Shown here piece after piece: positions 1 to 64,000 of a stretch of 64,000 nucleotides of DNA (position 1 is the first letter of the stretch; each line of letters opens with the position of its first letter). Source of the DNA: Psilocybe cubensis (taxonomy: Eukaryota). A program made the position numbers and the translations under genes. The DNA is taken from contig CM038999.1 of NCBI GenBank assembly GCA_017499595.2, forward strand, positions 2,232,001 to 2,296,000, given 5' to 3'. The notes below the pieces were generated by a model, which did not search any database, was not told the DNA's origin, and saw only the letters and a list, made by a program, of their open reading frames with translations.

Positions 1-859
1 CCTGATCAATAGGGTTGAGCAAGCCATGTTGCTAATTCAGCAGCTTCGCCCTAAGGGGTTTGATCTGGCTAAGCTTGATAAAGAGCTTGCTTCGCTTGCT
101 TTGGTCAGGGCACTCCCAGAAGAGTACAGTTCATTTGCATCCTCACTTCTCCTTTTGGACAAGTTGGACAAGGCTACAATTCATCAAGCCTTTGTCACAG
201 AGGACATACAGCGACGTCGCCGCGCTTCGGAGTTGCCTGCACTTGCCACCGCGTTCCAGACCGCTCCAGCCCCTTCTGCATCCAAGCCCAAGTGCGCATT
301 TTGTGATATGACCAATCATGCAATGGACAAGTGTCACAAGTTCATTGCTGCGCAAAAGGATGCGAAGGAGCGTGTCAAAGCGGCTCGCAAAGGCAATAGA
401 GCGCACAAGGCCTCAGAGGCATTTAGTGAGGAAAAAGAGTCCAAGGACATGGAATTTGCTGGAAATGCAAGTGCTCTTAATACCGATGTTCCCTCCGATG
501 TTCCCTCTTCCATTTCACCCCAAACTAATGACGATTGGATTGCAGACACAGGGGCGACTTCTCATATGACGCCCCATCGCAATTGGGTTAGAAATTACAC
601 CCCCCTTCGCATTCCAATCCGATTAGCAGATGAACGAGTTATTTATTCTGCAGGGGTGGGCACTGTGTTCTTTGAACCAGTTGTAAATGGAATAAAGTCA
701 AGAGGCGTCGAGTTAACTAGAGTTTTACATGTACCAGATCTCCGAAACAATCTACTGTCTGTTCTATACCTCACAAAGCACAAAGGCTTCAAAATCACCA
801 TTGATGCTAATCTGGTCCTATCTCGCCCCCTACTCCTGAAGGCTATCGCTACTGGATAA
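1..859 (+). CDS. copia gag-protease, unit 1 (5' part outside window)
   Basis: Zinc knuckle CAFCDMTNHAMDKC; protease motif WIADTGATSHM; identical to the C-terminal part of the 413-aa ORFs. Confidence 0.9.
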   Translation, partial: LINRVEQAMLLIQQLRPKGFDLAKLDKELASLALVRALPEEYSSFASSLLLLDKLDKATIHQAFVTEDIQRRRRASELPALATAFQTAPAPSASKPKCAFCDMTNHAMDKCHKFIAAQKDAKERVKAARKGNRAHKASEAFSEEKESKDMEFAGNASALNTDVPSDVPSSISPQTNDDWIADTGATSHMTPHRNWVRNYTPLRIPIRLADERVIYSAGVGTVFFEPVVNGIKSRGVELTRVLHVPDLRNNLLSVLYLTKHKGFKITIDANLVLSRPLLLKAIATG

Positions 860-894
860 CCTTTATTGATGACCATACAAAGAGTAGAGCTGCT

Positions 895-3426
895 GTGCTT
901 CTTAAGCGCAAAAGCGATGCATTCAGTGCGTTTCAAACGTACAAAGCATGGGCTGAGAACAAATTAGGCTTTAAGATCAAAGCGCTGCAGGATGACAAAG
1001 CTGGTGAATACATGTCAAATGCTTTCATCAAATTCACTGACCAGTGTGGCATTGAGCGTCGTCATACAACGCGAAATCGCCCACAACAAAACGGAGTTGC
1101 AGAGCGTGCAAATCGCACCATGGCAGAACATGTTACTTCCATGCTCAATGAGGCTCGTGTTCCACCTTTGTTTTGGGGTCGCTGTGTTGCAGCATACATG
1201 CATGTATGGAATCGTGTTCCTACAGCTCCTCTACCGGACAAGACTCTGTATGAAAGCTGGAACAAGCGCAAACCTGATGTTAGTCATTTGAGGGTTTGGG
1301 GTTGTCTTGCATATGTTTATGTTCAGGGAGATAAGCGCAAATCGTTGCAGCCTCATATGGAGAAGTGTATCTTTGTTGGGTATCATACTGGGTACAAGGG
1401 CTGGAAGTTTTACAACCCACTCACCAAAAGGTTCATTATCTCTGAGAGAGCTGATTTCGACGAAAGGTGCTTCCCTGGGGTGTCCACTGGCCCTATGCCA
1501 AAGTTTGACCTTCTTCCCACTTCTTCTGCAAGTGCACCACCTCCCAATTCAGGGGGGGAATCTAATGGCTTCAATTTTGATGATAATGAGGATGACTCTA
1601 CTCCAAGTCCTGTCATTGAGCCAGAAGTGCCTATTGCGCCTCCTGAACAGCCAGCTGAACCGCCACAGCCTGAGGCCGTTCCTGCACCTCTTCCTAAGCC
1701 TGCACGCCGCCAGCGTGCTCCAGTTGATCCTGCAACGTTGAGACGCACTACTCGCGTTCCTAAGCAGCCTGGTGAATGGTGGAAGGTCTCACATGATCCT
1801 GAACCACCTGAAGCCAATGATCCTAGATTTGAAGAGGTGGAGTTTGCTGGGCTTGTTTCAAGCGCAGATCCGCGCACATTTAAACAGGCAATGAAAGCGC
1901 CTGATGCGCACATGTGGGAAGAGGCTGCTAACACAGAATTCAATCTGTTGCAGCACAATCAAACTTGGGAGCAAGTTGAGCTCCCTCCGGGTCAAAAGGC
2001 AATTGGCTGTGGTTGGGTCTTTAAAATCAAGCAAAATGCACATGGCAGTATAGAGTGCTACAAGGCTCGTATTGTTGCCAAGGGCTACAGTCAGCGCCCT
2101 GGCATTGATTACCATGAGGTCTTTGCTCCTACTTTCCGCCCTGCTACTTTCCGCTTGATTGTGGCTCTGGCCGCCATTGGAGACTTGAAGTTGCACTCTG
2201 TTGATATTACAGCTGCTTTCACTAAAGGTGACCTAGACGAGGAGATTTACATGTTACAACCTGAAGGATTTCACCAAGGTGGCCCTAACATAGTTTTGAA
2301 GCTTAAAAAGTCGCTCTATGGTCTTAAGCAGTCTGCACGTCAATGGAACCTCAAGTTGCATGAGGCATTGTCAGATATGGGGTTCAAGCGTATAGAATCA
2401 GATCGCTCTGTCTACATCTATTCAGATGGAGATGTGAAGATTATTGTTCCCATTTACATTGATGACATCACCTTTGCCTCCAAATCGGACGCCGCCATAG
2501 ACAGAGCTGTTAAGCAGCTGGCTGCGCGTTTTGAACTCCGTGATCTGGGTCCTACACAGTATTTACTTGGTGTTGCCATTGAGCGAGATATGGCTGCTAA
2601 AACCATTTCCTTGCATCAGCGTCAGTATATCCTTGATATGCTTGATACATATGGCATGACTGATTCTAATCCGGTCAAAACACCTTTGGCTGTGGGCACT
2701 GTTCTGTCCAAGGCAGATGGACCTCAGAATGGAGATGAGGTGGAATTTATGCGAAATGTTCCCTATCTCAATGCAGTTGGCTCCTTGCAGTATCTAGCCA
2801 CCATGACCCGTCCTGACATTGCTTTTACTGTGTCCTATCTGGCACGCTTCAACTCCAATCCTGGGCCTAAGCATTGGGCTGCGGTTAAACATTTATTCCG
2901 CTACCTCAGAGGCACTCTGGATTACAAGTTGACTTATTCTGGCGCTGTGGGCCATGATAACTTTGTTACCTACACTGATGCTGCACATGGTGATTGTGTA
3001 GATACTGGACGCTCTACGAGTGGTTATTTGACCGTTCTAGCTGGAGGTGCTATTGGCTGGGCAAGCAAACTCCAAACTGTTGTAACTCTGTCTACTACTG
3101 AGGCAGAGTACATTGCTGCGGTGGAGGCAGCCAAGGAAATTGTGTGGATGCGCAATATCCTTGAGGAGTTTGGCTACACAGTCACTGAGCCCTCTGTGCT
3201 GCATATGGACAACCAGTCATCTATCAGTGTTTCCAAGAATCCAGAGCACCATGGACGGATGAAGCACCTTGATTTGCGCTATTATTGGCTTAGGGATGCT
3301 GTTGGTGTTGGAAAGATTTCTCCTTCTTATATTCCTACTGATCAGCAAGCTGCTGATATTCTTACCAAACCCCTCTCACCTCCTAAAGTGGACTTTTGTA
3401 GAGATAAAATGGGTCTCAAACTTTAA
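895..3426 (+). pseudogene. copia pol (N-truncated integrase, RT, RNase H), unit 1
   Basis: QQNGVAERANRT, GYKGWKFY, YIDDI, YTDA..EAEY..DNQS..ADILTK. Out of frame with gag-PR; lacks HHCC and the first catalytic Asp. Confidence 0.9.
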
Positions 3427-3489
3427 TCTTTCTTTCTCTGTTTTGCTTTATTTTTCTTTGTTCTGGAGACTTGTCAGAACAGGGGGGAG

Positions 3490-3928
3490 TGTTAAAACTG
3501 CTCTCTATGTCTCCCTCACTTTGCTATCTTATCAGATTAGATTACTTTCTTCTTATCTTCATTTGCTCTCCAGACCATTCTAGACACATGATATTTATCA
3601 GTCCATAGACTGGTCTGGACCGGACCAGAGTAGACCTAGGTAGACCAGAGTACTTGAGTCTACACAGTATATAGTCACTCTAGTTTACATCCTGAAGTCC
3701 CCAGTTACTCACTTCGGACTTCAGGTTAGTTTGTTAGCACTTTGCTCAATTCACTCAGTTACTCACTTCGGACTTCAGACGCTTCGTGCTCGCTTATCCC
3801 TGCGCCCTACGTTCTATAACTAGGTCGCCGAGTAGCTCACACTGCCCCGAGCTCGCCTGCTTCAACACTACGTTCTATAACTAGGTCGCCAAGTAGCTCA
3901 CACTGTCTTGAGCTCGCCTGCTTCAACA
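3490..3928 (+). repeat. Junction LTR block 1: 378-bp LTR (3490-3867) plus extra 61-bp LTR 3' end (3868-3928)
   Basis: Starts TGTTAAAAC directly after PPT AGGGGGGAG; CTTCAACA ends at 3867 and at 3928; PBS follows. Confidence 0.95.
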
Positions 3929-3945
3929 GGTTATGGGCCCCGCGC
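3929..3945 (+). promoter_or_regulatory. Primer-binding site of half-tRNA-iMet (Hemivirus/copia/Ty5) type; recurs at 8643, 13357, 18072, 39569 and on the minus strand ending 25789
   Basis: GGTTATGGGCCCC abuts the LTR with no TGG. It is complementary to the anticodon arm of initiator tRNA-Met, as in Drosophila copia. Confidence 0.8.
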
Positions 3946-4331
3946 TCTAAGCGCTCCAATTCCGTGTTTTGCGAACCAAGTTGCTTTCTGCATAGTTTTC
4001 ACAAAACGGTCATTTTAGTCTTTTTTGCTTTTTATCCTCTACCAGGCCCGGCCATACATTGCCGCTGCTAGTAGGGTTGAACGAGCACGCCTTACGCGAC
4101 TTGTTAACCTCGGTTGAGCGGGCCCCCGTCGCCTAATCCCCGAGTTATTTCTAGTTAAAAGTAACCCTTTTAAATTAGGCTAGTTTAACTTCGTCTTTTC
4201 CACTTGCGTTCGCATCGCACCCCGAGCTCCGGGTAACGCCTAGTTCGTTTCCACACATCATTACACATTCCCACACATTACTACCAACACTCGTATCCAT
4301 CCGCTTACGCGTTCCTTCGCAATTCGCAATA

Positions 4332-5573
4332 ATGATTTCTGATCCCCAAATCACTCCATTGAACTCAACCAACTACAACACCTGGGCAGGCCAGATGACC
4401 GCCTATCTCCAGTCTAAAGGGATATGGCGCATTGTCAGCGGTGCTAGAGCACAGCCAACGCTCTCAGACAAGCCTACTGCTCAGGAGGAAGCTTTGCTTG
4501 AAACCTACTTTGAGCAGAGAGACAAAGCATGTGGTTTGATCTATCTCAGTTTGGAGAATGATCAGATGGTTCATGTGGAAGCCATCAAGGATGATTCTAT
4601 CAAGATGTGGGATGCCCTCGCCGCTGTACATCAGCAAAAGCGCCCTGGCAACCGCTTTAATGCATATGATGATCTGTTCTCAATCCGAAAGGAGGAAGGT
4701 GAAAACCTTCAAACCCTGATCAATAGGGTTGAGCAAGCCATGTTGCTAATTCAGCAGCTTCGCCCTAAGGGGTTTGATCTGGCTAAGCTTGATAAAGAGC
4801 TTGCTTCGCTTGCTTTGGTCAGGGCACTCCCAGAAGAGTACAGTTCATTTGCATCCTCACTTCTCCTTTTGGACAAGTTGGACAAGGCTACAATTCATCA
4901 AGCCTTTGTCACAGAGGACATACAGCGACGTCGCCGCGCTTCGGAGTTGCCTGCACTTGCCACCGCGTTCCAGACCGCTCCAGCCCCTTCTGCATCCAAG
5001 CCCAAGTGCGCATTTTGTGATATGACCAATCATGCAATGGACAAGTGTCACAAGTTCATTGCTGCGCAAAAGGATGCGAAGGAGCGTGTCAAAGCGGCTC
5101 GCAAAGGCAATAGAGCGCACAAGGCCTCAGAGGCATTTAGTGAGGAAAAAGAGTCCAAGGACATGGAATTTGCTGGAAATGCAAGTGCTCTTAATACCGA
5201 TGTTCCCTCCGATGTTCCCTCTTCCATTTCACCCCAAACTAATGACGATTGGATTGCAGACACAGGGGCGACTTCTCATATGACGCCCCATCGCAATTGG
5301 GTTAGAAATTACACCCCCCTTCGCATTCCAATCCGATTAGCAGATGAACGAGTTATTTATTCTGCAGGGGTGGGCACTGTGTTCTTTGAACCAGTTGTAA
5401 ATGGAATAAAGTCAAGAGGCGTCGAGTTAACTAGAGTTTTACATGTACCAGATCTCCGAAACAATCTACTGTCTGTTCTATACCTCACAAAGCACAAAGG
5501 CTTCAAAATCACCATTGATGCTAATCTGGTCCTATCTCGCCCCCTACTCCTGAAGGCTATCGCTACTGGATAA
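4332..5573 (+). CDS. copia gag-protease, unit 2
   Basis: 413-aa ORF: LNSTNYNTW gag start, CX2CX4HX4C, DTGA protease; terminates shortly after the deletion junction. Confidence 0.9.
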   Translation: MISDPQITPLNSTNYNTWAGQMTAYLQSKGIWRIVSGARAQPTLSDKPTAQEEALLETYFEQRDKACGLIYLSLENDQMVHVEAIKDDSIKMWDALAAVHQQKRPGNRFNAYDDLFSIRKEEGENLQTLINRVEQAMLLIQQLRPKGFDLAKLDKELASLALVRALPEEYSSFASSLLLLDKLDKATIHQAFVTEDIQRRRRASELPALATAFQTAPAPSASKPKCAFCDMTNHAMDKCHKFIAAQKDAKERVKAARKGNRAHKASEAFSEEKESKDMEFAGNASALNTDVPSDVPSSISPQTNDDWIADTGATSHMTPHRNWVRNYTPLRIPIRLADERVIYSAGVGTVFFEPVVNGIKSRGVELTRVLHVPDLRNNLLSVLYLTKHKGFKITIDANLVLSRPLLLKAIATG

Positions 5574-5608
5574 CCTTTATTGATGACCATACAAAGAGTA
5601 GAGCTGCT

Positions 5609-8140
5609 GTGCTTCTTAAGCGCAAAAGCGATGCATTCAGTGCGTTTCAAACGTACAAAGCATGGGCTGAGAACAAATTAGGCTTTAAGATCAAAGCGCT
5701 GCAGGATGACAAAGCTGGTGAATACATGTCAAATGCTTTCATCAAATTCACTGACCAGTGTGGCATTGAGCGTCGTCATACAACGCGAAATCGCCCACAA
5801 CAAAACGGAGTTGCAGAGCGTGCAAATCGCACCATGGCAGAACATGTTACTTCCATGCTCAATGAGGCTCGTGTTCCACCTTTGTTTTGGGGTCGCTGTG
5901 TTGCAGCATACATGCATGTATGGAATCGTGTTCCTACAGCTCCTCTACCGGACAAGACTCTGTATGAAAGCTGGAACAAGCGCAAACCTGATGTTAGTCA
6001 TTTGAGGGTTTGGGGTTGTCTTGCATATGTTTATGTTCAGGGAGATAAGCGCAAATCGTTGCAGCCTCATATGGAGAAGTGTATCTTTGTTGGGTATCAT
6101 ACTGGGTACAAGGGCTGGAAGTTTTACAACCCACTCACCAAAAGGTTCATTATCTCTGAGAGAGCTGATTTCGACGAAAGGTGCTTCCCTGGGGTGTCCA
6201 CTGGCCCTATGCCAAAGTTTGACCTTCTTCCCACTTCTTCTGCAAGTGCACCACCTCCCAATTCAGGGGGGGAATCTAATGGCTTCAATTTTGATGATAA
6301 TGAGGATGACTCTACTCCAAGTCCTGTCATTGAGCCAGAAGTGCCTATTGCGCCTCCTGAACAGCCAGCTGAACCGCCACAGCCTGAGGCCGTTCCTGCA
6401 CCTCTTCCTAAGCCTGCACGCCGCCAGCGTGCTCCAGTTGATCCTGCAACGTTGAGACGCACTACTCGCGTTCCTAAGCAGCCTGGTGAATGGTGGAAGG
6501 TCTCACATGATCCTGAACCACCTGAAGCCAATGATCCTAGATTTGAAGAGGTGGAGTTTGCTGGGCTTGTTTCAAGCGCAGATCCGCGCACATTTAAACA
6601 GGCAATGAAAGCGCCTGATGCGCACATGTGGGAAGAGGCTGCTAACACAGAATTCAATCTGTTGCAGCACAATCAAACTTGGGAGCAAGTTGAGCTCCCT
6701 CCGGGTCAAAAGGCAATTGGCTGTGGTTGGGTCTTTAAAATCAAGCAAAATGCACATGGCAGTATAGAGTGCTACAAGGCTCGTATTGTTGCCAAGGGCT
6801 ACAGTCAGCGCCCTGGCATTGATTACCATGAGGTCTTTGCTCCTACTTTCCGCCCTGCTACTTTCCGCTTGATTGTGGCTCTGGCCGCCATTGGAGACTT
6901 GAAGTTGCACTCTGTTGATATTACAGCTGCTTTCACTAAAGGTGACCTAGACGAGGAGATTTACATGTTACAACCTGAAGGATTTCACCAAGGTGGCCCT
7001 AACATAGTTTTGAAGCTTAAAAAGTCGCTCTATGGTCTTAAGCAGTCTGCACGTCAATGGAACCTCAAGTTGCATGAGGCATTGTCAGATATGGGGTTCA
7101 AGCGTATAGAATCAGATCGCTCTGTCTACATCTATTCAGATGGAGATGTGAAGATTATTGTTCCCATTTACATTGATGACATCACCTTTGCCTCCAAATC
7201 GGACGCCGCCATAGACAGAGCTGTTAAGCAGCTGGCTGCGCGTTTTGAACTCCGTGATCTGGGTCCTACACAGTATTTACTTGGTGTTGCCATTGAGCGA
7301 GATATGGCTGCTAAAACCATTTCCTTGCATCAGCGTCAGTATATCCTTGATATGCTTGATACATATGGCATGACTGATTCTAATCCGGTCAAAACACCTT
7401 TGGCTGTGGGCACTGTTCTGTCCAAGGCAGATGGACCTCAGAATGGAGATGAGGTGGAATTTATGCGAAATGTTCCCTATCTCAATGCAGTTGGCTCCTT
7501 GCAGTATCTAGCCACCATGACCCGTCCTGACATTGCTTTTACTGTGTCCTATCTGGCACGCTTCAACTCCAATCCTGGGCCTAAGCATTGGGCTGCGGTT
7601 AAACATTTATTCCGCTACCTCAGAGGCACTCTGGATTACAAGTTGACTTATTCTGGCGCTGTGGGCCATGATAACTTTGTTACCTACACTGATGCTGCAC
7701 ATGGTGATTGTGTAGATACTGGACGCTCTACGAGTGGTTATTTGACCGTTCTAGCTGGAGGTGCTATTGGCTGGGCAAGCAAACTCCAAACTGTTGTAAC
7801 TCTGTCTACTACTGAGGCAGAGTACATTGCTGCGGTGGAGGCAGCCAAGGAAATTGTGTGGATGCGCAATATCCTTGAGGAGTTTGGCTACACAGTCACT
7901 GAGCCCTCTGTGCTGCATATGGACAACCAGTCATCTATCAGTGTTTCCAAGAATCCAGAGCACCATGGACGGATGAAGCACCTTGATTTGCGCTATTATT
8001 GGCTTAGGGATGCTGTTGGTGTTGGAAAGATTTCTCCTTCTTATATTCCTACTGATCAGCAAGCTGCTGATATTCTTACCAAACCCCTCTCACCTCCTAA
8101 AGTGGACTTTTGTAGAGATAAAATGGGTCTCAAACTTTAA
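5609..8140 (+). pseudogene. copia pol (N-truncated IN, RT, RH), unit 2
   Basis: Same 843-aa ORF as unit 1. Confidence 0.9.
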
Positions 8141-8203
8141 TCTTTCTTTCTCTGTTTTGCTTTATTTTTCTTTGTTCTGGAGACTTGTCAGAACAGGGGG
8201 GAG

Positions 8204-8642
8204 TGTTAAAACTGCTCTCTATGTCTCCCTCACTTTGCTATCTTATCAGATTAGATTACTTTCTTCTTATCTTCATTTGCTCTCCAGACCATTCTAGACA
8301 CATGATATTTATCAGTCCATAGACTGGTCTGGACCGGACCAGAGTAGACCTAGGTAGACCAGAGTACTTGAGTCTACACAGTATATAGTCACTCTAGTTT
8401 ACATCCTGAAGTCCCCAGTTACTCACTTCGGACTTCAGGTTAGTTTGTTAGCACTTTGCTCAATTCACTCAGTTACTCACTTCGGACTTCAGACGCTTCG
8501 TGCTCGCTTATCCCTGCGCCCTACGTTCTATAACTAGGTCGCCGAGTAGCTCACACTGCCCCGAGCTCGCCTGCTTCAACACTACGTTCTATAACTAGGT
8601 CGCCAAGTAGCTCACACTGTCTTGAGCTCGCCTGCTTCAACA
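8204..8642 (+). repeat. Junction LTR block 2 (LTR + 61 bp)
   Basis: Matches 3490-3928. Confidence 0.95.
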
Positions 8643-9045
8643 GGTTATGGGCCCCGCGCTCTAAGCGCTCCAATTCCGTGTTTTGCGAACCAAGTTGCTT
8701 TCTGCATAGTTTTCACAAAACGGTCATTTTAGTCTTTTTTGCTTTTTATCCTCTACCAGGCCCGGCCATACATTGCCGCTGCTAGTAGGGTTGAACGAGC
8801 ACGCCTTACGCGACTTGTTAACCTCGGTTGAGCGGGCCCCCGTCGCCTAATCCCCGAGTTATTTCTAGTTAAAAGTAACCCTTTTAAATTAGGCTAGTTT
8901 AACTTCGTCTTTTCCACTTGCGTTCGCATCGCACCCCGAGCTCCGGGTAACGCCTAGTTCGTTTCCACACATCATTACACATTCCCACACATTACTACCA
9001 ACACTCGTATCCATCCGCTTACGCGTTCCTTCGCAATTCGCAATA

Positions 9046-10287
9046 ATGATTTCTGATCCCCAAATCACTCCATTGAACTCAACCAACTACAACACCTGGG
9101 CAGGCCAGATGACCGCCTATCTCCAGTCTAAAGGGATATGGCGCATTGTCAGCGGTGCTAGAGCACAGCCAACGCTCTCAGACAAGCCTACTGCTCAGGA
9201 GGAAGCTTTGCTTGAAACCTACTTTGAGCAGAGAGACAAAGCATGTGGTTTGATCTATCTTAGTTTGGAGAATGATCAGATGGTTCATGTGGAAGCCATC
9301 AAGGATGATTCTATCAAGATGTGGGATGCCCTCGCCGCTGTACATCAGCAAAAGCGCCCTGGCAACCGCTTTAATGCATATGATGATCTGTTCTCAATCC
9401 GAAAGGAGGAAGGTGAAAACCTTCAAACCCTGATCAATAGGGTTGAGCAAGCCATGTTGCTAATTCAGCAGCTTCGCCCTAAGGGGTTTGATCTGGCTAA
9501 GCTTGATAAAGAGCTTGCTTCGCTTGCTTTGGTCAGGGCACTCCCAGAAGAGTACAGTTCATTTGCATCCTCACTTCTCCTTTTGGACAAGTTGGACAAG
9601 GCTACAATTCATCAAGCCTTTGTCACAGAGGACATACAGCGACGTCGCCGCGCTTCGGAGTTGCCTGCACTTGCCACCGCGTTCCAGACCGCTCCAGCCC
9701 CTTCTGCATCCAAGCCCAAGTGCGCATTTTGTGATATGACCAATCATGCAATGGACAAGTGTCACAAGTTCATTGCTGCGCAAAAGGATGCGAAGGAGCG
9801 TGTCAAAGCGGCTCGCAAAGGCAATAGAGCGCACAAGGCCTCAGAGGCATTTAGTGAGGAAAAAGAGTCCAAGGACATGGAATTTGCTGGAAATGCAAGT
9901 GCTCTTAATACCGATGTTCCCTCCGATGTTCCCTCTTCCATTTCACCCCAAACTAATGACGATTGGATTGCAGACACAGGGGCGACTTCTCATATGACGC
10001 CCCATCGCAATTGGGTTAGAAATTACACCCCCCTTCGCATTCCAATCCGATTAGCAGATGAACGAGTTATTTATTCTGCAGGGGTGGGCACTGTGTTCTT
10101 TGAACCAGTTGTAAATGGAATAAAGTCAAGAGGCGTCGAGTTAACTAGAGTTTTACATGTACCAGATCTCCGAAACAATCTACTGTCTGTTCTATACCTC
10201 ACAAAGCACAAAGGCTTCAAAATCACCATTGATGCTAATCTGGTCCTATCTCGCCCCCTACTCCTGAAGGCTATCGCTACTGGATAA
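9046..10287 (+). CDS. copia gag-protease, unit 3
   Basis: Same 413-aa ORF. Confidence 0.9.
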   Translation: MISDPQITPLNSTNYNTWAGQMTAYLQSKGIWRIVSGARAQPTLSDKPTAQEEALLETYFEQRDKACGLIYLSLENDQMVHVEAIKDDSIKMWDALAAVHQQKRPGNRFNAYDDLFSIRKEEGENLQTLINRVEQAMLLIQQLRPKGFDLAKLDKELASLALVRALPEEYSSFASSLLLLDKLDKATIHQAFVTEDIQRRRRASELPALATAFQTAPAPSASKPKCAFCDMTNHAMDKCHKFIAAQKDAKERVKAARKGNRAHKASEAFSEEKESKDMEFAGNASALNTDVPSDVPSSISPQTNDDWIADTGATSHMTPHRNWVRNYTPLRIPIRLADERVIYSAGVGTVFFEPVVNGIKSRGVELTRVLHVPDLRNNLLSVLYLTKHKGFKITIDANLVLSRPLLLKAIATG

Positions 10288-10322
10288 CCTTTATTGATGA
10301 CCATACAAAGAGTAGAGCTGCT

Positions 10323-12854
10323 GTGCTTCTTAAGCGCAAAAGCGATGCATTCAGTGCGTTTCAAACGTACAAAGCATGGGCTGAGAACAAATTAGGCTTT
10401 AAGATCAAAGCGCTGCAGGATGACAAAGCTGGTGAATACATGTCAAATGCTTTCATCAAATTCACTGACCAGTGTGGCATTGAGCGTCGTCATACAACGC
10501 GAAATCGCCCACAACAAAACGGAGTTGCAGAGCGTGCAAATCGCACCATGGCAGAACATGTTACTTCCATGCTCAATGAGGCTCGTGTTCCACCTTTGTT
10601 TTGGGGTCGCTGTGTTGCAGCATACATGCATGTATGGAATCGTGTTCCTACAGCTCCTCTACCAGACAAGACTCTGTATGAAAGCTGGAACAAGCGCAAA
10701 CCTGATGTTAGTCATTTGAGGGTTTGGGGTTGTCTTGCATATGTTTATGTTCAGGGAGATAAGCGCAAATCGTTGCAGCCTTATATGGAGAAGTGTATCT
10801 TTGTTGGGTATCATACTGGGTACAAGGGCTGGAAGTTTTACAACCCACTCACCAAAAGGTTCATTATCTCTGAGAGAGCTGATTTCGACGAAAGGTGCTT
10901 CCCTGGGGTGTCCACTGGCCCTATGCCAAAGTTTGACCTTCTTCCCACTTCTTCTGCAAGTGCACCACCTCCCAATTCAGGGGGGGAATCTAATGGCTTC
11001 AATTTTGATGATAATGAGGATGACTCTACTCCAAGTCCTGTCATTGAGCCAGAAGTGCCTATTGCGCCTCCTGAACAGCCAGCTGAACCACCACAGCCTG
11101 AGGCCGTTCCTGCACCTCTTCCTAAGCCTGCACGCCGCCAGCGTGCTCCAGTTGATCCTGCAACGTTGAGACGCACTACTCGCGTTCCTAAGCAGCCTGG
11201 TGAATGGTGGAAGGTCTCACATGATCCTGAACCACCTGAAGCCAATGATCCTAGATTTGAAGAGGTGGAGTTTGCTGGGCTTGTTTCAAGCGCAGATCCG
11301 CGCACATTTAAACAGGCAATGAAAGCGCCTGATGCGCACATGTGGGAAGAGGCTGCTAACACAGAATTCAATCTGTTGCAGCACAATCAAACTTGGGAGC
11401 AAGTTGAGCTCCCTCCGGGTCAAAAGGCAATTGGCTGTGGTTGGGTCTTTAAAATCAAGCAAAATGCACATGGCAGTATAGAGTGCTACAAGGCTCGTAT
11501 TGTTGCCAAGGGCTACAGTCAGCGCCCTGGCATTGATTACCATGAGGTCTTTGCTCCTACTTTCCGCCCTGCTACTTTCCGCTTGATTGTGGCTCTGGCC
11601 GCCATTGGAGACTTGAAGTTGCACTCTGTTGATATTACAGCTGCTTTCACTAAAGGTGACCTAGACGAGGAGATTTACATGTTACAACCTGAAGGATTTC
11701 ACCAAGGTGGCCCTAACATAGTTTTGAAGCTTAAAAAGTCGCTCTATGGTCTTAAGCAGTCTGCACGTCAATGGAACCTCAAGTTGCATGAGGCATTGTC
11801 AGATATGGGGTTCAAGCGTATAGAATCAGATCGCTCTGTCTACATCTATTCAGATGGAGATGTGAAGATTATTGTTCCCATTTACATTGATGACATCACC
11901 TTTGCCTCCAAATCGGACGCCGCCATAGACAGAGCTGTTAAGCAGCTGGCTGCGCGTTTTGAACTCCGTGATCTGGGTCCTACACAGTATTTACTTGGTG
12001 TTGCCATTGAGCGAGATATGGCTGCTAAAACCATTTCCTTGCATCAGCGTCAGTATATCCTTGATATGCTTGATACATATGGCATGACTGATTCTAATCC
12101 GGTCAAAACACCTTTGGCTGTGGGCACTGTTCTGTCCAAGGCAGATGGACCTCAGAATGGAGATGAGGTGGAATTTATGCGAAATGTTCCCTATCTCAAT
12201 GCAGTTGGCTCCTTGCAGTATCTAGCCACCATGACCCGTCCTGACATTGCTTTTACTGTGTCCTATCTGGCACGCTTCAACTCCAATCCTGGGCCTAAGC
12301 ATTGGGCTGCGGTTAAACATTTATTCCGCTACCTCAGAGGCACTCTGGATTACAAGTTGACTTATTCTGGCGCTGTGGGCCATGATAACTTTGTTACCTA
12401 CACTGATGCTGCACATGGTGATTGTGTAGATACTGGACGCTCTACGAGTGGTTATTTGACCGTTCTAGCTGGAGGTGCTATTGGCTGGGCAAGCAAACTC
12501 CAAACTGTTGTAACTCTGTCTACTACTGAGGCAGAGTACATTGCTGCGGTGGAGGCAGCCAAGGAAATTGTGTGGATGCGCAATATCCTTGAGGAGTTTG
12601 GCTACACAGTCACTGAGCCCTCTGTGCTGCATATGGACAACCAGTCATCTATCAGTGTTTCCAAGAATCCAGAGCACCATGGACGGATGAAGCACCTTGA
12701 TTTGCGCTATTATTGGCTTAGGGATGCTGTTGGTGTTGGAAAGATTTCTCCTTCTTATATTCCTACTGATCAGCAAGCTGCTGATATTCTTACCAAACCC
12801 CTCTCACCTCCTAAAGTGGACTTTTGTAGAGATAAAATGGGTCTCAAACTTTAA
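10323..12854 (+). pseudogene. copia pol (N-truncated IN, RT, RH), unit 3
   Basis: 843-aa ORF with one H>Y change (QPYMEK). Confidence 0.9.
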
Positions 12855-12917
12855 TCTTTCTTTCTCTGTTTTGCTTTATTTTTCTTTGTTCTGGAGACTT
12901 GTCAGAACAGGGGGGAG

Positions 12918-13356
12918 TGTTAAAACTGCTCTCTATGTCTCCCTCACTTTGCTATCTTATCAGATTAGATTACTTTCTTCTTATCTTCATTTGCTCTCCA
13001 GACCATTCTAGACACATGATATTTATCAGTCCATAGACTGGTCTGGACCGGACCAGAGTAGACCTAGGTAGACCAGAGTACTTGAGTCTACACAGTATAT
13101 AGTCACTCTAGTTTACATCCTGAAGTCCCCAGTTACTCACTTCGGACTTCAGGTTAGTTTGTTAGCACTTTGCTCAATTCACTCAGTTACTCACTTCGGA
13201 CTTCAGACGCTTCGTGCTCGCTTATCCCTGCGCCCTACGTTCTATAACTAGGTCGCCGAGTAGCTCACACTGCCCCGAGCTCGCCTGCTTCAACACTACG
13301 TTCTATAACTAGGTCGCCAAGTAGCTCACACTGTCTTGAGCTCGCCTGCTTCAACA
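12918..13356 (+). repeat. Junction LTR block 3 (LTR + 61 bp)
   Basis: Matches 3490-3928. Confidence 0.95.
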
Positions 13357-13759
13357 GGTTATGGGCCCCGCGCTCTAAGCGCTCCAATTCCGTGTTTTGC
13401 GAACCAAGTTGCTTTCTGCATAGTTTTCACAAAACGGTCATTTTAGTCTTTTTTGCTTTTTATCCTCTACCAGGCCCGGCCATACATTGCCGCTGCTAGT
13501 AGGGTTGAACGAGCACGCCTTACGCGACTTGTTAACCTCGGTTGAGCGGGCCCCCGTCGCCTAATCCCCGAGTTATTTCTAGTTAAAAGTAACCCTTTTA
13601 AATTAGGCTAGTTTAACTTCGTCTTTTCCACTTGCGTTCGCATCGCACCCCGAGCTCCGGGTAACGCCTAGTTCGTTTCCACACATCATTACACATTCCC
13701 ACACATTACTACCAACACTCGTATCCATCCGCTTACGCGTTCCTTCGCAATTCGCAATA

Positions 13760-15001
13760 ATGATTTCTGATCCCCAAATCACTCCATTGAACTCAACCAA
13801 CTACAACACCTGGGCAGGCCAGATGACCGCCTATCTCCAGTCTAAAGGGATATGGCGCATTGTCAGCGGTGCTAGAGCACAGCCAACGCTCTCAGACAAG
13901 CCTACTGCTCAGGAGGAAGCTTTGCTTGAAACCTACTTTGAGCAGAGAGACAAAGCATGTGGTTTGATCTATCTTAGTTTGGAGAATGATCAGATGGTTC
14001 ATGTGGAAGCCATCAAGGATGATTCTATCAAGATGTGGGATGCCCTCGCCGCTGTACATCAGCAAAAGCGCCCTGGCAACCGCTTTAATGCATATGATGA
14101 TCTGTTCTCAATCCGAAAGGAGGAAGGTGAAAACCTTCAAACCCTGATCAATAGGGTTGAGCAAGCCATGTTGCTAATTCAGCAGCTTCGCCCTAAGGGG
14201 TTTGATCTGGCTAAGCTTGATAAAGAGCTTGCTTCGCTTGCTTTGGTCAGGGCACTCCCAGAAGAGTACAGTTCATTTGCATCCTCACTTCTCCTTTTGG
14301 ACAAGTTGGACAAGGCTACAATTCATCAAGCCTTTGTCACAGAGGACATACAGCGACGTCGCCGCGCTTCGGAGTTGCCTGCACTTGCCACCGCGTTCCA
14401 GACCGCTCCAGCCCCTTCTGCATCCAAGCCCAAGTGCGCATTTTGTGATATGACCAATCATGCAATGGACAAGTGTCACAAGTTCATTGCTGCGCAAAAG
14501 GATGCGAAGGAGCGTGTCAAAGCGGCTCGCAAAGGCAATAGAGCGCACAAGGCCTCAGAGGCATTTAGTGAGGAAAAAGAGTCCAAGGACATGGAATTTG
14601 CTGGAAATGCAAGTGCTCTTAATACCGATGTTCCCTCCGATGTTCCCTCTTCCATTTCACCCCAAACTAATGACGATTGGATTGCAGACACAGGGGCGAC
14701 TTCTCATATGACGCCCCATCGCAATTGGGTTAGAAATTACACCCCCCTTCGCATTCCAATCCGATTAGCAGATGAACGAGTTATTTATTCTGCAGGGGTG
14801 GGCACTGTGTTCTTTGAACCAGTTGTAAATGGAATAAAGTCAAGAGGCGTCGAGTTAACTAGAGTTTTACATGTACCAGATCTCCGAAACAATCTACTGT
14901 CTGTTCTATACCTCACAAAGCACAAAGGCTTCAAAATCACCATTGATGCTAATCTGGTCCTATCTCGCCCCCTACTCCTGAAGGCTATCGCTACTGGATA
15001 A
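13760..15001 (+). CDS. copia gag-protease, unit 4
   Basis: Same 413-aa ORF. Confidence 0.9.
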   Translation: MISDPQITPLNSTNYNTWAGQMTAYLQSKGIWRIVSGARAQPTLSDKPTAQEEALLETYFEQRDKACGLIYLSLENDQMVHVEAIKDDSIKMWDALAAVHQQKRPGNRFNAYDDLFSIRKEEGENLQTLINRVEQAMLLIQQLRPKGFDLAKLDKELASLALVRALPEEYSSFASSLLLLDKLDKATIHQAFVTEDIQRRRRASELPALATAFQTAPAPSASKPKCAFCDMTNHAMDKCHKFIAAQKDAKERVKAARKGNRAHKASEAFSEEKESKDMEFAGNASALNTDVPSDVPSSISPQTNDDWIADTGATSHMTPHRNWVRNYTPLRIPIRLADERVIYSAGVGTVFFEPVVNGIKSRGVELTRVLHVPDLRNNLLSVLYLTKHKGFKITIDANLVLSRPLLLKAIATG

Positions 15002-15036
15002 CCTTTATTGATGACCATACAAAGAGTAGAGCTGCT

Positions 15037-17569
15037 GTGCTTCTTAAGCGCAAAAGCGATGCATTCAGTGCGTTTCAAACGTACAAAGCATGGGCTGAGA
15101 ACAAATTAGGCTTTAAGATCAAAGCGCTGCAGGATGACAAAGCTGGTGAATACATGTCAAATGCTTTCATCAAATTCACTGACCAGTGTGGCATTGAGCG
15201 TCGTCATACAACGCGAAATCGCCCACAACAAAACGGAGTTGCAGAGCGTGCAAATCGCACCATGGCAGAACATGTTACTTCCATGCTCAATGAGGCTCGT
15301 GTTCCACCTTTGTTTTGGGGTCGCTGTGTTGCAGCATACATGCATGTATGGAATCGTGTTCCTACAGCTCCTCTACCGGACAAGACTCTGTATGAAAGCT
15401 GGAACAAGCGCAAACCTGATGTTAGTCATTTGAGGGTTTGGGGTTGTCTTGCATATGTTTATGTTCAGGGAGATAAGCGCAAATCGTTGCAGCCTCATAT
15501 GGAGAAGTGTATCTTTGTTGGGTATCATACTGGGTACAAGGGCTGGAAGTTTTACAACCCACTCACCAAAAGGTTCATTATCTCTGAGAGAGCTGATTTC
15601 GACGAAAGGTGCTTCCCTGGGGTGTCCACTGGCCCTATGCCAAAGTTTGACCTTCTTCCCACTTCTTCTGCAAGTGCACCACCTCCCAATTCAGGGGGGG
15701 AATCTAATGGCTTCAATTTTGATGATAATGAGGATGACTCTACTCCAAGTCCTGTCATTGAGCCAGAAGTGCCTATTGCGCCTCCTGAACAGCCAGCTGA
15801 ACCGCCACAGCCTGAGGCCGTTCCTGCACCTCTTCCTAAGCCTGCACGCCGCCAGCGTGCTCCAGTTAATCCTGCAACGTTGAGACGCACTACTCGCGTT
15901 CCTAAGCAGCCTGGTGAATGGTGGAAGGTCTCACATGATCCTGAACCACCTGAAGCCAATGATCCTAGATTTGAAGAGGTGGAGTTTGCTGGGCTTGTTT
16001 CAAGCGCAGATCCGCGCACATTTAAACAGGCAATGAAAGCGCCTGATGCGCACATGTGGGAAGAGGCTGCTAACACAGAATTCAATCTGTTGCAGCACAA
16101 TCAAACTTGGGAGCGAGTTGAGCTCCCTCCGGGTCAAAAGGCAATTTGGCTGTGGTTGGGTCTTTAAAATCAAGCGAAATGCAGATGGCAGTATAGAGCG
16201 CTACAAGGCTTGTATTGTTGCCAAGGGCTACAGTCAGTGCCCTGGCATTGATTACCATGAGGTCTTTGCTCCTACTTTCCGCCCTGCTACTTTCCGCTTG
16301 ATTGTGGCTCTGGCCGCCATTGGAGACTTGAAGTTGCGCTCTGTTGATATTACAGCTGCTTTCACTAAAGGTGACCTAGACGAGGAAATTTACATGCTAC
16401 AACCTGAAGGATTTTACCAAGGTGGTCCTAACATGGTTTTGAAGCTCAAAAAGTCGCTCTATGGTCTTAAGCAGTCTGCACGTCAATGGAACCTCAAGTT
16501 GCATGAGGCATTGTCAGATATGGGGTTCAAGCGTATAGAATCAGATTGCTCTGTCTACATCTATTCAGATGGAGATGTGAAGATTATTGTTCCCATTTAC
16601 ATTGATGACATTACCTTTGCCTCCAAATCGGACGCTGCCATAGATAGAGCTGTTAAGCAGCTAGCTGCGCGTTTTGAACTCCGTGATCTGGGTCCTACAC
16701 AGTATTTACTTGGTGTTGCCATTGAGCGAGATATGGCTGCTAAAACCATTTCCTTGCATCAGCGTCAGTATATCCTTGATATGCTTGATACATATGGCAT
16801 GACTCATTCTAATCCGGTCAAAACACCTTTGGCTGTGGGCACTGTTCTGTCCAAGGCAGATGGACCTCAGAATGGAGATGAGGTGGAATTTATGCGAAAT
16901 GTTCCCTATCTCAATGCAGTTGGCTCCTTGCAGTATCTAGCCACCATGACCCGTCCTGACATTGCTTTTACTGTGTCCTATCTGGCACGCTTCAACTCCA
17001 ATCCTGGGCCTAAGCATTGGGCTGCGGTTAAACATTTATTCCGCTACCTCAGAGGCACTCTGGATTACAAGTTGACTTATTCTGGCGCTGTGGGCCATGA
17101 TAACTTTGTTACCTACACTGATGCTGCACATGGTGATTGTGTAGATACTGGACGCTCTACGAGTGGTTATTTGACCGTTCTAGCTGGAGGTGCTATTGGC
17201 TGGGCAAGCAAACTCCAAACTATTGTAACTCTGTCTACTACTGAGGCAGAGTACATTGCTGCGGTGGAGGCAGCCAAGGAAATTGTGTGGATGCGCAATA
17301 TCCTTGAGGAGTTTGGCTACACAGTCACTGAGCCCTCTGTGCTGCATATGGACAACCAGTCATCTATCAGTGTTTCCAAGAATCCAGAGCACCATGGACG
17401 GATGAAGCACCTTGATTTGCGCTATTATTGGCTTAGGGATGCTGTTGGTGTTGGAAAGATTTCTCCTTCTTATATTCCTACTGATCAGCAAGCTGCTGAT
17501 ATTCTTACCAAACCCCTCTCACCTCCTAAAGTGGACTTTTGTAGAGATAAAATGGGTCTCAAACTTTAA
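15037..17569 (+). pseudogene. copia pol, unit 4, with an extra +1 frameshift near 16146
   Basis: GCAATTTGG versus GCAATTGG splits pol into 376-aa and 507-aa ORFs; second RT haplotype. Confidence 0.9.
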
Positions 17570-17632
17570 TCTTTCTTTCTCTGTTTTGCTTTATTTTTCT
17601 TTGTTCTGGAGACTTGTCAGAACAGGGGGGAG

Positions 17633-18071
17633 TGTTAAAACTGCTCTCTATGTCTCCCTCACTTTGCTATCTTATCAGATTAGATTACTTTCTTCTTATC
17701 TTCATTTGCTCTCCAGACCATTCTAGACACATGATATTTATCAGTCCATAGACTGGTCTGGACCGGACCAGAGTAGACCTAGGTAGACCAGAGTACTTGA
17801 GTCTACACAGTATATAGTCACTCTAGTTTACATCCTGAAGTCCCCAGTTACTCACTTCGGACTTCAGGTTAGTTTGTTAGCACTTTGCTCAATTCACTCA
17901 GTTACTCACTTCGGACTTCAGACGCTTCGTGCTCGCTTATCCCTGCGCCCTACGTTCTATAACTAGGTCGCCGAGTAGCTCACACTGCCCCAAGCTCGCC
18001 TGCTTCAACACTACGTTCTATAACTAGGTCGCCAAGTAGCTCACACTGTCTTGAGCTCGCCTGCTTCAACA
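17633..18071 (+). repeat. Junction LTR block 4 (LTR + 61 bp)
   Basis: Matches 3490-3928 apart from one G>A change. Confidence 0.95.
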
Positions 18072-18474
18072 GGTTATGGGCCCCGCGCTCTAAGCGCTCC
18101 AATTCCGTGTTTTGCGAACCAAGTTGCTTTCTGCATAGTTTTCACAAAACGGTCATTTTAGTCTTTTTTGCTTTTTATCCTCTACCAGGCCCGGCCATAC
18201 ATTGCCGCTGCTAGTAGGGTTGAACGAGCACGCCTTACGCGACTTGTTAACCTCGGTTGAGCGGGCCCCCGTCGCCTAATCCCCGAGTTATTTCTAGTTA
18301 AAAGTAACCCTTTTAAATTAGGCTAGTTTAACTTCGTCTTTTCCACTTGCGTTCGCATCGCACCCCGAGCTCCGGGTAACGCCTAGTTCGTTTCCACACA
18401 TCATTACACATTCCCACACATTACTACCAACACTCGTATCCATCCGCTTACGCGTTCCTTCGCAATTCGCAATA

Positions 18475-19716
18475 ATGATTTCTGATCCCCAAATCACTCC
18501 ATTGAACTCAACCAACTACAACACCTGGGCAGGCCAGATGACCGCCTATCTCCAGTCTAAAGGGATATGGCGCATTGTCAGCGGTGCTAGAGCACAGCCA
18601 ACGCTCTCAGACAAGCCTACTGCTCAGGAGGAAGCTTTGCTTGAAACCTACTTTGAGCAGAGAGACAAAGCATGTGGTTTGATCTATCTTAGTTTGGAGA
18701 ATGATCAGATGGTTCATGTGGAAGCCATCAAGGATGATTCTATCAAGATGTGGGATGCCCTCGCCGCTGTACATCAGCAAAAGCGCCCTGGCAACCGCTT
18801 TAATGCATATGATGATCTGTTCTCAATCCGAAAGGAGGAAGGTGAAAACCTTCAAACCCTGATCAATAGGGTTGAGCAAGCCATGTTGCTAATTCAGCAG
18901 CTTCGCCCTAAGGGGTTTGATCTGGCTAAGCTTGATAAAGAGCTTGCTTCGCTTGCTTTGGTCAGGGCACTCCCAGAAGAGTACAGTTCATTTGCATCCT
19001 CACTTCTCCTTTTGGACAAGTTGGACAAGGCTACAATTCATCAAGCCTTTGTCACAGAGGACATACAGCGACGTCGCCGCGCTTCGGAGTTGCCTGCACT
19101 TGCCACCGCGTTCCAGACCGCTCCAGCCCCTTCTGCATCCAAGCCCAAGTGCGCATTTTGTGATATGACCAATCATGCAATGGACAAGTGTCACAAGTTC
19201 ATTGCTGCGCAAAAGGATGCGAAGGAGCGTGTCAAAGCGGCTCGCAAAGGCAATAGAGCGCACAAGGCCTCAGAGGCATTTAGTGAGGAAAAAGAGTCCA
19301 AGGACATGGAATTTGCTGGAAATGCAAGTGCTCTTAATACCGATGTTCCCTCCGATGTTCCCTCTTCCATTTCACCCCAAACTAATGACGATTGGATTGC
19401 AGACACAGGGGCGACTTCTCATATGACGCCCCATCGCAATTGGGTTAGAAATTACACCCCCCTTCGCATTCCAATCCGATTAGCAGATGAACGAGTTATT
19501 TATTCTGCAGGGGTGGGCACTGTGTTCTTTGAACCAGTTGTAAATGGAATAAAGTCAAGAGGTGTCGAGTTAACTAGAGTTTTACATGTACCAGATCTCC
19601 GAAACAATCTACTGTCTGTTCTATACCTCACAAAGCACAAAGGCTTCAAAATCACCATTGATGCTAATCTGGTCCTATCTCGCCCCCTACTCCTGAAGGC
19701 TATCGCTACTGGATAA
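18475..19716 (+). CDS. copia gag-protease, unit 5
   Basis: Same 413-aa ORF. Confidence 0.9.
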   Translation: MISDPQITPLNSTNYNTWAGQMTAYLQSKGIWRIVSGARAQPTLSDKPTAQEEALLETYFEQRDKACGLIYLSLENDQMVHVEAIKDDSIKMWDALAAVHQQKRPGNRFNAYDDLFSIRKEEGENLQTLINRVEQAMLLIQQLRPKGFDLAKLDKELASLALVRALPEEYSSFASSLLLLDKLDKATIHQAFVTEDIQRRRRASELPALATAFQTAPAPSASKPKCAFCDMTNHAMDKCHKFIAAQKDAKERVKAARKGNRAHKASEAFSEEKESKDMEFAGNASALNTDVPSDVPSSISPQTNDDWIADTGATSHMTPHRNWVRNYTPLRIPIRLADERVIYSAGVGTVFFEPVVNGIKSRGVELTRVLHVPDLRNNLLSVLYLTKHKGFKITIDANLVLSRPLLLKAIATG

Positions 19717-19751
19717 CCTTTATTGATGACCATACAAAGAGTAGAGCTGCT

Positions 19752-22284
19752 GTGCTTCTTAAGCGCAAAAGCGATGCATTCAGTGCGTTTCAAACGTACA
19801 AAGCATGGGCTGAGAACAAATTAGGCTTTAAGATCAAAGCGCTGCAGGATGACAAAGCTGGTGAATACATGTCAAATGCTTTCATCAAATTCACTGACCA
19901 GTGTGGCATTGAGCGTCGTCATACAACGCGAAATCGCCCACAACAAAACGGAGTTGCAGAGCGTGCAAATCGCACCATGGCAGAACATGTTACTTCCATG
20001 CTCAATGAGGCTCGTGTTCCACCTTTGTTTTGGGGTCGCTGTGTTGCAGCATACATGCATGTATGGAATCGTGTTCCTACAGCTCCTCTACCGGACAAGA
20101 CTCTGTATGAAAGCTGGAACAAGCGCAAACCTGATGTTAGTCATTTGAGGGTTTGGGGTTGTCTTGCATATGTTTATGTTCAGGGAGATAAGCGCAAATC
20201 ATTGCAGCCTCATATGGAGAAGTGTATCTTTGTTGGGTATCATACTGGGTACAAGGGCTGGAAGTTTTACAACCCACTCACCAAAAGGTTCATTATCTCT
20301 GAGAGAGCTGATTTCGACGAAAGGTGCTTCCCTGGGGTGTCCACTGGCCCTATGCCAAAGTTTGACCTTCTTCCCACTTCTTCTGCAAGTGCACCACCTC
20401 CCAATTCAGGGGGGGAATCTAATGGCTTCAATTTTGATGATAATGAGGATGACTCTACTCCAAGTCCTGTCATTGAGCCAGAAGTGCCTATTGCGCCTCC
20501 TGAACAGCCAGCTGAACCACCACAGCCTGAGGCCGTTCCTGCACCTCTTCCTAAGCCTGCACGCCGCCAGCGTGCTCCAGTTGATCCTGCAACGTTGAGA
20601 CGCACTACTCGCGTTCCTAAGCAGCCTGGTGAATGGTGGAAGGTCTCACATGATCCTGAACCACCTGAAGCCAATGATCCTAGATTTGAAGAGGTGGAGT
20701 TTGCTGGGCTTGTTTCAAGCGCAGATCCGCGCACATTTAAACAGGCAATGAAAGCGCCTGATGCGCACATGTGGGAAGAGGCTGCTAACACAGAATTCAA
20801 TCTGTTGCAGCACAATCAAACTTGGGAGCGAGTTGAGCTCCCTCCGGGTCAAAAGGCAATTTGGCTGTGGTTGGGTCTTTAAAATCAAGCGAAATGCAGA
20901 TGGCAGTATAGAGCGCTACAAGGCTTGTATTGTTGCCAAGGGCTACAGTCAGTGCCCTGGCATTGATTACCATGAGGTCTTTGCTCCTACTTTCCGCCCT
21001 GCTACTTTCCGCTTGATTGTGGCTCTGGCCGCCATTGGAGACTTGAAGTTGCGCTCTGTTGATATTACAGCTGCTTTCACTAAAGGTGACCTAGACGAGG
21101 AAATTTACATGCTACAACCTGAAGGATTTTACCAAGGTGGTCCTAACATGGTTTTGAAGCTCAAAAAGTCGCTCTATGGTCTTAAGCAGTCTGCACGTCA
21201 ATGGAACCTCAAGTTGCATGAGGCATTGTCAGATATGGGGTTCAAGCGTATAGAATCAGATTGCTCTGTCTACATCTATTCAGATGGAGATGTGAAGATT
21301 ATTGTTCCCATTTACATTGATGACATTACCTTTGCCTCCAAATCGGACGCTGCCATAGATAGAGCTGTTAAGCAGCTAGCTGCGCGTTTTGAACTCCGTG
21401 ATCTGGGTCCTACACAGTATTTACTTGGTGTTGCCATTGAGCGAGATATGGCTGCTAAAACCATTTCCTTGCATCAGCGTCAGTATATCCTTGATATGCT
21501 TGATACATATGGCATGACTCATTCTAATCCGGTCAAAACACCTTTGGCTGTGGGCACTGTTCTGTCCAAGGCAGATGGACCTCAGAATGGAGATGAGGTG
21601 GAATTTATGCGAAATGTTCCCTATCTCAATGCAGTTGGCTCCTTGCAGTATCTAGCCACCATGACCCGTCCTGACATTGCTTTTACTGTGTCCTATCTGG
21701 CACGCTTCAACTCCAATCCTGGGCCTAAGCATTGGGCTGCGGTTAAACATTTATTCCGCTACCTCAGAGGCACTCTGGATTACAAGTTGACTTATTCTGG
21801 CGCTGTGGGCCATGATAACTTTGTTACCTACACTGATGCTGCACATGGTGATTGTGTAGATACTGGACGCTCTACGAGTGGTTATTTGACCGTTCTAGCT
21901 GGAGGTGCTATTGGCTGGGCAAGCAAACTCCAAACTATTGTAACTCTGTCTACTACTGAGGCAGAGTACATTGCTGCGGTGGAGGCAGCCAAGGAAATTG
22001 TGTGGATGCGCAATATCCTTGAGGAGTTTGGCTACACAGTCACTGAGCCCTCTGTGCTGCATATGGACAACCAGTCATCTATCAGTGTTTCCAAGAATCC
22101 AGAGCACCATGGACGGATGAAGCACCTTGATTTGCGCTATTATTGGCTAAGGGATGCTGTTGGTGTTGGAAAGATTTCTCCTTCTTATATTCCTACTGAT
22201 CAGCAAGCTGCTGATATTCTTACCAAACCCCTCTCACCTCCTAAAGTGGACTTTTGTAGAGATAAAATGGGTCTCAAACTTTAA
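19752..22284 (+). pseudogene. copia pol, unit 5, frameshifted as in unit 4
   Basis: 376-aa + 507-aa ORFs. Confidence 0.9.
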
Positions 22285-22347
22285 TCTTTCTTTCTCTGTT
22301 TTGCTTTATTTTTCTTTGTTCTGGAGACTTGTCAGAACAGGGGGAAG

Positions 22348-22725
22348 TGTTAAAACTGCTTTCTATGTCTCCCTTACTTTGCTATCTTATCAGATTAGAT
22401 TACTGTCTTTTTATCTTCATTTGCTCTCCAGACCATTCTAGATACATAATATTTATCAGTCCATAGACTGGTCTGGACCGGACCAGAGTAGACTTAGGTA
22501 GACCAGAGTACTTGAGTCTACACAGTATATAGTCACTCTAGTTTACATCCTGAAGTCCCCAGTTACTCACTTCGGACTTCAGGTTAGTTTGTTAGCACTT
22601 TGCTCAATTCACTCAGTTACTCACTTCGGACTTCAGACGCTTTGTGCTCGCTTATCCCTGCGCCCTACATTCTATAACTAGGTCGCCAAGTAGCTCACAC
22701 TGTCCCGAGCTCGCCTGCTTCAACA
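22348..22725 (+). repeat. Terminal 3' LTR of the array (plain 378 bp)
   Basis: TGTTAAAAC...CTTCAACA with no 61-bp extra; about ten substitutions versus the junction LTRs; followed by antisense RT sequence. Confidence 0.95.
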
Positions 22726-25700
22726 GTTAGGGCCACCTTGGTAAAATCCTTCAGGTTGTAGCATGTAAATTTCCTCGTCTAGGTCACCTTTAGTGAAAGC
22801 AGCTGTAATATCAACAGAGCGCAACTTCAAGTCTCCAATGGCGGCCAGAGCCACAATCAAGCGGAAAGTAGCAGGGCGGAAAGTAGGAGCAAAGACCTCA
22901 TGGTAATCAATGCCAGGGCACTGACTGTAGCCCTTGGCAACAATACAAGCCTTGTAGCGCTCTATACTGCCATCTGCATTTCGCTTGATTTTAAAGACCC
23001 AACCACAGCCAAATTGCCTTTTGACCCGGAGGGAGCTCAACTCGCTCCCAAGTTTGATTGTGCTGCAACAGATTGAATTCTGTGTTAGCAGCCTCTTCCC
23101 ACATGTGCGCATCAGGCGCTTTCATTGCCTGTTTAAATGTGCGCGGATCTGCGCTTGAAACAAGCCCAGCAAACTCCACCTCTTCAAATCTAGGATCATT
23201 GGCTTCAGGTGGTTCAGGATCATGTGAGACCTTCCACCATTCACCAGGCTGCTTAGGAACGCGAGTAGTGCGTCTCAACGTTGCAGGATCAACTGGAGCA
23301 CGCTGGCGGCGTGCAGGCTTAGGAAGAGGTGCAGGAACGGCCTCAGGCTGTGGTGGTTCAGCTGGCTGTTCAGGAGGCGCAATAGGCACTTCTGGCTCAA
23401 TGACAGGACTTGGAGTAGAGTCATCCTCATTATCATCAAAATTGAAGCCATTAGATTCCCCCCCTGAATTGGGAGGTGGTGCACTTGCAGAAGAAGTGGG
23501 AAGAAGGTCAAACTTTGGCATAGGGCCAGTGGACACCCCAGGGAAGCACCTTTCGTCGAAATCAGCTCTCTCAGAGATAATGAACCTTTTGGTGAGTGGG
23601 TTGTAAAACTTCCAGCCCTTGTACCCAGTATGATACCCAACAAAGATACACTTCTCCATATGAGGCTGCAACGATTTGCGCTTATCTCCCTGAACATAAA
23701 CATATGCAAGACAACCCCAAACCCTCAAATGACTAACATCAGGTTTGCGCTTGTTCCAGCTTTCATACAGAGTCTTGTCCGGTAGAGGAGCTGTAGGAAC
23801 ACGATTCCATACATGCATGTATGCTGCAACACAGCGACCCCAAAACAAAGGTGGAACACGAGCCTCATTGAGCATGGAAGTAACATGTTCTGCCATGGTG
23901 CGATTTGCACGCTCTGCAACTCCGTTTTGTTGTGGGCGATTTCGCGTTGTATGACGACGCTCAATGCCACACTGGTCAGTGAATTTGATGAAAGCATTTG
24001 ACATGTATTCACCAGCTTTGTCATCCTGCAGCGCTTTGATCTTAAAGCCTAATTTGTTCTCAGCCCATGCTTTGTACGTTTGAAACGCACTGAATGCATC
24101 GCTTTTGCGCTTAAGAAGCACAGCAGCTCTACTCTTTGTATGGTCATCAATAAAGGTTATCCAGTAGCGATAGCCTTCAGGAGTAGGGGGCGAGATAGGA
24201 CCAGATTAGCATCAATGGTGATTTTGAAGCCTTTGTGCTTTGTGAGGTATAGAACAGACAGTAGATTGTTTCGGAGATCTGGTACATGTAAAACTCTAGT
24301 TAACTCGACGCCTCTTGACTTTATTCCATTTACAACTGGTTCAAAGAACACAGTGCCCACCCCTGCAGAATAAATAACTCGTTCATCTGCTAATCGGATT
24401 GGAATGCGAAGGGGGGTGTAATTTCTAACCCAATTGCGATGGGGCGTCATATGAGAAGTCGCCCCTGTGTCTGCAATCCAATCGTCATTAGTTTGGGGTG
24501 AAATGGAAGAGGGAACATTGGTATTAAGAGCACTTGCATTTCCAGCAAATTCCATGTCCTTGGACTCTTTTTCCTCACTGGATGCCTCTGAGGCCTTGTG
24601 CGCTCTGTTGCCTTTGCGAGCCGCTTTGACACGCTCCTTCGCATCCTTTTGCGCAGCAATGAACTTGTGACACTTGTCCATTGTATGATTGGTCATATCA
24701 CAAAATGCGCACTTGGGCTTGGATGCAGAAGGGGCTGGAGCGGTCTGGAACGTGGTGGCAAGTGCAGGCAACTCCGAAGCGCGGCGACGTCGCTGTATGT
24801 CCTCTGTGACAAAGGCTTGATGAATTGTAGCCTTGTCCAACTTGTCCAAAAGGAGAAGTGAGGATGCAAATGAACTGTACTCTTCTGGGAGTGCCCTGAC
24901 CAAAGCAAGCGAAGCAAGCTCTTTATCAAGCTTAGCCAGATCAAACCCCTTAGGGCGAAGCTGCTGAATTAGCAACATGGCTTGCTCAACCCTATTGATC
25001 AGGGTTTGAAGGTTTTCACCTTCCTCCTTTCGGATTGAGAACAGATCATCATATGCATTAAAGCGGTTGCCAGGGCGCTTTTGCTGATGTACAGCGGCGA
25101 GGGCATCCCACATCTTGATAGGATCATCCTTGATGGCTTCCACATGAACCCTTTGATCATTCTCCAAACTGAGATAGATCAAACCACATGCTTTGTCCCT
25201 CTGCTCAAAGTAGGTTTCAAGCAAAGCTTCCTCCTGAGCAGTAGGCTTGTCTGAGAGCGTTGGCTGTGCTCTAGCACCGCTGACAATGCGCCATATCCCT
25301 TTAGACTGGAGATAGGCGGTCATCTGGCCTGCCCAGGTGTTGTAGTTGGTTGAGTTCAATGGAGTGATTTGGGAATCAGAAGTCATTATTGCAAATTGCG
25401 AAAGAACGCGTAAGCGGATGGATATGAGTGTTGGTAGCAATGTGTAAGGATGTGTAATGATGTGTGGAAACAAACTAGGCGTTACCCGGAGCTCGGGGTG
25501 CAATGCAAATGCAAGTTGAAAAGACAAAGTTAAACTAGCCTAATTTAAAAGGGTTACTTTTAACTAGAAATAACTCGGGGATTAGGCGATGGGGGCCTGC
25601 TCAACCGAGGTTAACAAGTTGCGTAAGGCGTGCTTGTTCAACCATACTAGCAGCGGTAATGTATGGCCGGGCCTGGTAGAGGATAAAAAGCAAAAAATAC

Positions 25701-26147
25701 TAAAATGACCGTTTTGTGAAAACTATGCAGAAAGCAACCTGGTTCGCAAAACACGGAATTGGAGCGCTTAGAGCGCGGGGCCCATAACCTGTTGAAGCAG
25801 GCTACTTGGCAACCTAGTTATACAACGTAGGGCGCAGGAATAAGCAACCACGAAGCATCTGAAGTCCGAAGTGAGTAACTGAGTGAATTGAGCAAAGTGC
25901 TAACAAACTAACCTGAAGTCCGAAGTGAGTAACTGGGGACTTTAGGATGTAAACTAGAGTGACTATATACTGTGTAGACTCAAATACTCTGGTCTACCTA
26001 GGTCTACTCTGGTCCGGTCCAGACCAGTCTATGGACTGATAAATATCATGTGTCTAGAATGGTCTGAAGAACAAATGAAGATAAGAAGAAAGTAATCTAA
26101 TCTGATAAGATAGCAAAGTGAGGGAGACATAGAGAGCAGTTTTAACA
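22726..26147 (-). mobile_element. Antisense copia copy of the same family (5' LTR 25790-26147, PBS, gag-PR, truncated IN, start of RT), interrupted by the array
   Basis: ORFs 24157..25527, 22991..24121 and 22720..23112 on the minus strand. The LTR has an approximately 20-bp deletion. RT stops at QGGPN exactly at the array LTR end. Confidence 0.95.
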
Positions 26148-26753
26148 ATATCAAGGATATACTGACGCTGATGCAAGGAAATGGTTTTAGCAGCCATATC
26201 TCGCTCAATGGCAACACCAAGTAAATACTGTGTAGGACCCAGATCACGGAGTTCAAAACGCGCAGCTAGCTGCTTAACAGCTCTGTCTATGGCGGCGTCC
26301 GATTTGGAGGCAAAGGTGATGTCATCAATGTAAATGGGAACAATAATCTTCACATCTCCATCTGAATAGATGTAGACAGAGCGATCTGATTCTATACGCT
26401 TGAACCCCATATCTGACAATGCCTCATGCAACTTGAGGTTCCATTGACGTGCAGACTGTTTAAGACTATAGAGCGACTTTTTGAGTTTCAAAACCATGTT
26501 AGGACCACCTTGGTGAAATCCTTCAGGTTGTAACATGTAAATCTCCTCGTCAAGGTCACCTTTAGTGAAAGCAGCTGTAATATCAACAGAGCGCAACTTC
26601 AAGTCTCCAATGGCGGCCAGAGCCACAATCAAGCGGAAAGTAGCAGGGCGGAAAGTAGGAGCAAAGACCTCATGGTAATCAATGCCAGGGCGCTGACTAT
26701 AGCCTTTGGCAACAATACGAGCCTTGTAGCGCTCTATACTGCCATCTGCATTT
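26148..26753 (-). mobile_element. RT fragment of a third copia copy, target of the 22726-26147 element
   Basis: NADGSIERYKARIVAKG...YIDDI...HQRQYILD runs directly into LTR TGTTAAAAC on the minus strand. Confidence 0.92.
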
Positions 26754-27249
26754 ATACAAGAGGTAGGAGGAAAGGTAGAGTGCATATTCAAGTTCAATAG
26801 GCTTTACTGCTATAATTAAGCTAAAACTTAGCATGTACTCCATTTAACATAAATAAAAAATAATGGCATGGTCAAAGGAGTGCATACTGACCTCTGGAAG
26901 ATACTATTCAAGGTGTGCTTTTTGACCAAAACATCATATGCTTAATTGTGCAATATTAAGTACAGATATTGCAATTTTGATTTCAGATTTGGATTGGAGA
27001 ATATTAAAACTATAAGTCTATCAAAAAATACCTAAAAACATGGTCAAGAAATGCTCCCAAAAGCGCTCAATCTATTGCCAGCAATACACAAAAGTAGCAT
27101 AGAATAAGCACTATTTATAAAGCCAAGGAAAGGAGTAGAAACAGAGCTTTGATGTTATATTTATCAAATTTAAATTGTATCTAGACTGAGTTTCCAAGCT
27201 ATAAATAGGCTTTATTAATCAGTCTGATAAGCCTGATTAGATATATTAT

Positions 27250-27580
27250 TGAAATGATTGCCTGGAATGAAATCAGAGCAGTATTAAAATGATTTTTTTT
27301 AATGAAATTAGAGCAGATATTAAAATAATTACATATAATGAAATCAGAGCATGTATTGAAATCATTGATTGCAATAAAATCAAAGTAGTATTAAAAAATG
27401 GTTTTTTGTAATGAAATTACAGTATATATTGAAATGCTCTATAACACTAATGAAATGCCTTTACTTAATGAAATCAGTATAGAGATATGAAATAAAATCT
27501 CTAATACATGTTTCATTAAACTTAGTTGGGTGAGAAAAGAAATCATTTCATTATTTCAAGAGTAAAATTACAAACGGCCC
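27250..27580. repeat. AT-rich dispersed AATGAAAT(C/T)AG repeats ending in a possible DNA-transposon terminus
   Basis: About 8 AATGAAAT-like copies; the minus strand at 27580 begins GGGCCGTTTGTAATTTT. Confidence 0.4.
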
Positions 27581-27660
27581 TATAACTAGTTATCCTAAAA
27601 GTAATGATATAGGTAGTAGCTACTAGTGCATTGATAGCAAGTTCTCATTTATAAGATACC

Positions 27661-28185
27661 ACAAAATGGCACACAAACTCAATTGAGCACAGACCAGCAT
27701 GCTAATACAACTGCGCACTGGGCACGCTCCATTAAACTTACACATCAGCAAATTCGACCCTAAATTCAATAAATATTGCCCCAAATGCTATAAACAATGT
27801 GCAAGTAAAAAAGCCATAGAAACGGTTAAACATTTTCTATTTGAATGCAGGACATACAATACACTACAATAAGAAATATGGGAAAAACTAAAAAGGCCAA
27901 TCACTACTCTAGAAAAACTGACTATGAACCTAAAAAATGCAAAAGCCCTGATCAAATATGTAGCAAGAATGAAGCAATTAAAGATATACAAGAAAGATAT
28001 ACTCACAAAAGAACTAGAAAAAGAGGTGGAAAAATAAATGGCACAAAACAATCCAACACAAATCATCAAAAGATGCATAATATGGACGAGGAATGGGTAG
28101 AAAGAGATTAAGAAAGACAATATAGGCCTAAGAATAGAGGTGCTGGAGGAGCTTCCCTATGCACCAGCCCCACTTTTAAGAAAAC
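27661..28185 (+). mobile_element. 3' end of a LINE ORF2 (C-terminal CCHC region) and tail
   Basis: Translates LIQLRTGHAPLNLH...CPKC...ETVKHFLFEC, typical of the Tad1-like ORF2 C-terminus. Confidence 0.8.
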
Positions 28186-28489
28186 AGGTAAAACATAGGT
28201 GTGTGTGTGTTTGAATGTTGATATAGCATATATAATTCTGACATTTGCTTTAGCTTTTACTACAAAAATGCTAAAAGAAACCATGTTAATAGGTGGAGTA
28301 TACATGTAGATGACAATAGCAATCCTTTGCCATTAATTAACGAGCCTGATGTGGCAGATAAGGCATAGGTACAGTAGTCTAGCTAGAACTCATGGTATAT
28401 CTGCTAAATGAAATTAAATGTCCATTATATGCTTTTATCTATATTCATATTGCTTGAGTATACTAATATTAAACCACTCCTTGAACTGC

Positions 28490-31400
28490 AACCACTACCT
28501 TCAAGAAAATTCTCACACACCTAGAGCATAAGAACTGATCTGCTAAAAGAAAAATAGCATTTGAGTAGAGTAATAAACACATAAATGCACTTATAAACAC
28601 CCAAAAAGCACCCACACTAATTAAAACTATCAAATAAATGTCAACACCAGCACAGCTCATGCCAGGAAGACACCCATGGGAAACCTGCCTACCCTAAGTC
28701 AAATGGACCAGACAATGAGAGATTACATGACAAGAAGCAAAGGAACGGTTGTAAACAAAGAGCTATAGCAGATACAAGACACCAATAGAGGTCGAGCAAT
28801 GCTTAAGAACAAGCAGCTCTTTGTGCCACCTAGCCAAAGTATGATGGGATACTGGGCCGCCACTTACCTGTTCCAAATATCCCAAATGTTGAACAAAATC
28901 CCTACTAGTCATCCAGGCCATGTGAGGTCTTGCTTTTATGCTAGAAAATATGGAGCTTCCACTAGCAACACAGACGTATCACAATGGCTTTGGTGAAGAA
29001 CTGGCAATGTTTACAAACAAGATAAAATCCCTAGTTCAGCATGCACAAGAGAAGGTAGACCTAAAATTAGAAAAGATTAATAAGGCCATAGCAGATTTTA
29101 TCAAATTGGCAGCAACCATCAAATCTATCCAGGCCCTAAGTCCTAACAATGCATACAGTCAAGCTCTCATAAAGGGCCAATTCACCTTCAGTCAGGTACT
29201 TGTCCAGTCAAACATAGCGACAAACCCTAGGATGCTAGCAAGGCACAGCATACGGGCTAGACAGACAATGCTGGAAGGACTAGATAAGGACTCCAAGATT
29301 AGCACAATAAGAAATAGGGAAGAAAAGGATGCCATCAACAAGATATTGCTCAAGCTTGAGCTGGAAGGCTCAGTGCGCATACAGTCAGCAATCAAGCAAC
29401 ACAAGAGAGGCCTCCTCATTGGATTTGACACAGATTATGGAGCCGCGTGGATCCGAGTCAAGGATAATTGAAAAATCCTATGCAAACAAGTTGGGGATAA
29501 TGTCACCATCAAAAAGCAAACATACAAGCTTATTGCAATGAGTATACCTCTGACAGCCAAACCTGACAATAAAAACTTTGTGAAGAAAGTAGAAGAGGTC
29601 AATAGAGTGGAGGAGGAAACAATAGTTTCCATGCGCTGGGCCAAGAAAGTGTCATGTTAAGCGGTAGGTTAGAAGAGCACACATGTAATACTCACCATGA
29701 ACAATGCTTTTAAGGCCAACAGGATGATTGCCATCAGTTTGTATATGGCAAACAAAAGGATAAAGGTATAGAAATGTAAAGCTGACACCATTAGATGCCT
29801 AAAATGCCAGGGCTACAATCATTTTGCAAAGAAATGCACATTAAAACATAATATCTGTGGCCACTGTGGGGAAAAAGGTGGACATAGGATATTAGACTGC
29901 AAAAAGACAACAACGCACTGCGTTTTTTGCAATGTGGACGACTACCCAAGCTATAATAGAAACTGCCCCACGTTCAAAAAGAAGATTGTGGAGAAAGACA
30001 AATGTACCCCAGAGAACAAACTGCCTTTTATCCCAACTGATGAACTGTGGACCTAGAGCATGGACATGAGCGTGGTGCTGACAACTTTCCAAAAGAAAGG
30101 CTTTGCTAGAGGCCAATCTCTTCATTGGACAATTGAGCTACAGGCCAGCAATTGGAAAAACCTTTCCAAGACCCCCAAGCAGAGCCCAGAACCTGAATCT
30201 ATGTCAAAAATTACCATGCTAAAACCAACAGCAAACAAGGAGGTTAATAAAAACAATGATAACTAAACCAGATGAGTGATCCAATCTTGCATAAGCAGGC
30301 AGACTCTCAGATTAGAATTCTGCAGATCAATCTAAACAAATTGGAAGTAACACACATGGAGATGCTGAATGGCAACCTCAACAAGTGATATGACATCATC
30401 TTACTATAAGAACCACACATTATGCACTTCAAAAATATTTGTACAAACAACAGTCTCTGCCAGATCTATCCAAGCAACAGAGATGTGTCAATAGTCCAAT
30501 CCGGCATCTAGATCAATAAAAGACTAAACACAAACAAGTGGAGCAAGATATTTTCTTCAATAACAAACAATATGACGGTAGTGCGAGTATAATGCAAATG
30601 AGGCAACATATTCATCTTTAATCTATACAACTCGGGACACGACGATATCAACGTGAATTTTAAGTTCATCTAGGTTTCACTAGATAGTCAAATATTGGGT
30701 TATTCCAATTGTTCAATGGATTTAAGGTTTTAATCAATTTGGTGTATTTTCCACAAGTTTCCTCAAGTGCAAATAGAGGCAGATATATGTGGGAATATTA
30801 GAAATGTGTTTTAAAGAAGTTAATCTGAAAAGAATATTTGTTAGCAATTTATGTGTTTGAGTTACACACCTAAAGCTTAGTGTTTAGAGTGGTAATTTGA
30901 CGGGCGGTTAGACTGTTGGATGAAATTGACAGATAGCACTAACAGATGGAACTGATTGACGGATTGGATGGACAGACAGTGGTTAGACTGAACTGACTAA
31001 AGGTTTAAACAAGCTGATTGCTTTAGAAAGAAATACTGAATTTAAAGTGATTCAATACTCTTTATAACAGACAAGCAGAGTTTAGATAGTATAAGTATAT
31101 TGCAAGAAATAACTAGCAATTACAGGGTTTGAGCAAGTTTAGGGGTGCTATTGAAAAGGGAAACTTAGCTACTGCCCAAAAATTTCTGAGCCTTTATATA
31201 CCTTTTCCTATGCTTACATAATCACAATAGCAATTTCTATATAGAGATAGGCTGACTAAACTCTAAACTCATTACTAATTCATTTCTATTGTTCTGGCTA
31301 CTTTTGGCAGAGCGAGTAAGCGTTGGATGGTGGTTTATAAGTGTTTTTAGATATCAGATGCTATGCACTACCTAACCGACAAAGTCAAGAATGCATAGAG

Positions 31401-32335
31401 GCAAGGCAAAGTGGTATCTATTTTGTTTTTGGACGGGGAGGGAGCCTTCTCCAATGCCGTCACCAACAGTCTAATCCACAACCTTAAAAAATGAAAAATA
31501 CCAAGAAAATACGTTAAATCCATAAAAAACCTACTCAGAAATAAAAAATAAATTTGAAATTTGACAACTTTGTATTGGCACTGATAGAAATTGACAATAG
31601 GATAGGGCAAGGTGACATCTTTTCTATGATTCTCTACATAATCTACAATACAGACCTGTTGGAAATTGTTGACCAGGAGGACAACAAAGACACCATTGGC
31701 TATGTGGACAACATGACAATCATTGCAATTGGAGACATGATGGACAAGACCAATAAACTAAGCATGATCATAAATAATGAGAGGAGCGCCCAGACATGGA
31801 GCAAAGATCACAACTTAATATTCGAAATATCCAAGTTGGCAATAATGCATATAGGCCCAAGAGACCCAAACACACTGGAGCACCCTAGGCTGGAGGTCAA
31901 AGGAAAGCTAGTAAAACAGGTGACACACTTCTGTTGTCTAAGATTCCAAGTTGATTGCTGCCTGCAGTAGAAAGTACACCTACAGAAGGCTACAGAAAAG
32001 ACATCCAAGTGGGTTTCAAACCTCCAATGGCTATCCAAACCAAGCACAGGAATCTAGTCAAGGCTGATGTGTCAGCTGTACATAGCAATAGTTATCCCGA
32101 GACTTACTTATAGAATAGATGTCTGGTACATTCCTCCAACTAAGCCAACAGGATACAAAAAAAACACAGGCTTAGTAGCAGCACTACAACAAATGGCAAG
32201 AATACAAAGGCAGGCAACCTTAGTAATCTTAAGTGCAATGCACTCAATGCTGACGGAGATATTGGATGCCTATGTGAGCATTCTACCTCTCAAACTGACG
32301 CAAATCAACACACAACATATTTTCAGCACAAGGCC
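28490..32335 (+). mobile_element. Decayed Tad1-like LINE copy 1 (ORF1 with three Cys/His knuckles, APE start, RT fragment), with an internal insertion and deletion
   Basis: RCLKCQGYNHFAKKC at about 29790; IRILQINLNK at about 30310; FLDGEGAF, GQGD.FSMILYIIY and YVDN at 31420-31715; many stops. Confidence 0.85.
30631..31356 (-). mobile_element. Probable truncated LTR element (putative LTR 31048-31356 plus leader) inside LINE copy 1
   Basis: Non-LINE sequence between the APE and RT fragments; TGAT...ATCA bounded 309-bp segment with GGTATATAAAGG on the minus strand; no TSD recoverable. Confidence 0.4.
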
Positions 32336-34369
32336 AACCTTTGGATACCCAATGGATATTTTGCATTATTCATAACATCATTAAAAAGGTTCATGGAAGG
32401 AAGTTTGTATTGAGATGGTGCAAATATAACAATGCTACGCAAGCTATGGCTCCTGGTCTTGATCCTAAACATGTGTTCAACTTCATGCTACAAAATGTTG
32501 ATAACTTTTTGACCTGCTGGCTGGGCTTATTAAAGCTTACACTAGAATTCCACATGAGCATTTTTGCAATATAGATGAGAAGAGTGTGCAACTTAGGGGA
32601 GGACAAAAGAGTGGTAATTGAAAGTTTTTATTTCCAGAATTTCTTGACCCAAATACCATTACCATGTCCAAAACATCAATTTGGAGTTAATTACTGTGAT
32701 TGAGCACATTTTGGCTGCTAAGATAATTCTGTTCTTTCATTGTTTGTTATTAAGAGTGAAGAAAAGTTTCCAAATTCCAACTTAATTGAATATGAGTGTG
32801 GCAGGTATGTGTATTTTTCAATAAAATGGGTAGTTCAGTTCTAATACATATATAGTATCCATACTTTAGATAGACAAATAATGAAACAGGTCTTACATGG
32901 TTTAAAGAAACTTTTTTACTATATGCCATGTCAAAAAGGGTAGACAAAAAAAAACAATTGTTCTAATTATGGATGGCTATAAATCTCACAAGTCCTCTGT
33001 GATTATTTTATGTTTTCTATTGAAATATACACACAAAATGCAGCCTTTGGATGCAGTTGCCTTTGGTCTTGTCTAGCAAAATTGGAAAACACATGTTGAT
33101 CAATGCACAACCAAAAGATACAAACTTAACTGATATATGGTTACCAACAAATACATCAAAATTTGCTCCAAATTAGTAACTTTTGATCTAATCAAGACAT
33201 TCTTCAAAAAACTGGCATCTATCCATTTAATTAGAACATTTTTACTAGCAATAACTTTGGACCAAGTTTGGCCTATGCAAATCAAGCTTCTATTAGACCT
33301 ACTTTTCCCAATAAAGTTCTTACTTCCAATTTTGCAATACCTATGGATGCTAGCAGTGAAAATAACAATTCAAATAATTCTAATTGGGTTAAAGACTATC
33401 CTAGACTATTTAACGATATAAATTCCATGTCTGGTTGGATAATTATTAATATGTCAGACTTGGATTCAAAAGACCCAACTATTGTAACAACTCAATCTCA
33501 ATATCATTAATTCTTCCTGTAAAAAAGGCATGCAATTGGGACAGTGTTATTTCTCTTGTTAAAGATGAAGCAAAGTCACGAACAGAACTTATTGAAGAAC
33601 TTTGCCATCTTTGCTCTGGCATTTATCTTTTTACCAACATAGTAATTTACCTCAATGCTCAATTTACAGCATCAAATGCATACTGCACAATTGCAAAATG
33701 ACATTTCTGAGCAGCTTTACAATGCCATTATGAAAAAATCTTGGACTATAAGAATAAATAAAAGTGCCTAATTTGTTACACATTCTCAATTTCAATAGCA
33801 ATAGGTAGCACATAAACCAAACTGTAAAAATATAACCATTTTGAGTAGCAGAAATAGCTTGAAAAAAAATGCAAGGCTATTATATGTGAAGGTTGAATCT
33901 CAACATGCATATCATAGGCATTATTCAGTAAATCAATTGCATCCTATAAAATTTGTCTCAAAGAAGAACTACAAACTCTTTCACAGGCACTTTCTATCTT
34001 AGACATGGGCACTAAAGATGAGATATTTTTACATATTAAAAATTTTATTAACTTTTATCCCAAGCTAGAAGAAAACCCTCAATTTGAAGCTTTATTTTCT
34101 ACTAGTGGTAATTGTTATCCCAAAGTTATATCCACACACATTTCCATATAGCTTTTACCTTTACTGCAACCTTTTTATGCTATTCCAACATATTTGAGCT
34201 CATCTTATGAACCTTTTTCTTTGACTACAGCTTCCTATACAGTTGGAAACATTGGTTACCATGATATTAGCATACTATCTACTTTACCATATCCAGGATT
34301 ATATACCCCTAGTACTAGCTCTGCTATTCATTTTTACTATATGCCATCCAGGGATTGCTTTTTGATCTG

Positions 34370-37300
34370 CTACTTCTACCTTCAGCGCAATTCCTACACA
34401 CCTAGAGCACAAAAAAACCTGTTCTGTGAGGAGAAACAAGCTATTTGAATAGAGTAAAACTAAAAAACATACCCAAAAGGTACAAACCCAATATCTAAAA
34501 CCATCAAAAACCCACACATATTAAAATTGTCAAATAAATGTCAATACCGGCAGAGCTTGTGCCAGGAAAATAACCATGGAAATCCCACCCACCCTGGCCC
34601 AGGAAAAACACAAACAGCCAAGAGGTTATCTAGGAGCAAAGATATAGTAGTAAATGAAGAGCTTTAGCAAATATAGGATGCAAAAAGAGGGAGATCAATA
34701 CTTAAGGAGCACTAGCTTTTGGTGCCAGCTAGCCAAGGGCTGACAGTGCACCGGGCCACCGCCTGCCTTGTTCAAATATCCTAGATGTCAATCAAAATGC
34801 ATCCAGTGGTCGTACAGACAATGCATGGACTTGCCTTTTTACTCAAGGAAATGGAACTCCCCTTAGCAATTCAGACCTACCACAATGGCTTTGGCAAAGA
34901 GCTAGCCTTGTTCACAAACAAGATCAAATCATTGGTTCAACACACACAGGAGAAAGTAGATCAAATGCTGGAGATAAACTTGGCAACAGCTGATCTTATC
35001 AAAACAGCATTGAACAAGTCCCAACAGCAGACAGCACCCCCCATAATGGCCTACAGTCAAGCCCTCATAAAGGGGCAATCAATGGTCAATTAAGTTCTAG
35101 TCTAGTCAAATATTGCGACTAATCCAAAAATGCTAGTCCACCATGGGATCAAAATAAGGCAAACCATGTTAGAAGAAATAGAAAAAGACTCAAAGGTGAA
35201 TATGATAGGAGACAAGAAAGTTAAAGACTTTGTCAATAGCATCCTGCAAAAACTCAAGCCAGAAGGCTTGGTCCACATATACTTGGCATTAAAACAAAGA
35301 AATGAAGGCTTGCTAATTGAATTTAATTTGGATTTTGGGGCGGCCTGGCTAAGAATGGACAAAAACCACAAAAACCTTTGCAAACAAATGGGGAACAACA
35401 TAACCATAAAAAAGCAAATGTAAAAACTCATAGCAATGGAAGCTCCACTTTTGGTAGAACTGGAAGATAGCAAATTTGTCAGGGAGGTCAAAGAGGCCAA
35501 CAGAGTCAAGGAGGGAACCATCATAACCATGCATTGGGCCAAGAAGATAATACAACGATTGAAAAATCAGCAAAGCACGCACATAATACTCACGGTAAGC
35601 AATGCCAGTAAAGCAAATTGACTGATTGCCATTGGCATGTTTATTACAAACAAAAAAGTTAGAGTGCAAAAGTGCAGAGCTAACCCAGTCAGGTGCATGA
35701 AGTGTTAGGAATATAATTACTACACCAAGGAATGCACCTCCAAACACAATGTTTGTGGACACTGCAGAGAAAAAGGTCATGATATTCAGAATTGTAAACA
35801 AATCTTGACCTACTATGTATTCTGCAACTTGGATGACCATCCTAGCTACTTGTCAGGACAACACTATAATTAGTGTGACAAGGCCACCAACAAAGATCAA
35901 GCAAGAGAGAGAAAGAGCAGAAAAAGAGTAAGAGAGCAGAGAAAAAATAAGAGAGTGAGATAGACTCAATGATTCTAAGAGATTACACCAATGATAGTGG
36001 ATATTCTAAGAGATTGAAGCTGAAGCTACAGCTACCTACAAGTCCAGTATTTATACTCTACAGCTATTCTAGAATATTCCCTACATTACATCATAAAGGA
36101 AGGTTAAAGAATAAAAGTGACATCATATAGAAAAAGGATAAGTAAGACTAGGAATCATATAGAATTTACTAGAAAGAAGTGGAGCAAGAAGGCTGTGATG
36201 AAAGAAATAAACTATCTAATCAGATAGTTGATAAGATAATGAAAGGATAAGATAATTCTGTGAAGATAAAGAGGAAAAACTGGAAAAATCCTGACATTAT
36301 TCAAAAATCTGCCCAACCTTCATCAAAAAGGCACACAAAAAGAATAAATGCACTCCAGAGAACACATTACCATTCATTCTAATAGACAAACCATGGTCGT
36401 AGAACATAAATATAAACAAGGTGCTGCCAACAATCTAAAGAACCAATTTTGCAAAAGGCCAGTCTCCACAATGGATGGTGGAACCTCTAACCAGGAAATG
36501 CCAAAACCTCTCAAAAACGCTAGAACAAAGTCTAGAACCGGAATTGTTAACGATAACAAAACCAAAGGCAGCGCAAAACAAAGAGTCATTCCCTGTTCAG
36601 AAAGGAACAGATCTATAAAAAATGAGTGCAAAACACACATCCAAGCAGCATATAATCCAAATCAGAATTCTGCAGATCAACCTGAACAAATTGGAGGTTG
36701 CACATCTGGAACTAGTCAACAGTAGTTTAAGTAGCAAATCCAACGTTACTTATTCAAGAATCCCATATTATGCATTTTAGCAACATTAAAACCAATACAA
36801 GCTTTTGCCCCATGTACCCAGTTAGCAGATCAAATGACACACTTATTTGCTCCGGAATATGAGTAAACAAAGGCCTGAACACAAGCATATAAAGCAAGAT
36901 CACATTACCGGACACAAATGACCTTATGGCAATAAAGATTTATTGCAATAAAGGCACTATATATATCTTTAATGTGTATCACCTGGATTGCACTGGCCAA
37001 ACACTGCAAAAGCTCAAGAAATACATTGACAAATACCAGCACGACCTTCACAAAACCAACACAATACAAGTCTGGGCAGGCAACTTCAACCACCACTACC
37101 CAATGTGGGACAGAGACAAAGACAAGCAACTGTTCATGCCATATGCAATTGCAAAAGTGGAGAAGCTGATTGTCTTTATCAAAGAACACAACATGGCCAT
37201 GGCCCTGCCCAAAGGTATACCCATGCTTGAGCACATGATAACTAAAAAGTTGTCTAGGCTAGACAATGTCTTTGTTTCTGAGACTATTCTTAACTCAATC

Positions 37301-37905
37301 ATTAAATGCATGGTCAACTACAATACTCATCCAGCAAATACCAATCACTACCCTGTCTCGACAACAATTGACATAAAATGCAAGATTGCAAAGCTAACAC
37401 TCAAGAGAAACTTTCAAACTACAAACTGGCCATGCTTTAGCAAAACTCTCGAAAAGTCATTTGAAAAACACAAAGACCAACTGACACTCAACTTGGCAGA
37501 AGACATAGACAAAGTGGTACATATGCTGACCACTACTTTACAGACCACTATCAAGGAAGAGGTTACATTAAGGAAACCCCTTCTAGAGGCCAAAAAATGA
37601 TGGATGAGCAAAGTAGAAGAGGTGAAAAGATACAAAAATTGTCTAAGCAAACTTCATTACAGATATTAAGCCCAACAACACCACCCATGCTATGAGGACT
37701 TCAAGGCGGCAAAAAAGGCATTTGCTTGCATTGTAATCAATGCAAAAAAAACCACTGGAACAACTGGCTGTTTGATGTTGAAGGTGCAGACATCTGGACT
37801 GCAAACCAATACTTTAAGAACTCAATTGGAGACAGCAGAAGACCAAGAATCCCAATTCTGACAATAACAAACAAATATGACAAGCAGAAAGAGGTGGCAT
37901 CTAAT
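34370..37905 (+). mobile_element. Decayed Tad1-like LINE copy 2 (5' UTR, ORF1, APE endonuclease, linker; 3' truncated)
   Basis: Colinear with 28490-30630 (MELPLA.QTYHNGFG in both); APE motifs GNFNHHYPMWD, LDNVF and TNHYP in 36926..37600. Confidence 0.85.
35851..36296. mobile_element. Solo LTR (446 bp) of an unrelated family, inserted in LINE ORF1
   Basis: TGTCAGGA...TCCTGACA termini; flanks CTACT/TTATT (TSD decayed by C>T). Removal restores PSYSKICPTF, matching PSYNRNCPTF of copy 1. Confidence 0.85.
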
Positions 37906-39190
37906 GTAGATAATGGAAGTACCCACTCGCGGATATGCCTTCTCATAGGCAGGAGACATTGTCACATGTACTAATTATATTATATTCCTACTCCTCACCT
38001 TACACTACGACACCACCTCCTCATCTCACCCGAGTTACTTTTAGACATTTTCTGCATACCCATATGTAATACATAATTTCTTCTTGAAATGCCTCCTGCC
38101 TATAAAAAATCAATTCTGTCAATGAGCAAACCCAAACTTGTGGCACTATGCACCCACTTCAACCAGGTTAACCAAGGCACCATCATAGTTCTACATGATT
38201 GCCTCCAAAGATTTTTGAACGACCACAGAGACGAATACACCCAAGATCCGAATTACAGACTTCTGTACCCAGGACGCCGTCGTACAAGACAAGCACATTG
38301 CAATGAATCAGTAAGCAATGAAGAAAAAGAAGACAATGGGTCACAAAATAACCATCTATCTGAACCCAACGTCAACAATGAACTTTGCTCCAATAGGTCA
38401 GAGTCAAGCTTCCCGTCTTTCCACAGTTGCAAAAACAAATCCAATTCCGGAAGTAAGAAAACATGCAATACTAGCCAAACACCATTCATACAATGCATCT
38501 TTTCCACAACACCAACACTACGCTTGGCATCCAGAGAGCAAAATGTATCTATCAGTAGTGAGTCTTATAATTCTACCCATCCTCTTCCCATACTCCACTT
38601 TCTTCAAAAATTGCCCACATCTACCACAAAACAATTGTATAATTCAGGCAGACATACCCCTATCCCATGTTATCACCTTATCTATGACTTTACTGCAACC
38701 TTCTTTTTTGAAACCCGCATCATAAAACTTCTTGCCACAATCTTCATCCAACCTTTCTATTTCTATAATACAAAACTAATCTGGTCAATGGTGCACTTAT
38801 CTTCACCGACCATAAACAATTTACAATATTCTTATAAAAGTGACACCTTAATAGTCATTTTACTATTATCAACTAAAATTTCTGTCGACGGTGCCCCTTC
38901 ATCACCCAACAAATATTACATTTAAAAAATTTTAAATTGTGAATCCACGTACATTCTTCAAACCTATTTAAAAAATTATAACCAAATGCCGCTAGTATTA
39001 AAAACCAATTGCTTATCCTGCATACTCTATTCAAACCTCAATGAAACAATTCGCGATGCCGCACCCACTACAAATACATCACCTCAAAAGAGACCATTCT
39101 GAGTACAAGGAATGTTAGTACAAAGTGCTACTTACATTATTCCAGAACAAATCCAACAAAAGTTTGCCGCCAACAGTGGTTGGACAGTCC

Positions 39191-42100
39191 TGTTAAAACT
39201 GCTCTCTATGTCTCCCTCACTTTGCTATCTTATCAGATTAGATTACTTTCTTCTTATTTTCATTTGCTCTCCAGACCATTCTAGACACATGATATTTATC
39301 AGTCCATAGACTGGTCTGGACCGGACCAGAGTAGACCTAGGTAGACCAGAGTACTTGAGTCTACATAGTATATAGTCACTCTAGTTTACATCCTGAAGTC
39401 CCCAGTTACTCACTTCGGACTTCAGGTTAGTTTGTTAGCACTTTGCTCAATTCACTCAGTTACTCACTTCGGACTTCAGACGCTTCGTGCTCGCTTATCC
39501 CTGCGCCCTACGTTCTATAACTAGGTCGCCGAGTAGCTCATACTGCCCCAAGCACGCCTGCTTCAACAGGTTATAGGCCCCGCGCTCTAAGTGCTCTAAT
39601 TCCGTGTTTTGCGAACCAAGTTGCTTTTTGCATAGTTTTCACAAAACAGTCATTTTAGTCTTTTTTGCTTTTATCCTCTACCAGGCCCGGCCATACATTG
39701 CCGCTGCTAGCAGGGTTGAACGAGCACACCTTACGCGACTTGTTAACCTCAGTTGAGCGGGCCCCTGCCGCCTAATCCCCAAGTTATTTCTAGTTAAAAG
39801 TAATCCTTTTAAATTAGGCTAGTTTAACTTTGTCTTTTCAACTTGCATTTGCATTGCACCCCGAGCTCCAGGTAACGCCTAGTTTGTTTCCACACATTAT
39901 TACACATCCCCACACATTACTACCAACACTCGTATCCATCCGCTTACGTGTTCCTTCGCAATTCGCAATAATGACTTCTGATCCCCAAATCACTCCATTA
40001 AACTCAACCAACTACAACACCTGGGCAGGCCAGATGACCGCCTATCTCCAGTCTAAAGGGATATGGCGCATTGTCAGCGGTGCTAGAGCACAGCCAATGC
40101 TCTCAGACAAGCCTACTGCTCAGGAGGAAGCTTTGCTTGAAACCTACTTTGAGCAGAGAGACAAAGCATGTGGTTTGATCTATCTCAGTTTGGAGAATGA
40201 TTAGAGGGTTCATGTGGAAGCCATCAAGAATAATCCTATCAAGATATAAGATGCCCTTGCTGCTGTACATCAGCAAAAGCGTCCTGGCAACCGCTTTAAT
40301 GTATATGATGATCTGTTTTCCATCCAAAAGGAGGAAGGTAAAAACCTTCAAACCCTAATCAATAGAGTTGAGCAAGCCATGTTGCTAATTCAGCAGCTTT
40401 GCCCTAAGGAGTTTGATCTGGCTAAGCTTGATAAAGAGCTTGCTTTGCTTGCTCTGGTCAAGGCACTCCCAGAAGAGTACAGTTCATTTGCATACTCACT
40501 TCTCCTTTTGGACAAGTTGGACAAGGCTACAATTCATCAAGCCTTTGTCACAGAGGACATACAGCGACGTCGCCGCGCTTTGGAGTTGCTTGTACTTGCC
40601 ACCACGTTCCAGGCCGCTCCAGCCCCTTCTGCATCCAAGTTTGTGATATGACCAACCATGCAATGGACAAGTTTCACAAGTTTATTGCTGTGCAAAAGGA
40701 TGCGAGGGAGTGTATCAAAGCGGCTTGCAAAGGCAACAGAGCGAACAAGGCCTCAGAGGCATCCAGTGAAAAAAAAGAGTCCAAGGACATGGAATTTGCT
40801 GGAAATGCAAGTGCTCTTAATACCAATGTTCCCTCTTTTATTTTACCCCAAACTAATGACAATTGGATTGCAGACACAGGGGCGACTTCTCATATAACGC
40901 TCCATTGTAATTGGGTTAGAAATTACACCCCCCTTTGCATTCTAATCCGATTAGCAGATGAACGAGTTATTTATTCTGCAGGGGTGGGCACTGTGTTCTT
41001 TGAACCAGTTGTAAATGGAATAAAGTCAAGAGGCGTCGAGTTAACTAGAGTTTTACATGTAGCAGATCTCCAAAACAATCTACTGTCTGTTCTATACCTC
41101 ACAAAGCACAAAGGCTTCAAAATCACTATTGATGCTAATCTGATGGAGTTTCATTACAAAGGAGCTTGTCTCTTCTCTGCAGATGTCAGTACTTGAACGG
41201 TTATACAGTTCCTATTTCAGAGTCTGCCTTAATTTTCTCCAATTCTACTCTATCCCTTGATATCAGTCTCTGGCATCGTCGCTTTGCTCATCATAGCTAC
41301 ACTGACCTCCAGAAGATGATTAGAGAGAGTATGGTTACTGGACTCAAGCTGAATTCACAGCAACAGCCTGACCCCATTTGTGAACCTTGCCTTGCAGGCA
41401 AGATGCATTCCAACCCATTTTCTTCTTCACCAAGCATGTCAAATGTTCCGCTTGCGCTTATCTTCTCAGATCTGAAAGGTCCTATCTCGCCCCCTACTCC
41501 TGAAGGCTATTGCTACTAGATAACCTTTATTGATGACCATACAAAAAGTAGAGCTGCTGTGCTTCTTAAGCGCAAAAGCGATGCATTCAGTGCGTTTCAA
41601 ACGTACAAAGCATGGGCTGAGAACAAATTAGGCTTTAAGATCAAAGTGCTGGAGGATGACAAAGCTGGTAAATACATGTCAAATGCTTTCATCAAATTCA
41701 CTGACCAGTGTGGCATTGAGCGTCGTCATACAACGCAAAATTGCCTACAACAGAACGGAGTTGCAGAGCGTGCAAATCGCACCATGGCAGAACATGTTAC
41801 TTCCATGCTCAATGAGGCTCGTGTTCCACCTTTGTTTTGGGGTCACTGTGTTGCAGCATACATGCATGTATGGAATTGTGTTCCTACAGCTCCTCTACCG
41901 GACAAGACTCCGTATGAAAGCTAGAACAAGCGCAAACCTGATGTTAGTCATTTGAGGGTTTGGGGTTGCCTTGCATATGTTTATGTTTAGGGAGATAAGC
42001 ACAAATTGTTGCAGCCTCATATGGAGAAGTGTATCTTTGTTGGGTATCCTACTGGGTACAAGGGCTGGGAGTTTTACAACTCAGTCACCAAAAGGTTCAT

Positions 42101-43958
42101 TATCTCTGAGAGAGCTGATTTTGACGAAAGGTACTTCTTAGGAGTGTCCACTGGCCCTATGCCAAAGTTTGATCTTCTTCCCACTTCTTCTGCAAGTGCA
42201 CCACCTCCCAATTCAGGGGGGACTCTAATGGCTTCAATTTTGATGATGATGAGGATGACTCTACTCCAAGTCCTATCATTTAGCCAGAAGTGCCTATTGC
42301 GCCTCCTGAACAGCCAGCTAAACCGCCACAGCCTAAGGCCGTTCCTGCACCTTCTCCTAAGCCTGCACGCTGCCAGCGTGCTCCAGTTGATCCTGCAACG
42401 TTGAGACACACTACTCGCATTCCTAAGCAGCCTGGTGAATGGTGGAAGGTCTCACATGATCCTGAACCACCTGAAGCTAATGATCCTGGATTTGAAGAGG
42501 TGGAGTTTGCTGGGCTTGTTTCAAGCGCAGATCCGCGCACATTCAAACAAGCAATGAAAGCACCTGATGCGCACATGTGGGAAGAGGCTGCTAATACAGA
42601 ATTCAATTTCTTGCAGCACAATCAAGCTTGGAAGCGAGTTGAGCTCCCTCCAGGTCAAAAGGCAATTGGCTGTGGTTGGGTCTTTAAAATCAAGCAAAAT
42701 GCAGATGGCAGTATAGAGTGCTACAAGGCTCGTATTGTTGCCAAGGGCTACAGTCAGCGCCCTAGCATTGATTACCATGAGGTCTTTGCTCCTACTGTCC
42801 AAGGCAGATGGACCTCAGAATGGAGATGAGGTGGAATTTATGCGAAATGTTCTCTACCTCAATGCAGTTGGCTCCTTGCAGTATCTAGCCACCATGACCC
42901 GTCCTGACATTGCTTTTACTGTGTCCTATCTCGCACGCTTCAACTCCAATCCTGGGCCTAAGCATTGGGCTGCGGTTAAACATTTATTCCGCTACCTCAG
43001 AGGCACTCTGGATTACAAGTTGACTTATTCTGGCGCTGTGGGCCATGATAACTTTGTCACCTACACTGATGCTGCACATGGTAATTGTGTAGATACTGGA
43101 CGCTCTACAAGTGGTTATTTGACCGTTCTAGCTGGAGGTGCTATTGGCTGGGCAAGCAAACTCCAAACTGTTGTAACTCTGTCTACTACTGAGGCAGAGT
43201 ATATTGCTGCGGTGGAGGCAGCCAAGGAGATTGTGTGGATGCCCAATATCCTTGAGAAGTTTGGCTACACAGTTACTGAGCCCTCTGTGCTGCATATGGA
43301 CAACCAGTCATCTATCAGTGTTTCCAAGAATCCAGAGCACCATGGACGGATGAAGCACCTTGATTTGCGCTATTATTGGCTTAGGAATGCTGTTGGTGTT
43401 GGAAAGATTTCTCCTTCTTATATTCCTACTGATTAGCAAGCTGCTGATATTCTTACCAAACCCCTCTCACCTCCTAAAGTGGACTTTTGTAGAGATAAAA
43501 TGGGTCTCAAACTTTAATATTTCTTTCTCTGTTTTGCTTTATTTTTCTTTGTTCTGGAGACTTGTCAGAACAGGGGGGAGTGTTAAAACTGCTCTCTATG
43601 TCTCCCTCACTTTGCTATCTTATCAGATTAGATTACTTTCTTTTTATCTTCATTTGCTCTCCAGACTATTCTAGACACATGATATTTATCAGTCCATAGA
43701 CTGGTCTAGACCGGACTAGAGTAGACCTAGGTAGACCAGAGTACTTGAGTCTACATAGTATATAGTCACTCTAGTTTACATCCTGAAGTCCCTAGTTACT
43801 CACTTCAGACTTCAGGTTAGTTTGTTAGCACTTTGCTCAATTCACTCAGTTACTCACTTCGGACTTCAGACGCTTTGTGCTCGCTTATCCCTGCGCCCTA
43901 CATTCTATAACTAGGTTGCCAAATAGCTCACACTGCCCCGAGCTTGCCTGCTTCAACA
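39191..43958 (+). mobile_element. Two-LTR degenerate copia copy (LTRs 39191-39568 and 43581-43958; TSD AGTCC)
   Basis: AGTCC at 39186-39190 and 43959-43963. Retains integrase HHCC (WHRRFAH...CEPC) and SDLKGP. A 572-bp RT deletion at 42796/7 removes YIDD; many stops. Confidence 0.96.
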
Positions 43959-45398
43959 AGTCCATATTCCACTCACATTTCTTACGGACAAGTTCTGTGC
44001 CTGCAGAAATGGAATATCCATGGACGCATTCAACGATCCACTTACAGTAAATACAACTACCGGTCAATTAATCACATCATCCAAAACATTGTCTACAGTA
44101 GGAGAAACTGAACTCACCTTTGACAAATGGCACCAAGCCTGGAGACAACTATTACAACTCATTTAACAGTACATGCCAGATGAATACAATGATTGGAATC
44201 AGCACTTTACCCAAATCCAAGACGCAGGAAGTTGTTCCAAGCACTAGCCTCTTTGGATTGCATACAACGCAGAAGTGCATCAACAATCAGTAGTTTCAGG
44301 TATTGATCCCAAAGAACATCACATTGGTTTATGGAATGACTTAGAAGTGCGATACAACAAAAACCAAATTATAGAGGCAATAAATCACAAACAAAATCCT
44401 TGCACCTCACATTCCAACTACAATCAATAGTTGTCATTGCGCTACTACCCTTATCAAAACCAAAACCCAAATACACCTAACACTTATAGATCCAGCGGAC
44501 CCTCTTGATCCTTTCCGAGATGCATCTTCTGTGGATCCAATGATCATTCCTCAAAGAGATGCACCGCCTTCAGACTCATCAATGAAAATCCCTGCCACAT
44601 CCAGAAAAACAGTCAGGCCAACGGAGACAACACATGAAGAGATAAAAACGGCAAAACATATTGCTTTAGCTGGAACGGAACTTGCGGCTGCACAAATAGT
44701 AACACACAAAGCTGCCACTTTGGCCAATATCTCTGCTTATTATGCAGCTCCTCTTCCCACAATGCACAATCATATCAACTCTGATTTTTTACTAATAAAA
44801 ACACCATTTAATCCCAACGCCTGGAAATCAACCCTTTGTCATCATGGTATTCTAGAAATCTTTAATGATGTTCCATTCAATATTAAACACGGATTCAACA
44901 TGGGAATTAAAACTACATCTTTTGAAACTTATACACCACCTAATCATACATCAGCTCTCAAACAACCACACGCAGTACTGTCACATATACAAAAAGAGCT
45001 ACTATATGGTTGCTATACCGGCCCATTTTCACGTTTAAGATTAGAGCTTCTAATAGGCCCGTTCAGAACATCACCACTTGGCATTGTTCCAAAAGCTGGC
45101 TCAACCAAGAATGAATTCAGACTTGTTCAAGATTTTTTATTTCCTAGAAACAATGTACACCACAGCTCCGTCAACTCCGAAATAAATATAGATGAGTTTA
45201 GATGTGATTGGGGAACATTCGACCAAATTGTTGAGCTTGTCCGAGATGCACCTCCTTTTGCAGAAGCGGCAACTCTAGACATAGATTCCACCTTCTGATG
45301 CATTCCAATCCAACCATCTCAACAATCAAGCTTTATTGTTGGCTAGAACAATCTATATTATATAGATCACGCCGCACCCTTTGGCGCATCAAGCTCAG

Positions 45399-45779
45399 CA
45401 CTTCATTGGACTGAAAAAAGTAACCTGAAGGCCCCCAAAAATGAATATTCATGGTAGCCTTCAGGCATGTTAAAAACTATATTTCCATAATGTTTTATCA
45501 AAAAAAAAAACTTAAAAATTATTTTGCATTTCTGATCTTTCTGTGTGACAAAAGTTTTTTACTGTCACACAAGAAAAACAATCTGTTGCTAGGGAGAAAA
45601 TTTTATGCAAACAATAAAACTTTTATATTAGATAGAGGTGTCTGGGGGCTTTTCTCTTGGTTAGGGTTAGGGTTATAAAATTGTCCACAAGAAAATTTGC
45701 AGTTTAAAGCCCAAGACAATGTATATTAATGCTTTGTAGCCTTGGCCATATTATTACAAACTATATATTAATGCATATG
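45399..45779 (+). repeat. Left TIR (381 bp)
   Basis: Reverse complement of 61825-62205 with one visible mismatch (near 45766); mirrored identical 75-aa ORFs lie 52 bp from each end. Confidence 0.96.
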
Positions 45780-47021
45780 ATTCTATATACTCATGTATTA
45801 TATTCTAGCAAGATATATATTTATCAATAGTAAAACTATAGTATTGCATTCCTGCAAGATACACCACTTGGAAACTATGTAGATTGGACACTAATTTGGA
45901 AGCATAATATGCACTAATTTATATTGCCCCACCAGCCATGTAAACAGCCATGTAAAACTATAACAGATGATATCAGGTTTAGACTAGTTTTAAAGTTTAT
46001 ATATCAGATAATATTACTATTTGGGTCTTGCATAGCCTGGTATAATGTTGTAAGATAATTAATTGTCTGACTATCAAGTTACAATGTCATATACTATAGG
46101 TAATCAGTTGTTCGGATTGGACATACATTCAAATTGATGGCCACTTACCATTGGTCAACGGCAAAATTATAACCTCCAAGTTGCGCCAACTATTAATAGC
46201 TCATAGAAATGCCATGCCACTTGTTAATTCAGATTGATGGCAATTATGGGAGGCAAAAAAAAGTTGGTTTGGACATTCATTTGTACTACCCATTTCCTAT
46301 TTGTTTTCTTTGAATTTTTTTCTATTTTCATGCAGATAGTATACATTAGAATATATGTACCAATTTTTATGAGAAATGGAGCACAGGATCTCAAAATTCA
46401 AATCAGTATCCAATCTGAACAACTGATCATCCATAGTATTCCAGTCATTGTCTAATATTATAACTAGAAAGAAGAATGTAGAATGTTTAAGTAAAAATTT
46501 GAAGTTGTAATTTTTGCTATTGACTAATGGTAATTGACTATTAATTTCAATAAATGTTCAATCCAAACAACTAATTACCCATAGTATATTGGCAATTTGT
46601 GATTTTTGCAATACAAACAAGTAATTATGCACTTCATAAAAACTTTATTTGTGCTTTATATAACTTTTATAAATTACATATAATACTTTTTGGTATATAT
46701 AAATTGTTTTGCAAATCATTTCAAAGATATAATACAGTTTTTTATATTGCATAATATTTTACAGCCTATTTATAATATATTTAAAGCCTGCAATTATATT
46801 TTAATACAATGTAGAATACTTTTCAGGCCAGAAAAATTAAATAATCTTTTATATATTTTACCACACACTTTTTGGTAGCTACAAATTATTTTGTAAACTT
46901 ATTCCAAATAATATAAAATAGTTCTTTACATTGCATAACATTTTAAAGCCAAATTACAATATATTTAGGGCGCTCAAAATTGTTTACTAAGAGATAAAAT
47001 TGATTTTATAGTTTCTGTAAT

Positions 47022-47247
47022 CTTTTACAAGTTAGATTAAGTGTTTAGAAAGTGCTATAAATTTATTTCATGAGATATAAAATAGTTTTGTCTGTCTACA
47101 AAATCTTTATGGCATATGTACAAAATATTTCTCCTTTTACAAGTTAGATTAAGTGTTTAGAAAGTGCTATAAATTTATTTCCTGAGATATAAAATAGTTT
47201 TGTCTGTCTACAAAATCTTTATGGCATACTTACAAAAAATATTTCTC
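47022..47247. repeat. Tandem duplication, about 112 bp x2, in the AT-rich left arm
   Basis: CTTTTACAAGTTAGATTAAGTG at 47022 and 47134. Confidence 0.85.
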
Positions 47248-47747
47248 ATTACAAAAAATATTTCTCTGGTAAGAAAATTATTGCATAAAGTTATACATGG
47301 CCCCATTTCATGTTGTATTCTATACAAGAATTAAACCAGACTTCATAATTTTGAGTATTCACACTTTATTACTGGCTTGGCCAGTGTTCTAGAACATGGA
47401 AGAGTGGAAAGTCAAAGACTTTGATATTGACCATGCCATGAGCACAGTCCGCCCCCAGCGGCGCTTCCCCAGTACAAAACAAATACAATATATTAGACGG
47501 TAGATCACCAAAACATAGCATAGACATGAATAAAGGAGGCAGCTAGAAAGATTAAAAGGAGATCAGAAAAGTATATACCCTATTAAAGATGAATGTAGAA
47601 AAGTAGAAAAACTATGTGCAGTATAAAGATTAAAAAAAAACATATTCGGCAAAGCAAAGTATATACAAATGCGGGCAGAAAAGAAAACAAAAACAGAATA
47701 CCTCTTCTCTAAGTAGACAACCCCACGCCAATTGCTACAAATTACAT

Positions 47748-50700
47748 TCACTTCCTGAAGACCTCGTTACTAGGACCAGCCATTCCTTCTTGAACATATC
47801 TTTTCTGATAGAAACGACCTGACGGAACCGGCGGGGAAGAATCATCAATAACAATTGTAGCCGGGCGGTTAGATGGGCGGCGAGCAGATGGCGGGCCTTC
47901 AGATGGGTAGTAAAACCCACCAATTTCGGGACGAGATGGCTGCTGCTGCTGGATAGGCCGTTCACGGGGCTTTGGGTCCCCTAAAGCCTTGTAGTAGGCC
48001 TGATACTCTTTGGGGACCTTCTGCTGGACATCTTTTCCAGATTGCTTGGAATGATGCCCTGTAAAATAATCCCGCAACTCTGGTGTATCATGCATGCCAT
48101 TTGGTCGATGCCCTTCACGGTAACGATAACCGGGCAAACCTTGGTCGGTCGGCTGGGGCTGGGGTTGGCGGTACTTCTCCGACACCTCCTGATACTGATA
48201 CAGTTGTTGTCGACTTGGCTGTTCTTGACGGCGTGGAAACTGATCTTGACGTTCATCGTGCAGCCTCCGTTGACGATCAGGGCCATTGCCGGGGTCATCC
48301 GCTGGCCTCTTCTTTGGAACCTCCTTGTGGACAACTGCGATCTCGGGATATTCATGCCCCATCTGGTACAACTCATTTGGAAATCCTTGAGGCTCAGACC
48401 GAGGGGTAATGATCCGATACTTCTCGAATTCGAAACAAGCAGGCGAAGACGCGGGCAATGGCTGTGGAGCAGGGGGAGGTGGAGGGGAAGGAGGTCCAGG
48501 AGGTCCAAGAGATGGATCGCGCCATTCAGGAGGGCTCGCGACCCGAAGGGTTTTGGACGAGCCCTTCTTTTTTCGTGGGTGTTTCTCCTGCTTGGCGACT
48601 TTGCAATCTCCAACTCGATACAATGCCCCTTCCTCGCGATTATCCTTGCCAGTTGTTGTGACGAGAACAATATTGTCGTAAGCTTCAGATCCAACCTCTG
48701 CAGCTTTGTCCTCTGTAACAATACATTGGATAAATTTATTAATGTTAAGAATGAAGCTGGATCATACCATCTGTCCATGCGACAAACTGGAGCCGTTCAC
48801 TGAATGGTTTAGAGAACGCCGAGATGAGTTGGGAAAGCTGTGTTTTGCCGGTGACAGAGAATTTGGAGTACTGTGGGTAGGGGACCCCCTTTGGATAATA
48901 AACCAGGCAGTATTGATGGTCTATGGCCCTTGCAGCAATCATTGCCCAAGAGAAATTCCCGCGGTTAAGGATCAAGTTGGCAGGAACAAATTTCACTAGG
49001 TATACAAAGTGACTGTTTAATGTCTGAAGGTGAGGAAACACAAAACACACATACAAGATTCATTGACGAGAACGAAAACCACAAGTTGACGTATGAATAC
49101 CACATCACTGTCTTGGAGCTTTTCAAGGGATTGCGTCGCAATTAAATCTGTCATAAAGTCCTTCAGAACTTCATCGGCGAAATACTTATCATTTTTCAAT
49201 CTCCGTGGCCCAACATTCGACGTATCTTTGGCTTTTCCTTTGCCTTTGGAATTGGACGCCTCGGCTTGAACATCGGCCTGTGTGTCCCGCTGTGACTGCA
49301 ACTCATGTGGTGGTTGTTGTCGTGAAGCTTTGGTCTGTTTTGAGGGACTGAGGATGTTGTTATTGGTAGGCAGACCCAACCGTAAACCTTGCGACAATTT
49401 GTTCTGAGAAAATGATGCTCTGAAATCAGGAATTAGTTACACAAAACATGGTAGTTACAATGCAAACTCACCGGCAGATGTCTGAGAAGACATTGCAAAT
49501 TTCATTGACAATCATCCCTTGTGTCTTCAGCATTGTTTCGACAATGTTGCATGATGCAACAACAGAATTCATCTGCCGTGCCGTTTGATCCTCGCCAAGG
49601 TAAAGGATGAAGGATACCAATCCCACTTCCCTATCCATAAGAGATGTCAAAACAGTCTGATGCAGAAAAGGATACACTTCAATAAACACTACTCAAAGAA
49701 AGAAGTCGAAAGCTTACACGATCGCGGGTCTCATCGATAATATCCTTGACTCTTGTTGATGCTGGCTTAAGACAGTCAAGCCTGAGTGACATCTCAGCTA
49801 TGGCCTCCTTGATTTCCTTACGGAACGCTCTGATTTCCTCCTCTGTGTGTCGATTTGGATCCATTCTTTCCTTGTAGGTACTTTGAGCAAGATCTTTAAA
49901 TTTCACATCTGTATTATCCTCAGTAATTATCTCTTATAACAATGAAACAGAGCGTACACGTCTCATTGTTAAGCTCTTTGCTGCGAGCAAGGCAGGACTG
50001 AAAGTCATTCCAGATATTGCCTCTTGGTGTGGGCAGCTCGATCTTGCAAAACTTTAAAGCAGTATTGAATGATATGTTATTTTTCTCTGCATACTTTGCA
50101 ACCTCTGCCTTCATTGCCAAACCAAGTTGACGACCTTCTTCCTTGCACTTCATGGAGACACGTTTTCCAATGCGAGGGAGGATGCCCTTGGTATCGCTGT
50201 CGTCCTCAGTCGAATCTGTGGAAGGACTGCTGGAACCCCTCATCGATGGTGCAGGGTAAGGGTTGGGCAGTGCAGGGGTGCCCGCTGCTTTTGCTGGGTG
50301 ATGGGACGATGCAGACAGGGCTACAGAGGCTGGCGTTGCTTTTGCTGGGTGATGGGACGATGCAGCCAGGGCTGCAGGGGCTGCCGTGGTCTTTGCTGGG
50401 TGTTTGGATGATGCTTTGGGTGCCGCGGGGGTGCCAGTCACCTTTGCTGGGTGATGGGACGATGCAGGCGGGGCTGCAGGGGCTGGCATTGCCTTTGCTG
50501 GGTGATGGGACGATGCAGGCGGGGCTGCAGGGGCTGGCATTGCCTTTGCTGGGTGATGGGACGATGCAGGCGGGGCTGCAGGGGCTGCCTTGGTCTTTGC
50601 TGGATGTTTGGATGATGCTTTGGGTGCCGCGGGGGTGCCAGTCACCTTTGCTGGGTGATGGGACGATGAAGGAGGGGATGCAGGGGCTGGCGTTGCCTTT

Positions 50701-51265
50701 GCTGGGTGATGGGACGATGCAGGCGGGGCGGCAGGGTCGTATTTGGGGTGACTGGACGATGTTGGCGGGACTGTAGGGGCTGCCAGTGCCTTTGTTGGCT
50801 GTATGGATGATGCTTTGGGTGCCGCGGGCGCTCCAGCCGCCTTTGCTGTAAGGACACTGCGCATCGATCTCCGCCTCGGTTCTTTCTCGGGACTTGAGAC
50901 CACAACCTCAAGCTGAAGATCGCAATCCTCAGACGCGTCCTCCATTTCTGTGTCCGATGCCAACCCATGACGAATATTAGCGCGACGACGCTTCGCTTGT
51001 GCTCTGGTTTGAGCGAAGTCAGAGCCACTGTCTTCGCTGTCATCCATGGCATTGTAGCGCATCATCTTGCGAGTCAGCGCCGAGGGCGCAGTCCCTTTGC
51101 CCGAGAAGATGGCGTCGTCGTCGACTTCATCCCGGTCCCCATCCACATCACTGGACTGCAGCTCATCATCTTCCTCGTCGCCCTCGTTTTCATCATCTTC
51201 GTTGTTGTCTTCTTCTTCTTCCTCCTCCTCCTCCTCCTCCTCCTCCTCCTCCTCCTCCTCCTCCT

Positions 51266-51296
<31 letters not shown>

Positions 51297-52881
51297 TTCC
51301 TCGTCGCCTTCGTCTTCCTCGTCGCCTTCCTCATCCTTGTCGCCTTCCTCATCCTCGTCGCCTTCGCCTTCGTCCACTGCCTGCAACGGGCGCAATGCTT
51401 TGCGAGGGAGACTGCTGGGGGGCTCTACCTTCGGAGAGGGCGGTTCTTTTTTTACTGGAACATGTTTTCTCAGCTTGGACTGCGCATGTTGAGCGGGTTG
51501 AAATGGCGATGGCGGAAGAGGTTCCATGTCCGATGTTGGGACCTCCGCTTGCTCCAAGAGAGTATTGGCCTGGTAACGTAGAACTCTGGCCTCCTGCTCA
51601 AGGCGGTCTGCGGCAAGATCAGAGGCTGGGAGCATATCTTTTTCGGCTTGTGCTCGAGCTGCTCTGGCATTCTGCTCCAGAGACACAGCGACAACCGCAA
51701 CTGCATGGGCACCTTCGCGACGATCTGCCCTGGTCAAGACTCGCCCTGGAACCTCTTTCTGCTTCCCTTTCACCACCTTGCGCTTCACCTCCTCCGCATC
51801 GCTCTTCAACTCTTGCTTCACCTCCTCCGCATCCCTCTCTACCTCCTGCTGCCCCGCATCCCTCTCCACCTCCTTCCCCCCCACGACCCTCTCCGCCTCT
51901 TGCGCCTCCCGCTCCGCCTGCTCTGCCATCATACATTGGTGGTCTATTTCCATCTGAATGCGTGCTTGCTCCGCCCGTGCTGCCATCCTTTCTGATCCGC
52001 TAGGGTCCGTGTCCGTGTGAGAAGGACTCGAAGGGGCACGCGTTTTGTAAACTCTCTTCTTCGTGCTTTTCGGTAGCTTCAACCCAGACATACGAATTCT
52101 AAATAAGTGTAAGCGATACATCAGAGATAAGTGACAAGAAAACAATGTTTTGACGCGACACAAGTCAGCGAACAACAGAGGAAATGCGACATAAGTCAGG
52201 AGGCGACATAAGTCAGCAAACAGGGCAAATGCGACATAAGTCAGCATTTGTGGTTGCAGAGGCGACATAAGTCAGCCTCAAAGCCTCGATAAGAAAGTGT
52301 TCGCGACATAAGTCAGCGAACAGGGCAAATGCGACATAAGTCAGCATTTGTGGTTGCAGAGGCGACATAAGTCAGCCTCAAAGTGGCTTCAAATAATAAA
52401 GGTAATCAAATTGACTTACCTTTCCGAAAGAGACAACATGGGAGGGTCAGGTGAAGACTGCCTCGCCAAAATGGCATCGGCAGCCTTGTATAGCTCAGCG
52501 TTGGGGGAAACAATCTGCACCCCCTTCATTGGAAAAGGCTGCAGGACGCGTGGCGGTTTAGGGGGAGGCGCTCCGGCTTTGACGTCAGGCAACGGAGTAG
52601 CAGGAGGGGGTGGCACGGCTTGCTCAGTGGGTGCTGGGTTACCGCGAGCAGCAGGAGGGGGTGGCACGGCTTGCTCAGTGGGTGCTGGGTTGCCGCGCTT
52701 TCCTCGAGGGCCCCGTTTAGCTCGTGGTGTCGGTGCCGGGACAGGTGGAGGAGAGGGCTGTTGTTGCTTTTTCCTCTACAGACGCGACTGAGTGCATAAT
52801 AAAAACGCAAAAAATAGAGAAAAAATGTACCTTGGAAAAGCGGGTGGGTTCACTATCATTCTTTCGCTTCTTGGGGGGCAT
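47748..52881 (-). CDS. KDZ cargo gene 1: predicted 8-exon, about 1493-aa low-complexity, probably nuclear protein with a possible degenerate HMG-box-like region
   Basis: Exons 52881-52831, 52775-52420, 52098-49958, 49908-49718, 49656-49472, 49419-49055, 48995-48768 and 48712-47748; all introns GT-AG and frame-consistent. Starts MPPKKRK; long D/E tract; PAAPPASSHHPAKA repeats; GNIWNDFQ...KFKDLAQSTYK. Confidence 0.8.
50270..50850 (-). repeat. Coding minisatellite (about 48-bp unit, PAAPPASSHHPAKA)
   Basis: TTTGCTGGGTGATGGGACGATGCAG and close variants recur about ten times. Confidence 0.85.
51160..51375 (-). repeat. (GAG)n/(GAC)n trinucleotide tract encoding poly-E/D
   Basis: (TCC)n and (TCG)n runs on the plus strand. 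Confidence 0.9.
52155..52377 (-). repeat. GCTGACTTATGTCGC motif array A (about 8 copies) inside predicted intron 52099-52419
   Basis: GCGACATAAGTCAGC repeated on the plus strand. Confidence 0.9.
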
Positions 52882-53321
52882 TATTCAACTGTAATTTTGG
52901 GGGGGGAGTTGGTTAGCATGTCGCCAACGTGGTTAAATAGCCCAAATTTTCCTATCGTAATGAGAAGCACCTTTCATTAATGAGATCGGGCAAGTAACGG
53001 ATGAATATTGAAAGACATTACCTCATTATGTTTTGCTCTGCTCGATGTCTAGGTAGAGGGAATGATACTCAAGTTAAATAAGTTATGTGGGATAGGATGA
53101 ACAACTGGGCAGCATACCTTCAACAGTGCAATGTATCTTCAACATTGAGCTCAGGTATCTATCTTCCTATCCCCTATTCCGTCCCCCTGTTCCGTGTAGC
53201 GTAAAGGATCGGTCGCGGTTTCGGAGTGATGGTAGTACCGTATGATTGGCGGGAAAGGGTTGTCGGATCGCATGACATAAGGTTCGGGGAATCTGTAGAA
53301 ACAGAGTGGAGTTATCGAGAT

Positions 53322-53541
53322 GGACATAAGTCAGCCCCCAGTGGCAGAGGACGACATAAGTCAGCCCTCGGAACGGTGGCAGAGGGCGACAAAAGTCAGC
53401 CCTCTGAAAGGTGATAGAGGGCGACATAAGTCAGCCCTTTGGAAGGTGGTAGAGGGCGACATAAGTCAGCCCCCAGGAAGGTGGTAGAGGGCGACATAAG
53501 TCAGCCCCCAGGAAGGTGGTGGAGGGCGACATAAGTCAGCC
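53322..53541 (-). repeat. Motif array B (7 copies, mostly 35-bp period)
   Basis: Copies at about 53322, 53351, 53386, 53421, 53456, 53491 and 53526. Confidence 0.9.
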
Positions 53542-53755
53542 GAAAGAAACCAAAGACAAAAGCTTGGTGCCTAACCATGGCGCAAAAGCCGTTGGTAAAC
53601 AAAGCCCAACAAACTGGCGAAACTTAGCAAACTTGGACTTTGCCGTTCGCACATCCAGTAAGCACATATGAATTAAAATATATCTTACCTGTAAGTAGAA
53701 TATGAGAGCAAATGTAAATATTTTGAATGAACTTGGAATGCTTAAGAAGTATCAC

Positions 53756-53849
53756 AAAAGTATCGTGGTCAACTGGAATCTCATGTTCGTTCCAGTGACC
53801 AGCAAAAGTATCGTGGTCAACTGGAATCTCATGCTCGTTCCAGTGACCA
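53756..53849. repeat. 48-bp tandem duplication, each unit an imperfect palindrome
   Basis: TGGTC(A)ACTGGAA...TTCCAGTGACCA twice. Confidence 0.85.
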
Positions 53850-54470
53850 CTCTCGTCTTGTCTCGCCGCGTTCGCTCTTCGCTCCCCCTCTTGATCCTTC
53901 TGTATTTACACGTAATTTTCAGTTTTTTTCCAATTTCTTCTTGTTCTATCATTCTATTCGTCTATCCAGTCTTTCCTTACATTTCTCTCCGATGTGGTTT
54001 CTGTCAAACTCCCTTTGACTCAGATCTCCTTGAATGTATGTATTGTATTCAAGTCTCTACTTAACTAAATTGCCAGTAGTAAGTAGCTAGTTTCCCTCAA
54101 CAAATTAATGAAATATTCCCCTGCCCGTCTCGCCCACAACATGTATGATTTCACTGCCAGTCCAGTCAGATGGTGTTGAAGTTCACTTATCTTATCTTAT
54201 CTCTCCATATCTTATCTCCCCTATCTTATCTATTCTTTGTCATAGATCAACAAACACGTAGGGTGTTTGTTGATTCTGCCTTGCGTTTCCCACGGACTTA
54301 TCTTTCCTTCAACGTTCACTCAGTCGTGTTTCCTTGCTTTCGTCGTTTTCGCTTGCTTTCATCGTTTTGGCTTGCTTTCATCGTTTTTGCTCCTTTTTTT
54401 CCTTCTTATCTCAGATCTTTTTCAAAGGTGAGTCTTCTTCCACAACTCTTCCACTCCCACCTTCCTGGGG

Positions 54471-54697
54471 GCTGACTTATGTCGCCCCCTACCACCTTTC
54501 AGAGGGCTGACTTATGTCGCCCTCTACCCACCTTTCAGAGGGCTGACTTATGTCGCCCCCTACCACCTTTCAGAGGGCTGACTTATGTTGCCCCCTACCA
54601 CCTTTCAGAGGGCTGACTTATGTCGCCCTCTACCCACCTTTCAGAGGGCTGACTTATGTCGCCCTCTACCCACCTTCCTGGAGGCTGACTTATGTCC
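54471..54697 (+). repeat. Motif array C (7 copies, 35-36-bp period) inside predicted 5'-UTR intron 54428-54726
   Basis: GCTGACTTATGT at 54471, 54506, 54542, 54577, 54612, 54648 and 54684; AG|GTGAGT donor and CTACAG|ATG acceptor. Confidence 0.9.
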
Positions 54698-54726
54698 ATG
54701 TCGATAACTCAACTTTGTTTCTACAG

Positions 54727-57148
54727 ATGCCCCGCACCACGAAACCTCCTGCTGCCTCCACTGACACTGACTCCTGTATGAATCTTTGTCTTGGTCTATC
54801 CGTCTTGACCCACAATGTCGCTGATAATCTTAGCAGTTTATATTGATGCATTTGGCAGAAAACGCGATGCTGTCACCCATCGAGCAATCATCGAAATATA
54901 CGAAGGAAAGCATTGTACGTAACTTTATTGCTCAGTGAAGAAATTTTTATCATCGATGTATTCTAGCTTATTCTGCCACGGATGCTCTGGCAATGGCAGA
55001 ATTGTATAAACTGCCCTACAAAATCCCATCGCTGGATACCAGTTCTTTCACTGGGCTCGATGCCAACAAACATCCCTACCCCTCATCTTTTTTTGTTACC
55101 TCGCCAAATATGTACAAAATACCTGACATAACAGAGGACTCCGAGGACGTCACCATTCGAACAGATGGCCGCTACGGATACGGCGATTTCACATTGTGTC
55201 CACAGTGGTACTTTCAGGGCACTTACTATCTCCCCTACGTTAGCCGCAAGCCATCACTTCTGTCCGACTGTCCCTATGCTGTCATGTGGTACAATTTGAA
55301 GGAAACCGACTTCATTCACAATCAAACTTCCATTGTCTCTGGCATTGGACGTATCCGTTCCGACCTCCTTGAAAAACTCATTTCTGCACGTAAACAACTC
55401 ACTGCCAAGGCTCGTGAACTTGATAGCGACCCCCGCTTCACTTATGTTCAACTATCAGAGCTACGCTACAGCCTTCAATTGCTTCTATTTTCTACAGTGG
55501 CACTGCAATGTGCCCCGCAAAACTACACGATGACTTTGCTCACCTTCACTGGTTGCCAACGCCATTACTTGGAGGCACTGGCTTGCTACGATTTTTTGAT
55601 GAAATACCGAGATATGGAGATCAACGAGTCGGTGAAAGAAGTCCCGGTGAATGACAGGCTAATGGGGTGCTTGACCACCTCTGTCGAAATTGCTACGGAG
55701 ATGTATTATTGAGGAGTGCCCGTGTGGTTGTTTAGAAAAGCAGAGGATGTATCTATGGAAACGACAGTAATTTCCTCATCGCGCATGTGCCCTATCCGGA
55801 ACATCGTCCTTGAAAGAATGCCCGGCGCAAATGTTGTCTTTAAGGGGGATGCCAGTGCGATTCGCAATCGAGCTTGCCAAGCTCTAAAAGTTGGTAATGT
55901 TCGCCTCGGTCATAGCGCGTATATGTCGCATCCCGGTGAATTTGCGGCGCCGCCAAGTAAGTTCTTTCTGCCCAGTATAAAAAAGTTGTCTTCGCTTCCT
56001 GACTTTCCTCGACTCCCTTCTCAGACCGTCAAGTTATTGCGGCCTACAATCAACCCTGTTCCTCCAGCTCTGTGCCACTGGCCCGTCATCCTGAACCTAC
56101 GTTTAATACGACCTCTAATCTCGCTCGCCCTGCGCAACAAGTTTCACGCCCAGAAGTCTTGATGGTGCCTCAAATGCGATATGTTTTAGAACCCATATCA
56201 GTGAATTTTGTGAAGTTCTCTTACACTCCTCTGCCCAGTTGGCCGTCTGCTAATACATCCTGGGTCAATGCATTGCATCAAGTGAGGATTGATCCTTACA
56301 GAGTATGGGACCACGGTTTTCTGGATTCCTATCGTGGCTATGCGTTCTTTGATCCTCACATCCTTCTTGGAGAAGACTGGGACCGGGCACGCGGTAAAAC
56401 GTATCTTTTGGCATGGCTTGCAGTTCGCCCGGCGTGGATGGCAAAGATGATCAACCCGACTGTTCATCAAGAGTATCCACAACCGCAATCTTGGAGGGAC
56501 TTCCTTATTTTTCACATCGCAAAGCTTTTGCGGGTGTCTGATCGCGACGTCAAGTGCAATCCCGACCGTTCCATCAGTGGTCCAAACAAGCGCCGCAAGC
56601 AAGGCAATCTCATCGCTTATTTTGACCTTCCTGTGCGGAATTATCATAATACAACGCAGATTCGCTGGAGAGATGACGATGTAGGCTATGCTGGCTCTCT
56701 GGATGTCGAAAGCATGGTTATCAAACCTTCTGTCCCTCGTGAAGTTGTTTGGGATCTTTTTGAACACAATTTCCGTTTCGAATTGCTTGCTCTTGATCGA
56801 TCCATTTTCCCTCGGCACCTCGTCAGCGATCAGCTCTCACTTGCTCGGGACACTTTGGTGACAAATTGCTTCCCTCAAAATGCACTTATCACTGTACAAT
56901 GGCCGGAACGTGATGAAGGTCTGGGGGCACGGAGATACCAGGACCGTGTATTATATGTGGAGTCACTGCGCAAGCTCATGTCGGATTGGCCAGGCTCTGT
57001 AGCAACGGCTTTGCGGCGCATGTCCCTTTCGCCCAACAGCACTGAACAACAGGTACTCGATGTTGAAGCAATAGCTTTCCCCTTCTATTGCCAAACATTT
57101 TTCGATTACTTCGGGCGTGCCGCTACAATTCCTCATCACAGGCCCTGA
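54727..57148 (+). pseudogene. KDZ cargo gene 2: uncharacterised globular protein with one in-frame TGA at 55710-55712
   Basis: Predicted introns 54776-54833, 54915-54966 and 55957-56024 join the 239-, 148- and 358-aa ORFs in frame; the frame continues GVPVW after TGA. Motifs DGRYGYGDF, WDLFEHNFRFELLALDR, FYCQTFFDYFGR. Confidence 0.75.
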
Positions 57149-57498
57149 GTGTCTGCGGGTATTTTGATTTCTTGCTGTCAGTATCATTCAACGCAGTCAC
57201 TTTCATTCAATGACATATTTACATGCTAACCCTTCCTTTTTAGATTTCATTGTATATATCATCATTGTTTTGGGATGGGATCCCCCTTTTTGTATGTATC
57301 TATCTTTGCCTGGATCCCTTTAATGTCATTCTTTGTGCGGAGTGCAAATTCCGCATTCCGCCTTTTTTATAGAATGACAGTTCGACACCTGTGGGAGTCC
57401 TTGTAAGGCGTCACATATATATAACAATAAAGGTAAGACCGTGCTCCTTTCCTTCTTTTTCCCCGTCCATCAAGGTCTCCTTGCTCTCCAAACAACAA

Positions 57499-60400
57499 AT
57501 GCCTCGCAACTTCCGCCGTGTCAGAAACCAACCGCCTTCTTCACCACCTCCTGTTGGGCATTTCTTGCCATTAGCAGAGGTTCTACCGCTTCGTCACCCC
57601 TATGGCACAGCAACGCAAGGTCTTGCATTGGAACCGCAAGGTCTGCTGTATGGCCCAAGTGGAATTTTTTCCCAGCCATTGGGGGTTACCGATATTGCAA
57701 TTCCTCAGCAACCAGGCTTTGTGAATGATATGAATATGGGTGATTTGATTGAAGTAGATGAGTTACACAGTGTTGATCCCGAAAGAGCTGCAAAGAACCA
57801 GCGCCTGTGGCAGATGTGGAATGAGGTTATGATTCCCAGGCTTATGAAGCCATATCTCAACACATATCGTGAAACGTCGGGTATGCGTGCTCCAAACCGC
57901 GTTCGGTACAATGTCGGGTGCCAGGGTTGCTCCAATGGTGGCCTTCTCAAAGTGTCTTGCATCTTCTTTGAAAGTACGTCAAATTGATTATGGATCAAGC
58001 TGGTATAGGAGGTCTTGACATGTTATTAGGAATTGAATGCATCACACTGTGTACCTGTACTGAACCTGCATTGCAGTTGATGCAGAGAGGGTTCTTTCCT
58101 TGTGCACCAACACAGCCTACTCTTGCTGTAGATCTCAGTGTGCTGGATTTTGTGCAAGAATTGTTTACCAATATGGCACCAAACACTGTGGGATGGTGCA
58201 ATACTCTTGAAGCATTTTTAAGTTCTCGTAATTTCAAATTAACTACAAGGGTATGATGAATCTTATCTACTACTAATATTGTAGGCTAATGTACTCACTG
58301 CAGAATAGTCTCCGTGATAGATTTGCCTCTGCCATGAAATGGTATGCTACTCTCGTCAACCGGAAAGATTTGTTGATGTTCGATTATTTAAATCGTGTTC
58401 GAGTATCAGAATTATTTATTATGGAGAATAGTGAGTTTAACATTTTAAAATATAACATCTAACTAATCAATATCAATAGATCCTAGTCCAGATCAGAGTG
58501 CTTATGGTCATTCCACAGTTACAGAGTCAGAAGAGGATGACATAAATGAAGCTAATAGTCCTCACACCCACACTATGGATGTAGATGCAGACAAAGATGA
58601 TATACCAAATGATAATTCTGATACTGGTAGTAATACCGGTAAGTGTACAAAATACTTTTGCAGTTTATTAGGACTAAAATAAAACCAGATGATTCACTTA
58701 CTCGTCCAAGTGAATACCTTCGAGAACGCTGTCCATTATGTTTTGGAGGAGAAAATTGGTATAAATCTGAAGATTTGTATGTTTATATTTTACAACTTGA
58801 CTTCAAAACTAACATTGTAATGGAAGGGTTGATGCAATTGTTTGCATTGATGCCTGTTTTACTCAAAAACGTCGCAAATCTCGAGGTCATGCATGGGCAG
58901 CACCACATATCCATCCACAAACAATTTTTATTTCTGAAGATGAGGTTAAGGATGTGGAAATTACTGTTGAGCAAAAAAGATCTAAAAAATCCAATAATAA
59001 TATGGAAAATAATCAGACAGCGAATTCTGGAGATGCAGAATTTGAGCCTGGAATGAAAATTCCAATTTCAGTTCTTGATGGATGCAATGAATCTTTTATT
59101 GCAGCAGATGAAAGACGTATTAAAGCAAGTACTGCTTTTTTTTCAGATACAGGGCTTATGGGGCTTCTTTGTCGGCATGATCGACCTTTATGGTTGGTTA
59201 ATATGACTTCAGCAGGTGAAAAGCAATTTTATGCTTTAGCATTAATTCAGAAGTTATTTGAACACATTCCTAATACCATGCGAATTGGCTTATTGTATGA
59301 TATTGGGTGCCAGCTGCATCGTAGCTGTGTTAAATTTGGTTTTTTAAATAATATTCTTGACCGAATTGTGTTTGGAATATCTGTATTTCATGCATATGGC
59401 CATCAGTGGGCCTGCCAAATTGTCTATCATCCACGTAAATGTGAAGGTTTTGGCTTGACAGATGGTGAAGGATGTGAAAGATTCTGGAGCTTAATTAAAC
59501 CATTAATTCCATCATGCCGTGTTTCTGGATATTTTACCCGTCTCCATACTATTGATACCAAGATTAAAAGTCTTGATTACTCATCTTTGCTTAGTATGGG
59601 GACTTGGCTTCAGCGCAAATGGAATGCTATGAATGCAAAAAAATTTGAAGCAGAAATAATTCTAAACAATATGGAGCAAAATGGATATACAAAGGATTAT
59701 TTGGCAATACAATGGAATGAACAAGTTATTTACCAAACCAAGCCTCTAAAAAAGCAATCTAAAGCTTGGGCAAATAAAGAAATTGAAGAAATTTTACTTT
59801 TGTCTCAAAATTTGGATACCTATAAAAAGGAGTGCAACAGATTAGAGTCAATGATTGAGACTGGAATATATGAAGAAAATATTACACTATATATAATCCA
59901 AGAAAATTTGGAAGAGCTACAGGAGAAAATTAGCAAAACCAAAAAGGCAATTAGCAATAAACGTGCAAAACTATCAGTGGATGGAAGACTCAATCTTACT
60001 AAATTGCTTAATAATGAATTTTTAAAACTGCGAATGAATGCTCTTGCTCTTAAACAACGTATACGTGATCGCTTACGAATGCGGAAATTTGAGCTTGAAA
60101 ATATGGAACGTGCATATCGATCATCCATAAATGAAGCTAAATTACAAAAACATGTTCATCAACAAATCAAACGAAAAGAGCCAGGTATTCAAAGTTTGGT
60201 CAGAAATTATAACAAAGCCTGTGTTCAACTTGAAAGTATGATTGCACAAAAAAAAGCACCACGTGGTGCAATAGCACCTTTGCCTATTATTATGGAAGGA
60301 CTTTTTAAGCTAGATGTTGATGATAATATTTGGCAAGATATTGGCTTTGATGATGATGAAAATGAAACTATAGAAATCCCAGATTGGCTTGGAAAAGAGG

Positions 60401-60882
60401 ATGTCAGAAAAGGCATAAAAGCATTATTGGAATATAACAGATGTATTGAAGAAGAAAGAAGATTAATTGAGGAAAAAAAGTCAATGATTCAATGGTTTCG
60501 AGAAGAGTGGGTAGTTATTATCAAAGCAATTGGTCAAATGTCAGAAGATATAAATGTGCTCTACCAATTAAAGCAAAGAAAACAATTTCTTTTGAGATTG
60601 TATTTATCCTGGGAACTTCCTGTACGTGGAATACCAGGTGAAAACAATACATTATGGGGACCAACAAAGGAGGAAATCATAAAAGCTAAAAAATATGAAA
60701 CAACACAAAGTGTTCTATATAAAGAATATACAAATGAGGTTGCTGATATTGAAATGGAATTAGAAGATGACAATGAATATGAAGATGAACATGATAATAA
60801 TGATGATGTGATTACAGATTTTGAAGATGGGGATGAAGCTGAGCTTTTGGATCAAATTGAAGAAGATTTGTCCACATTATAA
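57499..60882 (+). CDS. KDZ transposase with CxC1-like cysteine cluster, 6 exons, about 1041 aa
   Basis: Exons 57499-57973, 58030-58250, 58304-58430, 58480-58638, 58689-58776 and 58827-60882 (3126 nt, open). Motifs QLMQRGFFPCAP, LRERCPLCFGG, CIDACFTQKR, LCRHD, GEKQFY, YDIGC, FHAYGHQWAC, GLTDGEGCERFWS. Confidence 0.93.
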
Positions 60883-61587
60883 AATATTTAATTTACTAAG
60901 TTTCTTTGTATTTTTATAAAAAAAAAAGTTATGGCAATATAAAATTATTGTAAGAGGTCAAAAAAACAATATATGTGATGTATAAAATCAATTTGTAATC
61001 TAGATAAATAAATTTATGATACTAAAAAAGTATTGATGTCAAGTGTAAATTAATTTATATGCTAAATAAGTAATTTATAGCATTCAAAACGTATTCTGAA
61101 TATACCATAAAATATTTAACTTGTATAAAACTAATTTGGGATTCCATAATGATTTGTAGGCATTAAAAATATTATACATAACTTGTAGAACCCTAAACCC
61201 TAAACCCGCAAAATCATTTTACTCACATAATAAACTAATTTAAACTCCATAAAATCATTTTACTCATATAATAAACTAATTTAAACTCTATAAAATTATT
61301 TTGTGGCCATTAAAATGTTATAGTTAAACTTGTAAAAGATTATATGAACACAAAATAATTTTACTCAACATATAAAATATTATATAAACACAAAATTTAT
61401 AGCCCTATAAGTAAAAGCAACAACTAGGCAATGCCATACATTGTAATATATAGAAATTTGTATTGATATATTTATATTTATAGTATAATATTGCTTATAA
61501 AAGTAATAATATAAAATAATAGTCTTAGTAGATGCAATCATACACATTAATGTGTAGTTTATGGTGATGTGGCAAAGGTTGCAAAGT

Positions 61588-61801
61588 ATTGATATATAGT
61601 ATTTAGGATTTCAGACTGCAAGACATCTTATAGGATTATGTGCATGGTTACTATTCGAAATCTTGTTTCTTATAGGATTATTGCTCGGTCAATAATTGAT
61701 ATATAGTATCTAGGACTTTAGACTGCAAGGCATCTTATAGGATTATGTGCATGGTTATTATTCCAAATCTTGTTTCTTATAGGATTATTGCATGGTCAAT
61801 A
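61588..61801. repeat. Tandem duplication, about 107 bp x2, next to the right TIR
   Basis: ATTGATATATAGTAT...CATCTTATAGGATTATGTGCATGG at 61588 and 61695. Confidence 0.85.
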
Positions 61802-61824
61802 TTCCAAATTTTGATAAATGTAAC

Positions 61825-62205
61825 CATATGCATTAATGTATAGTTTGTAATAATATGGCCAAGGCTACAAAGCATTAATATACATTGTCTTGGGCTTTAA
61901 ACTGCAAATTTTCTTGTGGACAATTTTATAACCCTAACCCTAACCAAGAGAAAAGCCCCCAGACACCTCTATCTAATATAAAAGTTTTATTGTTTGCATA
62001 AAATTTTCTCCCTAGCAACAGATTGTTTTTCTTGTGTGACAGTAAAAAACTTTTGTCACACAGAAAGATCAGAAATGCAAAATAATTTTTAAGTTTTTTT
62101 TTTTGATAAAACATTATGGAAATATAGTTTTTAACATGCCTGAAGGCTACCATGAATATTCATTTTTGGGGGCCTTCAGGTTACTTTTTTCAGTCCAATG
62201 AAGTG
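61825..62205 (-). repeat. Right TIR (381 bp)
   Basis: Inverted copy of 45399-45779. Confidence 0.96.
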
Positions 62206-64000
62206 AGCTCAGAAGGCGTTTTTGGTCGGTCAGCAGATGCACTTATGGCAATTTTTTGTGCAAAAGGGATAACGGCATGTAACTGGGTAGACAACTTTGT
62301 TTTCTTCCGCCTAACATAGGTGCTCAACAATGAAACAATTAGCAAAAGCAACAATATGACTACTAACATTTTCTCATCCTATACCCTTGACACAATCTTC
62401 TCAATAACTTTGCCCTTAGGCTGGCCCTGGAAACAGTCTAAAACAAAACCCTTCTCATAAAACTTTCAATACCTTGGTTTTATCTGGAGCCTACAACATA
62501 AAACAATCAAAATACCATCCGAGAAGAAATCCAAATACCTAGCAAAAATTGCAAATTGGACCAAAGACGACCAAAAATTCTTGCTTAGAGAAGCAGAATC
62601 ACTCTTTGGCATCTTAGTACACTGCTCATTAGCCATCCCGGAAGGACGTTTACGCCTTCCTGCCCTATCTCGCTTTGTTACCTCCTTTTCACATACCACA
62701 TCCATCCATGCCCAATGAACACCTGGAAAACTCACACTCAATAACATTAACTGGTGGAATGAATGTTTACAACATGACTTCTGTGGCTCATCCTTAACCC
62801 CATCACCGCCACTAAGCCCAATAGAATTCTGGGTTAATGCATCAACAGACTGGGGAATTGGGCTTGTTTTTAATAAGAAATGGTAATCATAGAAACTAAA
62901 ACCACACTGGAAATTGAACGGATGCAACATTGGCTGGGCTGAATTCATTGCCATTGAAATAGGCCTATTATACACTATCCATTCCGGTTACACAAACACT
63001 TACTTTTTGATTTGCTCTGACAATCAAGGTGTCATCCAAGCTATTGAAGGAGGAAAATCACGCAGTCCCGAACAAAACAAAGTGTTACAATAAATTACAT
63101 CCCTTCTTACCACTAATTCATTATGGATAAAATCCTTATACATACCTTTAAAGCAAAATATTGCAGATGGACCTTTGTGTGGATTTTCCTTACCATACTT
63201 ACCTCGATCCAAATTTTTTTTTCTTTTCCATACACACTTGAACCCTTTCTACTATCTTCTTCACAAATGTTAGCATAGATAACCACACTTCGTAAATCCA
63301 TACATATTAATCCTCAATAACCCAATAATATTAAAATTAAATCAATGCACAAAATGAAATACAGCACACTCAACAATCCGCACACATACCAAACAAAGCC
63401 AAAGTAAACATGCACCGTTGTATCCACACCTCTTTCCAAACACTACACAACCTATTACCAACGGTGCGTTCTTCAGAATTTACATCTGTCTCAACCTTCA
63501 ACCCGGCCTCTTACCTATCCCTTAAAAAAACTTCATACTTTACTTCTGATGACTTTTCTCTTGTACCAGCAAACCATCAAAGCTTTCCTCTCAAACAACC
63601 CCAAAGTTTACCACCTAATTGACCAAACCCTTATAGCTTCCATCGCAGAAAGACCTTATCAAAGCAAAAAACACACCATACTACCCAGCCTACGTTATTT
63701 GATTGGTTACCTCTGTGACAAGTTGCCATGGCCCATAAATTCTCCAAGAAAACCCATTAACAACTTCAAAACGCACTTGCCCACAGCTAGACCTCATCCA
63801 CCTTCAACAAATACTCTAACTCTATTCAACATTTTCAAACATTCTGTGAACTAGAAGGCGTCCCAAACCACAAATGCTTCCCAGCAAACAAGTTTGTACT
63901 ATGCACCTTTGCAGCATCCGGTGCAGGCTCTTCTTCCTTCTCAACCATCCGGAACAAGATTACCGCCATAAAAGGCTGGCATGACTTGCATGGGGCACAA

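Follow-up and report, generated by a model that had tools for sequence, protein, structure and literature searches.

Two groups of described KDZ elements lie close to the one analysed here. According to the available part of Kojima 2025 (PMC12730594), Kyakuja elements generate 7-bp target duplications and have CA..TG termini, and a Dileera family described there (Zisupton-1_PGr) has an 8-bp duplication. In Cryptococcus neoformans, the available parts of the KDZ reports (bioRxiv 10.1101/2024.08.15.608186; PMC12810828) describe KDZ1-3 as elements of 9-11 kb with inverted ends of 139-241 bp that are experimentally mobile, and the CxC1 domain is also found in the Dileera-clade KDZ1. Giant KDZ elements that combine long inverted ends with additional ORFs of unknown function have been described before, and in Cryptococcus their mobility has been shown. 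Here we describe an element of 16,807 bp (45399-62205) from Psilocybe cubensis, located in a 64,000-nucleotide stretch of DNA that was analysed as a whole (the window). It is very probably a cut-and-paste DNA transposon of the KDZ superfamily with a conserved three-gene module.

The inverted terminal repeats of the element are 381 nt long and differ at one position. The left repeat (45399-45779, + strand, beginning CACTTCATTGG) pairs with the right repeat (62205-61825, - strand, with the end ...CCAATGAAGTG), and a repeat-finder run stretched the pairing to 391 nt at 99%. The termini read CACTTC...GAAGTG, that is, CA..TG. A 7-bp target duplication, AGCTCAG, flanks the element at 45392-45398 and 62206-62212, as seen both in the sequence and in an empty-site joint at which seven letters fit either side. 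The first-pass annotation had delimited a KDZ transposon at 45392-62212 with 381-bp repeats and one mismatch; repeat pairing confirmed these repeats, and the interval corresponds precisely to the element plus both copies of the duplication. A telomere-like GGTTAGGGTTAGGGTTA is found inside the left repeat at 45659-45675. The genomic surroundings of the element are TE-rich, and the one named protein with 100% identity comes from Psilocybe cubensis.

The window was compared with four public runs, three of them as contigs (X6, X7, and X8) and one as raw reads (X11). The empty-site joint 45391->62206, which skips 16,814 bases, was found in 4/4 runs, on contigs in X6, X7, and X8 and in nine raw reads with eight start places in X11. 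In X8, a single contig of 7,209 bp spans 44000-45391 and 62206-63900 contiguously. The element is wholly missing from X11, which has the same organism label: raw reads reached a depth of about 14-17 in the bins on either side (44000-45327 and 62592-63900), compared with 0 in 46656-59271 and in 61264-61927 and no more than 0.3 per strand in 59272-61263. The comparison of runs speaks against an assembly artefact at the joint. The same element, 99.8-100% identical, is located at other sites in other runs, with 0 differences from the window over 14,205 bp in the X6 pieces and 27 over 13,382 bp in the X7 pieces. Loose ends exactly at 45398 (X8) and 62206 (X7) run into other flanks. With the termini unchanged and the flanks different in these two runs, recent movement of the element is evident. 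Its suspected youth and the empty-site polymorphism proposed as a check are both borne out by the empty sites in four runs, the absence from X11, and the other flanks in X7 and X8. Moreover, some copies in X8 show C>T/G>A-biased decay, indicating that a silencing or mutating pressure exists.

The transposase gene (57499-60882, + strand) was modelled in silico with six exons (57499-57973, 58030-58250, 58304-58430, 58480-58638, 58689-58776, and 58827-60882), of which the second encodes CxC1 and the last the KDZ domain. The model has 1041 codons and no internal stop codon, and its introns are all GT-AG and 49-56 nt long, in agreement with the intact spliced transposase claimed earlier. The ORF at 58813-60882 matched the Pfam KDZ profile PF18758 over positions 2-217 of 217 (E 1.1e-60, 205.5 bits), and the upstream exon at 58029-58253 matched CxC1 PF18802 (E 4.2e-10, 40.1 bits with a cutoff of 26.9); the CxC2 profile scored under its cutoff. 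Each of three transposase parts tested has relatives in 20-21 metagenome loci. The catalytic domain, the N-terminal CxC cluster, and an empty site with a target duplication, all features of KDZ membership, are present, and the KDZ assignment stands. The 7-bp duplication and the CA..TG termini are end features of Kyakuja, and we call the element Kyakuja-like, a label that describes only its ends; CxC1 is found in the Dileera-clade KDZ1 of Cryptococcus too. Judging from the family, the element's own transposase would recognise the 381-bp inverted ends with its CxC1 zinc cluster and KDZ catalytic domain, excise the element, and presumably catalyse its reinsertion through a 7-bp staggered cut.

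Inside the repeats lie a left arm (45780-47747) and a right arm (60883-61824), which are AT-rich and repeat-bearing as had been annotated, with a G+C content of 23-28% and local tandem duplications. The left arm holds a 112-bp tandem duplication (47022-47245) and a nested 349-bp MITE-like insert with 45-nt inverted ends (46091-46439), and this 46.1-46.4 kb piece is multi-copy even in X11, which is itself without the element. In the right arm there are a 107-bp tandem duplication at 61588-61801 and 41-bp repeats at 61210-61392.

Directly upstream of the transposase, on the same strand, is a gene of the ORF1 family (54727-57148, + strand; the transposase starts at 57499), for which splice reading in silico gave 747 codons in four exons (54727-54775, 54834-54914, 54967-55956, and 56025-57148). 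The protein has two domains, and its predicted models have pLDDT of 86.3 and 86.9. The family is large, with 3,098 representative clusters at E<=1e-3 and 740 at E<=1e-30. None of 52 members (0/52) matched Pfam, and neither a fold comparison of the predicted models nor a PDB sequence search matched ORF1 to a solved structure. Of the metagenome loci, 32 extend 3 kb or more beyond ORF1 on the downstream side, and 28 of these have a transposase directly downstream on the same strand at 0.2-2.4 kb (KDZ in 17, Plavaka in 3, tnp2 in 8, and none recognised in the remaining 4), and as near-duplicate loci (L013-L016, L052/L053) are among them, these counts overstate the independent cases. In a maximum-likelihood tree of ORF1, the KDZ-linked (100/99), Plavaka-linked (100/100), and tnp2-linked (100/99) clades were supported, and no row with a known partner fell inside the clade of another type. 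ORF1 is linked to the transposase gene, and its phylogeny follows the transposase type. Because the family also precedes Plavaka and tnp2/EnSpm transposases and diverges in step with them, we infer that ORF1 is a transposon-maintained cofactor rather than a captured host gene. The first-pass annotation had counted this gene as cargo. It is neither idiosyncratic nor free cargo: its family is very large and is regularly found just ahead of transposases of the KDZ, Plavaka, and tnp2 types.

The third gene, cargo gene 2 (47748-52881, - strand), is long and multi-exon. In an in-silico splice reading its exons are at 52881-52831, 52775-52420, 52098-49958, 49908-49718, and 49656-49472, followed by one starting at 49419, one within 49059-48748, and a last one ending at 47748. 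The N-terminal half contains a basic K/R stretch, an acidic E/D run, and 51-bp PAKA-type repeats, and next come a small domain, 'PR..WNDFQ', and a C-terminal half that is conserved. We read the protein as mostly low-complexity, rich in basic K/R in places and containing a small helical domain that is conserved; a Pfam search of it gave no match. Cargo gene 2 is weakly conserved in the loci L004 and L006, the two closest relatives, where minus-strand ORFs upstream of ORF1 show weak collinear homology to it (E of about 1e-6 and of 0.018 when 6,653 residues were searched). Both large genes run outward from a central region, as the description of two divergent cargo genes had it. The absence of a TET/JBP dioxygenase, also noted at first sight, held when the 2OG-Fe(II) check by HMM was run: Pfam found no TET/JBP or 2OG-Fe(II) domain in 27 ORF pieces of the element.

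The element had also been called complete, and for this copy that is not strictly true. All family blocks are present in the ORF1 of the window (..PQWYF.., ..G(V/I)PVW.., ..E.NFR.EL..LD.., and ..FYCQ.FF.YFGRA..), but an in-frame TGA at 55710-55712, missed in the first reading, interrupts the '..FY-x-G(V/I)PVW' block that is conserved among the homologues. This leaves two options: the element can do without ORF1 in cis, or this copy has lost its autonomy. The copy may be freshly damaged, or it may rely on ORF1 from other copies. One could regard it as a dead or non-autonomous relic that looks young through a recent insertion and whose autonomy was ended by the nonsense codon. The stop is at codon 292 of 747, in the N-terminal domain, X6 carries the identical TGA-bearing sequence, and the public gene model P0001 begins downstream of the stop. 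However, no stop interrupts the transposase model, the inverted ends match almost perfectly, identical or nearly identical copies occupy other sites in other runs, and ORF1 may not be needed at all or could be supplied in trans. We consider a relic possible but doubtful, and favour a recently mobile KDZ transposon. In the public annotation of this locus, two genes of the element are fused into one chimeric model.

The region from which the two genes diverge carries a bipartite motif, GCGAC-N3-4-GTCAGC, represented in the window by the 15-mer GCGACATAAGTCAGC. All 22 copies of the 15-mer in the window are inside 52155-54698, compared with 0.08 expected by chance. Array A (52155-52376, + strand) has 8 copies with at most one mismatch and lies in the predicted second intron of cargo gene 2; array B (53321-53540, + strand) has 7 copies spaced by 35 bp; and array C (54471-54698, - strand) has 7 copies that point the other way, immediately before the start codon of ORF1. 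The central region (53541-54470), which arrays B and C bracket in inverted orientation, contains a 48-bp tandem repeat with a palindrome (53755-53849) and is a putative bidirectional promoter. The same motif class and layout were found in five related elements (L004, L006, L007, L008, and L009), among which the spacer letters of the motif vary. The arrays are candidate binding sites that would control expression of the module; the roles of both promoter and arrays are inferred.

ORF1, cargo gene 2, or both might then form a self-directed regulatory or anti-silencing system that stands in for TET/JBP, with an element-encoded DNA-binding protein recognising the arrays at its own promoter and keeping expression on. 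The VANC protein of plant VANDAL elements is an anti-silencing parallel for such an element-encoded regulator, and a similar mode of action has been proposed for PAG3 of red-algal Plavaka. The confinement of the arrays to the central region, their conservation in related elements with varying spacers, the lack of a recognised TET/JBP gene, and the biased decay of X8 copies are consistent with this idea. In addition, the available part of a report on a red-algal giant Plavaka describes tandem inverted-repeat arrays beside an accessory gene and proposes self-binding (bioRxiv 10.1101/2025.02.11.637652). However, neither ORF1 nor cargo gene 2 has a recognised DNA-binding fold or domain, and the motif could equally be a site for a host transcription factor or for the CxC1 of the transposase. 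We consider such a system unlikely. We give the same low credence to its broader form, in which ORF1 is an unrecognised core protein of KDZ, Plavaka, and EnSpm/tnp2 elements and, together with cargo gene 2, makes up a regulatory or anti-silencing module that recognises itself through the arrays, a functional alternative to the TET/JBP genes of sister elements.

It is very improbable that the two additional genes are passengers, picked up from the host by chance and of no use in the life cycle of the element. Neither has a known domain, and ORF1 is broken here while the element looks recently mobile. Yet X11, where the site is empty and the element absent, has neither gene, and the two travel with the element rather than being single-copy host genes. 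The fixed position and co-divergence of ORF1 with the transposase type, a family size expected of a multi-copy TE gene, and the collinearity of cargo gene 2 in L004 and L006 also argue against it, and the passenger reading is largely refuted. Least credible of all is ORF1 as a TET/JBP-type or another 2OG-Fe(II) dioxygenase that has diverged very far: Kyakuja elements often bear TET/JBP genes, and PE-type proteins, to which ORF1 would be likened, are missed by sequence searches and were detected only through structure-based comparison (Kojima 2025, PMC12730594, available part), but the ORF1 models are confident and mainly helical, their strands being few and short, Foldseek retrieved no chain at E<=1e-3, the best VIA-align scores were Z 6.5 (helical bundle only) and Z 4.9, no dioxygenase was among the fold matches, ORF1 has neither a Pfam nor a PDB sequence match, and Pfam gave no 2OG-Fe(II)/TET/JBP match in 52 ORF1 relatives.

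The favoured reading, a KDZ transposon with a three-gene module, makes this locus a clean case, at population level, of a giant KDZ transposon that has recently been mobile in an Agaricomycete, with exact ends, duplication, and empty site, and the element could be a reference for annotating giant KDZ elements. The accessory module is its interesting part. To our knowledge, the KDZ, Plavaka, and tnp2 lineages had been linked to one another only through TET/JBP capture, and the very large, unnamed ORF1 family ties the three together. Should ORF1 prove to be a cofactor of transposition or a countermeasure against silencing, it would close a gap in the understanding of these abundant transposons of fungi and would explain thousands of 'hypothetical proteins' in mushroom genomes.

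CACTA/En-Spm (TnpA and TnpD) and PIF/Harbinger (a Myb-like ORF1 and a transposase) are two-gene systems. The Psilocybe element resembles them in keeping a second, non-catalytic gene that co-evolves with the adjacent transposase, and ORF1 relatives precede EnSpm-type tnp2 as well as Plavaka transposases, but ORF1 resembles TnpA and Myb/SANT proteins neither in sequence nor in fold. A two-protein layout of Harbinger/Nuwa is also mentioned in the available part of PMC12730594. The red-algal giant Plavaka, as far as the available part of its report describes it (bioRxiv 10.1101/2025.02.11.637652), is similar in its size of 17-19 kb, its accessory genes PAG1-3, and its internal arrays. It has a transposase of another superfamily, and the methylase, SET, ParB-like, and 2OG domains of its PAG2/PAG3 were not found in the Psilocybe element. 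The Kyakuja families in the available part of Kojima 2025 (PMC12730594) share the KDZ transposase, the 7-bp duplication, the 5'-CA..TG-3' termini, and an Agaricomycete host. However, they are described with no terminal inverted repeats and with an AG-type TET/JBP gene, whereas the Psilocybe element combines inverted ends of 381 bp with the module of ORF1 and cargo gene 2 and has no TET/JBP gene recognisable by sequence. Cryptococcus KDZ1-3, in the available parts of the reports, are alike in giant size, long inverted ends, a CxC1 and KDZ transposase, and extra ORFs with no known domain, which in KDZ1 are two genes of unknown product. Those elements belong to the Dileera clade and make 8-bp (4-8 bp) duplications, whereas the Psilocybe element is 16.8 kb long and makes a 7-bp duplication.

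The KDZ transposon occupies 45399-62205 of the window. A repeat search of the window returned a single long inverted pair, 45399-45789 and 61815-62205 (391 nt, 99%), and direct alignment gave terminal inverted repeats of 381 nt with one mismatch (45399-45779 and 62205-61825), beyond which the arms diverge; the long inverted ends described in the first-pass annotation are thus seen on alignment. The element starts with CACTTCATTGG and ends with CCAATGAAGTG, and its termini are therefore CA..TG. The direct repeat AGCTCAG lies on either side of it (45392-45398 and 62206-62212). Because these duplication copies lie just outside, the element proper measures 16,807 bp; the limits first proposed, 45392-62212, took in both copies of the duplication. 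Each terminal inverted repeat also holds GGTTAGGGTTAGGGTTA (45659-45675 and 61929-61945), which amounts to two and a half units of the telomere-type repeat TTAGGG.

Eight public sequencing runs from three studies contain this stretch, and four of them (X6, X7, X8, and X11) were compared with the window over 44000-63900. A joint from 45391 to 62206 was present in all four, skipping 16,814 bases, with seven letters that fit either side. Since 16,814 bases correspond to the element plus one duplication copy, this joint is an exact empty site. In X8, one contig of 7,209 bp spans both flanks without interruption, and in the raw Illumina reads of X11 the joint was found in nine reads with eight start places. 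At a likeness of at least 90%, X11 depth was 0 across 46656-59271 and 61264-61927 and at most 0.3 per strand across 59272-61263, with flanking bins (44000-45327 and 62592-63900) at about 14- to 17-fold depth. The X11 strain, which carries the same organism label, is without any copy of the element. That the cargo genes might be host genes, the objection that the first-pass annotation had raised against itself, did not hold: they are missing where the element is missing and travel with it.

Element pieces of X6 showed no differences from the window over 14,205 bp. One X8 contig enters base 45399 from other sequence and one X7 contig leaves base 62205 into other sequence, and therefore the same element sits at other sites in both genomes. 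The original observation is confirmed and sharpened by the exact ends, the 7-bp duplication, and the empty-site and other-site polymorphism. The element is young, as first noted, and has moved recently. X7 has a different organism label; its element pieces (54647-61868) are 0.2% off the window (27 differences in 13,382 bp), while its sole listed flank contig (62294-63061) is 6% off (48/768). Two explanations fit: an element far younger than the split between the two genomes, through recent spread or introgression, or a flank contig that is a paralogue. Differences of X8 contigs from the window copy (45392-62212) are strongly biased, with C>T (184) and G>A (211) far outnumbering A>G (43) and T>C (36), unlike X6, X7, and X11, in which substitutions are balanced. 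Some element copies in the X8 genome appear to have gone through RIP-like or 5mC-deamination-type decay.

The ORF at 58813-60882 matches the Pfam KDZ model (E 1.1e-60) and the exon at 58030-58250 matches CxC1 (E 4.2e-10). The in-silico transposase model on the plus strand, with splice sites chosen by eye, consists of exons 57499-57973, 58030-58250, 58304-58430, 58480-58638, 58689-58776, and 58827-60882, which sum to 3,126 nt in frame and are separated by GT-AG introns of 49-56 nt. All three tested parts have relatives with 45-63% identity in 20-21 metagenome loci.

ORF1, the plus-strand cargo gene directly upstream of the transposase, is predicted in silico as exons 54727-54775, 54834-54914, 54967-55956, and 56025-57148 (747 codons) and can be aligned over its full length with homologues from Galerina, Leucocoprinus, and unnamed sources. 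An in-frame TGA is found at 55710-55712, within the conserved block ..FY-x-G(V/I)PVWLVRP. Homologues carry Q, M, L, K, or A at this position and align without gaps on both sides, which makes the TGA a nonsense codon rather than intron sequence; the sequence is identical in X6. Only one named protein matches a window product at 100% identity, 'hypothetical protein JR316_0002246 [Psilocybe cubensis]'. This public gene model (55800-58640) is a chimera that begins in ORF1 past the stop codon and continues into the first transposase exons, with an acceptor choice that omits the CxC1 cysteines, a mis-annotation caused by the ORF1 nonsense codon. The element had been called complete, but ORF1 is broken by the TGA in this copy.

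A scan of JGI metagenome contigs identified 72 loci encoding ORF1 relatives (L-numbered below), and in 32 the contig extended 3 kb or more past the ORF1 match on its downstream side; these 32 are not independent, as they include the near-duplicates L013-L016 and L052/L053. A KDZ transposase lies downstream on the same strand in 17 of the 32 (tblastn with the window transposase), with the main exon 1.5-2.4 kb away (1.68 kb in the window). Three others (L017, L029, and L033) have a Plavaka transposase there (PF18759; 3/3 by Pfam), again on the same strand, and eight, including L048 and L064, have a same-strand tnp2/Transposase_21 (PF02992, EnSpm-type), two recognised by Pfam and six by 70-94% identity to those two. 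The downstream ORFs of L020, L028, L042, and L069 (4/32) had no Pfam match of any kind, and no transposase was recognised there. It is the more distant ORF1 relatives that precede Plavaka or tnp2-type transposases (for example, L033:6260-11041 and L048:1524-5214).

The maximum-likelihood tree of the ORF1 C-domain contained 59 rows, after removal of L015, which duplicates L014, and of all rows with fewer than 200 aligned query residues; support is given as ultrafast bootstrap/SH-aLRT. The KDZ-linked clade (100/99) holds 16 KDZ rows and 6 with unknown partner, the Plavaka-linked clade (100/100) 3 and 2, and the tnp2-linked clade (100/99) 14 and 4, and the Plavaka and tnp2 clades are joined (100/99). 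Another 10 rows, L020 and L028 among them, form a clade in which no transposase was recognised nearby. None of the rows with a known partner was placed in the clade of another type, and thus ORF1 diverged in step with its transposase. Such co-divergence would be expected of a functional companion and would not fit a host gene captured repeatedly. The predicted complex between the transposase main exon (1-620) and the ORF1 C-domain scored 0.00 and is uninformative either way. The extra genes of the element are a conserved accessory module. The first-pass interpretation of an uncharacterised accessory cargo is partly supported: the module stands, but ORF1 is not private to this element, being a widespread partner of KDZ, Plavaka, and tnp2 transposases. 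Any anti-silencing or regulatory role of the accessory genes is hypothetical.

A search of 1.84 billion representatives with a profile built from six full-length relatives put the size of the ORF1 family at 3,098 representative clusters for E<=1e-3 and at 740 for E<=1e-30. All 13 close relatives from a word-limited profile search are named 'hypothetical', none of 52 family members matches any Pfam model, the best E in a PDB sequence profile search was only 0.15, and the ESM Atlas gave no usable match. The AlphaFold2 model of the ORF1 relative P0010, made from a 52-sequence alignment, has a mean pLDDT of 86.3 and shows two domains with a disordered linker between them; the model of the last exon of the window ORF1 (C-domain) has a pLDDT of 86.9 and a pTM of 0.84. 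Neither model had a Foldseek match in the PDB at E<=1e-3. VIA-align against 48,161 chains gave a best Z of 6.5 for the whole ORF1 model, to a helical bundle (residues 118-228), plus one match of 128 residues, and a best Z of 4.9 for the C-domain; this lack of match in the fold searches is no proof of a new fold. Both models consist mainly of helices, and their Foldseek and VIA-align matches included no dioxygenase-like fold. A full-text literature search turned up no account of the ORF1 family, although supplementary gene lists beyond its reach may already contain ORF1-like proteins.

Cargo 2, the divergent minus-strand gene, is predicted in silico from a start codon at 52881 to a stop at 47748, with an intron of 321 nt (52419-52099), a long exon (52098-49958), and at least five further exons. 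Its N-terminal half is of low complexity: it opens with the basic stretch MPPKKRK and has a 51-bp unit in duplicate, with RGPRGKRG-like stretches, a long E/D run, and nine 51-bp 'PAKA' repeats. The copy number of the 51-bp coding repeat differs by run: compared with the window, X6 lacks 255 bp and X7 lacks 94 bp (50440-50696 and 50222-50317). At E<=5, Pfam gave nothing above noise for cargo-2 pieces and their analogues in L004, L006, L014, and L001. A word-based protein search with the residues of 49923-50198 (minus strand) returned no matches, and tblastn of four in-frame pieces, covering exons other than 2 and 4, returned none at E<=1e-5 in the 72 loci. In L004 and L006, ORF-level blastp gave weak collinear matches to ORFs that lie on the minus strand upstream of ORF1. 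These comprise a small domain that ends in 'PR..WNDFQ' (E about 1e-6, database of 6,653 residues), the 'NF.W...WTDG' exon (E 0.018), and similar C-terminal ends. The L004 and L006 ORFs resemble each other across several exons. The three-gene layout is thus kept in the closest relatives, on thin evidence.

With up to 2 mismatches allowed, the window has 22 copies of the 15-mer GCGACATAAGTCAGC, compared with 0.08 expected, and every one lies inside 52155-54698. Eight copies form array A in the predicted cargo-2 intron 52419-52099, seven form array B (53321-53540), and seven in the opposite orientation form array C (54471-54698), which stops some 30 bp short of the ORF1 start codon. Arrays B and C form the arms of a larger inverted duplication with a centre of 0.9 kb. 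In this centre, at 53755-53849, a 47-nt unit occurs twice at 48-bp spacing, and each unit holds a palindrome with 12-nt arms, TGGTCAACTGGAA...TTCCAGTGACCA. The pattern GCTGAC-N3-4-GTCGC has the same layout in L004, L006, L007, L008, and L009, with one orientation just upstream of ORF1 and the other further upstream. Its half-sites are constant and its spacers vary across loci, the signature of a putative conserved protein-binding site. Since a window search did not find the motif in the inverted ends or arms, the arrays are read as putative regulatory sites and not as transposase end-binding sites.

The arms have 28% and 23% G+C and local tandem duplications, and no 9-mer or 10-mer common to both was found at five or more copies in total in a subterminal motif search. 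Nested in the left arm is a 349-bp MITE-like insert (46091-46439) whose inverted ends are 45 nt long. X11 covers this insert at multi-copy depth with strand-switch joints despite missing the KDZ element, and thus the insert belongs to a separate repeat family. Related loci (for example, L014, L004, and L006) resemble whole or nearly whole elements, 13-16 kb in length, and they bear inverted subterminal repeat arrays or inverted ends (193 nt, 94% in L006). The element sits in a TE-rich region. Five head-to-tail Ty1/copia units (4,714/4,715 bp; gag, integrase, and RVT_2) with 100% identity fill window 1-23.6 kb, followed by an inverted partial copy at 22.7-26.8 kb; a 92-98% copy lies at 39.2-44 kb (39191-44000). 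Either the retrotransposons truly stand in tandem or the array is an effect of the assembly. The ORF at 36893-37600 matches Exo_endo_phos_2 (endonuclease/reverse-transcriptase), indicating a LINE-like element in the AT-rich 27-39 kb stretch. No Rfam families or tRNA genes were found in the window.

According to Kojima 2025 (PMC12730594), Kyakuja has 7-bp duplications and CA..TG termini, while the Dileera family Zisupton-1_PGr has 8-bp duplications. The element has a 7-bp duplication and CA..TG termini and, judged by end features alone, is Kyakuja-like. The Laccaria Kyakuja families described there are without inverted ends and carry TET/JBP, whereas the element has 381-bp inverted ends and, as first noted, carries no TET/JBP gene that Pfam recognised in 27 ORF pieces. 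For basidiomycete Plavaka, TET/JBP is the sole accessory gene reported so far, according to a preprint on red-algal Plavaka (10.1101/2025.02.11.637652). The giant KDZ elements of Cryptococcus are mobile (10.1101/2024.08.15.608186, PMC12810828) and, like the element, have inverted ends that are long, a CxC1 domain, and further uncharacterised ORFs. Since such giant mobile elements are documented, the element as a transposon is of an already known type.

Follow-up and report, generated by a model that had tools for sequence, protein, structure and literature searches.

Arrays of a Covarying Bulged Hairpin in Predicted Introns of a Kyakuja-Type KDZ Transposon from Psilocybe cubensis

Introduction

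Mushrooms and pathogenic yeasts harbor KDZ transposons, which are large and active elements. With regard to reiterated cis-acting motifs in cut-and-paste elements, the TnpA sites of the CACTA element En/Spm constitute an obvious point of reference. These sites lie no more than a few hundred bp from the element ends, occur in both orientations and act as duplex DNA. The arrays described here for a KDZ element from Psilocybe cubensis resemble them as a reiterated short motif in a cut-and-paste transposon with an accessory protein and a presumed self-regulation via an element protein, but differ in that they are located 6.8–9.3 kb away from the ends (element length 16.8 kb), are intronic by prediction, occur in sense orientation only and possess covarying stems.

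Other known systems are closer at the level of RNA. HIV-1 TAR/Tat and phage lambda boxB/N likewise rely on a hairpin, with a bulge or a small loop, that is situated early in the nascent transcript and is read by an element protein to control the element's own expression. TAR and boxB are, however, single hairpins in an untranslated leader, whereas three to eight hairpins are present here in predicted spliceosomal introns of several genes and the reader is putative. The operators bound by the MS2 and PP7 coat proteins share the same architecture: a lower stem of free sequence is followed by a single bulged base and a short upper stem, which is closed by a small loop. It is the bulge and the loop that are recognized, and engineered operator arrays vary their stems just as the natural KDZ arrays do. 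On the other hand, natural MS2 and PP7 operators are single-copy translational operators of phages and exhibit no sequence similarity to the KDZ hairpin. The P element with its intron IVS3 is another DNA transposon that controls its own splicing by splice-like cis RNA signals, while the signal in that case is exonic and consists of pseudo-5' splice sites to which host proteins bind, with no hairpin and no array involved.

Among the KDZ elements themselves, the families Kyakuja-1_LB and Kyakuja-2_LB have been described as encoding a KDZ transposase, as generating 7-bp target duplications and as having 5'-CA..TG-3' termini, with no inverted ends and a TET/JBP gene present (Kojima, 2025; PMC12730594). 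Unlike these families as portrayed there, the P. cubensis element carries inverted ends of 384 bp, and none of its scanned ORFs contains a TET/JBP domain. The terms "subterminal", "tandem repeat" and "hairpin" are absent from the main text of that article, and no prior description of hairpin arrays was found by full-text literature searches or in the main text of PMC12730594. The conserved hairpin arrays point to an undescribed control signal. In Cryptococcus, KDZ1 has been reported to be mobile even with functional RNAi (2024 preprint, 10.1101/2024.08.15.608186).

Results

The Host Element and Its Genes

The window analyzed here comprises 64,000 nucleotides of P. cubensis contig CM038999.1 (positions 2,232,001 to 2,296,000), and all coordinates refer to it. 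A protein of P. cubensis is matched by the window with 100% identity. As judged from its sequence, the host element is a complete 16.8-kb Kyakuja-type KDZ transposon (45399–62205): it is flanked on both sides by the 7-bp target duplication AGCTCAG and has the 5'-CA..TG-3' termini by which Kyakuja elements are recognized (Table 1). In addition, the element contains separate AT-rich subterminal repeats of the AAAAT..ATTTT type.

The transposase gene begins with Cys-rich exons that encode the N-terminus; Pfam gives no CxC match in ORF 57373–57987, while a Cys-rich segment is visible in the translation. In one relative, locus L043, the corresponding CxC1 match has an E value of 1.1e-05, just under the cutoff. 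The right accessory protein belongs to a family of more than 3,000 representative sequences and contains no Pfam domain; in the homologue P0003, two domains span about residues 50–346 and 470–787. In fold searches with the undivided protein, the best Foldseek match against the PDB had an E value of 0.84, with no solved fold matched, VIA-align returned only a generic helical bundle (best Z 7.2, residues 145–264), and the best score in the ESM Atlas (0.83) led to unnamed clusters. A recognizable RNA-binding fold was therefore found neither by Foldseek nor by VIA-align. The protein encoded by the left gene likewise has no Pfam domain, and tblastx at 1e-6 gave isolated matches only in related loci, i.e., no conservation at the protein level. 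Upstream ORFs of different lineages show no mutual similarity.

Table 1. Features of the KDZ element in the window.
Feature	Position	Strand	Description
Left terminal inverted repeat	45399–45782	+	384 bp, begins CACTTC; preceded by target duplication AGCTCAG at 45392–45398
Left gene	49920–52881	-	Starts MPPKKRKNDSEPTRFSK; low-complexity protein with acidic tract and PAAPPASSHHPAKA-type repeats; may extend below 49920
Predicted intron A, left gene	52099–52419	-	GTAAGT...TTTAG, 321 nt; excision keeps the frame (...SLSER|IRMSGLKLPK...)
Array A	52155–52376	-	8 hairpin cores (motif search, Tandem Repeats Finder, folding)
Inverted duplication	53281–54738		Arms 53281–53541 and 54470–54738, 87% identity; surrounds divergent promoter region
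Candidate 5'-UTR intron B	53293–53575	-	3' site CTACAG clear, common to arm C; 5' site GTTAGG candidate only, weak
Array B	53321–53540	-	7 copies, period 35; upstream of left gene ATG (52881)
Predicted 5'-UTR intron C	54428–54726	+	GTGAGT...CTACAG, 299 nt; ends right before right accessory gene ATG at 54727
Array C	54471–54698	+	7 copies, period 35; 106-bp unit = three hairpins
Right accessory gene	54727–57148	+	Uncharacterized fungal family, about 650–790 aa; N-terminal exons match full-length P0003 and P0004
KDZ transposase gene	57499–60882	+	Pfam PF18758, E 1.1e-60, 205.5 bits vs. 26.6 cutoff, ORF 58813–60882; N-terminal Cys-rich exons begin near 57499
Right terminal inverted repeat	61822–62205	-	99.5% identical to left, ends GAAGTG; followed by AGCTCAG at 62206–62212

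Three Arrays of One 15-mer

The repeated 15-mer, GCTGACTTATGTCGC, has 22 matches in the window at up to two mismatches (15 exact, five with one mismatch and two with two), where 0.05 would be expected by chance and none of 100 shuffles reached 22. All of them are confined to the three blocks A, B and C. This agrees with a preliminary description of the locus, which had counted about 22 copies in three arrays; its assignment of A and B to the minus strand and of C to the plus strand, matching the direction of the respective genes, was confirmed by motif search. The same is true for the 35–36-bp periodicity it had given for B and C and the different spacing in A: Tandem Repeats Finder reports a period of 35 in B (6.4 copies) and in C (6.8 copies), the latter with a higher-order unit of 106 bp, while array A is built from a 100-bp unit with three motifs at spacings of 28, 31 and 41 bp. 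The three hairpins of the array A unit have the outer stems AAAT/ATTT, GTTC/GAAC and GAG/CTC. The preliminary description had recognized the arrays themselves but had missed the hairpin, its covariation and the fact that B and C are related by an inverted duplication, the arms of which take in the 3' splice site and the first 12 or so nucleotides of the next exon. As arms of one duplication B and C are not independent arrays and, within the window, it is therefore only the comparison of A with B/C that shows the 15-mer outliving its spacers.

Arrays Reside in Predicted Introns

On the basis of splice-site consensus, the reading frame kept upon removal of intron A, and homologous introns in relatives, the arrays are intronic, the introns being predicted ones. 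Folded as RNA, intron A reaches -98.8 kcal/mol (z -7.5) and intron C -107.9 kcal/mol (z -8.5), with six separate hairpin copies in the fold of the latter; for the array introns, the predicted fold is much more stable than that of shuffled sequences (z -8.5, -7.5 and -5.2). Where splice sites are legible, related loci have a common gene layout with canonical introns that consists of coding exon 1, GTAAGT, the array, YAG and a conserved exon 2, and in L001, L004, L006 and L010 the arrays are positioned between GTAAGT or GTGAGT and YAG, following a short coding exon 1. Two further loci extend the pattern to the transposase: the KDZ gene of L015 harbors an array in an intron that interrupts its CxC-coding part, and in L043 the minus-strand arrays belong to a divergent partner that is the transposase gene itself. 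Arrays forced out of coding sequence would land in introns even if they acted as DNA.

The 15-mer as Apex of a Bulged Stem-Loop

By predicted folding and covariation, the 15-mer forms the conserved apex of a stem-loop that carries a bulge and measures about 24–27 nt. In 5' to 3' direction, this structure is composed of a variable outer stem of 4–6 bp, a G-C/C-G step, a bulged U, G-A-C, the loop, G-U-C, G-C and the complement of the outer stem. The bulge consists of one U, or of two nucleotides in some lineages, and the loop comprises 3–6 nt, the first of which is U. All well-preserved copies in the window fold with the bulged T, while their outer stems vary from copy to copy.

Pairing of the outer stem was assessed in two sets. 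The first consisted of 104 unique clustered copies, which were taken from the window and from 80 related loci and chosen on the core alone. Here, outward stem positions 2–5 are Watson-Crick paired in 90, 77, 73 and 69 copies, respectively, with all four pair types represented, as compared to a mean of 27–34 pairs and a maximum of 50 with shuffled partners. In a second set of 78 hairpins, for which rows had been pre-filtered for at least four of six outer pairs, 91.4% of cells are paired vs. 68.4% upon shuffling, and both sides have changed in 195 cells vs. 64. The covariation score for these 78 hairpins is 0.554 vs. 0.117 in shuffled data, a value reached in none of 500 shuffles and by no slid register (at most 0.165), while eight columns, corresponding to the apical sequence, are invariant. 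Where pairs deviate from Watson-Crick geometry, G·U is modestly in excess over A·C, with 74 vs. 37 overall (p = 0.017) and 49 vs. 22 for enclosed pairs (p = 0.023 against a composition-corrected null), the hairpin copies not being independent in either comparison. The same G·U signal would be obtained if the non-template DNA strand folded with tolerance for G·T pairs.

Conservation in Related Loci

The comparison set consisted of 80 metagenome loci (530 kb in total) that encode relatives of the right accessory protein and were found from an alignment of five full-length accessory proteins. In these 530 kb, the strict motif occurs 146 times vs. 14–28 times in shuffles, and a generalized form of the hairpin matches 292 times vs. 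two to seven times. Two or more hairpins are present within 1.5 kb upstream of the accessory gene in 32 of the 44 loci with at least 700 bp of upstream sequence. All loci had been selected for carrying this gene, so that the linkage of arrays to it is putative. Upstream arrays were found in 14 of 21 lineages, and three further lineages feature variant arrays; by the hairpin definition used, 12 of the 44 loci and seven of the 21 lineages have none. The accessory proteins of the array-bearing lineages, which number at least 14, are only 24–45% identical. The preliminary description had named the absence of arrays from related elements as an observation that would speak against it; instead, lineage-specific versions turned up at the same positions, and the motif behaves across relatives as the selected cis-acting array tied to the element's genes that had been proposed.

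The orthologous introns of L006 and L004 are identical in 60 of 60 core positions, in 51 of 71 positions of the outer stems and in 20 of 33 positions of the spacers, in line with the earlier suggestion that the 15-mer and not the spacer is the conserved unit. The pair also contains a compensatory change, from CTCGAG/CTCGAG to CTCCAG/CTGGAG. As read from aligned copies, the comparison shows purifying selection on the core. In distant lineages CTGAC is replaced by TAGAC, TTGAC or TCGAC, but GAC still pairs with GTC, the bulge stays on the 5' side and the loop begins with T.

Sense orientation and placement in introns, both noted for the window before, hold in the relatives as well, again for predicted introns. 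The nearest upstream hairpin is sense-oriented in 33 of 33 loci, and in 21 of 24 loci with copies in both orientations a clean run of minus copies precedes the plus copies. Accessory-gene spans are devoid of hairpins (none in 80,355 bp), whereas 159 are found in 62,981 bp of upstream sequence. Sense orientation is partly inherited by descent.

Discussion

With moderate confidence, we interpret the sense-strand intronic RNA hairpins as a multivalent protein-binding tag. We infer that the hairpin folds as RNA and not as DNA, that it is bound by a protein, and that this binding has consequences for the element. Modules of three hairpins, spaced 26–36 nt apart, are situated in the predicted first intron of Kyakuja-type KDZ transcription units, in some cases also in additional introns, always on the sense strand, and have been duplicated to seven to eight copies in the P. 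cubensis element. Sense-strand modules in the introns of the element's transcription units would imply that every pre-mRNA of the element displays the multivalent tag, which could then be read co-transcriptionally by a sequence- and shape-specific protein. The tag might be read by the conserved accessory protein, by the CxC/KDZ transposase or by a host factor, and the likely purpose would be control of the element's own expression, be it through splicing or intron retention, through transcription or through protection from RNA-triggered silencing. Several observations count against the tag, namely the accessory protein's lack of a recognizable RNA-binding fold, the weak 5' site of intron B, the modest G·U excess, which folded DNA could also produce, the partial inheritance of sense orientation, the intronic position that DNA-acting arrays kept out of coding sequence would share, and the 12 of 44 loci devoid of arrays.

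An unlikely alternative is that the arrays act as a cis element at the DNA level, i.e., as duplex or cruciform sites for a DNA-binding protein of the element or for its transposase, which flank the divergent promoter and control transcription or counter methylation in a manner comparable to the TnpA sites of En/Spm. Short motifs that are reiterated and bound by a protein of the element itself are known from related cut-and-paste transposons. The core is near-palindromic and has a conserved CpG, which is lost by transitions in decaying copies (in L021, as GTCA in seven of the 78 hairpins, and at 52364/52366 in run X8), and the arrays are symmetric about the divergent promoter. However, the outer stem is complementary although its sequence is free, which a protein reading duplex DNA would not need, the one-sided bulge is kept across lineages, and arrays are also present at a distance from any promoter, within the transposase gene, where they occupy an internal intron. 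The separate AT-rich subterminal repeats are, moreover, better candidates for transposase binding. Because of the covariation of freely varying flanks, the excess of G·U over A·C in the stems and the strict sense orientation (33/33, with clean runs in 21/24), a folded sense strand accounts better for the data than the DNA-level reading that had been offered in the preliminary description.

The second reading offered at that time, a switch with multiple branch points, belongs to a decidedly unlikely class of explanations in which the arrays are splicing signals: the CTGAC copies would serve as multiple or decoy branch points, or the hairpins would compact a long intron, and splicing would be tuned without a dedicated binding protein. 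All arrays are intronic wherever this is readable, the first hairpin begins about 43–76 nt past the 5' site, and the distance from the last copy to the 3' splice site is 38–39 nt in B and C and about 31 nt in L010. CTGAC also fits the fungal branch consensus CTRAY. Yet the branch-point switch fails in the distant lineages, which exchange CTGAC for TAGAC, TTGAC or TCGAC and retain stem, bulge and loop, and in L001, L004 and L006, where an independent CTAAC is situated nearer to the 3' site. In addition, the branch-like bases are paired within the stem, and compaction alone leaves the invariant apical sequence unexplained.

Excision of the hairpins from the spliced intron as small RNAs or as another processing substrate appears highly improbable. 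The location of the arrays in introns, their strong folding and the restriction to the sense strand would suit such a source, but even at a permissive threshold the sole match in Rfam was Acido-Lenti-1 with 17.6 bits, compared to a gathering threshold of 37 bits, and an E value of 0.8, and bulged stems of about 10–11 bp are too short for Dicer-type processing. That a functionless minisatellite arose by slippage and inverted duplication is scarcely credible, as the nearly identical units of the B/C duplication and array length variation between strains (one contig of run X8 has an array A that is shorter by 145 bp) are outweighed by conservation in at least 14 lineages, stem covariation, the invariance of the core relative to the spacers (60/60 vs. 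20/33) and strict orientation and location.

A covarying hairpin that is conserved in at least 14 lineages provides a concrete handle on KDZ regulation and on the escape of these elements from host silencing: the cis element is defined, a protein family is available as candidate partner, and mutational tests are clear. The hairpin would also be a new family among the few natural arrays of multiple protein-binding hairpins, and it is a practical marker for annotating KDZ elements and their first introns. A more far-reaching version of the model, which we consider doubtful, is that the hairpin triplets are an RNA "self tag" common to all Kyakuja-type genes. Such a tag would recruit the accessory protein of the element to nascent transcripts and thereby shield the active copy from co-transcriptional silencing, by spliceosome-coupled RNAi or by heterochromatin/5mC, or lead the transposase back to copies undergoing transcription. 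If true, this would be the counterpart of Tat/TAR or N/boxB in a eukaryotic DNA transposon, in the form of a natural multi-hairpin array.

Several narrower assignments were rejected. Subterminal transposase sites are ruled out by the position and orientation of the arrays, and RNase III/Dicer substrates by stem length. A functional branch-point array is incompatible with the fact that CTRAY is not kept across relatives, and a suitable position near the 3' splice site is limited to the final copy in B, in C and in L010. A CRISPR-like arrangement was dismissed because the spacers between neighboring stems are only 5–12 nt long and are repeated within the arrays. With respect to other strains, none of 10.8 million reads of DNA run X11, labeled as P. 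cubensis, match the single stretch queried; the element may thus be absent from the X11 strain, with which the zero count is consistent. X13, a presumed RNA run labeled as the same species, likewise gave no matching read, a result that has no bearing on expression. Finally, TGACT within the motif also fits the m6A consensus DRACH.

Arrays of a 15-mer and Surrounding Genes

Allowing for up to two mismatches, GCTGACTTATGTCGC occurs 22 times in the window (15 exact copies, five with one mismatch and two with two) against 0.05 copies expected by chance, and no copy lies outside the three blocks termed arrays A, B, and C. The preliminary description of these arrays proved correct, as copy number, blocks, strands and periods were all found again. 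Tandem Repeats Finder reports a period of 35 for arrays B and C and an additional 106-bp higher-order unit for array C; array A has three motifs per 100-bp unit. Arrays B and C form the two arms of one inverted duplication (53281-53541 vs. 54470-54738, 87% identity), which also covers the 3' splice site CTACAG and the first 12 or so bases of the next exon. Within the window, it is therefore only the comparison of array A with B/C that shows a motif outliving its spacers.

Coordinates of the transposon, its genes, the arrays and the predicted introns
Feature	Position	Strand	Remarks
Complete DNA transposon	45399-62205		16,807 bp; arrays near its middle
Array A	52155-52376	minus	8 copies of the 15-mer
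Array B	53321-53540	minus	7 copies of the 15-mer
Array C	54471-54698	plus	7 copies of the 15-mer
Left gene	start 52881	minus	low-complexity protein
Right accessory gene	ATG 54727 to end 57148		right of the arrays
KDZ gene	about 57499 to 60882		next after the accessory gene
Predicted intron A	52419..52099		321 nt; GTAAGT to TTTAG; holds array A; excision keeps the reading frame
Candidate intron B	upstream of left gene ATG		3' site clear, 5' site a candidate; holds array B
Predicted intron C	54428-54726		GTGAGT to CTACAG; holds array C; ATG follows directly

The predicted introns fold into strings of separate hairpins and do so with far greater stability than shuffled sequences (z -8.5 and -7.5). 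Full-length homologues (P0003 and P0004) confirm the N-terminal exons of the accessory protein, in which no Pfam domain was found and whose uncharacterised family is very large, with 3,105 representatives at E ≤ 0.001 and 711 at E ≤ 1e-30. A public Psilocybe cubensis gene model, P0002 (about 55800-58600), is 100% identical to a window ORF and runs from the 3' half of the accessory gene into 5' exons of the KDZ gene. Either the annotation is wrong here, or the two genes may share one transcript. In the left gene, a coding tandem repeat of 204 bp (51 x 4) yields peptide repeats of the PAAPPASSHHPAKA type, and TCC/TCG repeats encode a long acidic (D/E) tract (50271-50848 and 51172-51374).

Hairpin Architecture and Occurrence in Related Loci

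Every copy of the 15-mer is the apex of an imperfect palindrome that reads, on the sense strand, free outer bases, GC, an unpaired T, GAC, TTAT, GTC, GC and the outer complement. The three hairpins of a unit of array A differ in their outer stems (AAAT/ATTT, GTTC/GAAC, GAG/CTC), and those of arrays B and C carry AGAGG/CCTCT or GGGG/CCCC.

Scanning with a five-sequence accessory-protein profile yielded 80 related loci from metagenome contigs; the only proteins common to them are the transposase and the accessory protein, the latter being the selection criterion for every locus. In the 530 kb of these loci there are 146 matches to the strict core CTGAC-N2-7-GTCG compared with 14-28 in shuffles, and 292 to a generalised hairpin (1-2-nt 5' bulge, GAC, T-initial loop, GTC and at least four of six outer pairs) compared with 2-7, both counts including many copies related by descent. 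Loops vary with lineage, being mostly TGT or TGC, TTAT in the window and TCC/TCT/TCA, TGTT or TTCGC elsewhere, and farther lineages keep the architecture with altered letters, e.g., outer stem-TA-GAC-TTTGC-GTC-G-outer stem or GGC-TT-CGACG-TTT-CGTCG-GCC. At least two hairpins within 1.5 kb were present in 32 of the 44 loci that include the 5' part of the gene and at least 700 bp upstream, and at least three in 14 of 21 lineages (loci grouped at 80% nucleotide identity). Cluster sizes were three (27 cases), two (25), six (4), four and seven (1 each), with a spacing of 26-36 nt; the arrays come mostly as triplets, and these match the three-hairpin higher-order units of the window.

Three more lineages have variant arrays that the generalised pattern misses. 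Different palindromic repeats are found in some distant relatives: L022 has one with an 11-bp stem and 9-nt loop about 1300 nucleotides upstream of the gene, and palindromes at the equivalent position read ACTGAC-TTTGGC-GTCAGT in L062 and CGACG-TTT-CGTCG in L071. In these loci the signal appears remodelled, not lost.

Covariation, Strand and Competing Explanations

Among 104 unique clustered copies picked by the core alone, outward positions 2-5 are paired in 90, 77, 73, and 69 cases with all four Watson-Crick types well represented, compared with a mean of 27-34 and a maximum of 50 for shuffled partners. In 78 equal-length hairpins, 91.4% of cells are paired vs. 68.4% after shuffling, two-sided changes occur in 195 cells vs. 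64, and the covariation score is 0.554 vs. 0.117, a value reached by none of 500 shuffles and by no slid register (at most 0.165); the 104-copy test is the cleaner one because the 78 rows had already passed the outer-stem filter. Non-Watson-Crick pairs enclosed in stems include 49 G·U vs. 22 A·C (shuffled-partner ratio 1.24, p = 0.023).

Decay of the motif at the rate of its spacers, an outcome raised in the preliminary description, is not what intact copies display: between the orthologous introns of L006 and L004, identity is 60/60 in the core, 51/71 in outer stems, 20/33 in spacers and 95/158 in the remaining intron, and CTCGAG...CTCGAG in L006 is matched by the compensatory change to CTCCAG...CTGGAG in L004. 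L021, the most mutated copy aligned there, has retained its core no better than the surrounding sequence (54/60 vs. 29/33), and some of its losses resemble CpG transitions.

The hairpin nearest the accessory gene lies on the gene's own strand in 33 of 33 loci, and a minus block is cleanly followed by a plus block in 21 of the 24 loci with both orientations upstream, the three exceptions having additional plus copies at a distance of more than 7 kb. Accessory-gene spans contain no hairpin in 80,355 bp, upstream regions 159 in 62,981 bp. Four loci (L001, L004, L006, and L010) share the order short coding first exon, GTAAGT or GTACGT, array, YAG and conserved second exon. In L015, three hairpins occupy a predicted intron of the transposase gene, within the part that codes for the Cys cluster, and in L043 the transposase gene itself is the divergent partner. 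The KDZ gene of the window element has no preceding hairpin array, in which L015 and L044 differ.

The motif appears selected to fold as a single strand because its flanks vary freely yet remain complementary, the one-sided bulge and the loop start are fixed, orientation always tracks transcription and mismatches favour G·U. A site recognised in duplex DNA, one of two readings offered in the preliminary description, would agree with the conserved CpG and the symmetry of the arrays around the promoter; we consider it improbable, as it is at odds with stem covariation, the strand rule and the array inside a transposase gene, and the element has separate AT-rich subterminal repeats. Slightly less probable still is the other, a role as branch points or in splicing only: CTGAC and the position of the last B and C copies fit, but this reading breaks down where TAGAC, TTGAC, or TCGAC takes the place of CTGAC and where an independent CTAAC lies nearer to the 3' site. 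Small-RNA production is very unlikely, and neutral repeats are the least likely of all.

The simplest option for the folding strand is the pre-mRNA, and the invariant apical bases look like a protein recognition site, the arrays like a multivalent platform. Given the signs of single-strand folding, the invariant apex and the array form, we favour, at about even odds and from sequence comparison, arrays of RNA hairpins in introns, recognised by a protein that would control the element's own expression. Candidate readers would be the conserved accessory protein, the transposase or a host factor. The structural model of the accessory protein is confident (pTM 0.78) and gives no help on a partner, since fold searches found no resemblance to any solved structure. 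Viruses and phages already provide cases of cis-acting hairpins read by a protein; the apparent novelty is that such hairpins form a natural array, conserved over many lineages, within spliceosomal introns of a DNA transposon from a eukaryote. Neither searches of the accessible full-text literature nor the accessible Kyakuja description contained an account of such arrays.

The Host Transposon and Neighbouring Sequences

Besides a gene for a KDZ transposase (Pfam PF18758, E 1.1e-60), the transposon has 384-bp inverted ends (99.5% identical), CA...TG termini and a 7-bp target duplication, AGCTCAG. It shares the 7-bp duplication and CA..TG termini with Kyakuja families, which are reported to lack inverted ends and to carry a TET/JBP gene (Kojima, 2025, PMC12730594). 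The window element differs from them in having inverted ends, and no TET/JBP gene was found among its scanned ORFs.

The stretch is present in eight DNA runs from three studies, and no reads matching it were found in a raw-read run labelled as the same species. One of the eight, X8, carries a second, diverged element copy (51900-55100) whose differences are mostly C>T or G>A (69 of 91), a signature of methyl-cytosine deamination or RIP-like mutation. Because of this biased copy and the differing presence between runs, the element appears to have moved recently and to be polymorphic, with some copies in decay. In the X8 copy the motif CpG is among the mutated sites, array A is shorter by 145 bp and a 51-bp repeat unit (52598-52650) is missing.

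Each inverted end contains two telomere-type repeats (TTAGGGTTAGGG; 45661-45672 and 61932-61943), and the subterminal region on the right has a CCCTAAA-type pair (61191-61207). Short palindromes of the AAAAT-N-ATTTT type recur in the AT-rich subterminal regions (46650-47300 and 60890-61400); in L003, L005, L007, L009, and L010, about +5.7 to +6.3 kb from where the accessory gene starts, they are repeated in tandem as 20-21-bp units, up to about 25 times per array. These palindromes, which differ from the hairpin motif, are probably the sites at which the transposase binds the ends. Within the KDZ transposase gene (57000-61000), GC content is 0.31-0.36, down from 0.46-0.49, and in the accessory genes it is 0.45-0.58. 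This could reflect a chimeric origin or separate mutational histories of the element's two halves.

Positions 1-25802 of the window hold a 4,714-bp copia-type retroelement unit (gag, integrase, RVT_2) in at least five head-to-tail repeats of 98.8-100% identity, starting at 811, 5525, 10239, 14953, and 19668, with inverted partial copies following at 22726-25802. Older fragments are located at 39191-43958.
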